Shown here piece after piece: positions 1-64,000 of a stretch of 64,000 bases of DNA. Position 1 is the first letter of the stretch. Every line of letters begins with the position of its first letter. Under the pieces are notes generated by a model, which did no database searches, was not told the origin of the DNA, and saw nothing but the letters and a program-made list of their open reading frames with translations. The stretch covers positions 32,178,001 to 32,242,000 of the forward strand of contig NW_025964112.1 in assembly GCF_023055435.1 (NCBI RefSeq). Direction: 5' to 3'. Origin of the DNA: Haliotis rufescens. Lineage: Eukaryota. A program made the translations under genes and the position numbers.

Positions 1-1535
1 CATTAGCAATCCATGAGTCTTGAGTGCTCAGGTTTATAATACATAATATTTGCTCATTTCAAGTATATATAACCTGAAGAGTATACTTGTATGTATTTTG
101 ATGGTCCACTGAACTGTAGCCTATATGGACTTGCGTGGTTCACTCTTCAAGAACATAATTTTGTATTCCCTTTATTACTACATAGACTGCAACTCACAAA
201 GACGTACACAACGTGAAGAAGGAATGGTAATAGAAAGTAAAAGTATACTTCCATGTAAAAAATAGAATTCATTTTCAATATGTAAGATACAAACACTTGG
301 TTCTTAGTCGGTATGAAAACGAGGGGATGTCTTGTCACGCAGCAGTCAGCAATATTTGAGCTGTATCACGTTCGTCTGTCAACTGTCGAGTGGACAGCGC
401 AGGCAACAAACTATTCCGCCGGGGTACAAATACATACATTCAACCAATCTTCATTTTTAGTAGGATCTTACGTCTAATGTGAAGTATTTGGACCTATTCT
501 GCCCAGGCATCCTTATGGCGTAGTCGTGATGAATTTGAGTACCCACTCATTGATAATTAACAGGATATACCATATATACATACACAACCCAAGACCAACA
601 TAGTATTTCAAGTACTTCAACGTCACAAACATTGCGATCCGTATACATAACGTATACATAAGAAATACATTCCCCCATGTACAAAACGCCAAGTTAAAGT
701 AAAACACTTGACATGCATTCCGTTAATAAGTGCGACTGTAAATATAATTTATGTTAAAGTAGAAACGGGTACATGAAAATAGCAATAGGATATACATTGG
801 GCTTTCTGTTTCTGCTATACCTACACGTAGGGCATGGTCCGCTCACCTCGATGGCCACGCTGTAAGCGGTCTGGTCGACTGAACACCGACCCTTCTCGTT
901 TATTCTGTGTAAGTGGCACCAGCCATGCTCATCCTTCTTAACATTAACGATCAAAACACATCTTTCCCCGACCTCAGAAACCACACAGAACAAGGAAATG
1001 TAATCACACGCCTACACTTAACATACAAATAGCTGTCAAATATAGGATTTTTTCTTTGGGTTAAACGAAGCAATCGTTTCTCATTCAAGTCGCCACCGAC
1101 GCTTGTCTATTGGCAACGGACTGTCTGTGGGGACATAGAGCAGGAACGTCTTCCAAATAGATCCTTACTATCAAACTGCGATCTATCATACAAGTCATGC
1201 TGTGTGGTACGTGGCTAGGAATGCTTGTCTTCATTGTCGTTAGCGTCCACTGCTGCACACAGCTAGAGAAAACACTGAAGCAATTGAATACATTTGTAGG
1301 GTGGCGGAGTGGACTGAAGATCGTTTATTGCTCATTGTTACTAGGTTTACACGCTTTTGATTAGAACCACGATAGAAAATCAACAACACTGTTGATTATA
1401 TCAATGAAGAATACATGTCAAGAGACCGCAGATAATATTAGTTCTCTTATATGTCGCCTCTTTTATTAAGCACTACCTAAAACGTCTTCACCGACTTTAC
1501 CCTAGCAACCAAACAAATTCTTGATTGAGGATGCA

Positions 1536-1730
1536 TATACATCATACATCATACGTCATACATCATACATCATACGTCATACATCATACATCATACATCA
1601 TACGTCATACATCATACATCATACATCATACATCATACGTCATACATCATACGTCATACATCATACATCATACATCATACGTCATACATCATACATCATA
1701 CATCATACATCATACATCATACGTCATACA
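1536..1730. repeat. 7-bp tandem repeat (CATACAT/CATACGT)n
   Basis: Directly visible array; explains the HTSYII ORFs at 1521-1835. Confidence 0.95.
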
Positions 1731-4199
1731 TGCACTTGTGACATGCTGGATATGTGGTGGAAGATGGAGTTAAACAAAGTTAGTCTTAACAGAAACAGGC
1801 AGAGAATGCGACGTAGAGTTAGACTTACGGCATAGCCATTTTTGTCTCACATGTGTATTTTCACTGAATGTTGTGTAATTCATAATGAAATTGTTCTCTT
1901 TTGAAAAGAAATAAAAAAAACTGCTGTTACATAACTAATATTGGTCAATGATACATACAAAATATGAATATTACTTCTTATATGTGCATTATTTATAAAA
2001 GTATACTTTACCTTATATAATTTAAGAACATATAGCTATACCTATCTCTCAGTAAAGGGTGGCCCTGTAACTTTTCTGTAGAGACACACTGTATGGAAGC
2101 CGACTATTACACGCTACTATACCCGTACGGCTATTTGAGCAAGGGGGAAATATCTTGAGAAGAAGATGCTGAAATATAACATTAAACGACGTATTGATTT
2201 AATTGTGCGTAAACCACTGTATCACCTTCAAACAAACGAAATGAATGCCCCACTGAGTATTCAGTCCATACCTTAATGTAAAAAACAAGACTAAGGTGAT
2301 TGCGTGCATGGTAAAGTTCAGTTAGTCTAATGTACAGGCGTGTTCACGGGAACCTATATATGTTTCCTGCCCATTAATAAACTGTACACTCACTGAATTA
2401 ATTCTGCAGGTATATCCTTTGGTCGGAAGCGATGCTGGAAATAACAAACAACCAAAACAACTCAATGCGCAGTGATACTAAATACGAACGTGTCAACATT
2501 CGACGACCTAACATTGGTTTACAGAGTAACGACATGTCGGACGGACCCGACATCAGCAGCCTTGCCGTTGTAGCAGGCGGGAGGTTCTCTCTGTTCATCA
2601 ACTGACATTTACACGCTGAGTATTTCTGGCCTGAAGAATGATTGCCGCCTAGTAGAACATCAGAGTTAGATCTAATCGATCACATCACGAGCAGGCCCAG
2701 CTTGGGCGAGAACATCGTAGCGAGCGCGGAAGAGAAAAACCCGTCTCAGTGGAATGGAATTAGGTGTGCAAAAGGACTTACGTGATTTGACAGCTCCTGA
2801 CGTAAAATAGCCCCCAAGAAAGATTTTCTGTGCAGGTAAGATATTTAATATGTCTTAGTTAAGACGTTGAAAAACTTTATTCTCACTGAGCGCTCTTATG
2901 TTTTGTAAGCATTGTTTGAGTTTAATTAGTTTCTCACGAGTTCCGATCAGATGTAAGTTGTGAACAGTGTTTTTATCATTTTAACAAATAGAAGGGAAAA
3001 TTACGGCACATTGTTGCAGACTACTATTTGAATAGTTGTTCATGTGTATACTACACTAGCATGTGTATATATGAACTATTTCAAATTTGAGCAGAATTCT
3101 TAGGCTAAGGACTGTAGCATATTTGAGTTATTGTAAATTTACCAGAAGAATAGAAGTTGTATGCAAGCTCCACATCGTTGCCTCAATGGGTGAGAAGTGA
3201 GTTTGACTCTATCTTCGGAACTTGTCGACATTATGTTTGTTATTCATGTCACTAATGTGGAATATGAATTGAAACACTTGGCATATGTCTTATTGTTGGA
3301 ATGAATAAGAGAAGTGAAACGTCACTACTTCAACATATTTCTACTTAGATAATGTTTGTTATTCGTTATTTACAAGCCACACAACACAGAGTTTGATATA
3401 GACGACAAAACAAGGTGATACATGTGTCTTCAGAATACAAAGGAGCTCATTGTGTCGAAGAATCAACATCACTTGCCTTGCCCTTTTCGACTTGTTCAGA
3501 TAATAGATAAAAGTATTAGATCAGCAAACATTACGTGGCCATATCTACATGCCTCTTTGTTATCACAATCTTACTTCCAATGAAAAGGGTACGTCACACG
3601 ACAATAAGTATTAAACTGACTCGTGATAATGTCTCATGTCTCGAATTCTTGGTATCTCTGTTCGAGATAATGGGATCTAACTAGATAAAGGTTCATGTCT
3701 GAACGCTGTATATTTGGCGTCTGTTCATTTATTCAAAATTAAAAGGTAGAAACTTTTTCCGAATGATAATAATTCTACTATGAAAAAAGTGGCAGGTGCG
3801 GCTGTCGAATGCAAAATAAAACGTAAAATGGTGACACGGTGGTATGCATTCCTAAAATCCTTGAAATTTCACAAGATATGTAATTGATGTTTTTATTGTA
3901 AATAGTAGAGCTGTAGAAAGTAAACTGCATTTAAGTAATTAGTTGAATATAATAATCAAGTCTAAATGCCACTGTTCGTCTTCTGATAGAAAATAGACAG
4001 AACGTGGACAAACCCTTTTGAATGAAGGCATTTGTGTGCCATCATCAGTATCTGACTTTAATAACTCGGGGTAACACTGTGACGTCCTTGATATTACGAT
4101 AGATATGTTCAGGTCTACACATAGGTTATACTTTGTTTCTATCTTTCTAAGCCTGACTAACTTTCATTGTTCATTGCAAGTGTATTTGGTTTGTTGAGG

Positions 4200-4967
4200 C
4201 CGTTTGTATATTAGTGACAGTCAGTTGAACGTGATTGGGGTCCAAATGGATACAGAAATAGAAAAGAACGAGTGCCGAGCCAGTCATCAAGTTTTTCACT
4301 TTAAAAAAAGTACTCCCCAAGAAATTCATGGCCGCATGTGTATTAGGATAAGTGCTATAGCTATTCCACTATTAAACGTTGGGTAGCTTTGTTTAAGGCT
4401 GGGAGAACAAGCCTTTATCACATCATGATGACCCTAATTCTGGACGTCCCTCAACTTCCATCGATGAAGATTTAATCAAGGAGATAGAAAAACTTATACT
4501 ATCAGATAGACGTATTACCATTGCTCTGCTGATTTCCTTCATCGCATGAGATATTCTATCAAACAAAAGTGGCGAAGAATGTTGACTACTGGAGTCTCAC
4601 TACTTCATGACAATGCCTCTTCTCACACCTTGCAAATGCAGTTGTGCGACAACGTGGGTTCGAAGTGCTTCCCTTCTCTCCATATTTGCCAGACCTGGCA
4701 CAAAGTGATTTCGATCTGTTTCCTTAACTGAAAGAACACCTTCGTGGAAAGCGCTGTGACGAAAAGATGACCTCAAAGCTGCCGTGAATTTTTATTGCAG
4801 GGTGACTTAAGGAAACTTCTTCCTGACTGGAACTGAAAAGCTTCACTATCGATATGCGAAGTGTATTGAAAAACAGGGAGATTATGTTAAAAACTAAAAT
4901 TTAAAATCACTTTCACAATTGTTGGTTTTGTTTGTTAGGCTTAGAGCTTTTTGGCCATCTTTCGTAT
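4200..4967 (+). mobile_element. Degenerate mariner (DD34D-type) transposon remnant
   Basis: Broken frames give EKNECRA.., DDPNSGRPSTSIDEDLIKEIEKLILSDRRITI, LLHDNASSHT, PYLPDLAQSDFDLFP*LKEHLRGKR and CIEKQGDYVKN*; internal deletion; eroded TIR-like end ..tttcgta near 4965. Confidence 0.85.
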
Positions 4968-5097
4968 ATCTAAGCCATTGGCTTCACCTACGCTATCGCA
5001 CGACCATTCGTTTAAATAGATGTGTGATATACACAAACCTTTGAGTAGGGTGTATGCTAAATTACTACCGACAATCAGTCCCAGTTCATTGACCTTT

Positions 5098-5263
5098 GGG
5101 GGCGGTGGAGTAGCCTAGTAGCTTAAGCGTCCGCTTGTCACTTCGAAGATCCGAGTTCGATTCCCCACATGGGTACAATATGTGAAGTCCATATCTGGTG
5201 TCCCCCGCCGTGATTTTACTGGAGTTTGCTAAATGTGCTGTAAAACCATACTCACTTACTCAC
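5098..5263 (+). mobile_element. tRNA-derived SINE, family A copy 1
   Basis: A-box-like gtagcctagtag, B-box gagttcgattccc, (CACT)n tail; flanked by TSD tcattgaccttt (5086-5097 and from 5264); paralog at 49891. Confidence 0.9.
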
Positions 5264-5739
5264 TCATTGACCTTTGTAATGAAAGAATTTGCATCGGCAA
5301 TTATATATCACACTGTAAGGAATCGTGTGTGTCATTACACCCACAAGAACCTCAAGCCATTATTTCTATGACGTTGCTCAGGGCGGAATAGTTACAGTAT
5401 GTCATCACGCTGTTGCAGTAATGGTATTAAGTGGAACGTCCTTGAAATGCTGTGACAACATTTTGACTACATTGAATGCTGCGACAACGAGCAGTCATAC
5501 TAGTGGGTGATGGCATGAGCATCGATTCACGACATTAGAACACAATGACACTTTTAATATTCCACTCAAAAGTGAGTACGTGAGGTGTTCCCGGATGGTG
5601 AACACCTAGACATCTCGTCAGTCTTCTTGTATAATCCAAACAAGTGGTGATTACGTATCGTTAACACCTGGCCATAACATTAGCCATCTTGTACACCACC
5701 GGCAAGCGGTGATTACATATAGTGAACACCTATGTGTGT

Positions 5740-6508
5740 ATGTATTTCCCATGCTTACAGGCTGCCTTCTAACCAAATACACAACCAGGCGGAATATTTC
5801 TGAGGAATTCATGGTGACTAGGTATTCCGTGTGCACACCAACAGCCATCCATGCTGACATGCTGTCAACTTTAGGGGATGAGGCTCCTTTGTCATTGTTT
5901 AGAGGTGTTGGCAGGCTCATCATCTTTCGTGAAAATTTACGTCGTGTTGAGCGATTTGTATCTTTGAGTGTGTCTTGGGTTCATCAGAGACTAAACACCA
6001 GGGAGTGGAGCATCCAAAGTCTCAGAAGAAGAAGCAGCAAAGTATGTTACGTCAGCTGACATGGGGATGGCTTTGGTTTTCTATGATTCCTTAGGAATCC
6101 GACTGGCGAACCACCTCTAAAAAGATCGGACCATATAATGGCCAATATTTATGCTTATCTGCTTAGGCAACTGCGTGAGAATATCAAGGCTAAACTCACC
6201 GAAGCTGTGTTGTTGTACCAGGACAAAACACATGCGCACAAATTTGTTGTCGTCATTAACTTGAATTGGCATTTCAAATTTGTCACCTCTTCCCAAAATT
6301 GACGAAAGAACCGCCTGGTAAGCATTATGCTTGGAGGAGTTCTTACTCCACAAGGAGGAAACCTTCAAAACCAGTGCGATCTAGACGCTCCAGTGTCGTT
6401 GGCAGAAGAGTGTGGATATCAGTGGGGAATATCTTGAAATATACTCAAGTATCAACTCAGCGCAGTCCGTCATAGTAAGGCTCAGATTTCTTCGCCACCC
6501 CTCGTAGT
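5740..6508 (+). mobile_element. Highly degenerate mariner remnant
   Basis: Fragments resembling mariner motifs (FYDSLGI.., vllyqDk.., C-terminal ggggaatatcttgaaa) and a mariner-type TIR end cccctcgta at ~6499-6507. Confidence 0.55.
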
Positions 6509-6767
6509 ATATTGTTACATAGTCACACATTAGGTAAGTTATCACTGCTCTACCTAACCTATTGTTTAATATAAGTTCCACTGAAAATTGAACATATTTT
6601 CACATACATTTACAAACATGTTTAAATTTCATTGATGTTAATGTCTTGATATTCCAATAAGGAGGGGGTATCGTAAGTTGGTCACTATTGTTCAATCCAA
6701 TTATGTTCTGTAAACAAAATATGTTGGAACTAAACTAACCTAGTGCAAATAAAACATCATGTAAATA

Positions 6768-8334
6768 TACTACTCAAAATTTGATAAGGATCGTAGATAT
6801 TTTTCTTAATAAAAAAACAAAATAACTGCATAACTGGCAATATTGTGTTCAAGTGAAATCAAAAACGTCTCCAACACACTTGCACGTGCATTTCATGCCA
6901 TGGGAAATGCGTTTCACATCACAGTTCATGCTTTTGCTACCATTGCACGATTTCCAATCAGGCAACGATGTCTGATTCATTCTGAAACTTTAAACTCAAT
7001 TGAGTGTTTACACTACGTTTATCTACGCAATGCCCCCTCAACGTGTAAGGCGTCGCCTGACGACAGAACAACTGGGCAGATGTATTGGAATGCTTGATGC
7101 TGGCTATTCACAACGTGACGTTGCCAATGCACTAAACGTCAGCCAGAGCGTTGTAAGCAGGGCCTGGTCCCGACAGCAAAATTTTGGTACAGCAGCACAC
7201 CGACATGTGGGTGGTCGTCAGAGGTCGACAACCCAACGCCAAGATAATTTTGTGGCTCTTCAGGCACGACGTCATCCCTTCTGGACAGCAACCAGCCTAC
7301 GTAACGACCTCCTGAACGCCTCGGGGGTGAATGTGTCCACTCAGACGATACAGAATCGTCTTCACAATGCAGGTCTCTTCTCGAGAAGGGCATGTGTCCG
7401 AATCCCCCTGACTGTTCGACACCGGCGGGAGCGATTGGAATGGGCTGAAGATCATGTCACTTGGACACGGAACGATTGGGTTCCAGTTCTGTTCACCGAT
7501 GAGTCCAGGTATTGTTTGGACTTTACAGACAGGAGGCAGCGGGTGTGGCGACGACAAGGTGAACGTTTCCATGATGCCAAAATCAGTGAACATGACCGTT
7601 ATGGTGGTGGTTCCATTATGGTCTGGGGTGGAATCAACAGAGATGGAAGGACATATCTTCATGTCCTGGAGAGAGGAACAATGACGGGGGTGAGGTACCG
7701 GGATGAGATCCTCGATGTGTACGTCAGACCCTACGCTGGTGCTGTTGGCCCTGAGTTCATCCTGATAGATGATAACGCCCGTCCTCATCGCGCCAGGGTG
7801 GTTGAGCAGTACCTTGAGCAGGAGACAATTGTCCGCATGGATTGGCCAGCGCGCTCGCCGGACTTGAACCCGATTGAGCATGTCTGGAACATGCTGCAGG
7901 TTGCCCTTTCACGCCGTAGAGCACAACCCACGACTTTGGCAGAGCTCGGACATGCCCTCGTGGAAGAGTGGAACAACCTTCCCATTGGGAACATCCGGGT
8001 GCTTATTGACAGCATATCTCGACGTTGTCAGGCCGTCATTGATGCAAGGGGAGGTCATACTCAATATTGACACTTCATCGACTAAGTGTAATGATGGACT
8101 ATCCCTCATAACTGTGTAATTCTTTCTCTTGTTTGCTGTTAACATTTTTTAATGAAATGCCTTTTGGTGTTTGCAGATTTCAAACATTCCATATTGATAC
8201 AAGTTCATGCCGTTCATGCATTTTCATTCATAACATGATTAAACACGTTTCTGAGTCAGAGTCATGTCTTTTGTTATGTTTGTGGTAACTTACACACATA
8301 TCACCTAGTGATCCTTATCAAATTTTGAGTAGTA
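6768..8334 (+). mobile_element. Full-length Tc1-family DNA transposon
   Basis: Perfect 25-bp TIRs tactactcaaaatttgataaggatc (6768-6792) and gatccttatcaaattttgagtagta (8310-8334), TA on both flanks (boundary ambiguous by 2 bp), one intact transposase ORF. Confidence 0.97.
7030..8070 (+). CDS. Tc1 transposase, DD34E, 346 aa, intact
   Basis: ATG at 7030 (MPPQRVRR..); paired-like HTH (YSQRDVANALNVSQSVVSR), FTDESR, GGGSIMVWGGI, DDNARPH, WPARSPDLNPIEHVW; 34 residues between second D and E. Confidence 0.96.
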   Translation: MPPQRVRRRLTTEQLGRCIGMLDAGYSQRDVANALNVSQSVVSRAWSRQQNFGTAAHRHVGGRQRSTTQRQDNFVALQARRHPFWTATSLRNDLLNASGVNVSTQTIQNRLHNAGLFSRRACVRIPLTVRHRRERLEWAEDHVTWTRNDWVPVLFTDESRYCLDFTDRRQRVWRRQGERFHDAKISEHDRYGGGSIMVWGGINRDGRTYLHVLERGTMTGVRYRDEILDVYVRPYAGAVGPEFILIDDNARPHRARVVEQYLEQETIVRMDWPARSPDLNPIEHVWNMLQVALSRRRAQPTTLAELGHALVEEWNNLPIGNIRVLIDSISRRCQAVIDARGGHTQY

Positions 8335-8344
8335 TATATATAAA

Positions 8345-9420
8345 GGACAGAACCCTTACCATAATCATAGGAAATATTTGCGAAAAGCAGAGTCAATTTT
8401 ACGATTCCGACTATATCCTAAGGATTCTGTAATCAGAATCACTATCAGTGATAACTATGAATGCAGGTGTTCGCGGACAGGTGAGCGTGTCCTGCCCAAA
8501 GGTGGCAAAACACAAACAAATGTTATGTCAAATGTTTATCCGAAAAAATAACACCCGGGAACACAGGTTACAAGTCAAAACAGGGAACTGTATCTGACAT
8601 CATTTCGGTCGATGATGCGTCACATTTGGAAATGTCCTCCACTTGTCTGCCAATAAACACTTTGAAAGATTCACTTAGGCCTGGACTGTTGTTACCCAAA
8701 TCAAATAACTTTTGAGCAACTATTTAAAATCTTCGTAGAAAGACCAAGCTCAATGAAGATCGAAAGTTTGGAAATGTCGAGCTGCTAGAATGTTGCTCGA
8801 CATAAATGGAAAGTTGACTATTGGAATATTGAAATCTTGTCTCTTGTCCCACGGACTTGTGGGTACTAGTTTTGTGTTACTCTGAATATTTATGGGTAAA
8901 TCTAAGTGTGAAACAGATGAGGCATTTTCACTGGTCTGTTTTATCTCAAACTCTGTGAGAGAATCAGTTCAGGGCAATTGGCTATTTGAAATATATCATA
9001 TCATCGACATACGCGAGGCTTAAGTTCAACTTCTTGGTTAAATTCCCTTCTTTACCTGACTTGAAAACAGAAAGTGACAGCAGGGCAGCACAGTTGGTGC
9101 CCATGACCATGCCTACTTCCTACCTAAATGTGTTATCTCCAAACTTAACATACATGTTATCAATAAGAAAGTCCAGTTTTGCACATATTGTTTTCTCAGA
9201 TTTTTTGTCTGGCATAATGATATCTGCGATAAAGCCGGATAGACCCGTGATCGTTCGACAAAATATGTTTAGGGAAGTTGCTATGTAGATATTCACGCCG
9301 ACTTGCTACTGTCCATATGTGATGTGAAACAAACGGAAACTTGTTTAAATGGTATTTCAATATCAATAGGAGATATGTATTTACTACATTATTTATTTCG
9401 AAAGTTGTCATTACTATTTT
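8345..9420 (-). mobile_element. Penelope-like retroelement RT remnant (copy 1)
   Basis: Minus strand reads EVGMVMGTNCAA, NLSLAYVDDMIYF, DKRQDFNIPIVNFPFMSSNI and ends MMSDTVPCFDL*; frameshifted. Confidence 0.85.
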
Positions 9421-9504
9421 ATCAGTGACTGGCCTCAGATTAGGGATTGTTAAATATATTTATCAGTGGAGCCTCGAGACTTAAAGAGACAGGCCTCAGA
9501 TTAG

Positions 9505-9882
9505 GCAGCTTTATGTTATATCACGACGTGTCTGCCTAATGTTGGAGGAAACGTAGGCCGTACACGTTTACCACTTTGGTGTAACACGCAGGCTGGTATT
9601 GTGCTGATAGGTCAAGGATAAAAATAGTAGCGAATCTCGTATTCAGACTTAAGTATTGCGGATCCGGTCACGGCAAAGGGGCGGAACAAGACTTTTAGCG
9701 TTCCTCAGCTGTGCGTTGTCCTTTGACCGTGCGAATCCCATATTCGCCCTGGTTATGATCGTTGGTCTGTCGGCACCAAACCCGTGCTCATCGATCTCTT
9801 AAATCTTCTTCCTCCCATAACAATTTGACCCGCCGATATATAACTAAATGTGCCAAGCTGCGTCAAGCCCAATTCACCCACT
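9505..9882. mobile_element. Two decayed SINE family B copies in head-to-head orientation
   Basis: cgtttaccactttggtg block (minus copy, as at 56980-56996) then gaatcccatattcgccctg..gccgatatataact..cacccact (plus copy, as at 61068-61086). Confidence 0.6.
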
Positions 9883-10388
9883 GATCGTCCTGTACGAGCA
9901 CCTTACAGTGAGAGCTCTTTCTCTATGCGTTCTTCGCCATGTGAAGGTTTCACTCGCAGGTATGTACGCAGGAGTTTCCAGCTATATGGCCGGGGCCATT
10001 AGGATTTCAACACCTCCCTGGAACCCAAAACTCTCTTTGTTATTTCAGTGCAGCAGGAAGGCTATTCTCCAGGCATTATGTGTTTGTACCATCAACATCG
10101 TGAAGGTGAACAACCTTAAGTTGGGGTAGTTCATTTAATTCCTTAGCAGCGAATATTGTTGTGCTTGTTTTACTGAAATAATTATATAACATTGAAGGTT
10201 ATGGGTTTTCCAGATTGTGGCGTATGCATCTAGATCGTTGATTGTTTGACAGATCATGAATAAAGTTTGTTTTTTCTGAATGTAATGGGACGGTAAATGA
10301 AGCTTATTGGTAATACCTTCTTTCAATGTGTTTTTTTTTCCAAAACGCTATATGCTCAAGCAATTGTATGTCAAGATATATGTCTGAT

Positions 10389-10620
10389 TCGTGACTTGAT
10401 GGTGTGCATAATTTGTTCCTTTGTTGTTACTTTATTGTGTTGGAGGTGTTATTACATGAGCTTAACTCGTGACTTGATGGTGTGAATAATTTGTTCCTTT
10501 CTTGTTACTTTATTGTGTTGGAGGTGTTATTACATGAGCTTAACTCGTGACTTGATGGTGTGCATAATTTGTTCCTTTCTTGTTACTTTATTGTGTTGGA
10601 GGTGTTATTACATGAGCTTA
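10389..10620. repeat. 78-bp tandem repeat x3
   Basis: tcgtgacttgatggtgtg.. recurs at 10389, 10467 and 10545. Confidence 0.93.
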
Positions 10621-10654
10621 GCTCCAGTGGAGGAATAGGCGTCTATGAAGGAGT

Positions 10655-11678
10655 TATAAGTGAAGGAGCAGTAATCAGGGTATGAAGGTTATCAGTGAAG
10701 TAGCAGTAATCAGGGTATGAAGTGCTATAAGTGGAGAAGCAGTAATCAGGGTATTAAGGTTTAAGTGAAGTAGCAGTAATCAGGGCATTAAGGGTAATTA
10801 GTGAAGTAGCAGTAATCAGGGTATGAAGGTCATTAGTGAAGTAGCAGTAATCAGGGTATGAAGGTTATTAGTGAAGTAGCAGTGATCAGGGTATGAAGGG
10901 TTATAAGTGAAGTAGCAGTAATCAGGGTATGAAGGTTATTAGTGAAGTAGCAGTAATCAGGGTATGAAGGGTTATTAGTGAAGTAGCAGTAATCAGGGCA
11001 TAAAGGTAATTAGTGAAGCAGCAGTGATCAGGGTATGAAGGGTTATAAGTGAAGTAGCAGTAATCAGGGTATGAAGGTTATAAGTGAAGTAGCAGTAATC
11101 AGGGTATGAAGGGTTATAAGTGAAGTAGCAGTAATCAGGGTATGAAGGGTTATTAGTGAAGTAGCAGTAATCAGGGCATGAAGGTAATTAGTGAAGTAGC
11201 AGTGATCAGGGTATGAAGGGTTATAAGTGAAGTAGCAGTAATCAGGGTATGAAGGGTTATTAGTGAAGTAGCAGTAATCAGGGTATGAAGTGTTATTAGT
11301 GAAGTAGCAGTGATCAGGGTATGAAGGGTTATAAGTGAAGTAGCAGTAATCGGGGTCTGAAGGTTATAATTGAAGTAGCAGTAATCAGGGTATGAAGGGT
11401 TATTAGCTAAGTAGCAGTAATCAGGGTATGAAGGGTTATAAGTGAAGTAGCAGTAATCAGGGTATGAAAGGTTATTAATGAAGTAGCATTAACAGGGTAT
11501 GAAGGGTTATTAGTGAAGTAGCACTAATTAGGGTATGAAGGTTTAAGTGAGGTAGCTGTAATCAGGGTATGAAGGGTTATAAGGGAAGTAGCAGTACATC
11601 AGGGTATGAAGGATTATTAGTGAAGTAGCAGTAATCAGGGTATGAAGGTTATAAGTGAAGTAGCAGTACATTAGGGTA
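10655..11678. repeat. 35-36-bp minisatellite
   Basis: Unit agtgaagtagcagtaatcagggtatgaa(g)ggttatt. Confidence 0.96.
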
Positions 11679-12704
11679 TTGTTTTTATTTGCTTTGTCGG
11701 GTTACCGTGGCTACTTGCTTTGTCGGGTTACCGTTTTTATTTGCATTGTCGGGTTACCGTGGCGACTTGTGTTGTCGGTTACCGTGGCTATTGGCGTTGT
11801 CAGGTTACCGTGGCTACTTGCTTTGTCGAGTTACTGTGGCTTCAAACGTTGTCGGGTTACCGTTTCTACTTGCGTTGTCGGGTTACCGTTTCTACCTGCT
11901 TTGTCGGGTTACCGTTTTTGTTTGCGTTGTCGGGTTACTGTGGCGACTTGTGTTGTCGGTTACCGTGGCTATTGACGTTGTCAGGTTACCGTGGCTACTT
12001 ACTTTGTCGGGTTACCGTTTCTACTTGCTTTGTCGGGTTACCGTTTCTATTTGCGTTGTCGGGTTACCGTGGCTACTTGCGTTGTCGGGTTATCGTGGCT
12101 ACTTGCATTGTCGGGTTACCGTGGCTACTTGTGTTGTCGGGTTATCGTGGCTACTCACGATGTCAGGTTACCGTTTTTACTTGTGTTGTCAGATTACCGT
12201 TTTTACTTTCGTTGTGGGGTTCCCCAGGCTACTTGTGTTGTCGGGTTATCGTGGCTACTCACGTTGTCGGGTTACCGTTTCTACTTTCGTTGTGGGGTTA
12301 CCGTGGCTACTTGTGTTGTCGGGTTATCGTGGCTACTCACGTTGTCAGGTTACCGTTTCTACTTGTGTTGTCAGGTTACCGTTTCCTCTTGCGTTGTCGG
12401 GTTACCATGGCTACTCACGTTGTCGGGTTACCGTTTCTACTTTCGTTGTGGGGGAACCGTGGCTATTTGCGTTGTCGGGTTACCTTTTCTTCTTGCATTT
12501 TCGAGATACCGTGGCTACTTGCGTTGTCTGGTTACCGTGGCTACTTGCGTTGTCTGGTTACCGTGGCTACTTGCGTTGTCGGGTTACCGTGGCTACTTGT
12601 ATTCACGGTTATTGTTACTGTTTACATTGATGGGTTAGTGTTGCTACAAGTGTATACGGGTTAGTATTTCTATCTGCGTTGACCGGTTATCGTTGCTACT
12701 TTCG
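11679..12704. repeat. 26-bp minisatellite, variant-rich
   Basis: Unit gttgtcgggttaccgt(gg/tt)ctacttgc; produces the spurious LSGYRG ORFs. Confidence 0.96.
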
Positions 12705-13405
12705 TAAACGGTTTAGGCTTGCTACTTACGTTAACGGTTTAGGCTTGCTACTTACGTTAACGGTTTAGGCTTGCTACTTACGTTAACGGTTTAGGCTTGT
12801 TACTTACGTTAACGGTTTAGGCTTGTTACTTACGTTAACGGTTTAGGCTTGCTACTTACGTTAACGGTTTAGGCTTATTACTTACGTTAACGGTTTAGAC
12901 TTGCTACTTACGTTAACGGTTTAGGCTTGTTACTTACGTTAACGGTTTAGGCTTGTTACTTACGTTAACGGTTTAGGCTTGTTACTTACGTTAACGGTTT
13001 AGGCTTGTTACTTACGTTAACGGTTTAGGCTTGTTACTTACGTTAACGGTTTAGGCTTGTTACTTACATTAACGGTTTAGGCTTGTTACTTACATTAACG
13101 GTTTAGGCTTGTTACTTACGTTAACGGTTTAGGCTTATTACTTACGTTAACGGTTTAGGCTTATTACTTACGTTAACGGTTTAGGCTTGTTACTTACGTT
13201 AACGGTTTAGGCTTGCTACTTACGTTAACGGTTTAGGCTTGTTACTTACATTAACCGTTTAGGCTTGTTACTTACGTTAACGGTTTAGGCTTGTTACTTA
13301 CGTTAACGGTTTAGGCTTGCTACTTACATTAACGGTTTAGGCTTGTTGCTTACGTTAACGGTTTAGGCTTGTTACTTACGTTAACGGTTTAGGCTTGCTA
13401 CTTGC
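12705..13405. repeat. 26-bp minisatellite, homogeneous
   Basis: Unit cttacgttaacggtttaggcttg(t/c)ta containing the palindrome cgttaacg. Confidence 0.97.
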
Positions 13406-14229
13406 GGTGGTAGGTTTAAGTTGCGTCTTTTGTCGATATGTTACTGTTGCTACAGTAAGTAGTACTGAAAAATGCATATGCATACGCCATATAACGGCTT
13501 TGAAAATACATTCCCGTAGTACCGACAGTATATGCGGTCTATCTGGTCTGTTTCTGTGTACCTAATAGAGGCGTCAGGGAGTTTGCTTCAGATGGTATTG
13601 TTGGGGATTAAAGCACCATGAAGTTTATGCGATTACTGAGAAAGGAAGTGTACAGTAAGCCTTCACATCTCTCATTACCTGAACACTATATGACATGATC
13701 ATCACAGTCATGGCTCTATATTTACAGAAAACGTGATTCTTGTGCCAAAACAGCTGCATCGCGAATAATCTTCCTGCTCAGTTATGTTTTGAGGTTCATA
13801 TTGCTTCAAATCTTTTCTTCACTCTGCATGTGTGATCTCGCACGTCAGTAGAACATCAAGACGGCTGGGCTTCTGAATAATCATTCAGAGAATTTCACGC
13901 TAAGCCTCGTGCGTGATTCAAGTCTGTCACAATAATGTTTGTCAAATTGTACTGTTGATACGTTTCAAGGAGATGCAAAACAAGGCTTATAAAGTAGTTC
14001 AATACTTGAAGGATCACCTGGTTGATTTAAAGCTGCCCTAGTCGAAATTAGAAATAAAATAAACAACCTTTTCGGAAATATTATTGGAAGCAAAATGTAA
14101 ATAGGAGTATATAGAGGAGCATTTTAACAATGGTCAAAATTGTCACAAATTTACGACTTGTGTTGACGGTCACAAAAACGTAACACTGGAAAAACACAAA
14201 CTGTGATTACCTTCACGTGCAAAACCGAG

Positions 14230-15210
14230 ATATGGAAGCAAGGTTTCTAACCTAATTAAAAGAAACAGATGACAAGAGGCAATGGTGTCAATGTGCCAAT
14301 TATTATTGGGATAGTCAAAGTCAGATTGTAGCACGTTTTACTGTCATTCAGAGGTTATCCTACATAACGCGTTTATGACTTACGTCATTTAAGCGATGAA
14401 CACTTTATACGACAAACACCGTTTTCGACCTCAAGCACTTCATCTACAACTGACACCAAGTCATCGATAAGCTCTTTGTTTTTTTATGGGTGCGAAGCCG
14501 TCAGTGTTCGAATCAACGTCAGTGGTCATCAGTTCTAATCTCTTCCTCGGTGGTCGGTGACGTGTTTGCAGTGTTTGCAGACGGCGCCATGAAGGTTTTG
14601 AGGAGGATGCTGTAGTAGCGAATAATCGAGTTCGTGGTTTTCCATAATGGACTGTGGGGCGCCATTACAACACAGTGTCGCGTTTTGGGGAACATCACTC
14701 CACAAACCTTATACTGGATATTGGTCCCAATTGTGGTACTGCCTCATGACGACTATGTATAGATACAGAAGTGCTCCGATCTGTCAGGGTGATACTGCTC
14801 ATCAACGTCGTGGAAGTGTGGACGATGCCTTTTTTCCGGCTAAAAGATTTTAGCTCTATTGAACTTCTCTGGAAAGAATTTAGGCGTCATGTTTACAGAA
14901 GCCACCCTGTGCCACGTGAACTTGCAAAGAGTCATCTCGGAGTGTAACGCAATATCTCAGGCTGTTATTACCTGCGTACCTAGCGATGAGTCACATGTCA
15001 AGGTGCCCCTGGGGGATCAGAAATAGGAGTGGTTATATACGATACAGACGCTACAATGTTCTGAGTGTTCCAGCAGTGTGTCAACATGATGTTACAGCCT
15101 ACCCTTTGCACTGCTTCAATGACTGGCATCATTTTAACTGTATAGCTTTTCATTTGTAATAAATATGGAACTATGACGACAATGCATATATTTTCAGCTG
15201 AATACGTACG
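14230..15210 (+). mobile_element. Highly degenerate Tc1 transposase remnant
   Basis: Eroded equivalents of GGSIMVWGAI (~14632-14668), QDNA (cagggtgatactgct), PAKS..IEHLW (~14835-14875) and GGYTRY (~15025-15045); boundaries approximate. Confidence 0.6.
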
Positions 15211-17249
15211 TCTGTATAATATTTGGAAAATGTTATTTTATATTTTCAGGCCCATAGGTGGCCATTCGGTAGTATTATTTGTATTAATATCATACAACCT
15301 ACTGCATAATATCTAATGGTTTTCTTCCACATATTGATTATAATGTCGACTATGGAATATCGCTTCTATCATGGCAATATTGTAGAATCTCACTACACCC
15401 ACATTTTCTCTTAATATTTTTCTCCAAATGTGCCGCTCCTGCAAATAGGTAATTGTTTCACCGTTGTCAGAGCTCCCTGGACATAGAGTAAATAATAGGA
15501 AACTATAGGTTCGAATTATCAGTGTTAGATAATGGGTGGCTGATAATAGTCAGCTGAAATGTCTGAACGGGTGGTGTGTAAATCCTATACAAAGAACAAA
15601 TTACAGAACGTCGCGTGTAAATCATCTCATGATTATGGAGGGGAACATGGACATGAATATTATCTCTGTGTAAATCAACTGTGAAAGTGATATTCATAAT
15701 ATAATTTGAGTTTGCTGAGTAAGTGACGCTCCAAGCATAAACCCACCTCGCTAGGACCGCCAATTAGACGCAGCACATGTAGCCCCTATTTAAGTGCCCT
15801 TGATCAACGAACAGCTAGGTACTTCGGTTGTCAGCATACATACATACATACCAAGGGTTAAATTTGAAGAATGAAAATTCAAACTGTGAAAATATCTTAA
15901 CCACAGTTACCACAGTAACCTTAGAGCAGACACGGCATACAGATGTTTATAACTATAATATGACTTTAATTTATTCATCACATAAAATTGAAAACAATAA
16001 TATTTCGTTCCTAAAATTAAAGTTAACTCTTCAGTTGATGCAAATTTTAAAGCGTGATCTTCTTATTAATCAAAAGAATCAGAGGGTAATTATGTTGATA
16101 GAGTACGTACCAATGCAACGCATTTCATTTTCAGTTATGGCACTTATAATAAGTGTTGTTGTTCTTTTTAAACTTAGATTTGCAAAGAAATTTTAAGACC
16201 AAACTGCAAATTGTGAAAATCTTAATTAAGGCATCTTTATGCATTCACAGTTGGCGATGTTGCAAAAATGAAGCATATCCTTACATTTCAACTGCTTTAC
16301 CAAAACGTAATATTTTACGTGATTGTTTGTTACCATATAATAAGAATATCACACTGAAGTAATACATTTTTCGTTTTTAATGTACCTATTGCGCAACAAC
16401 AGATATTTACCCGACAATAGTGACTGTTTTTAACCGAAGGACCAGAAAATAACACGGGGCCTATATGAATACGCACAGAACAGCTTCGAGGTTCAACGAT
16501 ATCCACCAGCAGGCGGATACTGTAAGGATAAGTGATCAATTATACTGATATTAACCTTGTGATACCAAATTTAATAGAAGCGTGTTAGCACGTCTGTATT
16601 CTGTATATTCCGAAAATAATGAATATTAGTATATCAACCTTTTTTGTGTCACCGGAATAACTTCATTTCCAGAACTTATTGAAAAGATTGGAAGATAGAT
16701 ACTCTTGCTTTCGTAAGTAGTTGGTTTGTGATTATAGTTGTGCAGAAAAGTTCACTTTTTTTATTTAGAATTGTAATTCCGCATCCATGAGATATGGGTC
16801 ATTTGTGCAGTATGATTGATTAAACAGTTTAAACAGGATTAAATGCACAACACGTAGTTTGTATATCATCACATAAATGCTTTACAACACATATCCATAA
16901 GGCACCAATAATTGATGAAATATCCGGCTACGGGGCTCAAGGGGGCCTACTCAACCAAGCCTTTGCCAATCACTGTCACTGCTTGGGGTTTTAAAATCTA
17001 ACTTAATTGGAACTTGATATATATGGTGCCACTGTTCCTTGTCCGATATTTGAAAGTGATTTATTACGGCAAACTCTGTAGCTCAATTTCGTCATTAGAG
17101 ACATACATTTTTTATATGTGATGAATTTAGTTAATTTCTTACATTGGTTGCCACTTGAAGAATGGAGTGAATAATCAATGCTGACACATCTCAAAATGTG
17201 TTGGCTTGGCAAATTAAGATACCATATATTCTACATGAACAATACATGG

Positions 17250-18060
17250 CTGTCGTGGTGACAGAGCTGCACAGGCACAAGGTGAGACAACACAAACTGT
17301 CTGTATTTACTGAGAAGAAATGCTGGATTTCCTCATTGATAACTTCTATGTGGAATTTTGGGATTAAACATTTGGGCAAGAAGTAGGTATCCCCATGGGA
17401 ACCACTTGTGCTCCCCTTCTTGCCGATCTGTTTCTTTATACAATCATATCAATTGGAATTTCTGCTCGGATTGGCAGCAAGGGAATTTGGTCAAGAAGTG
17501 TAACTTTAACTCCAGGTACACTGGTGATCTGATATAATTTAATAACGGTCACCACTACCCTTCCAATGATTTGCCCATCTGAGCCAGTAACAAAATAGAC
17601 AACTTAAACACCCTCATCTGTTTTATATTTGGACAGATGCCTTTAGATTCAGAGTGACACAAGACTATCCACAACTCTGTAAGATGATGATTTCAACTTT
17701 CCAGGAGTCAACCTTCACTTAATGTCGTGCAGTATTCCAACTTTCTCTTTCTACGAAGATTTTTTATACGACCCTTTTTCAAAAGTTGTTTGATCAAGTT
17801 TACTTCAGTTAAGACCTCAGTAAAGCTTTCAAAAGGTTTTATGGTAGGCACGCGGAGGACATTTCCAAATTGGACACGAAAGGTGACCAAAATGATGTCT
17901 GATGCAATTCCCCATATTCCCGTGCCTGTTTAATTTGCTTTTGCTAGTTTGTGACGGGTGCAACCATTGGGGCAGGATACTCTCACCTTTTGGTGGACAC
18001 TATTTGACTGCTTCATAATAACTTATTCCTTACGATTATGGAAATTGTTTTGTCGATTTT
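17250..18060 (+). mobile_element. Penelope-like retroelement RT remnant (copy 2)
   Basis: EMLDFLIDNFYVEF*..QEVGIPMGTTCAPLLADLFLY, DDDFNFPGVN, ends KMMSDAIPHIPVPV*; conserved 3' motif at ~17951-18000. Confidence 0.9.
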
Positions 18061-19919
18061 TTTCGATAATATACTAGTATGTAACTGTAGACCATACCTT
18101 TACGTGAGAGCCAGTTAGGGCTAGATGCCATCGAATTAGCTACCGTTTCAATACACGCACTGACAGCGTTTCAAACACATTCAAATTTCAACTGTGTAGC
18201 CACTGGGCATCCCCTCTTGTACACGCAGCGCCAGCTCGCGGGGTGGTTCCAAAGCGTATCAATCACTCGTATACACTGGACAATTAGAGGCCAGTAATAT
18301 ATAATTACGTTCTTCTCCGTCTTAACAATTACTGTTTATGTTAGAAGGAGCTGCTGAAGAGGATAATAGGTGCCATGAAATTATAGTGACTAGGAGTTGA
18401 GGAGGAAAATTACATAACTGAAAATCTTAGGCGATTAAGAATGAGACAGCTTACCTTACCATTGCTTTACTAGCCTTTGCAACTCTATTGTGCTATTGCC
18501 AACCTTCCTTGGATTTACTTGCCTCCAATCAGCCACATATAGGACGTATATAACAATGGTATTTACCCTTCTCGTATAATATGTGCCTATGATATAAAAG
18601 TTTATCAATTTCCCGCTGGTAATATCATATCCTAATGGTATGGGCGTCTGGTGGTATCACATCAGTGGGTATCACCAATTAACGTCCAGCTTCAACAAAA
18701 ATGATAAAATGTTTATTTAAACGACTATATCCCAAATCGGTCCTGTCTCTCATGGCCGTATCATGTTGCGAGCGTACTTGCCCATCATTCCTAAAGATTC
18801 ATGTATAAAATGGATCCTTCTTCTGAACTCCTTGTTTCTGAATATGGCTACAAAGGTTGCGTCAATTATGGACGAAAGAGGTAACTGGTTCCCAATACAT
18901 TCAATGAACAATTTTATGTCCGAGGAATGTCAATAGGTTCCCGTAGATATGTTAAACAATTACAGATAGAGGAAACCAGGCGAAACTTTATTTGTATTTG
19001 GCACTAAATATGTAATCAAGTCATGATCGAAATCCTTTTTTAACATCAATGATAGTATTTCATTATTTAACAAAAGCAATTATCTATGACATGGGCCTAT
19101 GACATAAAACCATGCATGTGATACCTCAGTGATATAGACGTGCCAATAGAACACCTGAAGCCGCTCTGTGCACGTGAACTGGTGTCTAAGAAACAACGGG
19201 ACACGGACTTCTTTGATGTTGGATACAACGTTTTAATATATTAAGGGAAGTGCTGCAGCGTTAACATTATAGCCAAAATTATATTTTGATTTATCAGATA
19301 GTTACAGATTAGTAGTATCAACTTTGAAGTTGAATGGTACAGATAGTCTGTAGATAACATGCCCATTTTCTCGACGAATGATAACGAGATGTTTTACACA
19401 GGTAAACCTGATGCTTGTGACCATTGGTTTATGTGAAATAGTACTGATAACTGATAAAGTCAAACCATCCACACGCGTGAAAAACGTATAAAACAGTAAG
19501 GATCTAGACGTAAAAAAACGACTCTCTGCACGTACACGACTTGTGCTAAGGTTGAATGATAACAATGTTCCACCAAATCATCACAGACAACTGGTTTCAA
19601 GAGCAACACTTTTGTGAATAATAATACTTATGTCACAAACCCTGATCAGCACAAATATCCAAAATAGTTTCAGGAAGCATTCCTTCCAACGCATGAATAC
19701 AGTAGTCTAACATTCGTGTAACTCCCATGTCGCGTTGACCTAGCGGCCCACGTACAATGTTCATATGCCCAGGACACAACAGCCAACACACCCAAGTTAT
19801 CCATTGTTCTGGTGTCGACAGCACTATGTCCGCTTGTTGTGTGATTCTCTATATACCAATTAATCTTGCTATACATCCAAGTCCGGTTTAATGAAACGAC
19901 ACCAGAGCGTCATCCAATC

Positions 19920-20456
19920 TCGCTAAACAAAGATCTGAGGACATCCCATTACGGGTCACGTCTGAACGACCTTTCGCGTTCTTTGACCAACCACTGAAAT
20001 GACTAACAACAAGTCGACATCAGCCAATTAGAAAGCAGCTTTCTCGAGCTTTATGGCACTCGTTTCAACCTGGCGACTTCCATTTCAGACTGCGCTTGAA
20101 AGATATGTTGACACGGTTCTCGATTAAAATTTTGAAAACCGAACAATCGAACATTCCGGAATGTCTAATATATGGTGAAGATTGTATGGCAGATCTTCCC
20201 ACGTACTGTGCAACGCCTCCTCCGTTCAAATGTTTATCCCACGGAGGCGAGAGATAGACGATAATTTTGACGGAATCAGTCGTACCGGCCGTAACTGTTG
20301 TTCCAAATACCCCGTGTTAACATTATCGAGTTTGCATGATTAGGAAATACATTCCGACTGTTAAATCCATGATCTGGTAAGCTACGCTTTGACTGGTCAG
20401 ATGGAGTCATTCTGACGTGGCCCGTAATGGGATGTCCTCAGATCTTTGCTTAGCGA
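19920..20456. mobile_element. MITE-like element with ~50-bp inverted repeats
   Basis: tcgctaaacaaagatctgaggacatcccattacgggtcacgtc (from 19920) versus gacgtggcccgtaatgggatgtcctcagatctttgcttagcga (to 20456); no coding capacity. Confidence 0.8.
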
Positions 20457-21221
20457 TAACGAGAGCTAAGATCTGATTTTAAATCTGACTAAAACGTGCC
20501 GCTGGGACTATCCTCCAGCGTGACGTTCTGCAAGTAAGAGCCGAGCTTAGTTCCAATGACTACAGTTCGAAATCATACCACAGGTTTAGTCATATCATAT
20601 TATATTATGGTGTAGTAACCGTTATTACAGGTTCAAATACGCAACAACACATCGTTCCAGTTAAAAAACTCAAAAACAATATAGTTCAAGTATTTTTTAT
20701 CGACTAGTTTCAGGAACGTATTTCTTTCCCAAAAGTTCTGGGGTTATTTGTTTTGCTGTACACCGCTGAAGACTAGATGCATCTCTACGCATTATATATG
20801 ATAATATTTGAACAATTTCGGTGTATTTGTTTCTAAATGGGGAAAGCCGTAAGGTGGAAATGATATCACTCGTGCTTCTAGTATATAGGAATTATCAACC
20901 TCGTCCCGTTGATCGGCATCTGCCTCGCCAAAGTCTCGGCAAGTACCATTTAAAACCATAAGTGATAAATTCTCTATTTAGTATCCATATGTTTTAAAAT
21001 TTGCGACTTAATTAAAATTCATACAGAGCACGGGGCACGTAACACTGACTTCACGCGCTTTACATTTTTGTTGACTGTAATGCAAAGAGCATAGGTAATG
21101 TTTAATGACGTGACAACAACAACACAGTGTATGGTTGCTGACGTCCTGATTACCTTATTAGCTCCAGGACGCGGTTTTCAATGCAGAGGACACCACGTCA
21201 TCACTACATCGTATTCTTGTG

Positions 21222-21702
21222 TACACTAAGGAGCAAAAGAAAGTATACCGAGTTTGTTTCTTAAGTAATTGAAAATTGAAAGAACAGTTGTTAAAATTGA
21301 TTATGTCCTTTTAACCATCACTCATTCCTGCAACACTTTGAGAAAGTAATCTGTGGTTGGACAATGTTGTGTTAAAAACATATTGGTTCAATGAAGACTA
21401 GGGTAAGAAATATGTTTGCCACAAGATAACCCATACCATTTTTGAAGTACTGTCGGAAAAAAGACAATTTACTTTTTTTCATAGAAAAGATGTCTAAGAT
21501 ACCCATTAGTGTATTATGCGAATTTGTTTTTTAATTTGTAAAAGTTTCAAATGAAATTATATTTAAAAACATAAAACCACGTATAAGTATTCTTTAAGTG
21601 CTGTAACGCCATTACAGTTACTTCTTTGGATATAACATCGCTAACTAAGATATGTTCAATTGACAATCAAACTGATAAGTATAGTTTCTTTTGCTTCTCC
21701 GT
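21222..21702. mobile_element. Non-autonomous Tc1-type element
   Basis: Left end tacactaaggagcaaaagaaagtatac; right end gtatagtttcttttgcttctccg; internal gttcaatgaagactagggtaagaaat shared in reverse complement with ~40222-40247. Confidence 0.65.
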
Positions 21703-21757
21703 TTGATATTGTGCCCTGGTCCATGTTATTTGGGCATATGTAGAGATTATTGCACGA

Positions 21758-21759
<2 letters not shown>

Positions 21760-21825
<66 letters not shown>
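21760..21825. repeat. (GT)n microsatellite
   Basis: Direct. Confidence 0.98.
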
Positions 21826-21827
<2 letters not shown>

Positions 21828-23120
21828 ACTACCAAAAACTAGTAAATAGTATTGGCATCCATGTATATATCCCATGATATAATATAATAACAAAACGAGT
21901 TTTACATTTTTAACAACATGACATGCATACCACAGCCGAAAAACACATGTATCATCCTTTTACTGTCCAGTTCACCGCTCATTATATGTTTTTAAGGCAG
22001 CATGTGTTATGCTTCTGTGGTCAGTGATTGCCTTATTCCTCAGTGTCATTTCAGAAGCAGCACTAGCATTGCCTATGGGAGTTTTACCAGTCGAACGTTT
22101 GACAGTTTAATGACAGGTTGTAAACTTGAACTTTGGAACGCCTTAGACAGGTTAATGGAAAAGAAATTGTCGATATTTAATGAAGACGAAGAGGGTGTTT
22201 GACAGCTAGCCATTTGTATGTATCCAAGTCACGATTAATGGTGAACTGATGATCATAGAAGTTTGTCTTTAATCAAATACCCGTAACAAACGCTAACGTT
22301 TTTTCTTCCAAAAGGAGAAAGGTGACATTCAAGAAAGGCACATTGGTTTTTACTCAACTCTGATGTTGATGAGTTCGCGTTCAGACGAGACTTGATGTCG
22401 GGAGAGAAACGAGAAATGATTGATTGTTAGTGACACCGCTTCCTTTACCCATAATGCACTGGCGATATATTCCGCGACGAAAAGTTAATTAAGGATAATT
22501 TGGTTTAGTTTTGTTTGACGTTAAGACGCTTCCTGTTCCCGGACGCCAGATAAGATATAGGTCTGCCATCAGATAAGCTTGTTCCTGCTTCCCCTTCTGA
22601 TGCAACAGACAATTACACCCCCGAACATTCAGACGAAACATACTGCCACTATTGTCAGCACTTTCAATATTTTTTACCAGGAGCAAAATGTCTATTTCTA
22701 ATTGGACGAATTAATTTAATTGTGATTGTAAATATATGGGTTTTTTTTCGAAACAATAGCCAAATTAAGTATAAATGAGTTTAAATTAGTTTCTCATGGG
22801 AAATAATTTGGTTAAAAATTGGCGTCAAAAGGCGACGTCTTCAAAAAGACACCGATGGTCTTATTTCAATGCCCATCTTTTCTTGTCTCGATGTCCTGTG
22901 ATCAGCATGTAGCACTTTCAGTACCCCGTTGACTTATTACAACGCGCACTTGGGGCCAACATATACACTCACTGTTTGGTGATGATAGCATCATCCACAC
23001 AATCGGAGTAAAAAGACACACAATCAGCAAAGGCACACTTTTCAAGCATCATCTACTAAGGAGCAGTATTTCAGAAGTATATATATCATGACTCTAAATG
23101 GATTCTCTTCTCCAAGAATA

Positions 23121-24264
23121 TACACTCTTCAAAAAAAAGGAACGCAGAGGTACATTTTTAGTAAATGTATTGTACCTGATAAAGTTGTTATATTTAATTT
23201 AATATCATAGATACAAATATGACATTTTGTAGCTTGACAGTCACATGTTGTCGTTGTACAAAGGCATTGAAAACTGTTCATTGTCATGTCACATAAGGCC
23301 ACAAGGTTGCGCTGAACTCAGTATCTAGTGTGACCGCCCCGATCAGCAATCACGGCTCTGCATCTCCTCGGCACTGACTGGATAAGTGTACGAATTCTGT
23401 CCTGCGGAATTCTACGGAATTCTGCGCCATTCTGCTTGTAATGCGTTGGCCAGGTGGGAGTGTCTGTGGCGTGTTCTGACGCTGACGCTGACGCACACGT
23501 CGATCGAGTTCACCCCAGAGGTGTTAGATTGGTAGATATCTGGAGATCTCGACGGCCAGGGCAAGACGTTGATGTAGGCATTATGAAGGTAGTCTACCGT
23601 GACACGAGCTGTGTGCGGTGGAGCGTTGTCCTGTTGAAACAGGTCCCTCTTGCGGTAAAAGATTGGAAGAAAGTGAGGTTGAAGAATTTGTTTCATGTAG
23701 CGATTTGCTGTCAAGTTTCCCTGAACTACAGATCTCGTGGTGCAGCGATCCTGTGCAGGGGTGGTAACTCTTGGTCGGTCGGTTCTCGGACGGTCTGCAG
23801 TGGAATTGAACTGTGTGTATCCGTCACAAAGGCGGCAAATGATGCTGTTTTGGACATTGAAGTGACGTGCAACAGAAGACTGCGATTCCCCTCTTTCGAT
23901 ACGTCCTATGGCGATGTTCCGATCGGCAGCGCTGAGTCTCGGCATTTTCGAAAAATGTTGACAATTGAATGACAAATTATTGGCTTATGCTTGCCTTTTT
24001 ATAGCCACTACCACGAGTTACGAATGCCATAACTTGCACGTACATTTTGTTTTACTGTTTTTCTCCATGACATTTTTGAACAAGTGTGAAAACAATGCCG
24101 TTTAAGACATTGCAAATCGAAAATTTGACGCACCGTTTGTCGAATATCAGGCCAACAACATTTTTCAATAACATATATCCAATCTAAATATACCGGATAT
24201 TTTGTCAATTAAATTTTTGAATGAACTAAATACTACCTGTGCGTTTCTTTTTTTGAAGAGTGTG
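23121..24264 (-). mobile_element. Internally deleted Tc1 transposon (family different from 6768-8334)
   Basis: TIRs tacactcttcaaaaaaaaggaacgcagaggta and tacctgtgcgtttctttttttgaagagtgtg; upstream TA intact, downstream TG. Confidence 0.92.
23325..23945 (-). pseudogene. Tc1 transposase pseudogene (central deletion and frameshift)
   Basis: MPRLSAADRNIAIGRIERGESQSSVARHFNV..RPRVTTPAQDR joined directly to VQGNLTANRY..FQQDNAPPHTAR..WPSRSPD; the first catalytic D region is missing. Confidence 0.9.
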
Positions 24265-24759
24265 TGTAATATATAACTAACTTATAATTATAGGTTCATT
24301 AATGTAAGGTGTCTATGTTTTCCTGTTTCTACATCCGTAGTTTTATTACACACAAAACACGTTAGTTGAAGAGATTTTTCTCCATTGCACCTGCTGAACA
24401 ATGAACATTCATTTATATTATTACAAATTTGTTGTTTTAAGTTCCCCTAAGGACTAATATGTGCTTCTTACCGCTTGATATTATTGACATGAAGTGGAAG
24501 AGACGGGCTAGATTACCGACGATAGGACTATTTGCATGTAAGCTTGAGGGTATATGAAGGATGACAATGTGACCAAGCATGCTATCAGCAGAGGTCGGTG
24601 CAATAGGTTCATGAACAGCACTGTCAGGACGCATCGTCGAGACGAATACCGCTGTTGTGTAAGAACGTGACTTGGGTGAAACAGTATTAAGGTTAGGTAG
24701 CAGAACTCTCTCTCGTGTCGTATTGTGACAAACGTGACACTAGTTCCCGCTCATCCCTG

Positions 24760-25300
24760 ATAATCATGGGCAATACTAAAATATACGCAAACATTTAAGA
24801 CTTGACTTTCACTTTGTGTGAGTTCATTGGAGTGTGAACCTTCAAAGAGTGAGGGCCAAATTGTATGAACGTCGGAGTTTGCGACATCCTCATGGTTTAT
24901 TCTCCCAGCAGTGTTTTATTGTACGATAAACAGCTCCCAATCGTCGTTTATTTCCTAAATAATGCTGTAGACTGTCACTGTTGTCTAGACACGGATCTAG
25001 TCGATACTACGGTAGTTTGGATGTGCTTTTCTTTTTTTTGTTCCCTTAGATGGGTTGTAGGATACCCTTGAATGGGCATCCGAAAACATTGTTGACGCCA
25101 TTCGAATCTTATTGTGACGTAAGGTCGAAAGGACATCACACTAGAGACGACGTCATAGCTGAAGCACAAGTGTGGCTTTCTAAGACGTTGGTCGTGATCG
25201 GTGGATTTTCTTTGAGGGGAGCTCAGAGGGATAAATAATACTTCTCGCATTATGAAACACAAATTCATCATAAAAAAATATGTTATATAGCAGTGTATCG
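24760..25300 (+). mobile_element. Possible very old mariner remnant
   Basis: RDDVIAEAQVWL resembles the mariner C-terminal helix; otherwise weak. Confidence 0.3.
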
Positions 25301-25654
25301 TATTGTTGAACAATGATATTATGTATTATGTACAATGTATTATGTTAACAGACCATGGATTACAATGTTGTTTTCAAACTCAAGACCAGTAAATTATGGC
25401 GCGGCTGAGAGAATAGTTTTAAAATGCCAAACAATATACTACTCGTCAGCAGTAACTGCCGGAAGCTCATTGCGTGTTTAACTGATGTATAGTACCTATG
25501 AAATACTAGGATTCTACAGCAAACCGTTTGGGACCAGTTTCCAGTTCCAGCAGGTGTGGTAAACAGAAACGACGGGCAGTTCGGTTCTAACGCCAATATT
25601 TTTATTTAAACTAAAATAGAATGGTAGAAGGTAAAACCAATCATATAAGTCTAT

Positions 25655-28600
25655 TAGTCCATGGGCCAGAGCACATATCGGTACCACCTGGGGTGGCAAA
25701 ACCTAAGTGGTACTAACATGTATATAGGGTCAATACAAGTGCAAAATGATATGATAACCTTTCCGCAGAATTAGCTTATTACTACATTTCCACATACCTC
25801 GGATTTCACACTTTGCACTATAGCGTAATCATTGTAAACACAATCTAGTTTTATTTCAGATAGCAGCTGGAATTGATCTAAATCAGTGTAAGAAAGGCTG
25901 TAGGAATTTTGCAATGAATAACAAATGGCAAATACATTATTGTCCGTCTTCATTGGCTGGGCCAATGCCACAGGGTACCCTGCCTGAAGTCAACAAGAAG
26001 TCCAAGAAGAGGAACATCAGCGCTGCCCCTCTGATTCAACATCCTGACCCGCAATGTATTATTGTTGCTCAAGGTACTGTGAGCTACCTGCCCATCATCA
26101 ATGCTCCTGCAACAAACATGTCCACTGTGAATGAAGTGCTGGCGCAAACTCTTCGCATCATGCAAGTCCTGCAGCTGAATGAGATTGTGTGTGTGTTCGA
26201 CCAAGCACTCTATGCCAAGGCTGCAGAGATAGTGTGGAAACACGAGAAGTTACAAGAAAATAATCATTAGGATGGGGGTCTTCCACACAATCTACAACCT
26301 CCTCTCCATCATAGGGAAGAGATTTCAAGATGCAGGGCTCAGAGATCTGTGTGTTGAATCAGGGGTGATTGCAGACGGATCGATAGCTGGTGTCATGGAA
26401 GGGCGCAGGTACAACCGGGGAGTTAGACTACACAGCTTGTGTATGCTTGTGTATGAAGCACTGATGAGGCTTGCATGGAAAGGCTTTCTCCAATGGTTGC
26501 AAAACAACCATATCCACGATCCTCACCACCTAGACGAAACCCTGCAGAGGATTGTCGACTTCCAATGTCAAGCTTCACTCCTGAACCTACTTGAAGACCA
26601 CTCCTGCAGGAGGATCTTGGAGCTGTTCCAATCTTACCTGATCTCCCTCAGAGAACACAGCCTTCTGGATGTCTTATGTAGACATGTTCGAAATCATGCT
26701 GGGCCTCATTCGATCTTCTCGAGAGGGTGACTGGATGCTTCATGTGGCAGCCATCCGACAGATGATTCCCTGGTGCTTTTCCTGTGACAAGCTCAACTAT
26801 GCCCGCTTCCTGACCTACTACTATGCCACCATGTCTCGGCTGCCCATCAAACACCCTGAAGTCAACAAGCACTTCATGCAGGGCGGGTTTTCAGTCCAGA
26901 TTGGTCATCAAAACCCCTTCGGGAGGATCCCTGTTGATCAGACGATTGAGGAGACCATCAACAAGGACACACGGATACCTGGAGGCACCAAAGGTTTCAG
27001 TCTGAAACCTGGCGCGGTTGCAAGACACTTCCTGACATCAGAGTACCGGAGCACCTACCTGAAGCAGCTGAGGGGTATGGTCCATATAGGGCAACATGAC
27101 TGCCTGAGTCATCCTGATCTGCAACTCCCTAGGATCAGACGAGACGAAGCTGACATCCAATCCCTCGTTCGGGTAATGGAGGCGAGCTGGTTCAATCCTT
27201 TCAACACTGACCAAGGAGAGCTTGTCAGTCTGTCGACTGCTACTACTGCGCTGGAAGAAGTGTCCAAAGACCTTCTCAGGGCTTGCAAGATAGGAGAAGA
27301 TGCATACCAGACCTTCAAGCAAGAACGCTTAGAAGCATCTGACCCATCAGTCCCACGACAGGATGCAAAAGAAGAATCTGAATCAGAAAGAAGTCCCGCA
27401 GCAAAGGCCGTGCCAAAGAAGTGGTCCTGAAAGCTGACAGGAAATTATTTGGTCAAATGATCCTTGTAGCTGAGAGTCGAAAACTGCACATGAGTGTTGT
27501 ACTTGCTCATCCTCTGGGGCCTCTGCCATGGGCCCTCGCCAACGGAGATGGGTCCCTCCGCAAGACGAACAAAGCAGCCTTTCCCAGATCCATCCAACTG
27601 TAATAGATGGAATGAGCTTCATCCAGAAGTGGAACGGTAATGAGAAAACCTTCGAACAGCTGGCAGAATCAGCCTTGTCCCTTGTTCTGCATGAAGGCAA
27701 GAAGAGCCAACGCATCGATGTCGTCTTTGACGTGTACAAGGAGACGTCCATTAAAGACGCAGAACGATGTAACAGGAGGTCAGACACAGAATTCCAATTC
27801 AGAAACAATGCACCTGGTCACAATATTCAGCAATTGAGAAAGTTACTGAGCAGCTCGTCTTACAAACCAAGACTGATCAAGTTACTGGTGGAAGAATGGA
27901 AGAAAGCAAGTCAAAGAGAGAAACTCGAGAAACACGGTACTGTATGTTACCTGCGAAGACATCTGCTATAAGATGACCAAAGAAGAGTGGGAGGAGGCTG
28001 GAGAGCTGAAGTCTTCTCAAGAAGAAGCCGACACCCGCCTTCTGCTCCATGCTCTGCATGCAGCGGAGCATGGCTACAAGAGTGTAGTCATCACTGCTGA
28101 TGATACTGATGTCTTGGTCTTGACCTCGGCGTCAGCAGCAGTATTGCATGCCCAATATTCCAGAAATGTGGGACGAAGAGCCGCACAATGTACATAAACA
28201 TCCAGAAGCTACACCAGGCACTGGGAGATGATGTCTGTAATGCGCTCGTCAGCATGCACGCGTTCACGGGCTGTGATACAGTCAGTGCCTTTGCTGGCCG
28301 GGGGAAGATGGCAACATTGAAGAGGATTAAGTCAGACAAGACCTACCAGGAGGCCTTCAGTGAACTTGGTAGTTGATGGGAGGTATCAACGGAATTGTTC
28401 CAGGGGCTGCAGAAGATCACCTGCCAAATGTACTTGCCTTCTGCCCAGACGACTGAGGTGAACAGACTCAGACACCAACTCTTCTGTGCCAGACGAGGGG
28501 AGATGGAGTCAAGCCAACTGCCACCTTGTGAAGACTGCCTGTTCATGCATGCTCTCCGTGCCAACTACCAGGCTGCCATCTGGAGGAGATGTCTGCAGAC

Positions 28601-29224
28601 CCAGCCCATTGTCCCAAGGCCGAAGGAGTGTGGTTGGAAAAACAGAAGAGGACGGCAAGCTGACAATTCAGTGGATGCGTGGCTCACCTGCACCAGATGC
28701 CGTTCTCCAGTTGCTCTCCTGCAAATGTGTCCGCTCATGCAAACTGCCAGATTGTTTTTGCCTCACCAATGGCTTGAGGTGCACAGACATGTGTAAGCTA
28801 CAAACCTGCACTAACCAAGCCAAGGATGACCCACAGTTGGAGCTTTCAGATTTGTCAGACTCTGATGATGAGCTTGACGGTGATTAGGCCCAGTTACTCA
28901 ACTATGGACACATATAATTCAACTTTCAAGTCAATTTTCAAAGCTACTAGTGTTCTGATTGTGTGCCCAAGAGATTAACCATGGTCTCTATGATGTTTTT
29001 TTTTATTGTCAGAGTAAATTACATTAACAAAATACGAGTTTATGGCTGTTTTTCCTAGGGTATGCTGATATAATGGGTTAAAACTACTATTAAGCTACCA
29101 ATCTGCGATGGTTATCATATCAAAACATAAACTAGACATATATAGCATGTGAAAAATTGCAACTAGAATTTGCCACTCTGAGTGGTACCGATAAGTGAAA
29201 TTTTCGGTCTTGGCTCATGGACTA
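25655..29224 (+). mobile_element. Academ-superfamily DNA transposon (AcademX type), internally deleted
   Basis: Termini TAGTCCATG..CATGGACTA, imperfect TIRs of ~120 bp sharing tatcggtaccac, gtggcaaa and tgatatgataacc; 3-bp TSD TAT (25652-25654 and 29225-29227); encloses transposase, XPG-like and Cys-rich coding remnants. Confidence 0.88.
25940..28887 (+). pseudogene. Academ polyprotein pseudogene: DDE-type transposase, XPG/FEN1-like nuclease, Cys-rich (CXC/Cys8) finger
   Basis: Colinear pieces across about 8 frameshifts: VFDQALYAKA, MGVFHT, DKLNYARFL, PVDQTIEETINKD, IDGM, DVVFDVY, QEEADTRLLLHA, ADDTDVLVL, HAFTGCDTVSAFAGRGK, LPPC..HALRANYQAAIW, CKCVRSCKLPDCFCLTNGLRCTDMCKLQTC, acidic tail. Confidence 0.88.
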
Positions 29225-30124
29225 TATCATAACAGCGTGACATACGTATGCTTTGCGAATGACTGTGGTCTGAAGATTCCCACCACCGTGACTGGTGCTG
29301 CAAGCGGGTACGGAGAAGGTTGGGCGCGTCAGCTTTATACACCAGATAAAAAAACCCGCACAAACAAAAAATACATTGAATGTCGAATGTTTATTGCTGT
29401 TTCTATTATAACTGTTGTTGTTTCTGTTACCAAGCGGTGCACTTTCACTTCCATGTGTTTATTTGATTCATCATAAAGGAAATAGCTACCATCCGATAGT
29501 TCAGTGAGTGTGTTGTTTATTGACCAAAGTCTTGCTTTTTCAGAATCCGCTGACTGCCCCGTGACAAGCGCATACAAACATAATAGTATAAATAGTAGCA
29601 CCTGTTGTGTGTAGGGGTAACGATGGGCGGGGAAGCGACACAGCGACGTACATGTGATAGCGTTTTTGTTTTAAAAAATAAGGTTGTGAACCGATTAAAC
29701 CTTTATGTGGTTCAACAAAGAGACGAGCTATCAAGATGTCAGTAAGTGATAATTCCGTACGTACTTTTTTTAGGAAATGTGTTATTCGTTATGATAAACT
29801 CTTTCATTTGCCGATAATCCGAAACAGACTCAAAATCGCTGTCAAAACAGAGCTACTCGAAATTGATTGCATTTTCTTATGATTCGAATTACGTATGACC
29901 TTTTAACTTTTCCGATAAAGATTTTCACATAATATTGCTATTGCTTTTCGGTTAATATCAATATTGAAATATTCTTTGTCATTTTGTCCTTTGTTTAACA
30001 GGCATAGCAGATATTAAATCAATAACAAAATTAAATGCATCATCGGATGGACAATGACATCGATGCAGATGGAAAAACCGATACTTTTAAAGTCTTGATC
30101 CATCTCTTAAATGAGATGAGGACA

Positions 30125-30238
30125 TTCACCAAAGTGGTAAACGTCTAAGACCTGCGCCACTTGGGGTTTGCCCCATCATTAAGTTGACATGCCATTATAT
30201 AATTGAAATATTGCTCAAGGCGCCGTTCAAACAAACAA
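30125..30238 (+). mobile_element. SINE family B 3' fragment
   Basis: caccaaagtggtaaacgtctaagacctgc is the reverse complement of ~56967-56995; ends in a gaaatattgctcaaggcgccgtt tail. Confidence 0.6.
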
Positions 30239-31899
30239 TTTGTATAAGGGCAGATGGTTTATCAGAAAGACATTACTCCGAACTCCTCATAATTACAAAT
30301 GATTTTGTGAGTGGACTTTTTATGGGAAATCAGTGGACATATATCACGTTTTCCGATCTATGTAATACTGTACTGTAATGTATATCCACATAGTGATTAT
30401 TATGCCTTAGAATGTATTGCAACACCCACGCAAACTCTCTCAAACTCATACCAACAGAAAAATAAACTTCTTATCAAATACACGATGCATATATCATCGC
30501 GCTGTAGCTACAAAATCGATATGATGGTGAAGACGACTTTCAGAAATAATTGGAACAATTAGCTTCGCAATCGCTGACACCAGCATATCGGTTGCAGCAC
30601 GAGCTAGCAGTCAGCTGGTACTTCGTACTCTCCGGTTCCGGTCCACGCAAGAATGTCTCTTGTCTAATATTAATTATGAAAAACGTTGCTCACCAACTTT
30701 TGGTTCACACTCCAACTATCTTTCGTCCGCCTTTATTTAACACATTAGAACTTACAGGTGGAATCTTATCTCATTATGAAACATTGCACATATTCACTGG
30801 ATTCTTGTCACTCAATTCACTTTAGAAAGGAACACATCAAAGAAACCTTTGACAATATTCAACGCTTATACATGTCGTATTTCGACCACGATGGTCTTTT
30901 TTAACAAGTGTAGGCGCAGTGGGAAGCATGGCCTCCGCTACAGTTTGGATTATTCATGGCTGGTTGGGTCTATTTATGTCGTGAATACTGCTCTCAAGGT
31001 TAGAGTGTCTTGCAGAGGAATTATCTTTGAGCTGACAACTTTGAAGAAGAGAAGTGACGTGTGACGGAGTGCAACTAAAAGAACACTTTAATATATTGAA
31101 AAAGTAGTCGAATTAGCGTCTTCATATTTTTAGTATAAATTCTTCAAAGTAAGCGAAAGTGAGCGTTGTCGTAATTATCTTTGGAATTCTTTTTCTTAAA
31201 ACGTGAATCATTTTTCAAAAAGAATTATGACAACAATTGTTTGTTGGTGTGAGTTTAGAAATGTCCTTTATGCTAAGAAAAGGGATTGTTATGACCTTGT
31301 ATTGTTGTTTCTTTCTAATGATGCATAAAAGAATTGTATTATTTTTTTGGTCATTTGAAATCGAAAATATTATATATGACATAGATACTACTACACAGTC
31401 TACAGCACAAAACCTAGTCAATGGGGATGACAGATATACTGACTAGTCGATGCGGGATATGAAACGTATATCTTTTATACTAATGTCCTAATGTCCGATG
31501 CGAAGTTTCAAAGGTTTTGTATTATAGCCTAATCAAAATGATAAAGTATATAGCAATATGTGCACGCCGGGAGAAGCGCTTTAATATAATGGGAAGAGAT
31601 TGCAACGATAAATAATTACTTTGTGGTGTAAACAAGATGTCAAAGAGTTCGCCGACGTCTCCATGTTGTTATTTAATGTTCGATGTGTAGCCTCACAGGT
31701 GCATGAGGCTAAACTCGTTTTTCAAAACTAAAATTATGAATATATTCCAAGAACATGTGTGCCTATATCCATCTATCTAGGAAATTGAATAACATAGCTA
31801 TTTGACTTACTTTGAGCCATGGCCCATATTCCATTCAGGACACCTTTAGGTATATTAGTACGGTATGTGTTATATTTGGTGTCGTGTTTACGGGAAAAA

Positions 31900-32600
31900 C
31901 CTCTGATGTTGCTCTTGCATCGCAAGTTAAAAGAGTAAATAAAATGCTAACGCAATGCCTGGCTATGCACAGTACTTAAATGTGTACAGACAGCCAACTT
32001 CAAAGCTTTCATGGTTTTTATGCAGACGTTAATTTCTGTTTTAGGAATATCCTCAAAGACATACTTCACCATTGAAATGTGCAGTGATGTCCAAAGGTGG
32101 AACATCTTAAATGTGTTTTGAGAATGGTGTATGGGTCAGGGAGAGCATTATTTAAGCCTTAACAGTTCGTCTGGCCATTTGCAGAGTGTCTTCATCAACA
32201 ATTTAGCGGATCTGTTTCATGTTGGCAATCACAGTGTTAATAAGGAAACGGTTTGGAGCTTGTCGATTGATCTTTCAATCGTTTTTCGACAAGAAACTGA
32301 TGTAAAGGTTAGACACACAAAAGACTGGCCAACTTAAGAGTGACAGGTTCTTCTTGCCTCACACATCCACGTCATGCTTCCACAGTTCATTGTCATTGTT
32401 CGTTGTCATTTACCTAAAACCTGGAGCGCCCCAGCAATGTTGTTAAACTTAATCTTTACTAAAACACGAGTTGATAACTGTTACCACATTGGATCATTAT
32501 AGGGAAGGTGGCTCATGCCTGCCTCATAAATTGGGTATTAGTCACTTAAGCGATATCCTTTTTGTCACTGCTCACTTTGTGTGTTTCGGAACATATTCCT
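31900..32600 (+). mobile_element. Possible non-LTR (LINE) RT remnant
   Basis: NGV.GQGEHYLS..SVFINNLADL resembles the GVRQG..LSP.LF..FINDL motif; FKAF upstream; no YADD seen. Confidence 0.4.
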
Positions 32601-33599
32601 AGTTCTGCTTTGGTAAGCAAATGATTCCTTCATTCTATACAGAGCGATGCTGTGATCTTATAATGTCCCTTAACTTTCATCAGGATATACGACACGCAGC
32701 TAGAAACTTTCAGCATAGTACAAGTAGAAGAGTCCCTTTCATAATATAATACATACACAGTCTGTCTATTAGTTATTCCACACTAACCAAAGAAGATTAT
32801 GTCCCTGCATATTCTCGGAAAGCCATCTTCGGGCACGTTGGTCATTGGGTATGTTCTCTTTTCTATAGAAATAAATAGAACAACATTATCACCAAAATAT
32901 TATCAAACGAAACAAAAGTGACGGCAACATTGATCGACACTCATTCATAATGGCATGCAGCTTCTCTTAACATTCCCATTGGTTATGCATGTGTGACATT
33001 TATTTATAGTTTCATGATCATACATATACTATATGAGAAACCAACGGTCAATCGGCTTTTTATAAACTCGTCCAATGCAACTATCTCCTAATGGTCGCTG
33101 TTAATGTCAATGCCCACTCTCTGGGCATCTGGAATCTGTGTATGACATCATACATCCGCCACTCAGCAGACCAGTACCCTTGGCTTAAACCGTTTAGCAG
33201 ACGCTGAGTGTCACTTAACATGCAGATAATGGGACACAACTGACAGGCCTCGGGAGTCGAGGGGTCGAGGGGTCCACGGGCCAGATTATTAAAGACTTCA
33301 TGACTTCAAACCAGGAAAATAGTAAATACCCCTTCAATTGTCTGTCTAACAAGATATGGTACTCGAGATTGCTGTGATAGATATTATTCAAAATAGCCTG
33401 GAACTGGATTTGAAACATGACTATCAGGCAATCTCAGGTTTGATATATTATGAAATGTTTCCTCAAAACTATATTTTGTATTGAATGTTATTCTAACTAA
33501 ACCTCTCGGTGTTCCAATTGCTGTGTCTCTGTAACAGGTAAGAGAGGCATGTTCATGTATTATGACAAGTTTAAGAATCTGTTGATTAGGAGGAACGAA

Positions 33600-33815
33600 A
33601 TGTTTATATTGGAGTTGTGCTGAAACTTGGTGTAAGGTTGGTGCAATCACTGCGTTTGAGGTCAGTTGCCTACCGAGATCACAATCACCAGTTTCTTCCC
33701 TTCCTGGCTGACGTCCAAGTGGACGTCGATGTCCATACGTCATTGGGTAAATTGTTCCCAAACACCAACACTCGCGGGTGCTTTTTCCATTTGGCAGAGA
33801 AATCCCAGATGTAAG
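33600..33815 (+). mobile_element. Possible MULE transposase remnant
   Basis: KLFPNTNTRGCFFHLAE matches the FP....GCxFH motif of Mutator transposases; single motif only. Confidence 0.5.
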
Positions 33816-34810
33816 GAGGCTTATCAGACATGTATTAAACTATAGCAGGCAGTCCACAGGGAGCGAACTTCTCAGAGTAGAACCTTCACTGTTGCAATAT
33901 GGCTCCACTTCGATAATGGACGGTTGGCACAAATGAACTCCTCGGCCCAGGAAAGACACCCTAACATCAACCTGGTGGTACGTCCTCTGAGGAAAGAGTA
34001 GTCCATGACGGAAGTGAAATTTGCCCTGTACAGCTCTTCCTTTGGAAACGCAGATGCGTTGACATCGACTTTAGAATCCGTGCCCTGAAGGACAATTTTA
34101 TGAATCATCTCACGTCGGCAACGGAGTACACAGAATAGGTATTCCAGTTGATACATCTCGAGTAAATGCAATGAAACATGTTGTGCTGTTGGGGACAAAC
34201 GGAGATCGAATACTATGCTGTTGCATATTTATATGTATCATCAGAAATAATAATATAATATAAAGCGACATTGAGTTCATGTGTAAAAATGCACACTCAT
34301 ACATGCCTTCATTTATACTGCCGGCAAGAGACGCTATCCATACTGTAGAAATTTAGTTCGTTGTTTCTAGGATATTCTGGTGCCAGAATATCAAATTATC
34401 AGATTCACTTAACCATAGCAGGTACCGGGACACCGACCGAAGTCTTTCCAACTGTAGTATTAGATATCCTGTGCCACGACCGGCCAAACTGGCCAGTTCT
34501 TCAAATAGTGTTGATCAACACTTCCGTGAGAATTTGCCAGTACTTTAATTAGGAGATAAACCCACTGTGTTTAGACACATCTCATTTAAATCTGGAACAG
34601 ATCGCCACTCTACCATGACAACAAAAGATCTTTTTAACAATGAAGTCTTACTTACACATGAGCAAATAGGGCAGCTGTCTTAAAATGTGCCGTAAAGGGG
34701 TCACAGGTAGTTACACTCTTAAAACATATTGCTTAAGTTCAATGTTTTCATACACAAGATTTCTGTATGAAAAGAAATGTAATGTTTTAGGTATCAAATG
34801 AAATTAGATA

Positions 34811-34985
34811 CAGTAAACTACGGTTATAACGAACTCAAAGGGACCTCTAATTTTAGTTCGTTATAACCGTAGTTCGTTATAAGCATATATACAGCATAAA
34901 AACAGCAAATAGTCGGGACAAAAAAGTAAGTTCGTTATATCCGTCAGTTCGTTATAAGCGTGTTCGTTATAAACGTAGTTTACTG
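34811..34985. mobile_element. pogo/Tigger-type MITE
   Basis: TA|cagtaaactacggttataacgaac .. gttcgttataaacgtagtttactg|TA; internal gttcgttata repeats. Confidence 0.92.
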
Positions 34986-36187
34986 TACGTGTTTTTAATC
35001 TTACTTTGACCCCCAATCAGAACCAAGCATTCTTCAGTGTCATGGCTTGATTTCTCAATGTATCAATTTATGGCATTCTGACCAGATTGGACAGTGTTTC
35101 AAAAAATGACATTCTGCAAACTGCAGGTGGAGTGTATTTGCACTTAATCTAGATTCTACCTCGAATGGATAATTATACATTTTTTATGAAACCACTGACA
35201 CGACGTTAATGGTATATATATGGCTCGGGTATTAATCGCGGCGCGACATTCAGGAATACTGTATATGTCTAGAAACAGGCCCTTTGATGTCAAGCCCCAT
35301 CTGTGTTAAACACAATTCACTTCCTTAACTTATAATTGGTTCGAGGCAGTAGTTTGCCCTTATCCACGTTCTTCAATAACTCATCAGCAACGCTGGTATT
35401 TTGATTATTGATATTGAACAGCACTATTAATACATGAAATGAAAGGTCGCATTTTGGTACCGTCCTATTCCTATACTTGACATTAAACAGCATTGAAGGT
35501 TGATAAGAAATAAGGTGACAGTCAAGAAACATTAACATGCGCTATGAAAACATAGTGATCAGGCTTGCGCCCAGTTTCCACCTATAAATTTCAGCTGCTA
35601 CAGAAAGTTCCAATGAACAACGAAACTATCCATTACATTCAAACATGATGAAATTCGTTTGATCTTTAAATCTGTCGATTTCTCGTTTTTCGGAGAAATA
35701 GTTTTTTAGTGTGTCGCTCTTTTGTTTAATATAATAGTAGGAAAGCATGTGTTTAATATATGCTAACCATGAAAGTAATTATGCTTTATTTACAGTTGTA
35801 TACTAGTTATGTGTTTGAAAATAGCAACATAATATTTGGTCGTTCGTCTGATGAATGTTTTATCGTAACAAATTCATTGACGAATCCCATACCTGGTAAC
35901 AGGAGACAGCGCTTCACAGCCTACAAGGCTTGCAAACAGAACGGGGGATGTTGTTCCAAAAGTGAGTCACAGACTAACCCAAATGAGCGAACGTTACCGG
36001 ACGGTTCTTGTCCTGTCGTAGGCGTTGCACTATATCATCCAAGGGGCAGAGGTATGAAGAAACAGACCGCCACGGCAGTACAGCTATGTTATGCTGCCTC
36101 AGTAAGCATGATATTAAGCAGAAAGCGGGAATTATCCTGCTGCAACATGACGTTACGTCCTGCATTTGCACAAAGGGTAAAGGGTAG

Positions 36188-36191
<4 letters not shown>

Positions 36192-36232
<41 letters not shown>
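36192..36232. repeat. (GT)n microsatellite
   Basis: Direct. Confidence 0.98.
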
Positions 36233-36235
<3 letters not shown>

Positions 36236-36439
36236 GCAACTGAAACTGAAACTGCTTTACAAAACAAACTGAAAATAGGATGGTCTTAACCTGAGGCTTG
36301 AAGTTGTTTTAATGTATAATGGTGTTAATATGAAAGTCACATCTCAAGATTCCAGTCTCATTACAGCTGTTGAATAGTAAATCGTTTTGCGGAAATGAAA
36401 ACTAAGCACCATTATTCGTTGTGTTACCATAACAGTTAG

Positions 36440-37365
36440 AGAGAGTATCTCAATTAAATGCAGGGAACTCGTTCCAAAGTCTCAACACACAATCAACGTC
36501 TCAGTTGAATGTTGGTAACTCGTACCAAAGTCTCAACACAGAGACAATATCGCCATTTAATGTAGGCCTCTCACTATAAAGTCTCGACACAGAGACAATA
36601 TCGCCATTGAATGTAGGCCTCTCACTACAAAGTCTCGACACAGAGACAATATCGCCATTGAATGTAGGCCTCTCACTACAAAGTCTCGACACAGAGACAA
36701 TATCGCCATTGAATGTAGGCCTCTCACTATAAAGTCTCGACATAGAGACAATATCGCCATTGAATGTAGGCCTCACACTACAAAGTCTCGACACAGAGAC
36801 AATATCGCCATTTAATGTAGGCCTCTCACTATAAAGTCTCGACACAGAGACAATATCGCCATTGAATGTAGGCCTCTCACTACAAAGTCTCGACACAGAG
36901 ACAATATCGCCATTGAATGTAGGCCTCTCACTACAAAGTCTCGACACAGAGACAATATCGCCATTGAATGTAGGCCTCTCACTACAAAGTCTCGACACAG
37001 AGACAATATCGCCATTGAATGTAGGCCTGTCACTACAAAGTCTCAACACAGAGACAATATCTCAGTTGAATGTAGGCCTCTCACTACAAAGTCTCGACAT
37101 AGAGACAATATCTCAGTTGAATGTAGGCCTCTCACTATAAAGTCTCAACACAGAGACAATATCGCCATTGAATGTAGGCCTCTCACTACAAAGTCTCGAC
37201 ATAGAGAAAATATCGCCATTGAATGTAGGCCTCTCACTATAAAGTCTCAACACAGAGACAATATCGCCATTGAATGTAGGCCTCTCACTACAAAGTCTCG
37301 ACATAGAGACAATATCTCAGTTGAATGTAGGGCTCTCACTACAAAGCTTTGATACAGAGACAATT
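36440..37365. repeat. 51-bp minisatellite
   Basis: Unit ttgaatgtaggcctctcactacaaagtctcgacacagagacaatatcgcca, with degenerate edge units. Confidence 0.97.
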
Positions 37366-40169
37366 ATATGCGTGGCACTCGTAACAAAGTCTAGACCAAG
37401 ACTGGACTCCACACCTGGGAAAATGGTCCCAACACCCACCTGTTTCGGCAGCAATAAATTGTCATGGAAAGATATTTGTGGGCGGTGTTTGGGAAACGTG
37501 ATGATGGGAGACGTCAGATACTAAAGCTACTCTAAACAGTGTGTCAGACCTACCTGATAAACATGAGCCAAAGTCAACATTTGGATGCCCTATTTGAGGT
37601 ATGGTGTGACAGCTTTGTTGTACATTGTCCCGAAGACATGAGTTGTTCCATCTTTTCATTAACAAATTGTGCTGTACGCAGGAACAAAATAGGGTAGTGG
37701 ATGAGACATTGTTTTTCGCCCACAGCGTGCGGCCTCATGTAAGACGAAATGACGTTTTGAAAATACATGCATGTTTAGGTGTTTTACAACCCACAACAAA
37801 GAGGAAATTCCTTTGGAAAATATTCTTCAGTAATCAGAGATCCTAGCTATTTTCGTGGATACAAAACGGTCTCCCTGTCTTACACTGATGTAGCATTCGA
37901 TCGCCATATATCTATCAGTAACAAATATTTCATTAATTGTGCAAGTTAAGATAAACCAATTTTCGAAAAACCAGGTGTTGGATCAATACGGAACTTCGGT
38001 GTTGGTATGTATCAGCATGACGTGTAACATCTGCGAACAGTAGTTATTGTTGTTATCGTTACAATAACAGGGTGAAAGAATAAACACATAGCCTAATGTT
38101 GCCGTTTAGTGTTTCAGACAAAGCGATTGGTCACAATATAAAAAATCCCGTTTACGGATTTAAAACATGTATTATTTACTGGCTGATTTATCGGATCGAC
38201 TATTCATCAGAAAAACAGATTTTCACTCAACCTACGTTGCCGCTTCAACTCTCCCCAAATGCATACACATAGTATTTCTCACAGGGATGTCAGCTGAGCA
38301 AACACACCAAACGTGTTAATTTAATCAGTCCACCTGACTTGATCGATGTATATCTGAACGAGGACATCCGACATACCGACAAACCCTGCCCGTATTGAAC
38401 AGAAGACCTTTAGTCAGTCCTGAAATTCAGCTTTGTGTTTCAAGTCATGTGTAAAAACATCGCCTGAATATGTGTGATGCCGGCATCAAACAATCACAAG
38501 AGCAGATACAACCTCGCAGTGTACCGCAACTGCATAAAGCACGTAGACCTTTAAATGTGTAATTATTGCATATTCAGGTTTAGGTTTGGCATCACTTTTC
38601 TGGAACGTAATATTTGATAATTCAGCACCACAGAATGCCTGTTGATGCCTGTGTCATTAGGGAATAAACTTGCTTCTATGTAACGTCGACTATGCATGAG
38701 ATTAGTTTGCGCTGTGAAATCTTGCCCCAGCAGCCGTGTTGTTTGGCATGCTGATTTGAGGATGGTTAACATAATTTATCATGTGTATTAGTTTTAACGG
38801 ATTTTGTCAGTTTTATAAACAGGTGTATTTGCCATATGAAACACATCATCTCTCTCAATAACTCTCTGTTAATTAATTCGCTGTAGAGGAGACGTAACAC
38901 TTTATTTTTGAAGGTTTATTTTTAGAGCCCATCTGTGTTCTTTGGTTCATTGAGTTAACCTGTACTTATATCTCAATATGTGTTGTATAGTGCAGAATCT
39001 CCTTGGATCCAAAAGTGTGTTCTTCGTGTGTTGTAAATGTTTACATGTTAACGAACACTATCTTCCTCTCATACAATGCATGTATGTGGTAGTGACACGC
39101 GTGACCTGGGTGAGTGAGGTGCTATATTTTACACTTAATATAGACATAATTCATGTTGCAATATTATGACAGCCTGCGCAAGGACTGGATCGCATATACT
39201 GTAATCATGTTCAGAATGGAACCCTATGTTTCTCTGTTTTGGTCTTTACTTATATATGTAGGTAGGGACATTCGACATATGTACGTGTTTGTAACTTTAT
39301 CATATAATGGATAGGTTTCTCGACAGGATAAAGTCAACGGATTAAAATGATATTCTTTGGGGTCATCTGCGGATAGAGATGCAAATATCAAAGGTCAAGT
39401 AGCGACATTCTGGCAACACGCGCGGGATACTGCAGTCATGTATTTGTACAACAGGCAAACGTGCCGAGCACTTGGCCAATGATTAAAGCACCTTAATCTT
39501 GTACGCCGTGCCAGTCTGTTTCAGTGATGAAGACGTTCGAAGTGCCCATTCATTTAGTAATGCTTGTTTCCACAGCGATTGATGATATGTTATTAAAACC
39601 CTCGACCTTCATACCACGATTGTCTACTACTATTGGTCATTACTTGAACCAAGTGTACGAAACTAAACACTGCATGCAGCCTTATATGACTTGACATATC
39701 AGTATATTACAGAGAGGGGCCCAGCAATAGGTGAAAATATTTTCAGTAATTCTCATTTATCATAAATACTTTTGCTTCATTCTGATTGGCTTGTTCTTTT
39801 CACAAGAATCCATTGTTTTCATTGTTTGTTACGAATCCCAAAGCAATGAACTCATTGTTGCAAACACTTTAATATTACGTAATCCCTTGTTCATGATGTC
39901 ACAAACGATGTGGTGTGACGTCGTCCCAACAATAACCCATCTGAGCTGATGTGTTCACTTTGATTCCACTTTTTGATATATGTTACATTTCCAATGATAA
40001 ATGTCTGAATTTAGCAATGTTATAGGCCAAACCTTAGCTGTAATGGTGCTTAGGCAGCACCAAAAGAACTTCTACATGGTTTTAATTTTTAGAATATAAT
40101 TTTATTTTTAAAAATTCAAAATTTAAAAGAAATCGCCTAATATACAACTGGTGATGGTTATTTTTTTAC

Positions 40170-40360
40170 ACCTTATCCTTGAAACAAAATAACATGGTAG
40201 AGGTCATGTGGTTGCAAATTTATTTCTTACCCCAGTCTTCATTGAACTACATGTAGTTTATTTTTACACAAAATTGCACAGATTACTTTTCAAAGTGAGG
40301 CAAAAAAAATTCAATTACATAAGACAAACTCGGTAAACTTTCTTTCACTCCTCAGTTCAT
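40170..40360 (-). mobile_element. Fragment of the same non-autonomous Tc1-type family as 21222-21702
   Basis: atttcttaccccagtcttcattgaac and ctcggtaaactttctttcactcctcagt are reverse complements of segments of 21222-21412. Confidence 0.6.
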
Positions 40361-40695
40361 CAAGAATAGCGTACTCGCACCTCGGAATGACGGATTATCT
40401 GTCACTCGTGAATTAATCTTTTCAAAAAATTGTTTAGAGTAATTCACTCGGGACCGATAATCCATATTGCCTCGTGTATCGAAGGTTAATCTCTCAACAT
40501 TCGTTCTTCTTCTCTAAACACTTCAAGAACTCATATGTCTTTGTTTACACTCCAACCGTACCTTGGCGCTCGGCACTAAGGTCATAAAACAATTACTGGT
40601 CGGCTCGGAGGTAGTAGACTGTGTCTGAGTTGGGTACCCATGTGAAACAGCGACATGGTATCTCTGCAGGCTAGCACTTTACCGGCATGAGTCCG

Positions 40696-40810
40696 GACAC
40701 GCACACGCACATGCACACGCGTACACACACACGCACACGCGTACACACACATGCACACGCACATACGCACACGCACACGCACACGCGCACGCACACACGC
40801 ACACGCACAC
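40696..40810. repeat. (CA/CG) compound microsatellite
   Basis: Direct. Confidence 0.9.
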
Positions 40811-41356
40811 AGAGTCATAGGAATATTGGAATTCTTCTCATTACGATTTAGATAGTTTAAATGATACATATAGACTGAGATAATAAGATAAGCCCGGCCC
40901 AATTTAGAATAAATTACAACTCGGACGACTAGATAGGAATCGATAGATTACTTGGAATGAATACATGGCAGTTCCAGAATAAGATGACACACTCATATGT
41001 CACATTCGCTACTTGGCTACAGAAGAGTTCGCTGATCCCAATCGCGATGGGTATACTTCTATCAGGCATTACACATCCAGTGTCGCTGGTGATTACTCAA
41101 AGTAAAATAGGAAAACCTATCTGTAGTTCTTTAAGGTAGAGTGAAGTTTTGTTGAGGTTTCTCTTCTCAAGAGGGCCACAATAACATACATGATACTGCA
41201 AAGTTTGTTTCACTTTCTGGTGATTGGTGCGGATGTTTTGTCGGCAATGAGCCGAACTGATCCAGCGGTTGTATATCCTGTTTTTGAAACAAATTAAGAT
41301 ACGTATTCGCCAGCTACATACAACAAAGTTCTTAAATTACTCACACGTTTCTTTTG

Positions 41357-41494
41357 NNNNNNNNNNNNNNNNNNNNNNNNNNNNNNNNNNNNNNNNNNNN
41401 NNNNNNNNNNNNNNNNNNNNNNNNNNNNNNNNNNNNNNNNNNNNNNNNNNNNNNNNNNNNNNNNNNNNNNNNNNNNNNNNNNNNNNNNNNNNNN
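41357..41494. other. Assembly gap (N run)
   Basis: Ns. Confidence 1.
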
Positions 41495-43329
41495 TATAAA
41501 CGATCATCTATGTTCTGTAATCGACACAGATAATCACTAACGTAACTCGATCACACCGCGTGTACAGTTGGTGGAGACGGTTGTCAGGGTGGTCAGTTAA
41601 CCATGCTGGATGTACAGGCAGCATTCTTGCTCTGTAGGAAAACACTACTTATTTCCTCCTTGCGCCTCTCTGTAAACACTCGGTCCCGAGTGAGCCATGA
41701 GAGCAGTATGCGGCTATAAAAGGGTACTTAACAGGGTGATCAATCACTCCCCCTGCCGAGCATCTGTTCCAGCAGGAGGATGTGAAGCTGGAAAGGGGCC
41801 GCAGGCGTTGGGGGTTTCGTGAAGTTTTATTTGTAACTTTGACTGTTGAGAAGCAAGAAACGCCAAGGCATACCTGGACTCTTCTTCTGAAAGATGATAT
41901 GTGCTAAGGTTGAGGGGAACTAAATTATTCGAATCCGTTCTTATTTGATTGATGAGTTAAAATGAGTATGATTCCGGGATATGTAGACGACACTTCTTTG
42001 ATTCTCTTCGTACACCCAAACACAAAATAATAGCTTTCGGATGGTGACACAGTAGTCACAATTATTTCTATTAGTTGCGTCCCTTAGTGTTGTAAAGATC
42101 CGCTTGCCATGAATTCAAATCCAACATTGTTGCCCTGTTGGTGAATCTAGGTCTGTCAGCACTAAACTCTCGTTTAGAGGTGTCAACCAAGGTAAGAAAC
42201 TTCTACGATCTGTAAGAAACGTTTCCTAGTAAATTATTTCTGATACATGTACGTCAGAATATAACTGAAATAATGTTAAAAGTGGCAATAAACCCAATTT
42301 ACTCTCTCGTTGTCCTTAAATTTTACACAGCAATGATTCATATCACTAGTATTTGCTTACAATCATATACTGAATTCCTCGGAAGTGCACGTATTTACAT
42401 TGAGAAGGTATACCGCTGTGGTTGTGCAGCTCCCAGAACACATCTCCCTGACGTACACCTGTTGCCAGTGACCATTCAGTTTGGTGTGAGTAATTTCAAG
42501 TCGTCTTACACCAATGATATACGACCACGAAGTCATAAAATATAACGCCTCCCAGGTGCACATAACCCTGTATATGAAATATAAAAAGCAATTTTAACCA
42601 CAAACAAATAGAAAATTAAAGTCTTCTCAGAAAGTGATCATAAAACATTCCTGAAGGTGTTATTAAAAATGCTGGATGATCTCAAATTGAAACAAGATAA
42701 AACGTAGGGCCTACTGTCCGATGACATCACGTTCTCTCAGAATAGAAGCATTAGCGAGTAAAAGGATAATCTCTACATATGAAGGCCCGTTGGGTCACAT
42801 GGATTGGGCCCTGAGTGTGAAATGCAAGCTGCACTTATTCTTCATCGTCAATACCAGTACGTAGGAGTAGGTTCCTGCTCAGCCTAATTTCTAGTAACAC
42901 TATCACGGTACTTGTACAATCAATAGGTTTCTATATTAAGAATACGGTCAAACTGACTTGATCCAATTTCGATTGCAGGAGCAAGTGCTGATTGTTTGGC
43001 GGGCTTTAACCGTGATCAGTTGTTACTGTCATCTAAAACAGACCACGTTGTTTACAAAACACATTTTCATAGCCCTTCTGCGACCAGATGATACAATTGT
43101 CAATTAAAGACAAATGCCATGAGTAAAAGTATCCATATATTTTGTGTCAAGTTAGTTTCTTTGGTTTGCCTAAAAATGGAATTACGCAGGTAAAGGTGTC
43201 ATTTAAGCGAATGTTTGTTCACTACACTTTACAAGATAAAAGAACCGAAACCATTCAGATCCGATGCCGTTTTAGTTTAGTAAAAGAATCATACTGACCA
43301 CCATATCTTTCCTTTATTCCTATACCACA

Positions 43330-43680
43330 GGACACTGAATGTGTTTGGTCCGACAAGGGATTCATTCTTGATAACTTTGGCAAGATCTATCCAGCAAAGA
43401 TTTCTCACCCAATATTACGTTTTGGCACCACAGAGGTCCGGTTATTAATGGACGATGAACATAATTATTTTTTCCTGACTCGGCGGTACTAGCTTTCATG
43501 GATCCGGCGGTCCGATCTGGTGGCGTGGTCGACAACGCGGTATATGCATTGTGAGAGTTGTAGAAGCTAAGTTGTAGGGCTGGACATGCTTACCCTTTTT
43601 GGCAAACACCTGGCTTCATAACTGATTTTCAGTGATCAGTTTATATAATTTTCATCACTATTTTGACATTTTCGCCCTAT
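43330..43680 (+). mobile_element. 3' fragment of a Penelope-like element (copy 4)
   Basis: gggctggacatgcttacc..aacacctg at ~43576-43612 matches the 3' motif of copies 1 and 2; boundaries approximate. Confidence 0.45.
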
Positions 43681-44537
43681 AGAATCCGTTTCGGCAATCT
43701 GTTGAGGAATCCAGGTGAGTAAACATTCCATATAAATGTCTCGGGAAGGGGGGGGGGAAGGGTGGGGGAGAAGAGTGAGAGAGAGAGAGACATGTAACTA
43801 ACACAATTCATACAGTTATACCTATTTCCGGCAACAAAGAAAATTTCTTCTTAGGAAGGAAGTGTGAATTAATTTCTGTCACGGACTTGATTTTTCCTTT
43901 ATCAGATTGAAATGCTGCAGCGAATTGCATGTGTTGGTCGCTTAAATACCAGTGTGTGGAATGAACTTTCTCCTCATGGTTCCTCTCTGGCATCGTTGGC
44001 TTAATTAACATTGAATATTGGCATAAAACTTTGTAGATGTCACAGTTATTTCACTTATATAGGTTGTCAGCGCCAACAAGACATCAGTACCGATAGCTGT
44101 GGAGTCACAGAATTCATACTGCCTTGAGATATCACCATCTGATTAGAAGTCGTCCAACCCTCTTGTGAAAGGGCACACAATGTACAACAAAGCTTAGCTA
44201 ACCCGCTACATGATGGAGGACAGTATTGTCTGTTATGGCCCCACAAGGCCATACACGCAACAAGAGCTGTATCCTACATACGAGATCAGTTTCACCTTGT
44301 TTTCTATTTCCCAAAGTTGTTTGTGCAGGTGAAACCCCTCGTCCATACAAGTCAGGAGAGCGAGTTTCTGTGTTCCTAAAGAATCAGTTAACATCCTTTC
44401 CCGTTTTGTTAGAAACTTCCCTGTTTTATAGAAAGGGGGACTGAGGTAGTCTGTTAAGGGTGTTAATGAACGAATCTTTCATCTGTTTACTTCGGCAAAT
44501 ACCAATTGTTTATCTTTGTTATGAAGTACCGGGCTGT

Positions 44538-44740
44538 NNNNNNNNNNNNNNNNNNNNNNNNNNNNNNNNNNNNNNNNNNNNNNNNNNNNNNNNNNNNNNN
44601 NNNNNNNNNNNNNNNNNNNNNNNNNNNNNNNNNNNNNNNNNNNNNNNNNNNNNNNNNNNNNNNNNNNNNNNNNNNNNNNNNNNNNNNNNNNNNNNNNNNN
44701 NNNNNNNNNNNNNNNNNNNNNNNNNNNNNNNNNNNNNNNN
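44538..44740. other. Assembly gap (N run)
   Basis: Ns. Confidence 1.
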
Positions 44741-45194
44741 GTGAAGGACAACATCGGCATCACTAGAACATTTTATATACAACATATAAACAGTAAACCA
44801 AAATACACATAAACGCGGAGGCCTACATGGCGCGGCGGACTTCCTGAATATCTACCTGAATATCTACCCGAATATCTACCTGAATTAGAACATTTTATAC
44901 AGTCACACAAACGTAAATATATATACGCGTTTTACAATATAAAATCACAAACAAAAATGAAGAGAGTCCCTACTGACATACGTATTATACAGTAATGAGG
45001 ACATGCGGGTATTTTACAGATTACAGTTGACATTACTTACAGTATGCAGTACTATGAGTAAATTCGTGTCACACTGTGATAGTATGCAACGCTGTTTCTT
45101 TCTTTGAAAGGGCAGTTCAGATGGTTCCCCTAGGGTTGTCATTGGCGCCGTTCCCTGAAGTTCTGTTTCAGGTGGCAAGATCTTCATCCCTGAC

Positions 45195-45279
45195 ATATTC
45201 CTCTCCCGCAACAGCACGGTAACAGAAGGTCCGGGTTCGATCCCCGGTCGCGTCATACCAAAACACACACACACACGCA

Positions 45280-45310
<31 letters not shown>

Positions 45311-45315
45311 GCATG
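45195..45315 (+). mobile_element. SINE head fragment followed by CA/CACG microsatellite
   Basis: B-box gggttcgatccccggtcgcgtcatacca followed by (CA)n(CACG)n. Confidence 0.55.
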
Positions 45316-45551
45316 CACGTCGTTGTATATTGTAATAATCGCGTCGCTACGTAGTGCAATTATCTTAAACCCAATTTCACAACGTCAGGCAACATTGCTG
45401 TCTGGTGAAATGTGAAAACTCCGGAAATAATCAACATATGACGCACAATTTTATTCAGTAGAAAGTCATTCGGCTGATTATGGGTTTCACCTGTCGTTAG
45501 AGTTTCAAAACAAATACACGTTAAGAAACCCCAAATGTATCGTTTATTTGC

Positions 45552-45782
45552 GGGGGCACGGGTGTCCCTGTCGTCAAAGCCACCACAATTTGCTGTGCAG
45601 ACTTGCGTCCCTTGGGTATGCCAGAAGCCTATGCTTGTGGGTTTTTCAGCACCATAACCGTGCGCGTGGGTTTCACCAAAGTGGTCAACTCAAAACATTT
45701 TTTCATCACTTTGACCTACATGACTTTGGGCCGTGATATAACTGGAATATTGTTCCAAGCAGCGCTCCGCCCAACTCTCCCA
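45552..45782 (+). mobile_element. SINE family B copy, internally deleted
   Basis: gggcacgggtg..gctgtgcaga..gccagaagcctatg..gtgggtttcaccaaagtggt..gccgtgatataactggaatattg; homologous to 56873-57152. Confidence 0.85.
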
Positions 45783-48700
45783 CGTACCCGTTTATATGTT
45801 CACATATTTAACTGGAAAATGACTGAATAAACACTATTTCAAACATCATGTACAGATAACTGTTGAAGTAATTGTTTGTTTCTCTGCTGGGTCTTCTCGA
45901 AGTTTATTGATTACCATAAAAAATATCCAAAGAGATAGTTGTTACACAATATAAACTGCTAATAACTTCCGCGGCGTGCTTAGGGAAATCTACCAACACA
46001 TTCTATTTTAAAAAATCGTATTCCCATGTCCCCCATGGCCTGTAATTATGGTCTTGATTTTGTACGGTGAACACTGAGGCAGTTTTTATGATGGGTGTTT
46101 GTGAGGATTATTCTGGAAAGGCGGGAAGCTTAATCAATCCTGTGGAAATCATGATTTGAATATACCGTTAAGGAGGAAAACCCAATGAGTTTTAATTCAG
46201 GGGGTTCGGACTTAGATTAATTTTATACCTCTAAAGCTCTTTCGAAAACGAATGCGTCACCTGAGGTTTCGTAATTTGAAAGAAAATATTTAAAAGTGGG
46301 TTGGATTCAATCCGCGCAATTTTCCTTACTTATGTTCAAACAATAATTTTCACCACAACAATACAATAATTGAGCGCTGGCACACGGACCCCAAATGACG
46401 CGACCCTTAATGTTTTGTTCTCAAGTAAACGCTGCTATGCTGATCTCATAATACGCAACAGACAGAAAGCAGAAGCAATGCCCAACAGAAAACATGACGA
46501 CAGGGTATGCCACAGAGAAGGAGTGCCAAAACGTCCCTGCTATGTTGTTTGCATTGCTGTCTATTGTCTGACGGTATTTAAACCTCTTCTGTTGAGTGAA
46601 ACTAGTATTTAATATAGACTTGTAGTATTTAAAAACATTTTTTTCAAGATCTTCGCAGTGACATGCTCACTAAAAAATGATGGTAGTGTACCGCTGGTGG
46701 ACCAATCAGAATGCAGATTCTAAATATATTGTTAGAACGGCACAATACCGATAAGCACCTAAACGAATTTCAGTGTATGCTTCTCTTGGTAGGGCTGCTC
46801 TTGGCATTTTTCTATATCCTATGTACCTCAAATGTTTAATTGGGAGTACACCTATTTGGGGGCATTCGTCTTTGTTTAATGTCATGTCGATCATGGAATA
46901 GTATAATCATTTTAATGGAAGAGAGAAAAAATTCTCCTCCTGTAGTAGTAGTATTGGGGTATATATCTGGCCCCATCGTGGGTGTACCCGCTTCAGGGTA
47001 TATCCCCCCCCCCCCTTACCTATACTACTCTCCTTTATGGAAATAAACTACATGTACTTGCCAAAAGAAGCCATTCCTCGATATTTGATGGTGACTAAAA
47101 TGAAGCAACAAGAAATTAATATTAAATAGTTATGTATTTGATAAGGGTATCATAATTGTGCTTTAGAACATAAGTGTACATTGTTTTCAGCCGAGTAACG
47201 TTTTGGTTACGTTTGTAATTTTATGGTCAACTTCATTTTTCAAGTGTATACTTTCTTTTGCCCGTCACTTTAGTAAGAACTACGTGTAGTCAGTTTTCCG
47301 CTGCGTTACGAGAACAATGCATTCCTCTTCCTATGAAGGCAAACCTTACGTCTGGACTACAAAGAGGGTAATTACTGCTTAAGATTAACTCCTATGATTT
47401 TAAAGTAAACCAGTTTCAGATTGCATGTGTAGGGGTATTACGAGACATTCTTTGTGCGTCCACGTTTGTTCTATCTCATTATTAATATTCTCAGATTTTC
47501 AATGTTGGTCGAACAGTGACTTCTTATTTTTGTGATGTAGAAGTAGTAAGTATTTCATAATTGCACAACATATGAGCTTTCGAGCTACATCAAATTGCAT
47601 AGACCCGTCAAAGAATATACTTATCTATGTCGTTTATTACTTGTTTCATCTACAAAATGTCCACTCTTTCATAATGCTAAGACGGATCAGTATCATGAGT
47701 ATCACAAACAAGTTCCCTCAAGTTCGTTAAAGGGTAATTCACTTCTCATTTTACGGAGTAACACCTTGTTCAAAATCGGTACTGGTCTACGTCGTTCGCA
47801 TAATGAAGTGACTGTTCCATGGAAGGTTTGAAACATCGTCATTTTCTGTATGTTAAAGGTATGTGTGATATTTGTTACAGTCTCATTACTTCATCATAAC
47901 ATCTGATACAATTTACATTGGTTATTTGGCTAGAAATATGTGTCTCCGGCAGTTTAAAGTGTTAATGGTACATACATATTCCATCACTGAATCACTGCAC
48001 GTGTTCACGTGCATCAAGGCTGTCCGTCACGGTAAGGTTCGGGGCTCATTACCGATGGTAACACACCATGGGATCTCGTATTGTTTTAGGAGCTTCCTCA
48101 AGACACTTAAGACACTATTTCAGTTATTTACTTCCTGTCATTAATGGGTAAGTGAGTTTGGTCGACACTGAATTGAATGATGTAACAAATCTTTGCCAGG
48201 ATAGATTAGCCGAGTTGATCAACGTTAGTGCTTCACAGGATTGACTGCTGGTTGCATCAGTGGGCTTCTTCCATAGGTTTATTGATTGAGGCACATCAAC
48301 ACGTTATGATCAATCAACGACCTATGTTTCCGTTACACCATAATCCTGTATTAACGTCGATTTCCCAGTCGTCGAAGGCCCTCATTGTAAATTTATAGCC
48401 ATTATGGTCGGACAGAGATATTGGAGAAGGGCGGGATTTTACGCAAAGTAATTCATTCTGTTTGCGATGCATTTTGTCCTGTGAAGAAGAGCAGCACAAC
48501 GTCTCAGTACCCATTTGAAAAAGGATTTAATAGGATTACGCCTTCACCCTTGGATGCATCAGCTACTATTTCGGTGGATTTAGTGGGCACGCGAAAGCGG
48601 AATTTAAGCTCTCAGTCACGTTACTTCCGTAACCAAGGGCCTCTGCAGGATATTGCTTTAACTTAATGAAAGACTCAAATATTTACACTTGTGGAACGTT

Positions 48701-49319
48701 TTAACTATACAGTCGAAAACATCACTGTTTACCGTCCTCAACAAGCACAGGAGTTCTCTCTGGTGCCTGGAGTAAGGAGCTCGTCAGGTGAGTAAACGCT
48801 GTGAGGTCGCGAACGTTTCTGTTTACCTGTGATGTGTTCCAATGAAAGACACCGTATAACAAGGGTGGGGAAGGATACGCGCGTGCGATTGATTTACAAG
48901 GAACTGACTACAGGCATCTACTTGGATACTGTCCATCCGATGTCAGAGGAGATGAACATTTTAGATTCAATCACTCATGCCAGTTACAGTAATATCACCT
49001 GACATTAAGACAAATTACCAAAAGGGGCTGAACAGATCCACGTTTCGTAATTATTGCATTCCATTTGCCTCAGAGATTCTCATTATAATCGTTTCCCTTT
49101 ATATCCACTGAAGTTCTCTCACAAAATCAAGAGATCCTTTTAGCCATGCCGATCTAAGTGGCATGCTATATTCTTTAGAAGGTGACACGTTATGTTCGGT
49201 TATCTTCCTGAAACGTGGGGCTTGGGCTGGCAGGGGGCTGGTTGCAGTATAATTATGCAAGTATGCTTCAGTATTGCCTGGGCTAGATGGAAGGTCCATG
49301 CGCCCGTTATTAATAAAAA

Positions 49320-49446
49320 ATATTGACATGCAACTTGAAACATTCTTGAAGAATTCATCAAAATGACTTGCAAACATTGTGAAGCATTCGTCATACTAAC
49401 ATGTAACCATCTTGAAACATTCATTATATTGACATGTAACCATCTT
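49320..49446. repeat. Degenerate units of the 33-bp satellite family
   Basis: tgacatgcaa/tgacatgtaaccatcttgaaacattc units matching 50310-53020. Confidence 0.75.
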
Positions 49447-49479
49447 AATATTAAAGCGATAAAGCCCTCTCAATAATCA

Positions 49480-50300
49480 TAAGAAATATCTGCTAAAAGT
49501 AGAGTACATAGTACGATTCCGACTATGTCGCGAAAAGGCGTAATCTGATCCACAGCTGGCAACCGTCACACACACATGCAAAGGTAGGTTGATTGTTCAC
49601 CTGAAAGAACACGGGAACATATGGTTCAGGTCAAAACAGGGAATTGTATTGTACATCATTTTTGTTACTTATGTGTACCATGAAACATATGAAAAGCTTT
49701 ACTGAGGCCTTTGATGTTGTAATCCTAACAAACGCCTCATGACGCTCTTTGAAACTTTTGAGGAATGGTTATGCTCGATTGTACCTCAAACGTTTTGAAT
49801 AAAGACACCAAAAGCTGGAGCCGCAGGAATATTGCTCGTCCTAAAGGGAACGTTAACTATTGTAATGTTAAAGTCATCCCTCTTATCATAGGGGCGGGTC
49901 TGGTAGCCTAGTGGTTAAAGCGTTCGCTCGTCACGCCGAAGACCAGGGTTCGATTCCCGACATGGGTACAATGTGTGAAGCCCATTTCTGGTGTTCCCCG
50001 CCGTGATATTTGCTGGAATATGCTAAAGGCGGCGTAAAACCACACTCACTCATCTCTTGTCATTACGTCTTCTGGATATTTTCTGTCACTCTGAATCTTT
50101 ATGTACAGATCTAAATATGAAACTGATGATGCGGTTTCACTGGTCGGTTTTATTTCCAGATCGGGTGGGTACATCAGTGGTAGGGAATTGGCTATTTGAC
50201 CATTATTGAATGCTATCGGATTATCAGCAGGGAAGACAGTCCAATTGGTACCGGGGGGATGCCACAAAACACCTATCACACAAGTATAAGTATTCCTGAA
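49480..50300 (-). mobile_element. Penelope-like retroelement RT remnant (copy 3), interrupted by a SINE
   Basis: Minus strand: MYPPDLEIKPTSETASSVSYLDLYIKI, then after the SINE YDKRDDFNITIVNVPFRTSNIPAAPAFGVFI; the 3' region aligns with 8400-8610. Confidence 0.88.
49891..50050 (+). mobile_element. tRNA-derived SINE, family A copy 2
   Basis: tagcctagtggttaaagcg..agggttcgattccc..cactcact; imperfect TSD ctcttatcat/ctcttgtcat. Confidence 0.92.
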
Positions 50301-50309
50301 ACAACCATC

Positions 50310-51905
50310 ACGCTGACATACGGTCGTGTTGAAACAATCATCACACTGACATGCAATCTTGTTGAAATATTCAGCATACTGACATGCAATCATGTTGAAA
50401 CTTTCAGCATCCTGACATGCAATCTTGTTGAAATATTCAGCATACTGACATGCAATCGTGTTGAAACTTTCAGCATACTGACATGCAATCGATTTGAAAC
50501 CTTCAGCATACTGACGTGAAATAGTGTTGAAATATTCAGCATACTGACATGCAATCGTGTTGAAATATTCAGCATCCTGACATGCAATCTTGTTGAAATA
50601 TTCAGCATATTGACATGCAATCGTGTTGAAATATTCAGCATACTGACATGCAATCGTGTTGAAACCTTCAGCATCCTGACATGCAATCGTGTTGAAACCT
50701 TCAGCATACTGACATGAAATCGTGTTCAAACTTTCAGCATACTGACATGCAATCTAGTTGAAACCTTCAGCATCCTGACATGCAATCGTGTTAAAACCTT
50801 TAGCATACTGACATGCAATCGTGTTCAAACTTTCAGCATACTGACATGCAATCGTGTTAAAACCTTCAGCATCCTGACATGCAATCGTGTTGAAATATTC
50901 AGCATACTGACATGCAATCGTGTTGCAATATTCAGCATCCTGACATGCAATCGTGTTGAAATATTCAGCATCCTGACATGCAATCGTGTTGAAATATTCA
51001 GCATACTGACATGCAATCGTGTTGAAACCTTCAGCATCCTGACATGCAATCGTGTTGAAACCTTCAGCATCCTGACATGCAATCGTGTTGAAACCTTCAG
51101 TACCCTGACATGCAATCGTGTTGAAACCTTCAGCATACTGACATGCAATCTAGTTGAAACCTTCAGCATCCTGACATGCAATCGTGTTGAAACATTCAGC
51201 ATAATGACATGCAATCGTGTTCAAATATTCAGCATCCTGACATGCAATCGTGTTGAAACCTTCAGCATAATGACATGCAATCGTGTTCAAATATTCAGCA
51301 TACTGACATGCAATCGTGTTCAAACCTTCAGCATACTGACATGCAATCGTGTTGAAATATTCAGCATCCTGACATGCAATCTAGTTGAAACCTTCAGCAT
51401 CCTGACATGCAATCGTGTTGAAACATTCAGCATAATGACATGCAATCGTGTTCAAATATTCAGCATCCTGACATGCAATCGTGTTGAAACCTTCAGCATA
51501 ATGACATGCAATCGTGTTCAAATATTCAGCATACTGACATGCAATCGTGTTCAAACCTTCAGCATCCTGACATGCAATCGTGTTCAAATATTCAGCATAC
51601 TGACATGCAATTGTGTTCAAACCTTCAGCATACTGACATGCAATCGTGTTGAAATATTCAGCATCCTGACATGCAATCGTGTTGAAATATTCAGCATACT
51701 GACATGCAATCTTGTTCAAATATCCAGCATACTGACATGCAATCGTGTTGACATATTCAGCATACTGACATGCAATCGTGTTGAAATATTCAGCATACTG
51801 AAATGCAATCGTATTGAAACATTTAACATACTGACATGAAATAGTGTTGAAATACTCAGCATACTGACATGCAATCGCGTTGAATCCTCAAGCATACTGA
51901 TATCA
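50310..51905. repeat. 33-bp minisatellite
   Basis: Unit ctgacatgcaatcgtgttgaaa(ta/cc)ttcagcat(a/c). Confidence 0.97.
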
Positions 51906-52740
51906 AACCATCTTGAAGCCTTCGTCCCACTAACCTGCAACCTTCTTTAGACATTCAATATGTTGACATGCAACCACCTTGAATCATTCGTCCCAATAAC
52001 CTGCAACCTTCTTTAGACATTCAATATGTTGACATGCAACCACCTTGAATCATTCGTCCCACTAACCTGCAACCTTCTTTAGACATTCAATATGTTGACA
52101 TGCAACCACCTTGAATCATTCGTCCCACTAACCTGCAACCTTCTTTAGACATTCAATATGTTGACATGCAACCACCTTGAATCATTCGTCCCACTAACCT
52201 GCAACCTTCTTTGGACATTCAATATGTTGACATGCAACCACCTTGAATCATTCGTCCCACTAACCTGCAACCTTCTTTAGACATTTAATATGTTGACATG
52301 CAACCACCTTGAATCATTCGTCCCACTAACCTGCAACCTTCTTTAGACATTCAATATGTTGACATGCAACCACCTTGAATCATTCGTCCCAATAACCTGC
52401 AACCTTCTTTAGACATTCAATATGTTGACATGCAACCACCTTGAATCATTCGTCCCACTAACCTGCAACCTTCTTTAGACATTCAATATGTTGACATGCA
52501 ACCACCTTGAATCATTCGTCCCACTAACCTGCAACCTTCTTTAGACATTCAATATGTTGACATGCAACCACCTTGAATCATTCGCCCCACTAACCTGCAA
52601 CCTTCTTTAGACATTCAATATGTTGACATGCAACCACCTTGAATCATTCGTCCCACTTACCTGCAACCTTCTTTAGACATTCAATATGTTGACATGCAAC
52701 CACCTTGAATCATTCGTCCCACTAACCTGCAACCTTCTGG
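51906..52740. repeat. 66-bp dimeric higher-order repeat of the 33-bp family
   Basis: ttgaatcattcgtcccactaacctgcaaccttc + tttagacattcaatatgttgacatgcaaccacc. Confidence 0.95.
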
Positions 52741-53224
52741 AAGCATTCATTGCACTGATAAGCAATCATCTTGAAACATTCAGCATACTGACATGTACTC
52801 ATCTTGAAACACACAATACTTCATGAAAGCACATTGTAGCATTAGTTAACCTGACTTGCATCCATCTTGAAACACTGAGTTTATTTTCATGTAACTATCT
52901 TGAAGCATACTGACATATATGCAATCTTGAAGCATTCGTCACACTGACATGCAACATGCATCTTGAAGCCTTACTGACGAGCAACCATCTTGAAGCATTC
53001 GTCATATCGACACATAACCGTCTTAAACAGCCATTACCTTGGCTTACAGCGTTTTTGAACAAAAGAGTGTTTCAATATTGTTACAAGTCAATACCATGAC
53101 TATTTAAAACAACGATGTATACCAGGTTCATGGATGTTTGAAGATGGTTGCAGGTCAGTGTGACGAATGCCTCAAGATGTTTGCATGTCAGTACGCTGAA
53201 TGCCTAAAGATAGTTTCATCTCAA

Positions 53225-55620
53225 AATGTACAACCAGCATGTCATACACCTTACACACATACATCCAGCATGTCATTCTCCTCACACATATACATCCAGC
53301 AAGTGATACAACTTACACACATACATCCAGCAAGTGATACACCTTACACACATACATCCAGCAAATGATACTCCTCACACACATACATCCAGCAAATGAT
53401 ACACCTTACACACATACATCCAGCAAGTGATACTCCTCACACACATACATCCAGGAAAGTGATACACCTCACACACATACATCTAGCAAGTGATACTCCT
53501 CACACACATACATCCAGCATGTCATTCTCCTCACACATATACATCCAGCAAGTGATACAACTTACACACATACATCCAGCAAGTGATACACCTTACATAC
53601 ATTCACCCAGCAAGTGATACTCCTCACACACATACATCCAGCATGTCATTCTCCTCACACATATACATCCAGCAAGTGATACAACTTACACACATACATC
53701 CAGTAAGTGATACACCTTACACACATACATCCAGCAAATGATACTCCTCACACACATACATCCAGCATGTCATTCTCCCCACACATATACATCCAGCAAG
53801 TGATACACCTTACATACATTCACCCAGCAAATGATACTCCTCACACACATACATCCAGCAAGTGATACTCCTCACACACATACATCCAGCAAGTGATACT
53901 CCTTACACACATACATCCAGCAAATGATACTCCTCACACACATACATCCAGCATGTCATTCTCCCCACACATATACATCCAGCAAGTGATACACCTTACA
54001 TACATTCACCCAGCAAATGATACTCCTCACACACATACATCCAGCAAGTGATACTCCTCACACATATACATCCAGCAAGTGATACACCTTACATACATTC
54101 ACCCAGCAAATGATACTCCTCACACACATACATCCAGCAAGTGATACTCCTCACACACATACATCCAGCAAGTGATACAACTTACACACATACATCCAGC
54201 AAGTGATACTCCTCACACACATACATCCAGCAAATGATACTCCTCACACACATACATCCAGCATGTCATTCTCCCCATACACATACATCCAGGAAAGTGA
54301 TACACCTCACAGACATACATCCAGCAAGTGATACACCTTACATACATTCACCCAGCAAGTGATACTCCTCACACACATACATCCAGCATGTCATTCTCCC
54401 CATACACATACATCCAGCAAGTGATACACCTTACATACATTCATCCAGCAAGAGATACTCCTCACACACATACATCCAGCAAGTGATACTCCTCACACAC
54501 ATACATCTAGCAAGTGATACTCCTCACACACATACATCCAGCATGTCATTCTCCTCACACATATACATCCAGCAAGTGATACAACTTACACACATACATC
54601 CAGCAAGTGATACACCTTACACACATACATCCAGCAAATGATACACCTTACATACATTCACCCAGCAAGTGATACTCCTCACACATATACATCCAGCAAG
54701 TGATACTCCTCACACATATACATCCAGCAAATGATACTCCTCACACACATACATCCAGCAAATGATACTCCTCACACATATACATCCAGCAAGTGATACT
54801 CCTCACACACATACATCCAGCATGTGATACTCCTCACACACATACATCCAGCAAGTGATACTCCTCACACATATACAACCAGCAAATGATACTCCTTACA
54901 CACATACATCCAGCAAGTGATACTCCTCACACACATACATCCAGCAAGTGATACACCTTACACACATACATCCAGCAAGTGATACTCCTCACACACATAC
55001 ATCCAGCATGTGATACTCCTCACACACATACATCCAGCAAGTGATACTCCTCACACATATACAACCAGCAAATGATACTCCTTACACACATACATCCAGC
55101 AAGTGATACTCCTCACACACATACATCCAGCATGTGATACACCTTACACACATACATCCAGCAAGTGATACTCCTCACACACATACATCCAGCAAGTGAT
55201 ACTCCTCACACATATACATCCAGCAAGTGATACACCTCACACACATACATCTAGCAAGAGATACTCCTCATACACATACATCCAGCAAGAGATACTCCTC
55301 ACACACATACATCCAGCAAGTGATACTCCTCACACATATACATCCAGCAAGTGATACTCCTCACACACATACATCCAGGAAAGTGATACACCTCACACAC
55401 ATACATCCAGCATGTGATACACCTTACACACATACATCCAGCAAGTGATACTCCTTACACATATACAACCAGCAAGTGATACTCCTCACACACATACAAC
55501 CTGCAAGTGATTGACATCACACACATACATCCAGCAAGTGATACACCTCACACACATTCAACCAGCAAGTGATACTCCTCACACACATACAACCAGCATG
55601 TCATACTCCTCACACACATA
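53225..55620. repeat. 31-bp minisatellite
   Basis: Unit catccagcaagtgatactcctcacacacata. Confidence 0.97.
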
Positions 55621-56872
55621 TACATGAATCCACAGATCCACTGCAATCGGGTGATTATCATCGTACTTTACTTAACTTATGGGGTTATTGTGGTTAGGGA
55701 TTGTCTCGATAATGTATTATTTAACGCTGCTCCATTGTCTGACTGATGGGACATCTGACTTATAGGGGTAATCCGCGCCTACAATCAATCTGTATTATAT
55801 AACGTGAGCGAAGGTTGACGTCTATTCCGCATCACCAACCACGGACATTATATATCACCTGTCAAGGCCAGACACAGTACAGGAATGAGTCGATTTAGGA
55901 AACACCTCCACGGTATTGGTTTAACATTGTCACATACAAACGTATTTATTATTTATTCCGTATTCTCTAAATAACCAAATTATTGCTTATCGATCGCCTT
56001 ATTCGGTGATGCATATTGTGACTGACTAGATTAAGTTTTACGCTGGAATTATTTCTATCTATGAATAAAACATTGACAAAATCGATCTGAAATACCCACT
56101 TTTGGGCTATACAAAAAGGGTGTGGTATCCAAACAAAGCATGGTTAAGCCTTAGACAACATGCAACGTGATGGATGCGTATAGTTACGCATGTATTGTGT
56201 ACTTTCTCGTCATTAAGGAAATTATGGTTTTCCATGTTTTGTGTGATATGTTTGGCATTATCATCACCCCCAACCCCCAAACACCCCAACACCCCAACCC
56301 CACCCATCCCTTCGCTCTGTCATATTTGTCCCTACTGCCTGGTTGCTGGATAAACCACGATACATGGGGGTGTGAACAGATACGTTATACGATATTAATA
56401 AGGTTTTACAGTTACAAGTAGCCTAACCTAGACCTTGATGTTCTGTCATTAACAGCTTCAGAACTATATGGTTTCAATATGGCAACACGGCTTGTAATTG
56501 TTTCGGTAATTCTTCAACACAAGTCTTAGGGATATTTTATGAAAAGCAGTGTGTCAATCTTTAATCTCTTAAAACAGTTTTGTTCCGTTAATCACAATAT
56601 TAGAAAACACTGGGAAGTTTATAGATCCCGAGATGGGGATAGCATTATAAGCTACGTACAGTATCGTGTTTATGTGCCAACATTACTTTCCTCGGTATCG
56701 TTAGAACCACTAGAGTGTACAGCTCTAATCCAATTTAATGTCATCAGATTGCTCTTCACCAAATGTGTTCTTTTCTGAAGAGGACGTCCTAGTTAACCTA
56801 AACAAGGAATTTCTCTATTCCGCAAGAATTTCGATGTCCTATAGTGACAGTTATTACACGCTAGTTCGAAGA

Positions 56873-57152
56873 GTGAGTGAGTGAGTTGGGATTAACGCTG
56901 CTTTTAATAGTATTCCAGTTATATCACGGGGTGTCAGCTTAATGTGGGAGGAAAGCCCGAAGTAATGCAGGTCTCAGACGTTTACCACTTTGGTGAAACC
57001 CACGAGCACGGGTATGGTGCTGACAAACCTAGAAACATAATCGGGGCGAACCGGGATTCGAACCCACAATCATAGGTTTCTGGCGTGCTCAAAGGACGCA
57101 ATTCTGCACAGCGAATCGCGGCGCCTTAGACGACTGGGCCACCCGTGCCCTA
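56873..57152 (-). mobile_element. tRNA-derived SINE family B, full-length copy
   Basis: Minus strand gggcacgggtggcccagtcgtctaaggcg..gtgggttcgaatcccgg..(CACT)n; TSD ctagttc(g/a)aaga at 56861-56872 and 57153-57164. Confidence 0.92.
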
Positions 57153-57744
57153 CTAGTTCAAAGAACGGCCATCATACTCCCTTGACAAGAGTTTCCGTTT
57201 TATGCCTAATGTTGACCTCATGTTATGTGTCAGAAATCCACGCGCTAGTGGAAAAAACACGTTAATTGTCGGCGTTGTTCACTTGCCAACAAGATGAAAG
57301 TGGTATTCTCCTGTTGCTATAAGAATGTACCGACACGTTTAAATCGCTCCACGCTCCCATATGTTGGCAATATGCGGCAGTTGACAGAATGATTGGCAAT
57401 TACACGTCCGACATTCCCCGCAATCGCTGCCATCTCTGACTGGTAACATCATTAGTTCTTGGATGGCGTCTTCAGATGTTTATCACGGCGACTATTTGTT
57501 TTATTCTTTGGCACGTCCTTCTTGGACAGTTTAACGTGGCTGCATATAGGGCTGTCTGGGGGTACTTGTTTTAAGAACTTCAATAGAATGGGTTACTGTG
57601 GAAAAGTTTATTAATTGAGGACTAAAATAGAAACTTATCACATGAAACTCAGCTCTTCCAGTGACAACATTACCACAGTACTCCATGATATATTTTCACA
57701 TTTACTACCACGTAAACATGTCATCCTTATTAAAAACTATCCTG

Positions 57745-58020
57745 TAATGTTGACACACTGATTCACAATTACCTTGTCAAGTTGACACACTGATATAAAA
57801 CTATCTTGTCATTTGACACACTGACACAAAACTATCTTGGCATGTTGACACACTGACACAAAACTATCGTTTGTCATGTTGAAACACTGATTCACAATTA
57901 CCTTGTCAAGTTGACACACTGATATAAAACTATCTTGTCATTTGACACACTGACACAAAACTATCTTGGCATGTTGACACACTGACACAAAATTATCGTT
58001 TGTCATGTTGAAACACTGAC
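57745..58020. repeat. ~32-bp tandem repeat with a duplicated ~129-bp block
   Basis: ttgacacactga..aaaactatcttg units; the four-unit block is repeated twice. Confidence 0.85.
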
Positions 58021-59165
58021 ACACATTACGTCGTGCTGTTGGTGAATGTTTCATACTTCACATTACGTCGTGCTGGTTGTGAATGTGTCATACTACACAC
58101 ATGACTTCGTCTTGGTTGTGAATGTGTCATACTACACACATTACCCCGTGCTGGTTGTAAATGTGTCATACTTCACACATTACGTCGTGCTGGTTGTGAA
58201 TGTGTCATACTATACACATCACGTCGTCTTGGTTGTGGATGTGTTATTGTGCCGCCTTGGTTGTGTATGTGTCGTGGTACACACACTACGTCAGGTTGGT
58301 TGTGTATGTGTCGTGGTACACACACTACGTCAGGTTGGTTGTGTATGTGTCGTTGTACACACACTACGTCAGGTTGTTGTGTATGTTTCGTAGTACACAC
58401 ACTACGTCAGGTTGGTTGTGTATGTGTCGTGGTACACACACTACGTCAGGTTGGTTGTGTATGTGTTATTGTGCCGTCTTGGTTGTGTATGTGTCGTGGT
58501 ACACACACTACGTCAGGTTGGTTGTGTATGTGTCGTAGTACACACACTACGTCAGGTTGGTTGTGTATGTGTCGTGGTTCACACACTACGTCTGGTTGGT
58601 TGTGTATGTGTCGTAGTACACACACTACGTCAGGTTGGTTGTGTATGTGTCGTGGTACACACACTACGTCAGGTTGGTTTATATGTGTCGTTGTACACAC
58701 ACTACGTCAGGTTGGTTGTGTATGTGTTATTGTGCCGTCTTGGTTGTGTATGTGTCGTAGTACACACACTACGTCAGGTTGGTTGTGTATCTGTCGTAGT
58801 ACACACACTACGTCAGGTTGGTTGTGTATGTGTCGTGGTTCACACACTACGTCAGGTTGGTTGTGTATGTGTCGTAGTACACACACTACGTCAGGTTGGC
58901 TGTATATGTGTTATTGTGCCGTCCTGGTTGTGTATGTGTCGTGGTACACACACTACGTAAGGTTGGTTGTGTATGAGTCGTGGTACACACACTACGTCAG
59001 ATTGGTTGTGTATGTGTCGTAGTACACACACTACGTCAGATTGGTTGTGTATGTGTCGTGGTACACACACTACGTCAGGTTGGTTGTGTATGTGTCGTAG
59101 TACACACACTACGTCAGGTTGGTTGTGTATGTGTCGTGGTACACACACTACGTCAGGTTGGTTGT
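58021..59165. repeat. 39-bp minisatellite
   Basis: Unit gtgtatgtgtcgtggtacacacactacgtcaggttggtt, with a divergent variant at 58021-58250. Confidence 0.96.
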
Positions 59166-60701
59166 CTGGCATGACGAAGAAAGGATATGAGACCAGAAAT
59201 TGCTTCGACATGGCGCCGTCACCATCTTCATGCTGCAGTGGTGACAATACCCCTGGAAGATGCACATGATTTACGCTGAAGAGGGTTTTTTACGATAACG
59301 TAAACGGGGAGCGCTCTAATGCAAAACAGATATGTTGCTTTCTATGGCCCCTTATGTACTGATTGTAGGAGAATAACGATAAGCATTTGGACAACAGGCT
59401 CATTTGTATTTAGGAAGAACAAGGACACAGTACTTGTAGTACAAGATAAGCGTAGCCCGCAAACCACTTTAATCCACTGGATTAAAGAATGTGTCTTTTT
59501 ATGTTGCCAAAATGTTGACAAAATCTCATTAAATGTGTAGTCATGTTGCCTTGTCATACAACACATCAAATCTAGTATCAACGCGATTTAGTTATCAGAG
59601 GAGGTGTCGGGTGAATTAGGTGTGACTGTTAACCATTGTAAGTAGGTATTGACCTTATTGAACATGAGTACAAAAATTAAAGAGATTAAACATCACAATT
59701 GATTTCAAAAGTTGGTGGAAGGATGTCAATGATTTCATGATAGACGTTGAACCATACAATTGTATATTTTGGTATTGTATACAAACATGGTTAACACAAA
59801 TCCAATTTGCAAAACATATCACTTTGTCTTTTTTAAATGCGACAGATCCATAAACACATCAACATCTCTTTGAATTTTTCAACGCCTCTTTTACCATATT
59901 TTGAATAAAAGCATACGTGAACCCAAGAATACAGTTTCGGTCCTTTGATGATGTGTCCAGATTGTTTTAGAAAACGTTTTTCATGAAACTGATTGCTTCC
60001 CTTCATTGTTTACTTTCAGGACATTCTCTATGTGGACAGCCACATTAATAACGTCAATATTTTCTTAAAAAATCATACATTCAGTTAATGTTCAGTGAAC
60101 ATTAAAATTTCATCAGCTACAATTAGACATTGATTAGGACAAGAGTCTTTTCCAAATAAATCCTTAGAGAGCCAGGAGCGCGGTTCTCTCACTGGGTGTA
60201 ATGTGGTTGTGTTCACTCGTGCAATAACAGAACAATGTCAGTCTCGCCATATGTCATTGATTCCGACTCTTGACTATTAACCACGAAGAGTACTACTTAA
60301 TACTGTATGTAGCCCTGTGTTGGGCTGGAACGACCGTCACGGTCGAAAGTGTAAAACTGAATGACCTCAAAACGGTACGGTAGATTTCATTTTAAAATGT
60401 CCTTGCGTTAGTATGTATTATGAATTTAAATAAAACAAGCGACAGTTTAGGAAACAATAACGCGAATTCTCATCATTATGAAATATGTTTTACATGTTGC
60501 ATATATAATTAACAACTTTGTGTTGATTTTGTTTCCCAATATCCTGCTTGTAATATATCTAAAGAAATGTCACCAGGTTATTGCCCCTGGACATTCGGTG
60601 AAGAATGTTCACCTCGCTTGGAAGACATACTCAGTTTTCAACTTTTGTTTGCAGGGAAATTGCTTTTGGCATCGGGCTTGAACGCGATCCAGAAACCAGA
60701 G

Positions 60702-60839
60702 ATGAACTGGTCGACACCACTGCCCCGAAGCACATCCGGGCATGACGTCAGCGGAAATGGTCCAACGGCGATGTTTACATCCTCCAATCAGACAAACGAA
60801 ACAGATCATACACAAGAACAGATGATAGACTTTTTTCAG
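60702..60839 (+). CDS. Neuropeptide GPCR (CCAP/NPS receptor-like), coding exon 1: extracellular N-terminus
   Basis: Acceptor ttttgtttgcag| at 60654/60655; MNWSTPLPR..SSNQTNETDHTQEQMIDFFQ with sequons NWS, NQT and NET; phase-0 donor CAG|gtgcgc at 60839 joins in frame to exon 2. The start codon could lie further upstream because the exon is open from 60655. Confidence 0.75.
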
Positions 60840-60999
60840 GTGCGCATCATCACCCTTAACGATACTTTGAATAGATTATTAATATATAAACCTTTCGTAA
60901 ATAGGCCATTATAACAGAAATAAAGGGCTTCGTGTCTGGAAGAGAAAAGAAATGACACCGTGCTAGTTGTTATAATGTACTTGTTTTTTCTGTTAGTCA

Positions 61000-61240
61000 G
61001 GGCCTGGGTGGCCCAGTCGTAGGCGCTGCATTTTGTATCTAAAACCAAAACTCTATTGTCGAGGTCTGAATCCCATATTCGCCCTGTGTAGGTTTCTTGG
61101 TTTGCCCGTACTCTGGAGTTTCAGAAAGCTGTAAACTTCTGAGGCCTGCATCAATTCGGGCTTTCCTCCCATATAAAGCTGATCGCCGTGATATAACTGG
61201 AATGCTGTTGAAAGCTGTGTTAAACACACCTCACTCGCTG
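61000..61240 (+). mobile_element. SINE family B-related copy inside the GPCR intron
   Basis: gggcctgggtggcccagtcgtaggcgc..gaatcccatattcgccc..ttcgggctttcctccca..gccgtgatataactggaat..cctcactcgct. Confidence 0.85.
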
Positions 61241-61254
61241 TTTGTATACCATAG

Positions 61255-61393
61255 GACGAGCAGATAGCATTTCTGGTGATTCTACTCCTGCTGATCATCG
61301 TCGGCAACTCGACTGTCCTCGCCGCCATTGCCCTCTCACGTGAGCGGAGAAGATCCCGGATGAACTTCTTTATTATGCACCTAGCTCTTGCAG
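61255..61393 (+). CDS. Neuropeptide GPCR (CCAP/NPS receptor-like), coding exon 2: TM1, ICL1 and start of TM2
   Basis: catag|DEQIAFLVILLLLIIVGNSTVLAAIALSRERRRSRMNFFIMHLALA(D)|gtaata; class-A GN (TM1) and LAxAD (TM2) motifs; EQ...GNS.V...SRMN.FI..LA.AD is characteristic of CCAP/NPS receptors; missed by the ORF track. Confidence 0.92.
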
Positions 61394-61483
61394 GTAATAA
61401 TGCCAAGTATAACTGCCATATTTCACATTGAATTACGATAGTCGTAACGTTTAAATTGTTTTGTAAAACGGGACTTTGTGTGT

Positions 61484-61595
61484 CAGGACTCCGTTCCACT
61501 CAGCACTCGTAGCGCTAAGGTGATCGTAACTCCGCACGTTAACATAGACTAACGACGGTCATAGCGCTAATCTCCCTTGGTGAAACGGGGCCCTG
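61484..61595. mobile_element. Short palindromic MITE (PIF/Harbinger-like)
   Basis: caggactccgttccac .. gtgaaacggggccctg ends; two internal tagcgcta palindromes. Confidence 0.7.
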
Positions 61596-62087
61596 GAAAC
61601 ATTTTACTTGTCAAAATACTAGTCACAGTGATCACCAGGACCGAGTTTAATAAAGTGATCTTAGTGCTGTCGCAACACCCATACATATACTTCGTGGGAA
61701 CTAGATCCAGATCCTTATTTTCTCCTTGGCATGAGTTATTGGGAACATGGGTTACAGCCTGTTTGGTAATACATCAAATATTGTTTTAATTAAACCCAAC
61801 CCCAAATTTTTATACCATTACCTGCCGCTTGATGTTTGTGTATGGAGAGCGGCCGTATAACTGCATTTAAAAAACAAGAAACATTAATGTTTTTAATGGA
61901 AAAAGCTTTATAGTAATGAAGTTGTCATTGCAAAGTTTTGCCACATATCCAATGCAGTTGCCATTGCACATGTTTTCACATGTTTTAGTGACAAAACAAC
62001 GAGTTCTAGTTGCAGTTATATGCAACAACGTCCTATATAGATAATAACACGCCCTGTTTAATACACTGAATTTGCATATATACTATA

Positions 62088-64000
62088 TACACTGTGTATG
62101 TGTTACTCCAATGTGGTACATGGCACTGTGTATGTGTTACTCCAATGTGGTACATGGCACTGTGTATGTGTTACTCCAACGTGGTACATGGCACTGTGTA
62201 TGTGTTACTCCAATTAGTACATGGCACTGTGTATGTGTTACTCCAATGTGGTACATGGCACTGTGTATGTGTTACTCCAATTAGTACATGGCACTGTGTA
62301 TGTGTTACTCCAATGTGGTACATGGCACTGTGTATGTGTTACTCCAATGTGGTACTTGGCACTGTGTATGTGTTACTCCAACGTGGTACATGGCACTGTG
62401 TATGTGTTACTCCAATGTGGTACATGACACTGTGTATGTGTTACTCCAATGTGGTACATGACACTGTGTATGTGTTACTCCAATGTGGTACATGACACTG
62501 TGTATGTGTTACTCCAATGTGGTACATGACACTGTGTATGTGTTACTCCAATGTGGTACATGACACTGTGTATGTGTTACTCCAATATGGTACATGGCAC
62601 TGTGTATGTGTTACTCCAATGTGGTACATGGCACTGTGTATGTGTTACTCCAATGTGGTACATGGCACTGTGTATGTGTTACTCCAATGTGGTACATGGC
62701 ACTGTGTATGTGTTACTCCAATGTGGTACATGACACTGTGTATGTGTTACTCCAATGTGGTACATGGCACTGTGTATGTGTTACTCCAATGTGGTACATG
62801 GCACTGTGTATGTGTTACTCCAATGTGGTACATGGCACTGTGTATGTGTTACTCCAATGTGGTACATGGCACTGTGTATGTGTTACTCCAATGTGGTACA
62901 TGACACTGTGTATGTGTTACTCCAATGTGGTACATGGCACTGTGTATGTGTTACTCCAATGTGGTACATGGCACTGTGTATGTGTTACTCCAATGTGGTA
63001 CATGGAACTGTGTATGTGTTACTCCAATGTGGTACATGGCACTGTGTATGTGTTACTCCAATGTGGTACATGGCACTGTGTATGTGTTACTCCAATGTGG
63101 TACATGACACTGTGTATGTGTTACTCCAATGTGGTACATGGCACTGTGTATGTGTTACTCCAATGTGGTACATGGCACTGTGTATGTGTTACTCCAATGT
63201 GGTACATGGCACTGTGTATGTGTTACTCCAATGTGGTACATGGCACTGTGTATGTGTTTCTCCAATGTGGTACATGACACTGTGTATGTGTTACTCCAAT
63301 GTGGTACATGGCACTGTGTATGTGTTACTCCAATGTGGTACATGGCACTGTGTATGTGTTACTCCAATGTGGTACATGGCACTGTGTATGTGTTACTCCA
63401 ATGTGGTACATGGCACTGTGTATGTGTTACTCCAATGTGGTACATGGCACTGTGTATGTGTTACTCCAATGTGGTACATGACACTGTGTATGTGTTACTC
63501 CAATGTGGTACATGACACTGTGTATGTGTTACTCCAATGTGGTACATGGCACTGTGTATGTGTTACTCCAATGTGGTACATGGCACTGTGTATGTGTTAC
63601 TCCAATGTGGTACATGGCACTGTGTATGTGTTACTCCAATGTGGTACATGGCACTGTGTATGTGTTACTCCAATGTGGTACATGACACTGTGTATGTGTT
63701 ACTCCAATGTGGTACATGGCACTGTGTATGTGTTACTCTAATGTGGTACATGGCACTGTGTATGTGTTACTCCAATGTGGTACATGGCACTGTGTATGTG
63801 TTACTCCAATGTGGTACATGGCACTGTGTATGTGTTACTCCAATGTGGTACATGACACTGTGTATGTGTTACTCCAATGTGGTACATGGCACTGTGTATG
63901 TGTTACTCCAATGTGGTACATGGCACTGTGTATGTGTTACTCCAATGTGGTACATGGCACTGTGTATGTGTTACTCCAATGTGGTACATGACACTGTGTA
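62088..64000. repeat. 34-bp minisatellite in GPCR intron 2, running off the window end
   Basis: Unit cactgtgtatgtgttactccaatgtggtacat(g/a), very homogeneous. Confidence 0.98.

What the first reader, a model, noticed from the sequence alone, without database searches (positions are those of the whole stretch)
25655..29224. Fully bounded AcademX-type transposon: DDE transposase fused to an XPG/FEN1-like nuclease and a Cys-rich finger
Seen: nine ORF fragments are colinear pieces of one ~950-aa protein remnant, enclosed by TAGTCCATG..CATGGACTA inverted termini and a TAT/TAT duplication. Known: TAG..CTA ends, 3-4-bp TSDs and a transposase-XPG-Cys8 architecture describe the Academ superfamily, whose mechanism is essentially uncharacterised. 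The acidic motifs EEADT, DDTD and GCD..GRGK parallel FEN1/XPG metal ligands and the H3TH motif. Inference: this element couples cut-and-paste with a structure-specific flap nuclease, and the family may be undescribed in this host.
Basis: partly seen in the sequence, partly recalled or inferred. Interest (0 to 1): 0.7.

Follow-up and report, generated by a model that had tools for sequence, protein, structure and literature searches.

The report
Dead Academ transposon with unequal ends
This is a real but dead, shortened copy of a known kind of jumping gene (AcademX), whose intact relatives are predicted to join a cut-and-paste enzyme to a second DNA-trimming nuclease, and whose two ends differ by one turn of the DNA helix, which likely makes the enzyme pair one short end with one long end.

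Summary
A 3,570-bp element at 25655-29224 has TAG..CTA ends and a TAT duplication. A public run from another organism label has the empty site with a single TAT. At least nine copies lie in this genome, none intact. The nine ORF pieces match residues 637-1605 of an intact 1,609-aa relative. Folds of that relative show an RNase H/DDE core (best match P-element transposase, Z 10.3), a FEN-type 5' nuclease (best EXO1, Z 14.9) and a Cys8 tail. Two corrections: this copy lost about 1.2 kb including the first catalytic aspartate, and was moved in trans after it broke; and 'flap nuclease' is not shown, because EXO1 and XRN1 match better than FEN1 or XPG. The same one-turn offset, in either polarity, occurs in 13 of 17 families here and 6 of 7 from other hosts; the rest are symmetric. 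This scan has reported AcademX elements and their unequal ends before on other DNA. Verdict: new member of a known superfamily; the end rule is the testable point.

The parts
25655..29224 (+). Internally deleted, non-autonomous AcademX-type DNA transposon copy, 3,570 bp
   Evidence: boundaries confirmed by the empty site in run X13
25652..25654 (.). Left target-site duplication TAT
   Evidence: single TAT at the empty site
29225..29227 (.). Right target-site duplication TAT
25655..25705 (+). 5' end, short-spacer type: 14-bp terminal box, inner box GGTACC at 25680 (25 nt from the terminus)
29164..29224 (-). 3' end, long-spacer type: 14-bp terminal box, inner box GGTACC at 29184-29189 (35 nt from the terminus), A/T tract in the spacer
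25953..25954 (.). Junction of a ~1.2-kb deletion that removed the N-terminal coding region and the WDNxD motif (first catalytic Asp); shared by 5 of 7 aligned copies
26032..26033 (.). Junction of a second deletion (~160 bp), shared by 3 of 7 aligned copies
26052..27364 (+). Remnant of the RNase H-like DDE core with its helical insertion (residues 637-1077 of the intact relative), in three frames; second Asp codon at 26199, conserved Asp and Glu codons at 26936 and 26948
   Evidence: fold of the relative; conservation
27576..28640 (+). Remnant of the FEN/EXO1-type 5' nuclease domain (IDG, VFD..K..R, EEADT, DDTD, GCD..GRGK), broken by frameshifts and a stop at 28374
   Evidence: fold of the relative; conservation
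28720..28809 (+). Cys8 tesmin/CXC-like finger, followed by an acidic tail and the stop at 28885-28887
   Evidence: weak TCR and LIN54 matches; conservation

Best explanation
This is a dead, internally deleted copy of a low-copy AcademX DNA transposon family, and it was likely moved to this site by a transposase made elsewhere. Shown: boundaries, 3-bp duplication, empty site, copies at other loci, shared breaks, and unequal end spacing. Predicted from folds of an intact relative: one ~1,600-aa protein with an RNase H-like DDE core of the P/hAT/MuDR type, an EXO1/FEN1-type 5' nuclease with a full set of metal ligands, and a Cys8 finger. Inferred mechanism: (1) DNA-binding modules, probably the N-terminal Cys/His motifs or the Cys8, grip the inner box and pair one short-spacer end (25-26 nt) with one long-spacer end (35 nt), on the same helical face; (2) the DDE site nicks the 3' ends and joins them to target DNA with a 3-nt stagger; (3) the fused 5' nuclease cuts or resects the other, non-transferred strand at the element-flank junction and frees the element from the donor, the job TnsA does beside TnsB in Tn7; (4) host repair fills the gaps and gives the 3-bp duplication. 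My odds: identity as a non-autonomous AcademX copy 0.95; both nuclease sites active in intact relatives 0.85; step 3 as stated about 0.45.
For: Nine loci at 89-100% identity. Five copies share the 1.2-kb deletion, an 8-bp deletion and a 1-bp deletion, yet sit at five different loci, each with its own perfect 3-bp duplication, so they moved after the frame broke. Empty site in X13; both junctions present in X1, X5 and X7. Four intact relatives of 6.4 kb, 99.2-99.8% identical, each with a 1,613-codon frame and a 3-bp duplication. C-terminal model, pLDDT 93.8: every listed Foldseek row is a 5' nuclease; EXO1 Z 14.9, rmsd 3.5, 257 aligned. Eight acidic positions and the Lys/Arg pair are conserved in 95-100% of 145-147 homologues. 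DDE model, pLDDT 88.0: P transposase Z 10.3, rmsd 4.5, 293 aligned; Tn5 8.7; integrases 8.0 and below. Asp, Asp and Glu sit on strand 1, strand 4 and a late helix, conserved in 121 of 122, 135 of 135 and 135 of 135. End offsets. Tn7 analogy: PMC11406308, passages. AcademX 3-4-bp duplication and nuclease: PMC10045372, passage.
Against: No activity was measured; steps 1-3 rest on folds and analogy. P-element and hAT transposases, the nearest folds, cut both strands without a second nuclease (P: PMC7776569, passage; hAT recalled), so the DDE site may not need help. Foldseek gave no DDE match at E<=0.001, and Z 10.3 is moderate for a helix-rich model. Pfam finds no XPG or DDE family. Folds were made on a relative about 50% identical, not on this copy. 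That relative (L048) has Gly at a second conserved Asp where two sister copies have Asp. 4 of 17 families here have symmetric ends, and one of them has four intact copies, so unequal ends are not required across AcademX. No intact copy of this particular family was found (searches give lower bounds), so the helper is unidentified. Family membership rests on second-hand descriptions, because Kojima 2020 and Yuan and Wessler 2011 were not held.
Confidence: 0.55

Rival explanations
1. The DDE site cuts both strands itself, as P does, and the 5' nuclease acts afterwards: it resects the empty donor site or cleans the insertion gaps, steering repair towards copying the element back from the sister chromatid.
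For: The best fold match is EXO1, a resection enzyme (role recalled). The nearest DDE fold, P transposase, cleaves both strands itself.
Against: Hosts have their own EXO1 and FEN1, so near-invariant retention in a fused form fits an obligatory step better. No direct test was possible.
Confidence: 0.25
2. The nuclease sets the short duplication: the core makes a 9-10-nt stagger as in AcademH, and the nuclease trims it to 3.
For: PMC10045372 (passage) says the difference in duplication length between AcademH and AcademX seems related to helicase versus nuclease.
Against: Duplication length did not vary: 3 bp in 15 of 16 families and in 20 of 22 copies of four families, none of the 22 with 4 bp. 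One-step strand transfer leaves no free overhang to trim (established chemistry, recalled).
Confidence: 0.12
3. The end offset is only tolerated phasing or an inherited accident: an inner site works at either distance and no short/long pairing is needed.
For: 4 of 17 families here and 1 of 7 elsewhere show offset 0 or -1. The families are related, so they are not independent trials. Deep nodes of the tree are weak (support 51-82).
Against: In the clade with the GGTACC-type box, 12 of 12 families (6 here, 6 from other hosts) have one short and one long end, while the long end is 3' in five and 5' in seven. No short/short or long/long family was seen there.
Confidence: 0.4
4. The locus is a decayed single-copy host gene, or the termini are a chance match.
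For: Public databases label homologues as hypothetical or tesmin-domain host proteins.
Against: Nine dispersed copies with the same ends and different duplications; a precise empty site; the left flank is single copy.
Confidence: 0.01

Closest known systems
AcademX lineage of the Academ superfamily (Kapitonov and Jurka 2010; Kojima 2020; neither seen; traits from passages of PMC10045372, PMC9587614 and PMC5751038, and from recall)
   Same: 3-bp duplication; DDD/E transposase with a nuclease rather than a helicase; TAG..CTA ends and a Cys8 tail (these two recalled); full-length relatives of 6-7 kb, near the 5.6-kb mean for curated bivalve Academ elements (PMC10294476, passage).
   Different: This copy is non-autonomous: 3.57 kb, first catalytic Asp lost, frame broken in eight places. 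The 25/35 end spacing did not turn up in my literature searches, but the main paper on the group could not be read.
AcademH
   Same: Same superfamily; 4 of 14 homologues tested give weak DUF6589 hits, below the curated cut-off.
   Different: AcademH makes 9-10-bp duplications and encodes a helicase; neither applies here.
Drosophila P element
   Same: Best structural match of the DDE core (Z 10.3). P ends also differ in spacing (9 and 21 bp), compared with the 12/23 signals, and P also has internally deleted non-autonomous copies (PMC7776569, passages).
   Different: P makes 8-bp duplications and has no fused 5' nuclease. Here the offset is 9-10 bp and its polarity flips between families. No P-like excision footprint was found.
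Tn7 TnsA + TnsB
   Same: A second nuclease works beside a DDE enzyme to give cut-and-paste, and is sometimes fused to it (PMC11406308, passages).
   Different: TnsA has an unrelated restriction-enzyme fold (recalled). This is an analogy of function, not kinship.
EXO1/FEN1/XPG/XRN 5' nuclease superfamily
   Same: Fold, acidic metal ligands, Lys/Arg pair and GCD..G motif.
   Different: 9-18% identity in the structural alignments, no Pfam XPG_N or XPG_I hit, fused to a transposase, substrate unknown.

Membership tests
AcademX | 3- or 4-bp target-site duplication (PMC10045372) | tested here: met
   TAT/TAT with an empty site; 5 of 6 two-ended copies perfect
AcademX | Encodes a nuclease beside the transposase (PMC10045372); XPG-like (recalled) | tested here: met
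   Fold of the intact relative; window pieces align to it
AcademX | DDD/E, RNase H-like transposase (PMC9587614, PMC5751038) | tested here: met
   Met in the intact relative. This copy keeps only the second Asp and the Glu; a longer copy of the same family keeps the first
   15 of 16 families here start with TAG, one with TAA
AcademX | C-terminal Cys8 finger (recalled) | tested here: met
   Eight Cys in the window; each conserved in 126-130 of 129-136 homologues
AcademX | Sequence match to Repbase/Dfam Academ references or the Yuan-Wessler profile | not testable with these tools
   These libraries are not held; papers not held
Autonomous AcademX copy | Intact ~1,600-aa frame with all catalytic residues | tested here: not met
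   Nine pieces, first Asp deleted
AcademH | 9-10-bp duplication and a helicase | tested here: not met
   3-bp duplication; no helicase family in the pieces or the intact relative
FEN1/XPG/EXO1 5' nucleases | PIN-like fold with acidic metal ligands and a helix-turn-helix GCD motif | tested here: met
FEN1/XPG/EXO1 5' nucleases | Pfam XPG_N / XPG_I profile hit | tested here: not met
   None in 9 pieces, the intact relative or 14 homologues; EXO1 only at E 0.05 with a profile
FEN1/XPG/EXO1 5' nucleases | Flap-specific endonuclease activity | not testable with these tools
   Needs an enzyme assay
P superfamily | 8-bp duplication | tested here: not met
   3 bp
P superfamily | Unequal spacing between terminal repeat and inner binding site | tested here: met
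   25 versus 35 nt; that the inner box binds transposase is inferred
P superfamily | N-terminal THAP domain | tested here: inconclusive

The most novel reading that the evidence does not exclude
A large clade of AcademX transposons obeys a one-turn pairing rule like the 12/23 rule of V(D)J recombination: the transposase joins only a 25-nt-spacer end to a 35-nt-spacer end, in either orientation relative to the gene, and a fused EXO1-like nuclease cuts the second strand. That would be a eukaryotic single-chain counterpart of TnsA-TnsB with RAG-like end asymmetry, and this genome holds natural test sets: near-identical intact families with unequal ends and with equal ends.
Probability: 0.35. Interest if true: 0.75.

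Novelty: new member of a known kind. Interest (0 to 1): 0.4.

Why it matters
The copy itself is ordinary debris of a common superfamily. What it leads to is more useful. My searches found no biochemical study of Academ transposition. This genome holds three young families with intact frames (98.5-100% identical copies): two with the one-turn end offset, in opposite polarity, and one without. These make two open questions directly testable: what the second nuclease does in transposition, and whether unequal ends enforce correct pairing outside RAG and P.

Tried and rejected
Pfam on the nine pieces, the intact relative and 14 homologues: no XPG, PIN or DDE family; weak DUF6589 in 4 of 14 and TCR in 1 of 14. 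PDB by sequence: nothing with the single protein; LIN54 E 0.0065 and EXO1 E 0.05 with a profile. Foldseek on the DDE model: no match at E<=0.001, Hermes on top at E 0.07. ESM Atlas: only unnamed clusters, one with DUF6589 in 13% of members. P-like excision footprints: a pattern of two abutting ends hit 2 loci (control 0); neither has a duplication, and one lies in a longer palindrome, so both were rejected. Such a search is weak. An intact member of this family: none among 58 DNA matches (40 of 64 candidates scored), 5 matches to the deleted piece or 148 protein matches (150 of 317 scored). A sister family with 89% similar ends was checked as a possible helper; the copies fetched are decayed and rearranged. 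The second TAGTCCATG at 33999 is not followed by the inner box, and the window has no second transposase match. Viral contigs: 0 relatives among 71 candidates. Rfam: none in the window. No RNA holder listed. L078, with a 1,609-codon frame, gave no inverted repeat and was left out of the end count, as was the rearranged L046. In one search, 69 of 79 loci lacked two resolvable ends. Kojima 2020 and Yuan and Wessler 2011 were not held, so they may already describe the end spacing or the catalytic residues; their supplements were not seen either. No complex prediction was run, as no binding claim is made.

Full report
Observation. The window has TAT|TAGTCCATG at 25652-25663 and CATGGACTA|TAT at 29216-29227. 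Coding-like DNA of 49-50% GC sits in flanks of 37-39%. The ends are bipartite: 13 of 14 terminal bases match, then a spacer of unequal length, then a 34-nt arm that is 79% complementary. All nine ORF pieces align in order to an intact 1,609-aa protein from the same genome, covering 934 residues between 637 and 1605 at 38-53% identity.

It is a transposon. The element matches nine loci at 89-100% in a 1.33-Gb assembly (40 of 64 candidates scored, so a lower bound). Each end 25-mer hits seven loci and the reversed controls none. Six loci have both ends; their flanking duplications are TAT, TTA, ATA, TTG, TTA and one ACG/ATG mismatch. The left flank is single copy. Three of three DNA runs laid from organism A hold both junctions. 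Run X13, labelled organism B, has one contig joining 25651 to 29225 with at least 255 bases on each side, which is the empty site with one TAT. Organisms B and C carry the family elsewhere.

It is not a whole transposon. Against the two longest copies, five of seven aligned copies, this one included, lack about 1.2 kb at 25953. The lost piece ends in the motif AWDNID, whose first Asp is the predicted first catalytic residue. The same five share an 8-bp deletion at 26663 and a 1-bp deletion at 28126, and three share a further ~160-bp deletion at 26032. Since each lies at its own locus with its own duplication, the broken form was copied in trans. The copies are 94.7-98.1% identical. Even the longest copy lacks residues ~236-511 of the relative, and no intact member turned up. 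The family looks dead in this assembly. In one of two small-RNA runs, 243 reads lie on the element, nearly all antisense; the other run had 2. Adapter positions imply inserts of about 31 nt, and the three start peaks shown (of 11) begin with U. This fits piRNA silencing of some copy of the family.

The protein. I used an intact natural relative. Four copies of it, 6,418-6,429 bp and 99.2-99.8% identical, each have a 1,613-codon frame and a 3-bp duplication. Homologues are abundant: 208 near full-length proteins and 24,006 cluster representatives at E<=0.001; the few named ones are from lancelets, corals, a snail, a sea spider and a fish. Pfam names neither catalytic domain. Residues 1160-1592, folded with 86 sequences, gave pLDDT 93.8. 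Every listed Foldseek row is a 5' nuclease (T5 FEN, XRN, FEN1, EXO1, Rad2; best E 3e-6). Realignment ranks EXO1 Z 14.9, XRN1 13.6, FEN1 12.9 and XPG 11.7-12.5. Eight acidic positions, Lys71 and Arg78 of the model are kept in 95-100% of 145-147 homologues chosen by coverage, and the window's pieces still show them. Residues 500-1160 gave pLDDT 88.0. Foldseek found nothing significant. The wide search ranks P transposase first (Z 10.3, 293 aligned), then Tn5 (8.7), retroviral integrases, ISCth4 and Hermes. The likely triad is Asp522, Asp686 and Glu942; Asp525 and Asp938 are as conserved, so the assignment is not unique. A His after the second Asp (133 of 135) recalls the C/DxxH signature of hAT, P and MuDR (PMC9587614, passage); the equivalence is my inference. 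Eight C-terminal Cys are conserved.

The ends. My first alignment of the two termini showed a 10-base gap. Earlier notes of this scan on a lizard and a ray prompted me to test it widely. I fetched 68 regions around hits, favouring long frames, and grouped them into families. For 16 families with resolved ends, five of them placed by eye, I scored the best inner diagonal from -20 to +20. Fifteen of 16 had a perfect 3-bp duplication. The offset was 10 in eleven families, 10-11 in one and 0 in four; the long end was 3' in five and 5' in seven. A seventeenth family again has 25 and 35. L078 could not be resolved. As an outside test, 10 of 79 metagenome loci had two ends and a 3-bp duplication; they form seven families with offsets +9, +9, -9, -9, -10, -10 and -1. 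In the clade with the GGTACC-type box the long spacer is always 35 nt and the short one 25-26 nt. Asymmetric families fall on both sides of a midpoint root. Three of the four symmetric ones group at support 71, and deep nodes are weak. Symmetric families include one with four intact copies, so the rule is not universal.

Mechanism. Shown: insertion with a 3-bp duplication, movement in trans, and a conserved one-turn end offset. Predicted: two nuclease folds with their catalytic residues. Inferred: pairing of one short and one long end, 3' nicking and strand transfer by the DDE site, and second-strand cutting by the 5' nuclease, as TnsA does for TnsB (PMC11406308, passages). I give this last step about 0.45, repair steering 0.25, trimming of the duplication 0.12, and other roles the rest. 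The constant 3-bp length argues against trimming. A search for P-like footprints found none.

Known and new. I saw passages only of PMC10045372 (AcademX 3-4 bp and nuclease; AcademH 9-10 bp and helicase), PMC5751038, PMC10294476, PMC10799480, PMC7776569, PMC4455052, PMC9587614 and PMC11406308. Kapitonov and Jurka 2010, Yuan and Wessler 2011 and Kojima 2020 were not seen; the TAG..CTA and Cys8 traits are recalled. The element meets every AcademX feature I could test. The end offset did not appear in searches, but it may be in the unseen papers, and 13 earlier notes of this scan already cover AcademX elements in at least nine genomes. Verdict: a new member of a known kind, interest 0.4, carried by the end rule and by the intact families that make it testable.

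Noticed in passing
window 25674-29098 (run X22): 243 small-RNA reads, nearly all antisense, about 31 nt, with the three listed start peaks beginning with U: piRNA-like targeting of this family. The second run laid had 2 reads.
   Followed up: partly
window 6994-8070: Intact-looking 358-codon Tc1/mariner-type transposase frame, recognised by eye from its motifs; not scanned against a library.
   Followed up: no
window 23412-23984 (minus strand): Decayed Tc1-type transposase remnant, recognised by eye.
   Followed up: no
window 24900-25240: Very high-copy short repeat just left of the element; summed contig depth is hundreds to over a thousand times the single-copy flank.
   Followed up: no
window 25317-25332: Organism B (run X13) carries several hundred extra bases here, a likely separate insertion absent from the window (table 8).
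   Followed up: no
L113 794-8853, L116 1029-8716, L046: A sister Academ family whose short end is 89% like this element's over 54 nt, but with the long end at the 5' side and a more distant protein. Its copies carry long inverted duplications; L046 is palindromically rearranged.
   Followed up: partly
L079, L080, L091 (6,693 bp) and L074-L077 (~6,330 bp): Two more young Academ families with intact frames of 1,623 and ~1,520 codons; the first has the 10-bp end offset, the second has equal ends.
   Followed up: partly
L078 ~3200-7800: A 1,609-codon Academ-like frame with no terminal repeat found within the 10 kb fetched; could be a longer element or a domesticated copy. Wider flanks were fetched but not analysed for ends.
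   Followed up: partly
L048 7691-8380 (-) and 8393-9634 (+): Two intronless frames of 229 and 413 aa beside an intact element, without Pfam hits.
   Followed up: partly
window 10389-13403, 36526-37364, 50313-55620, 57733-59165, 62090-64000: Large minisatellite arrays with periods of 26-78 bp; they explain most long open frames in the window.
   Followed up: no
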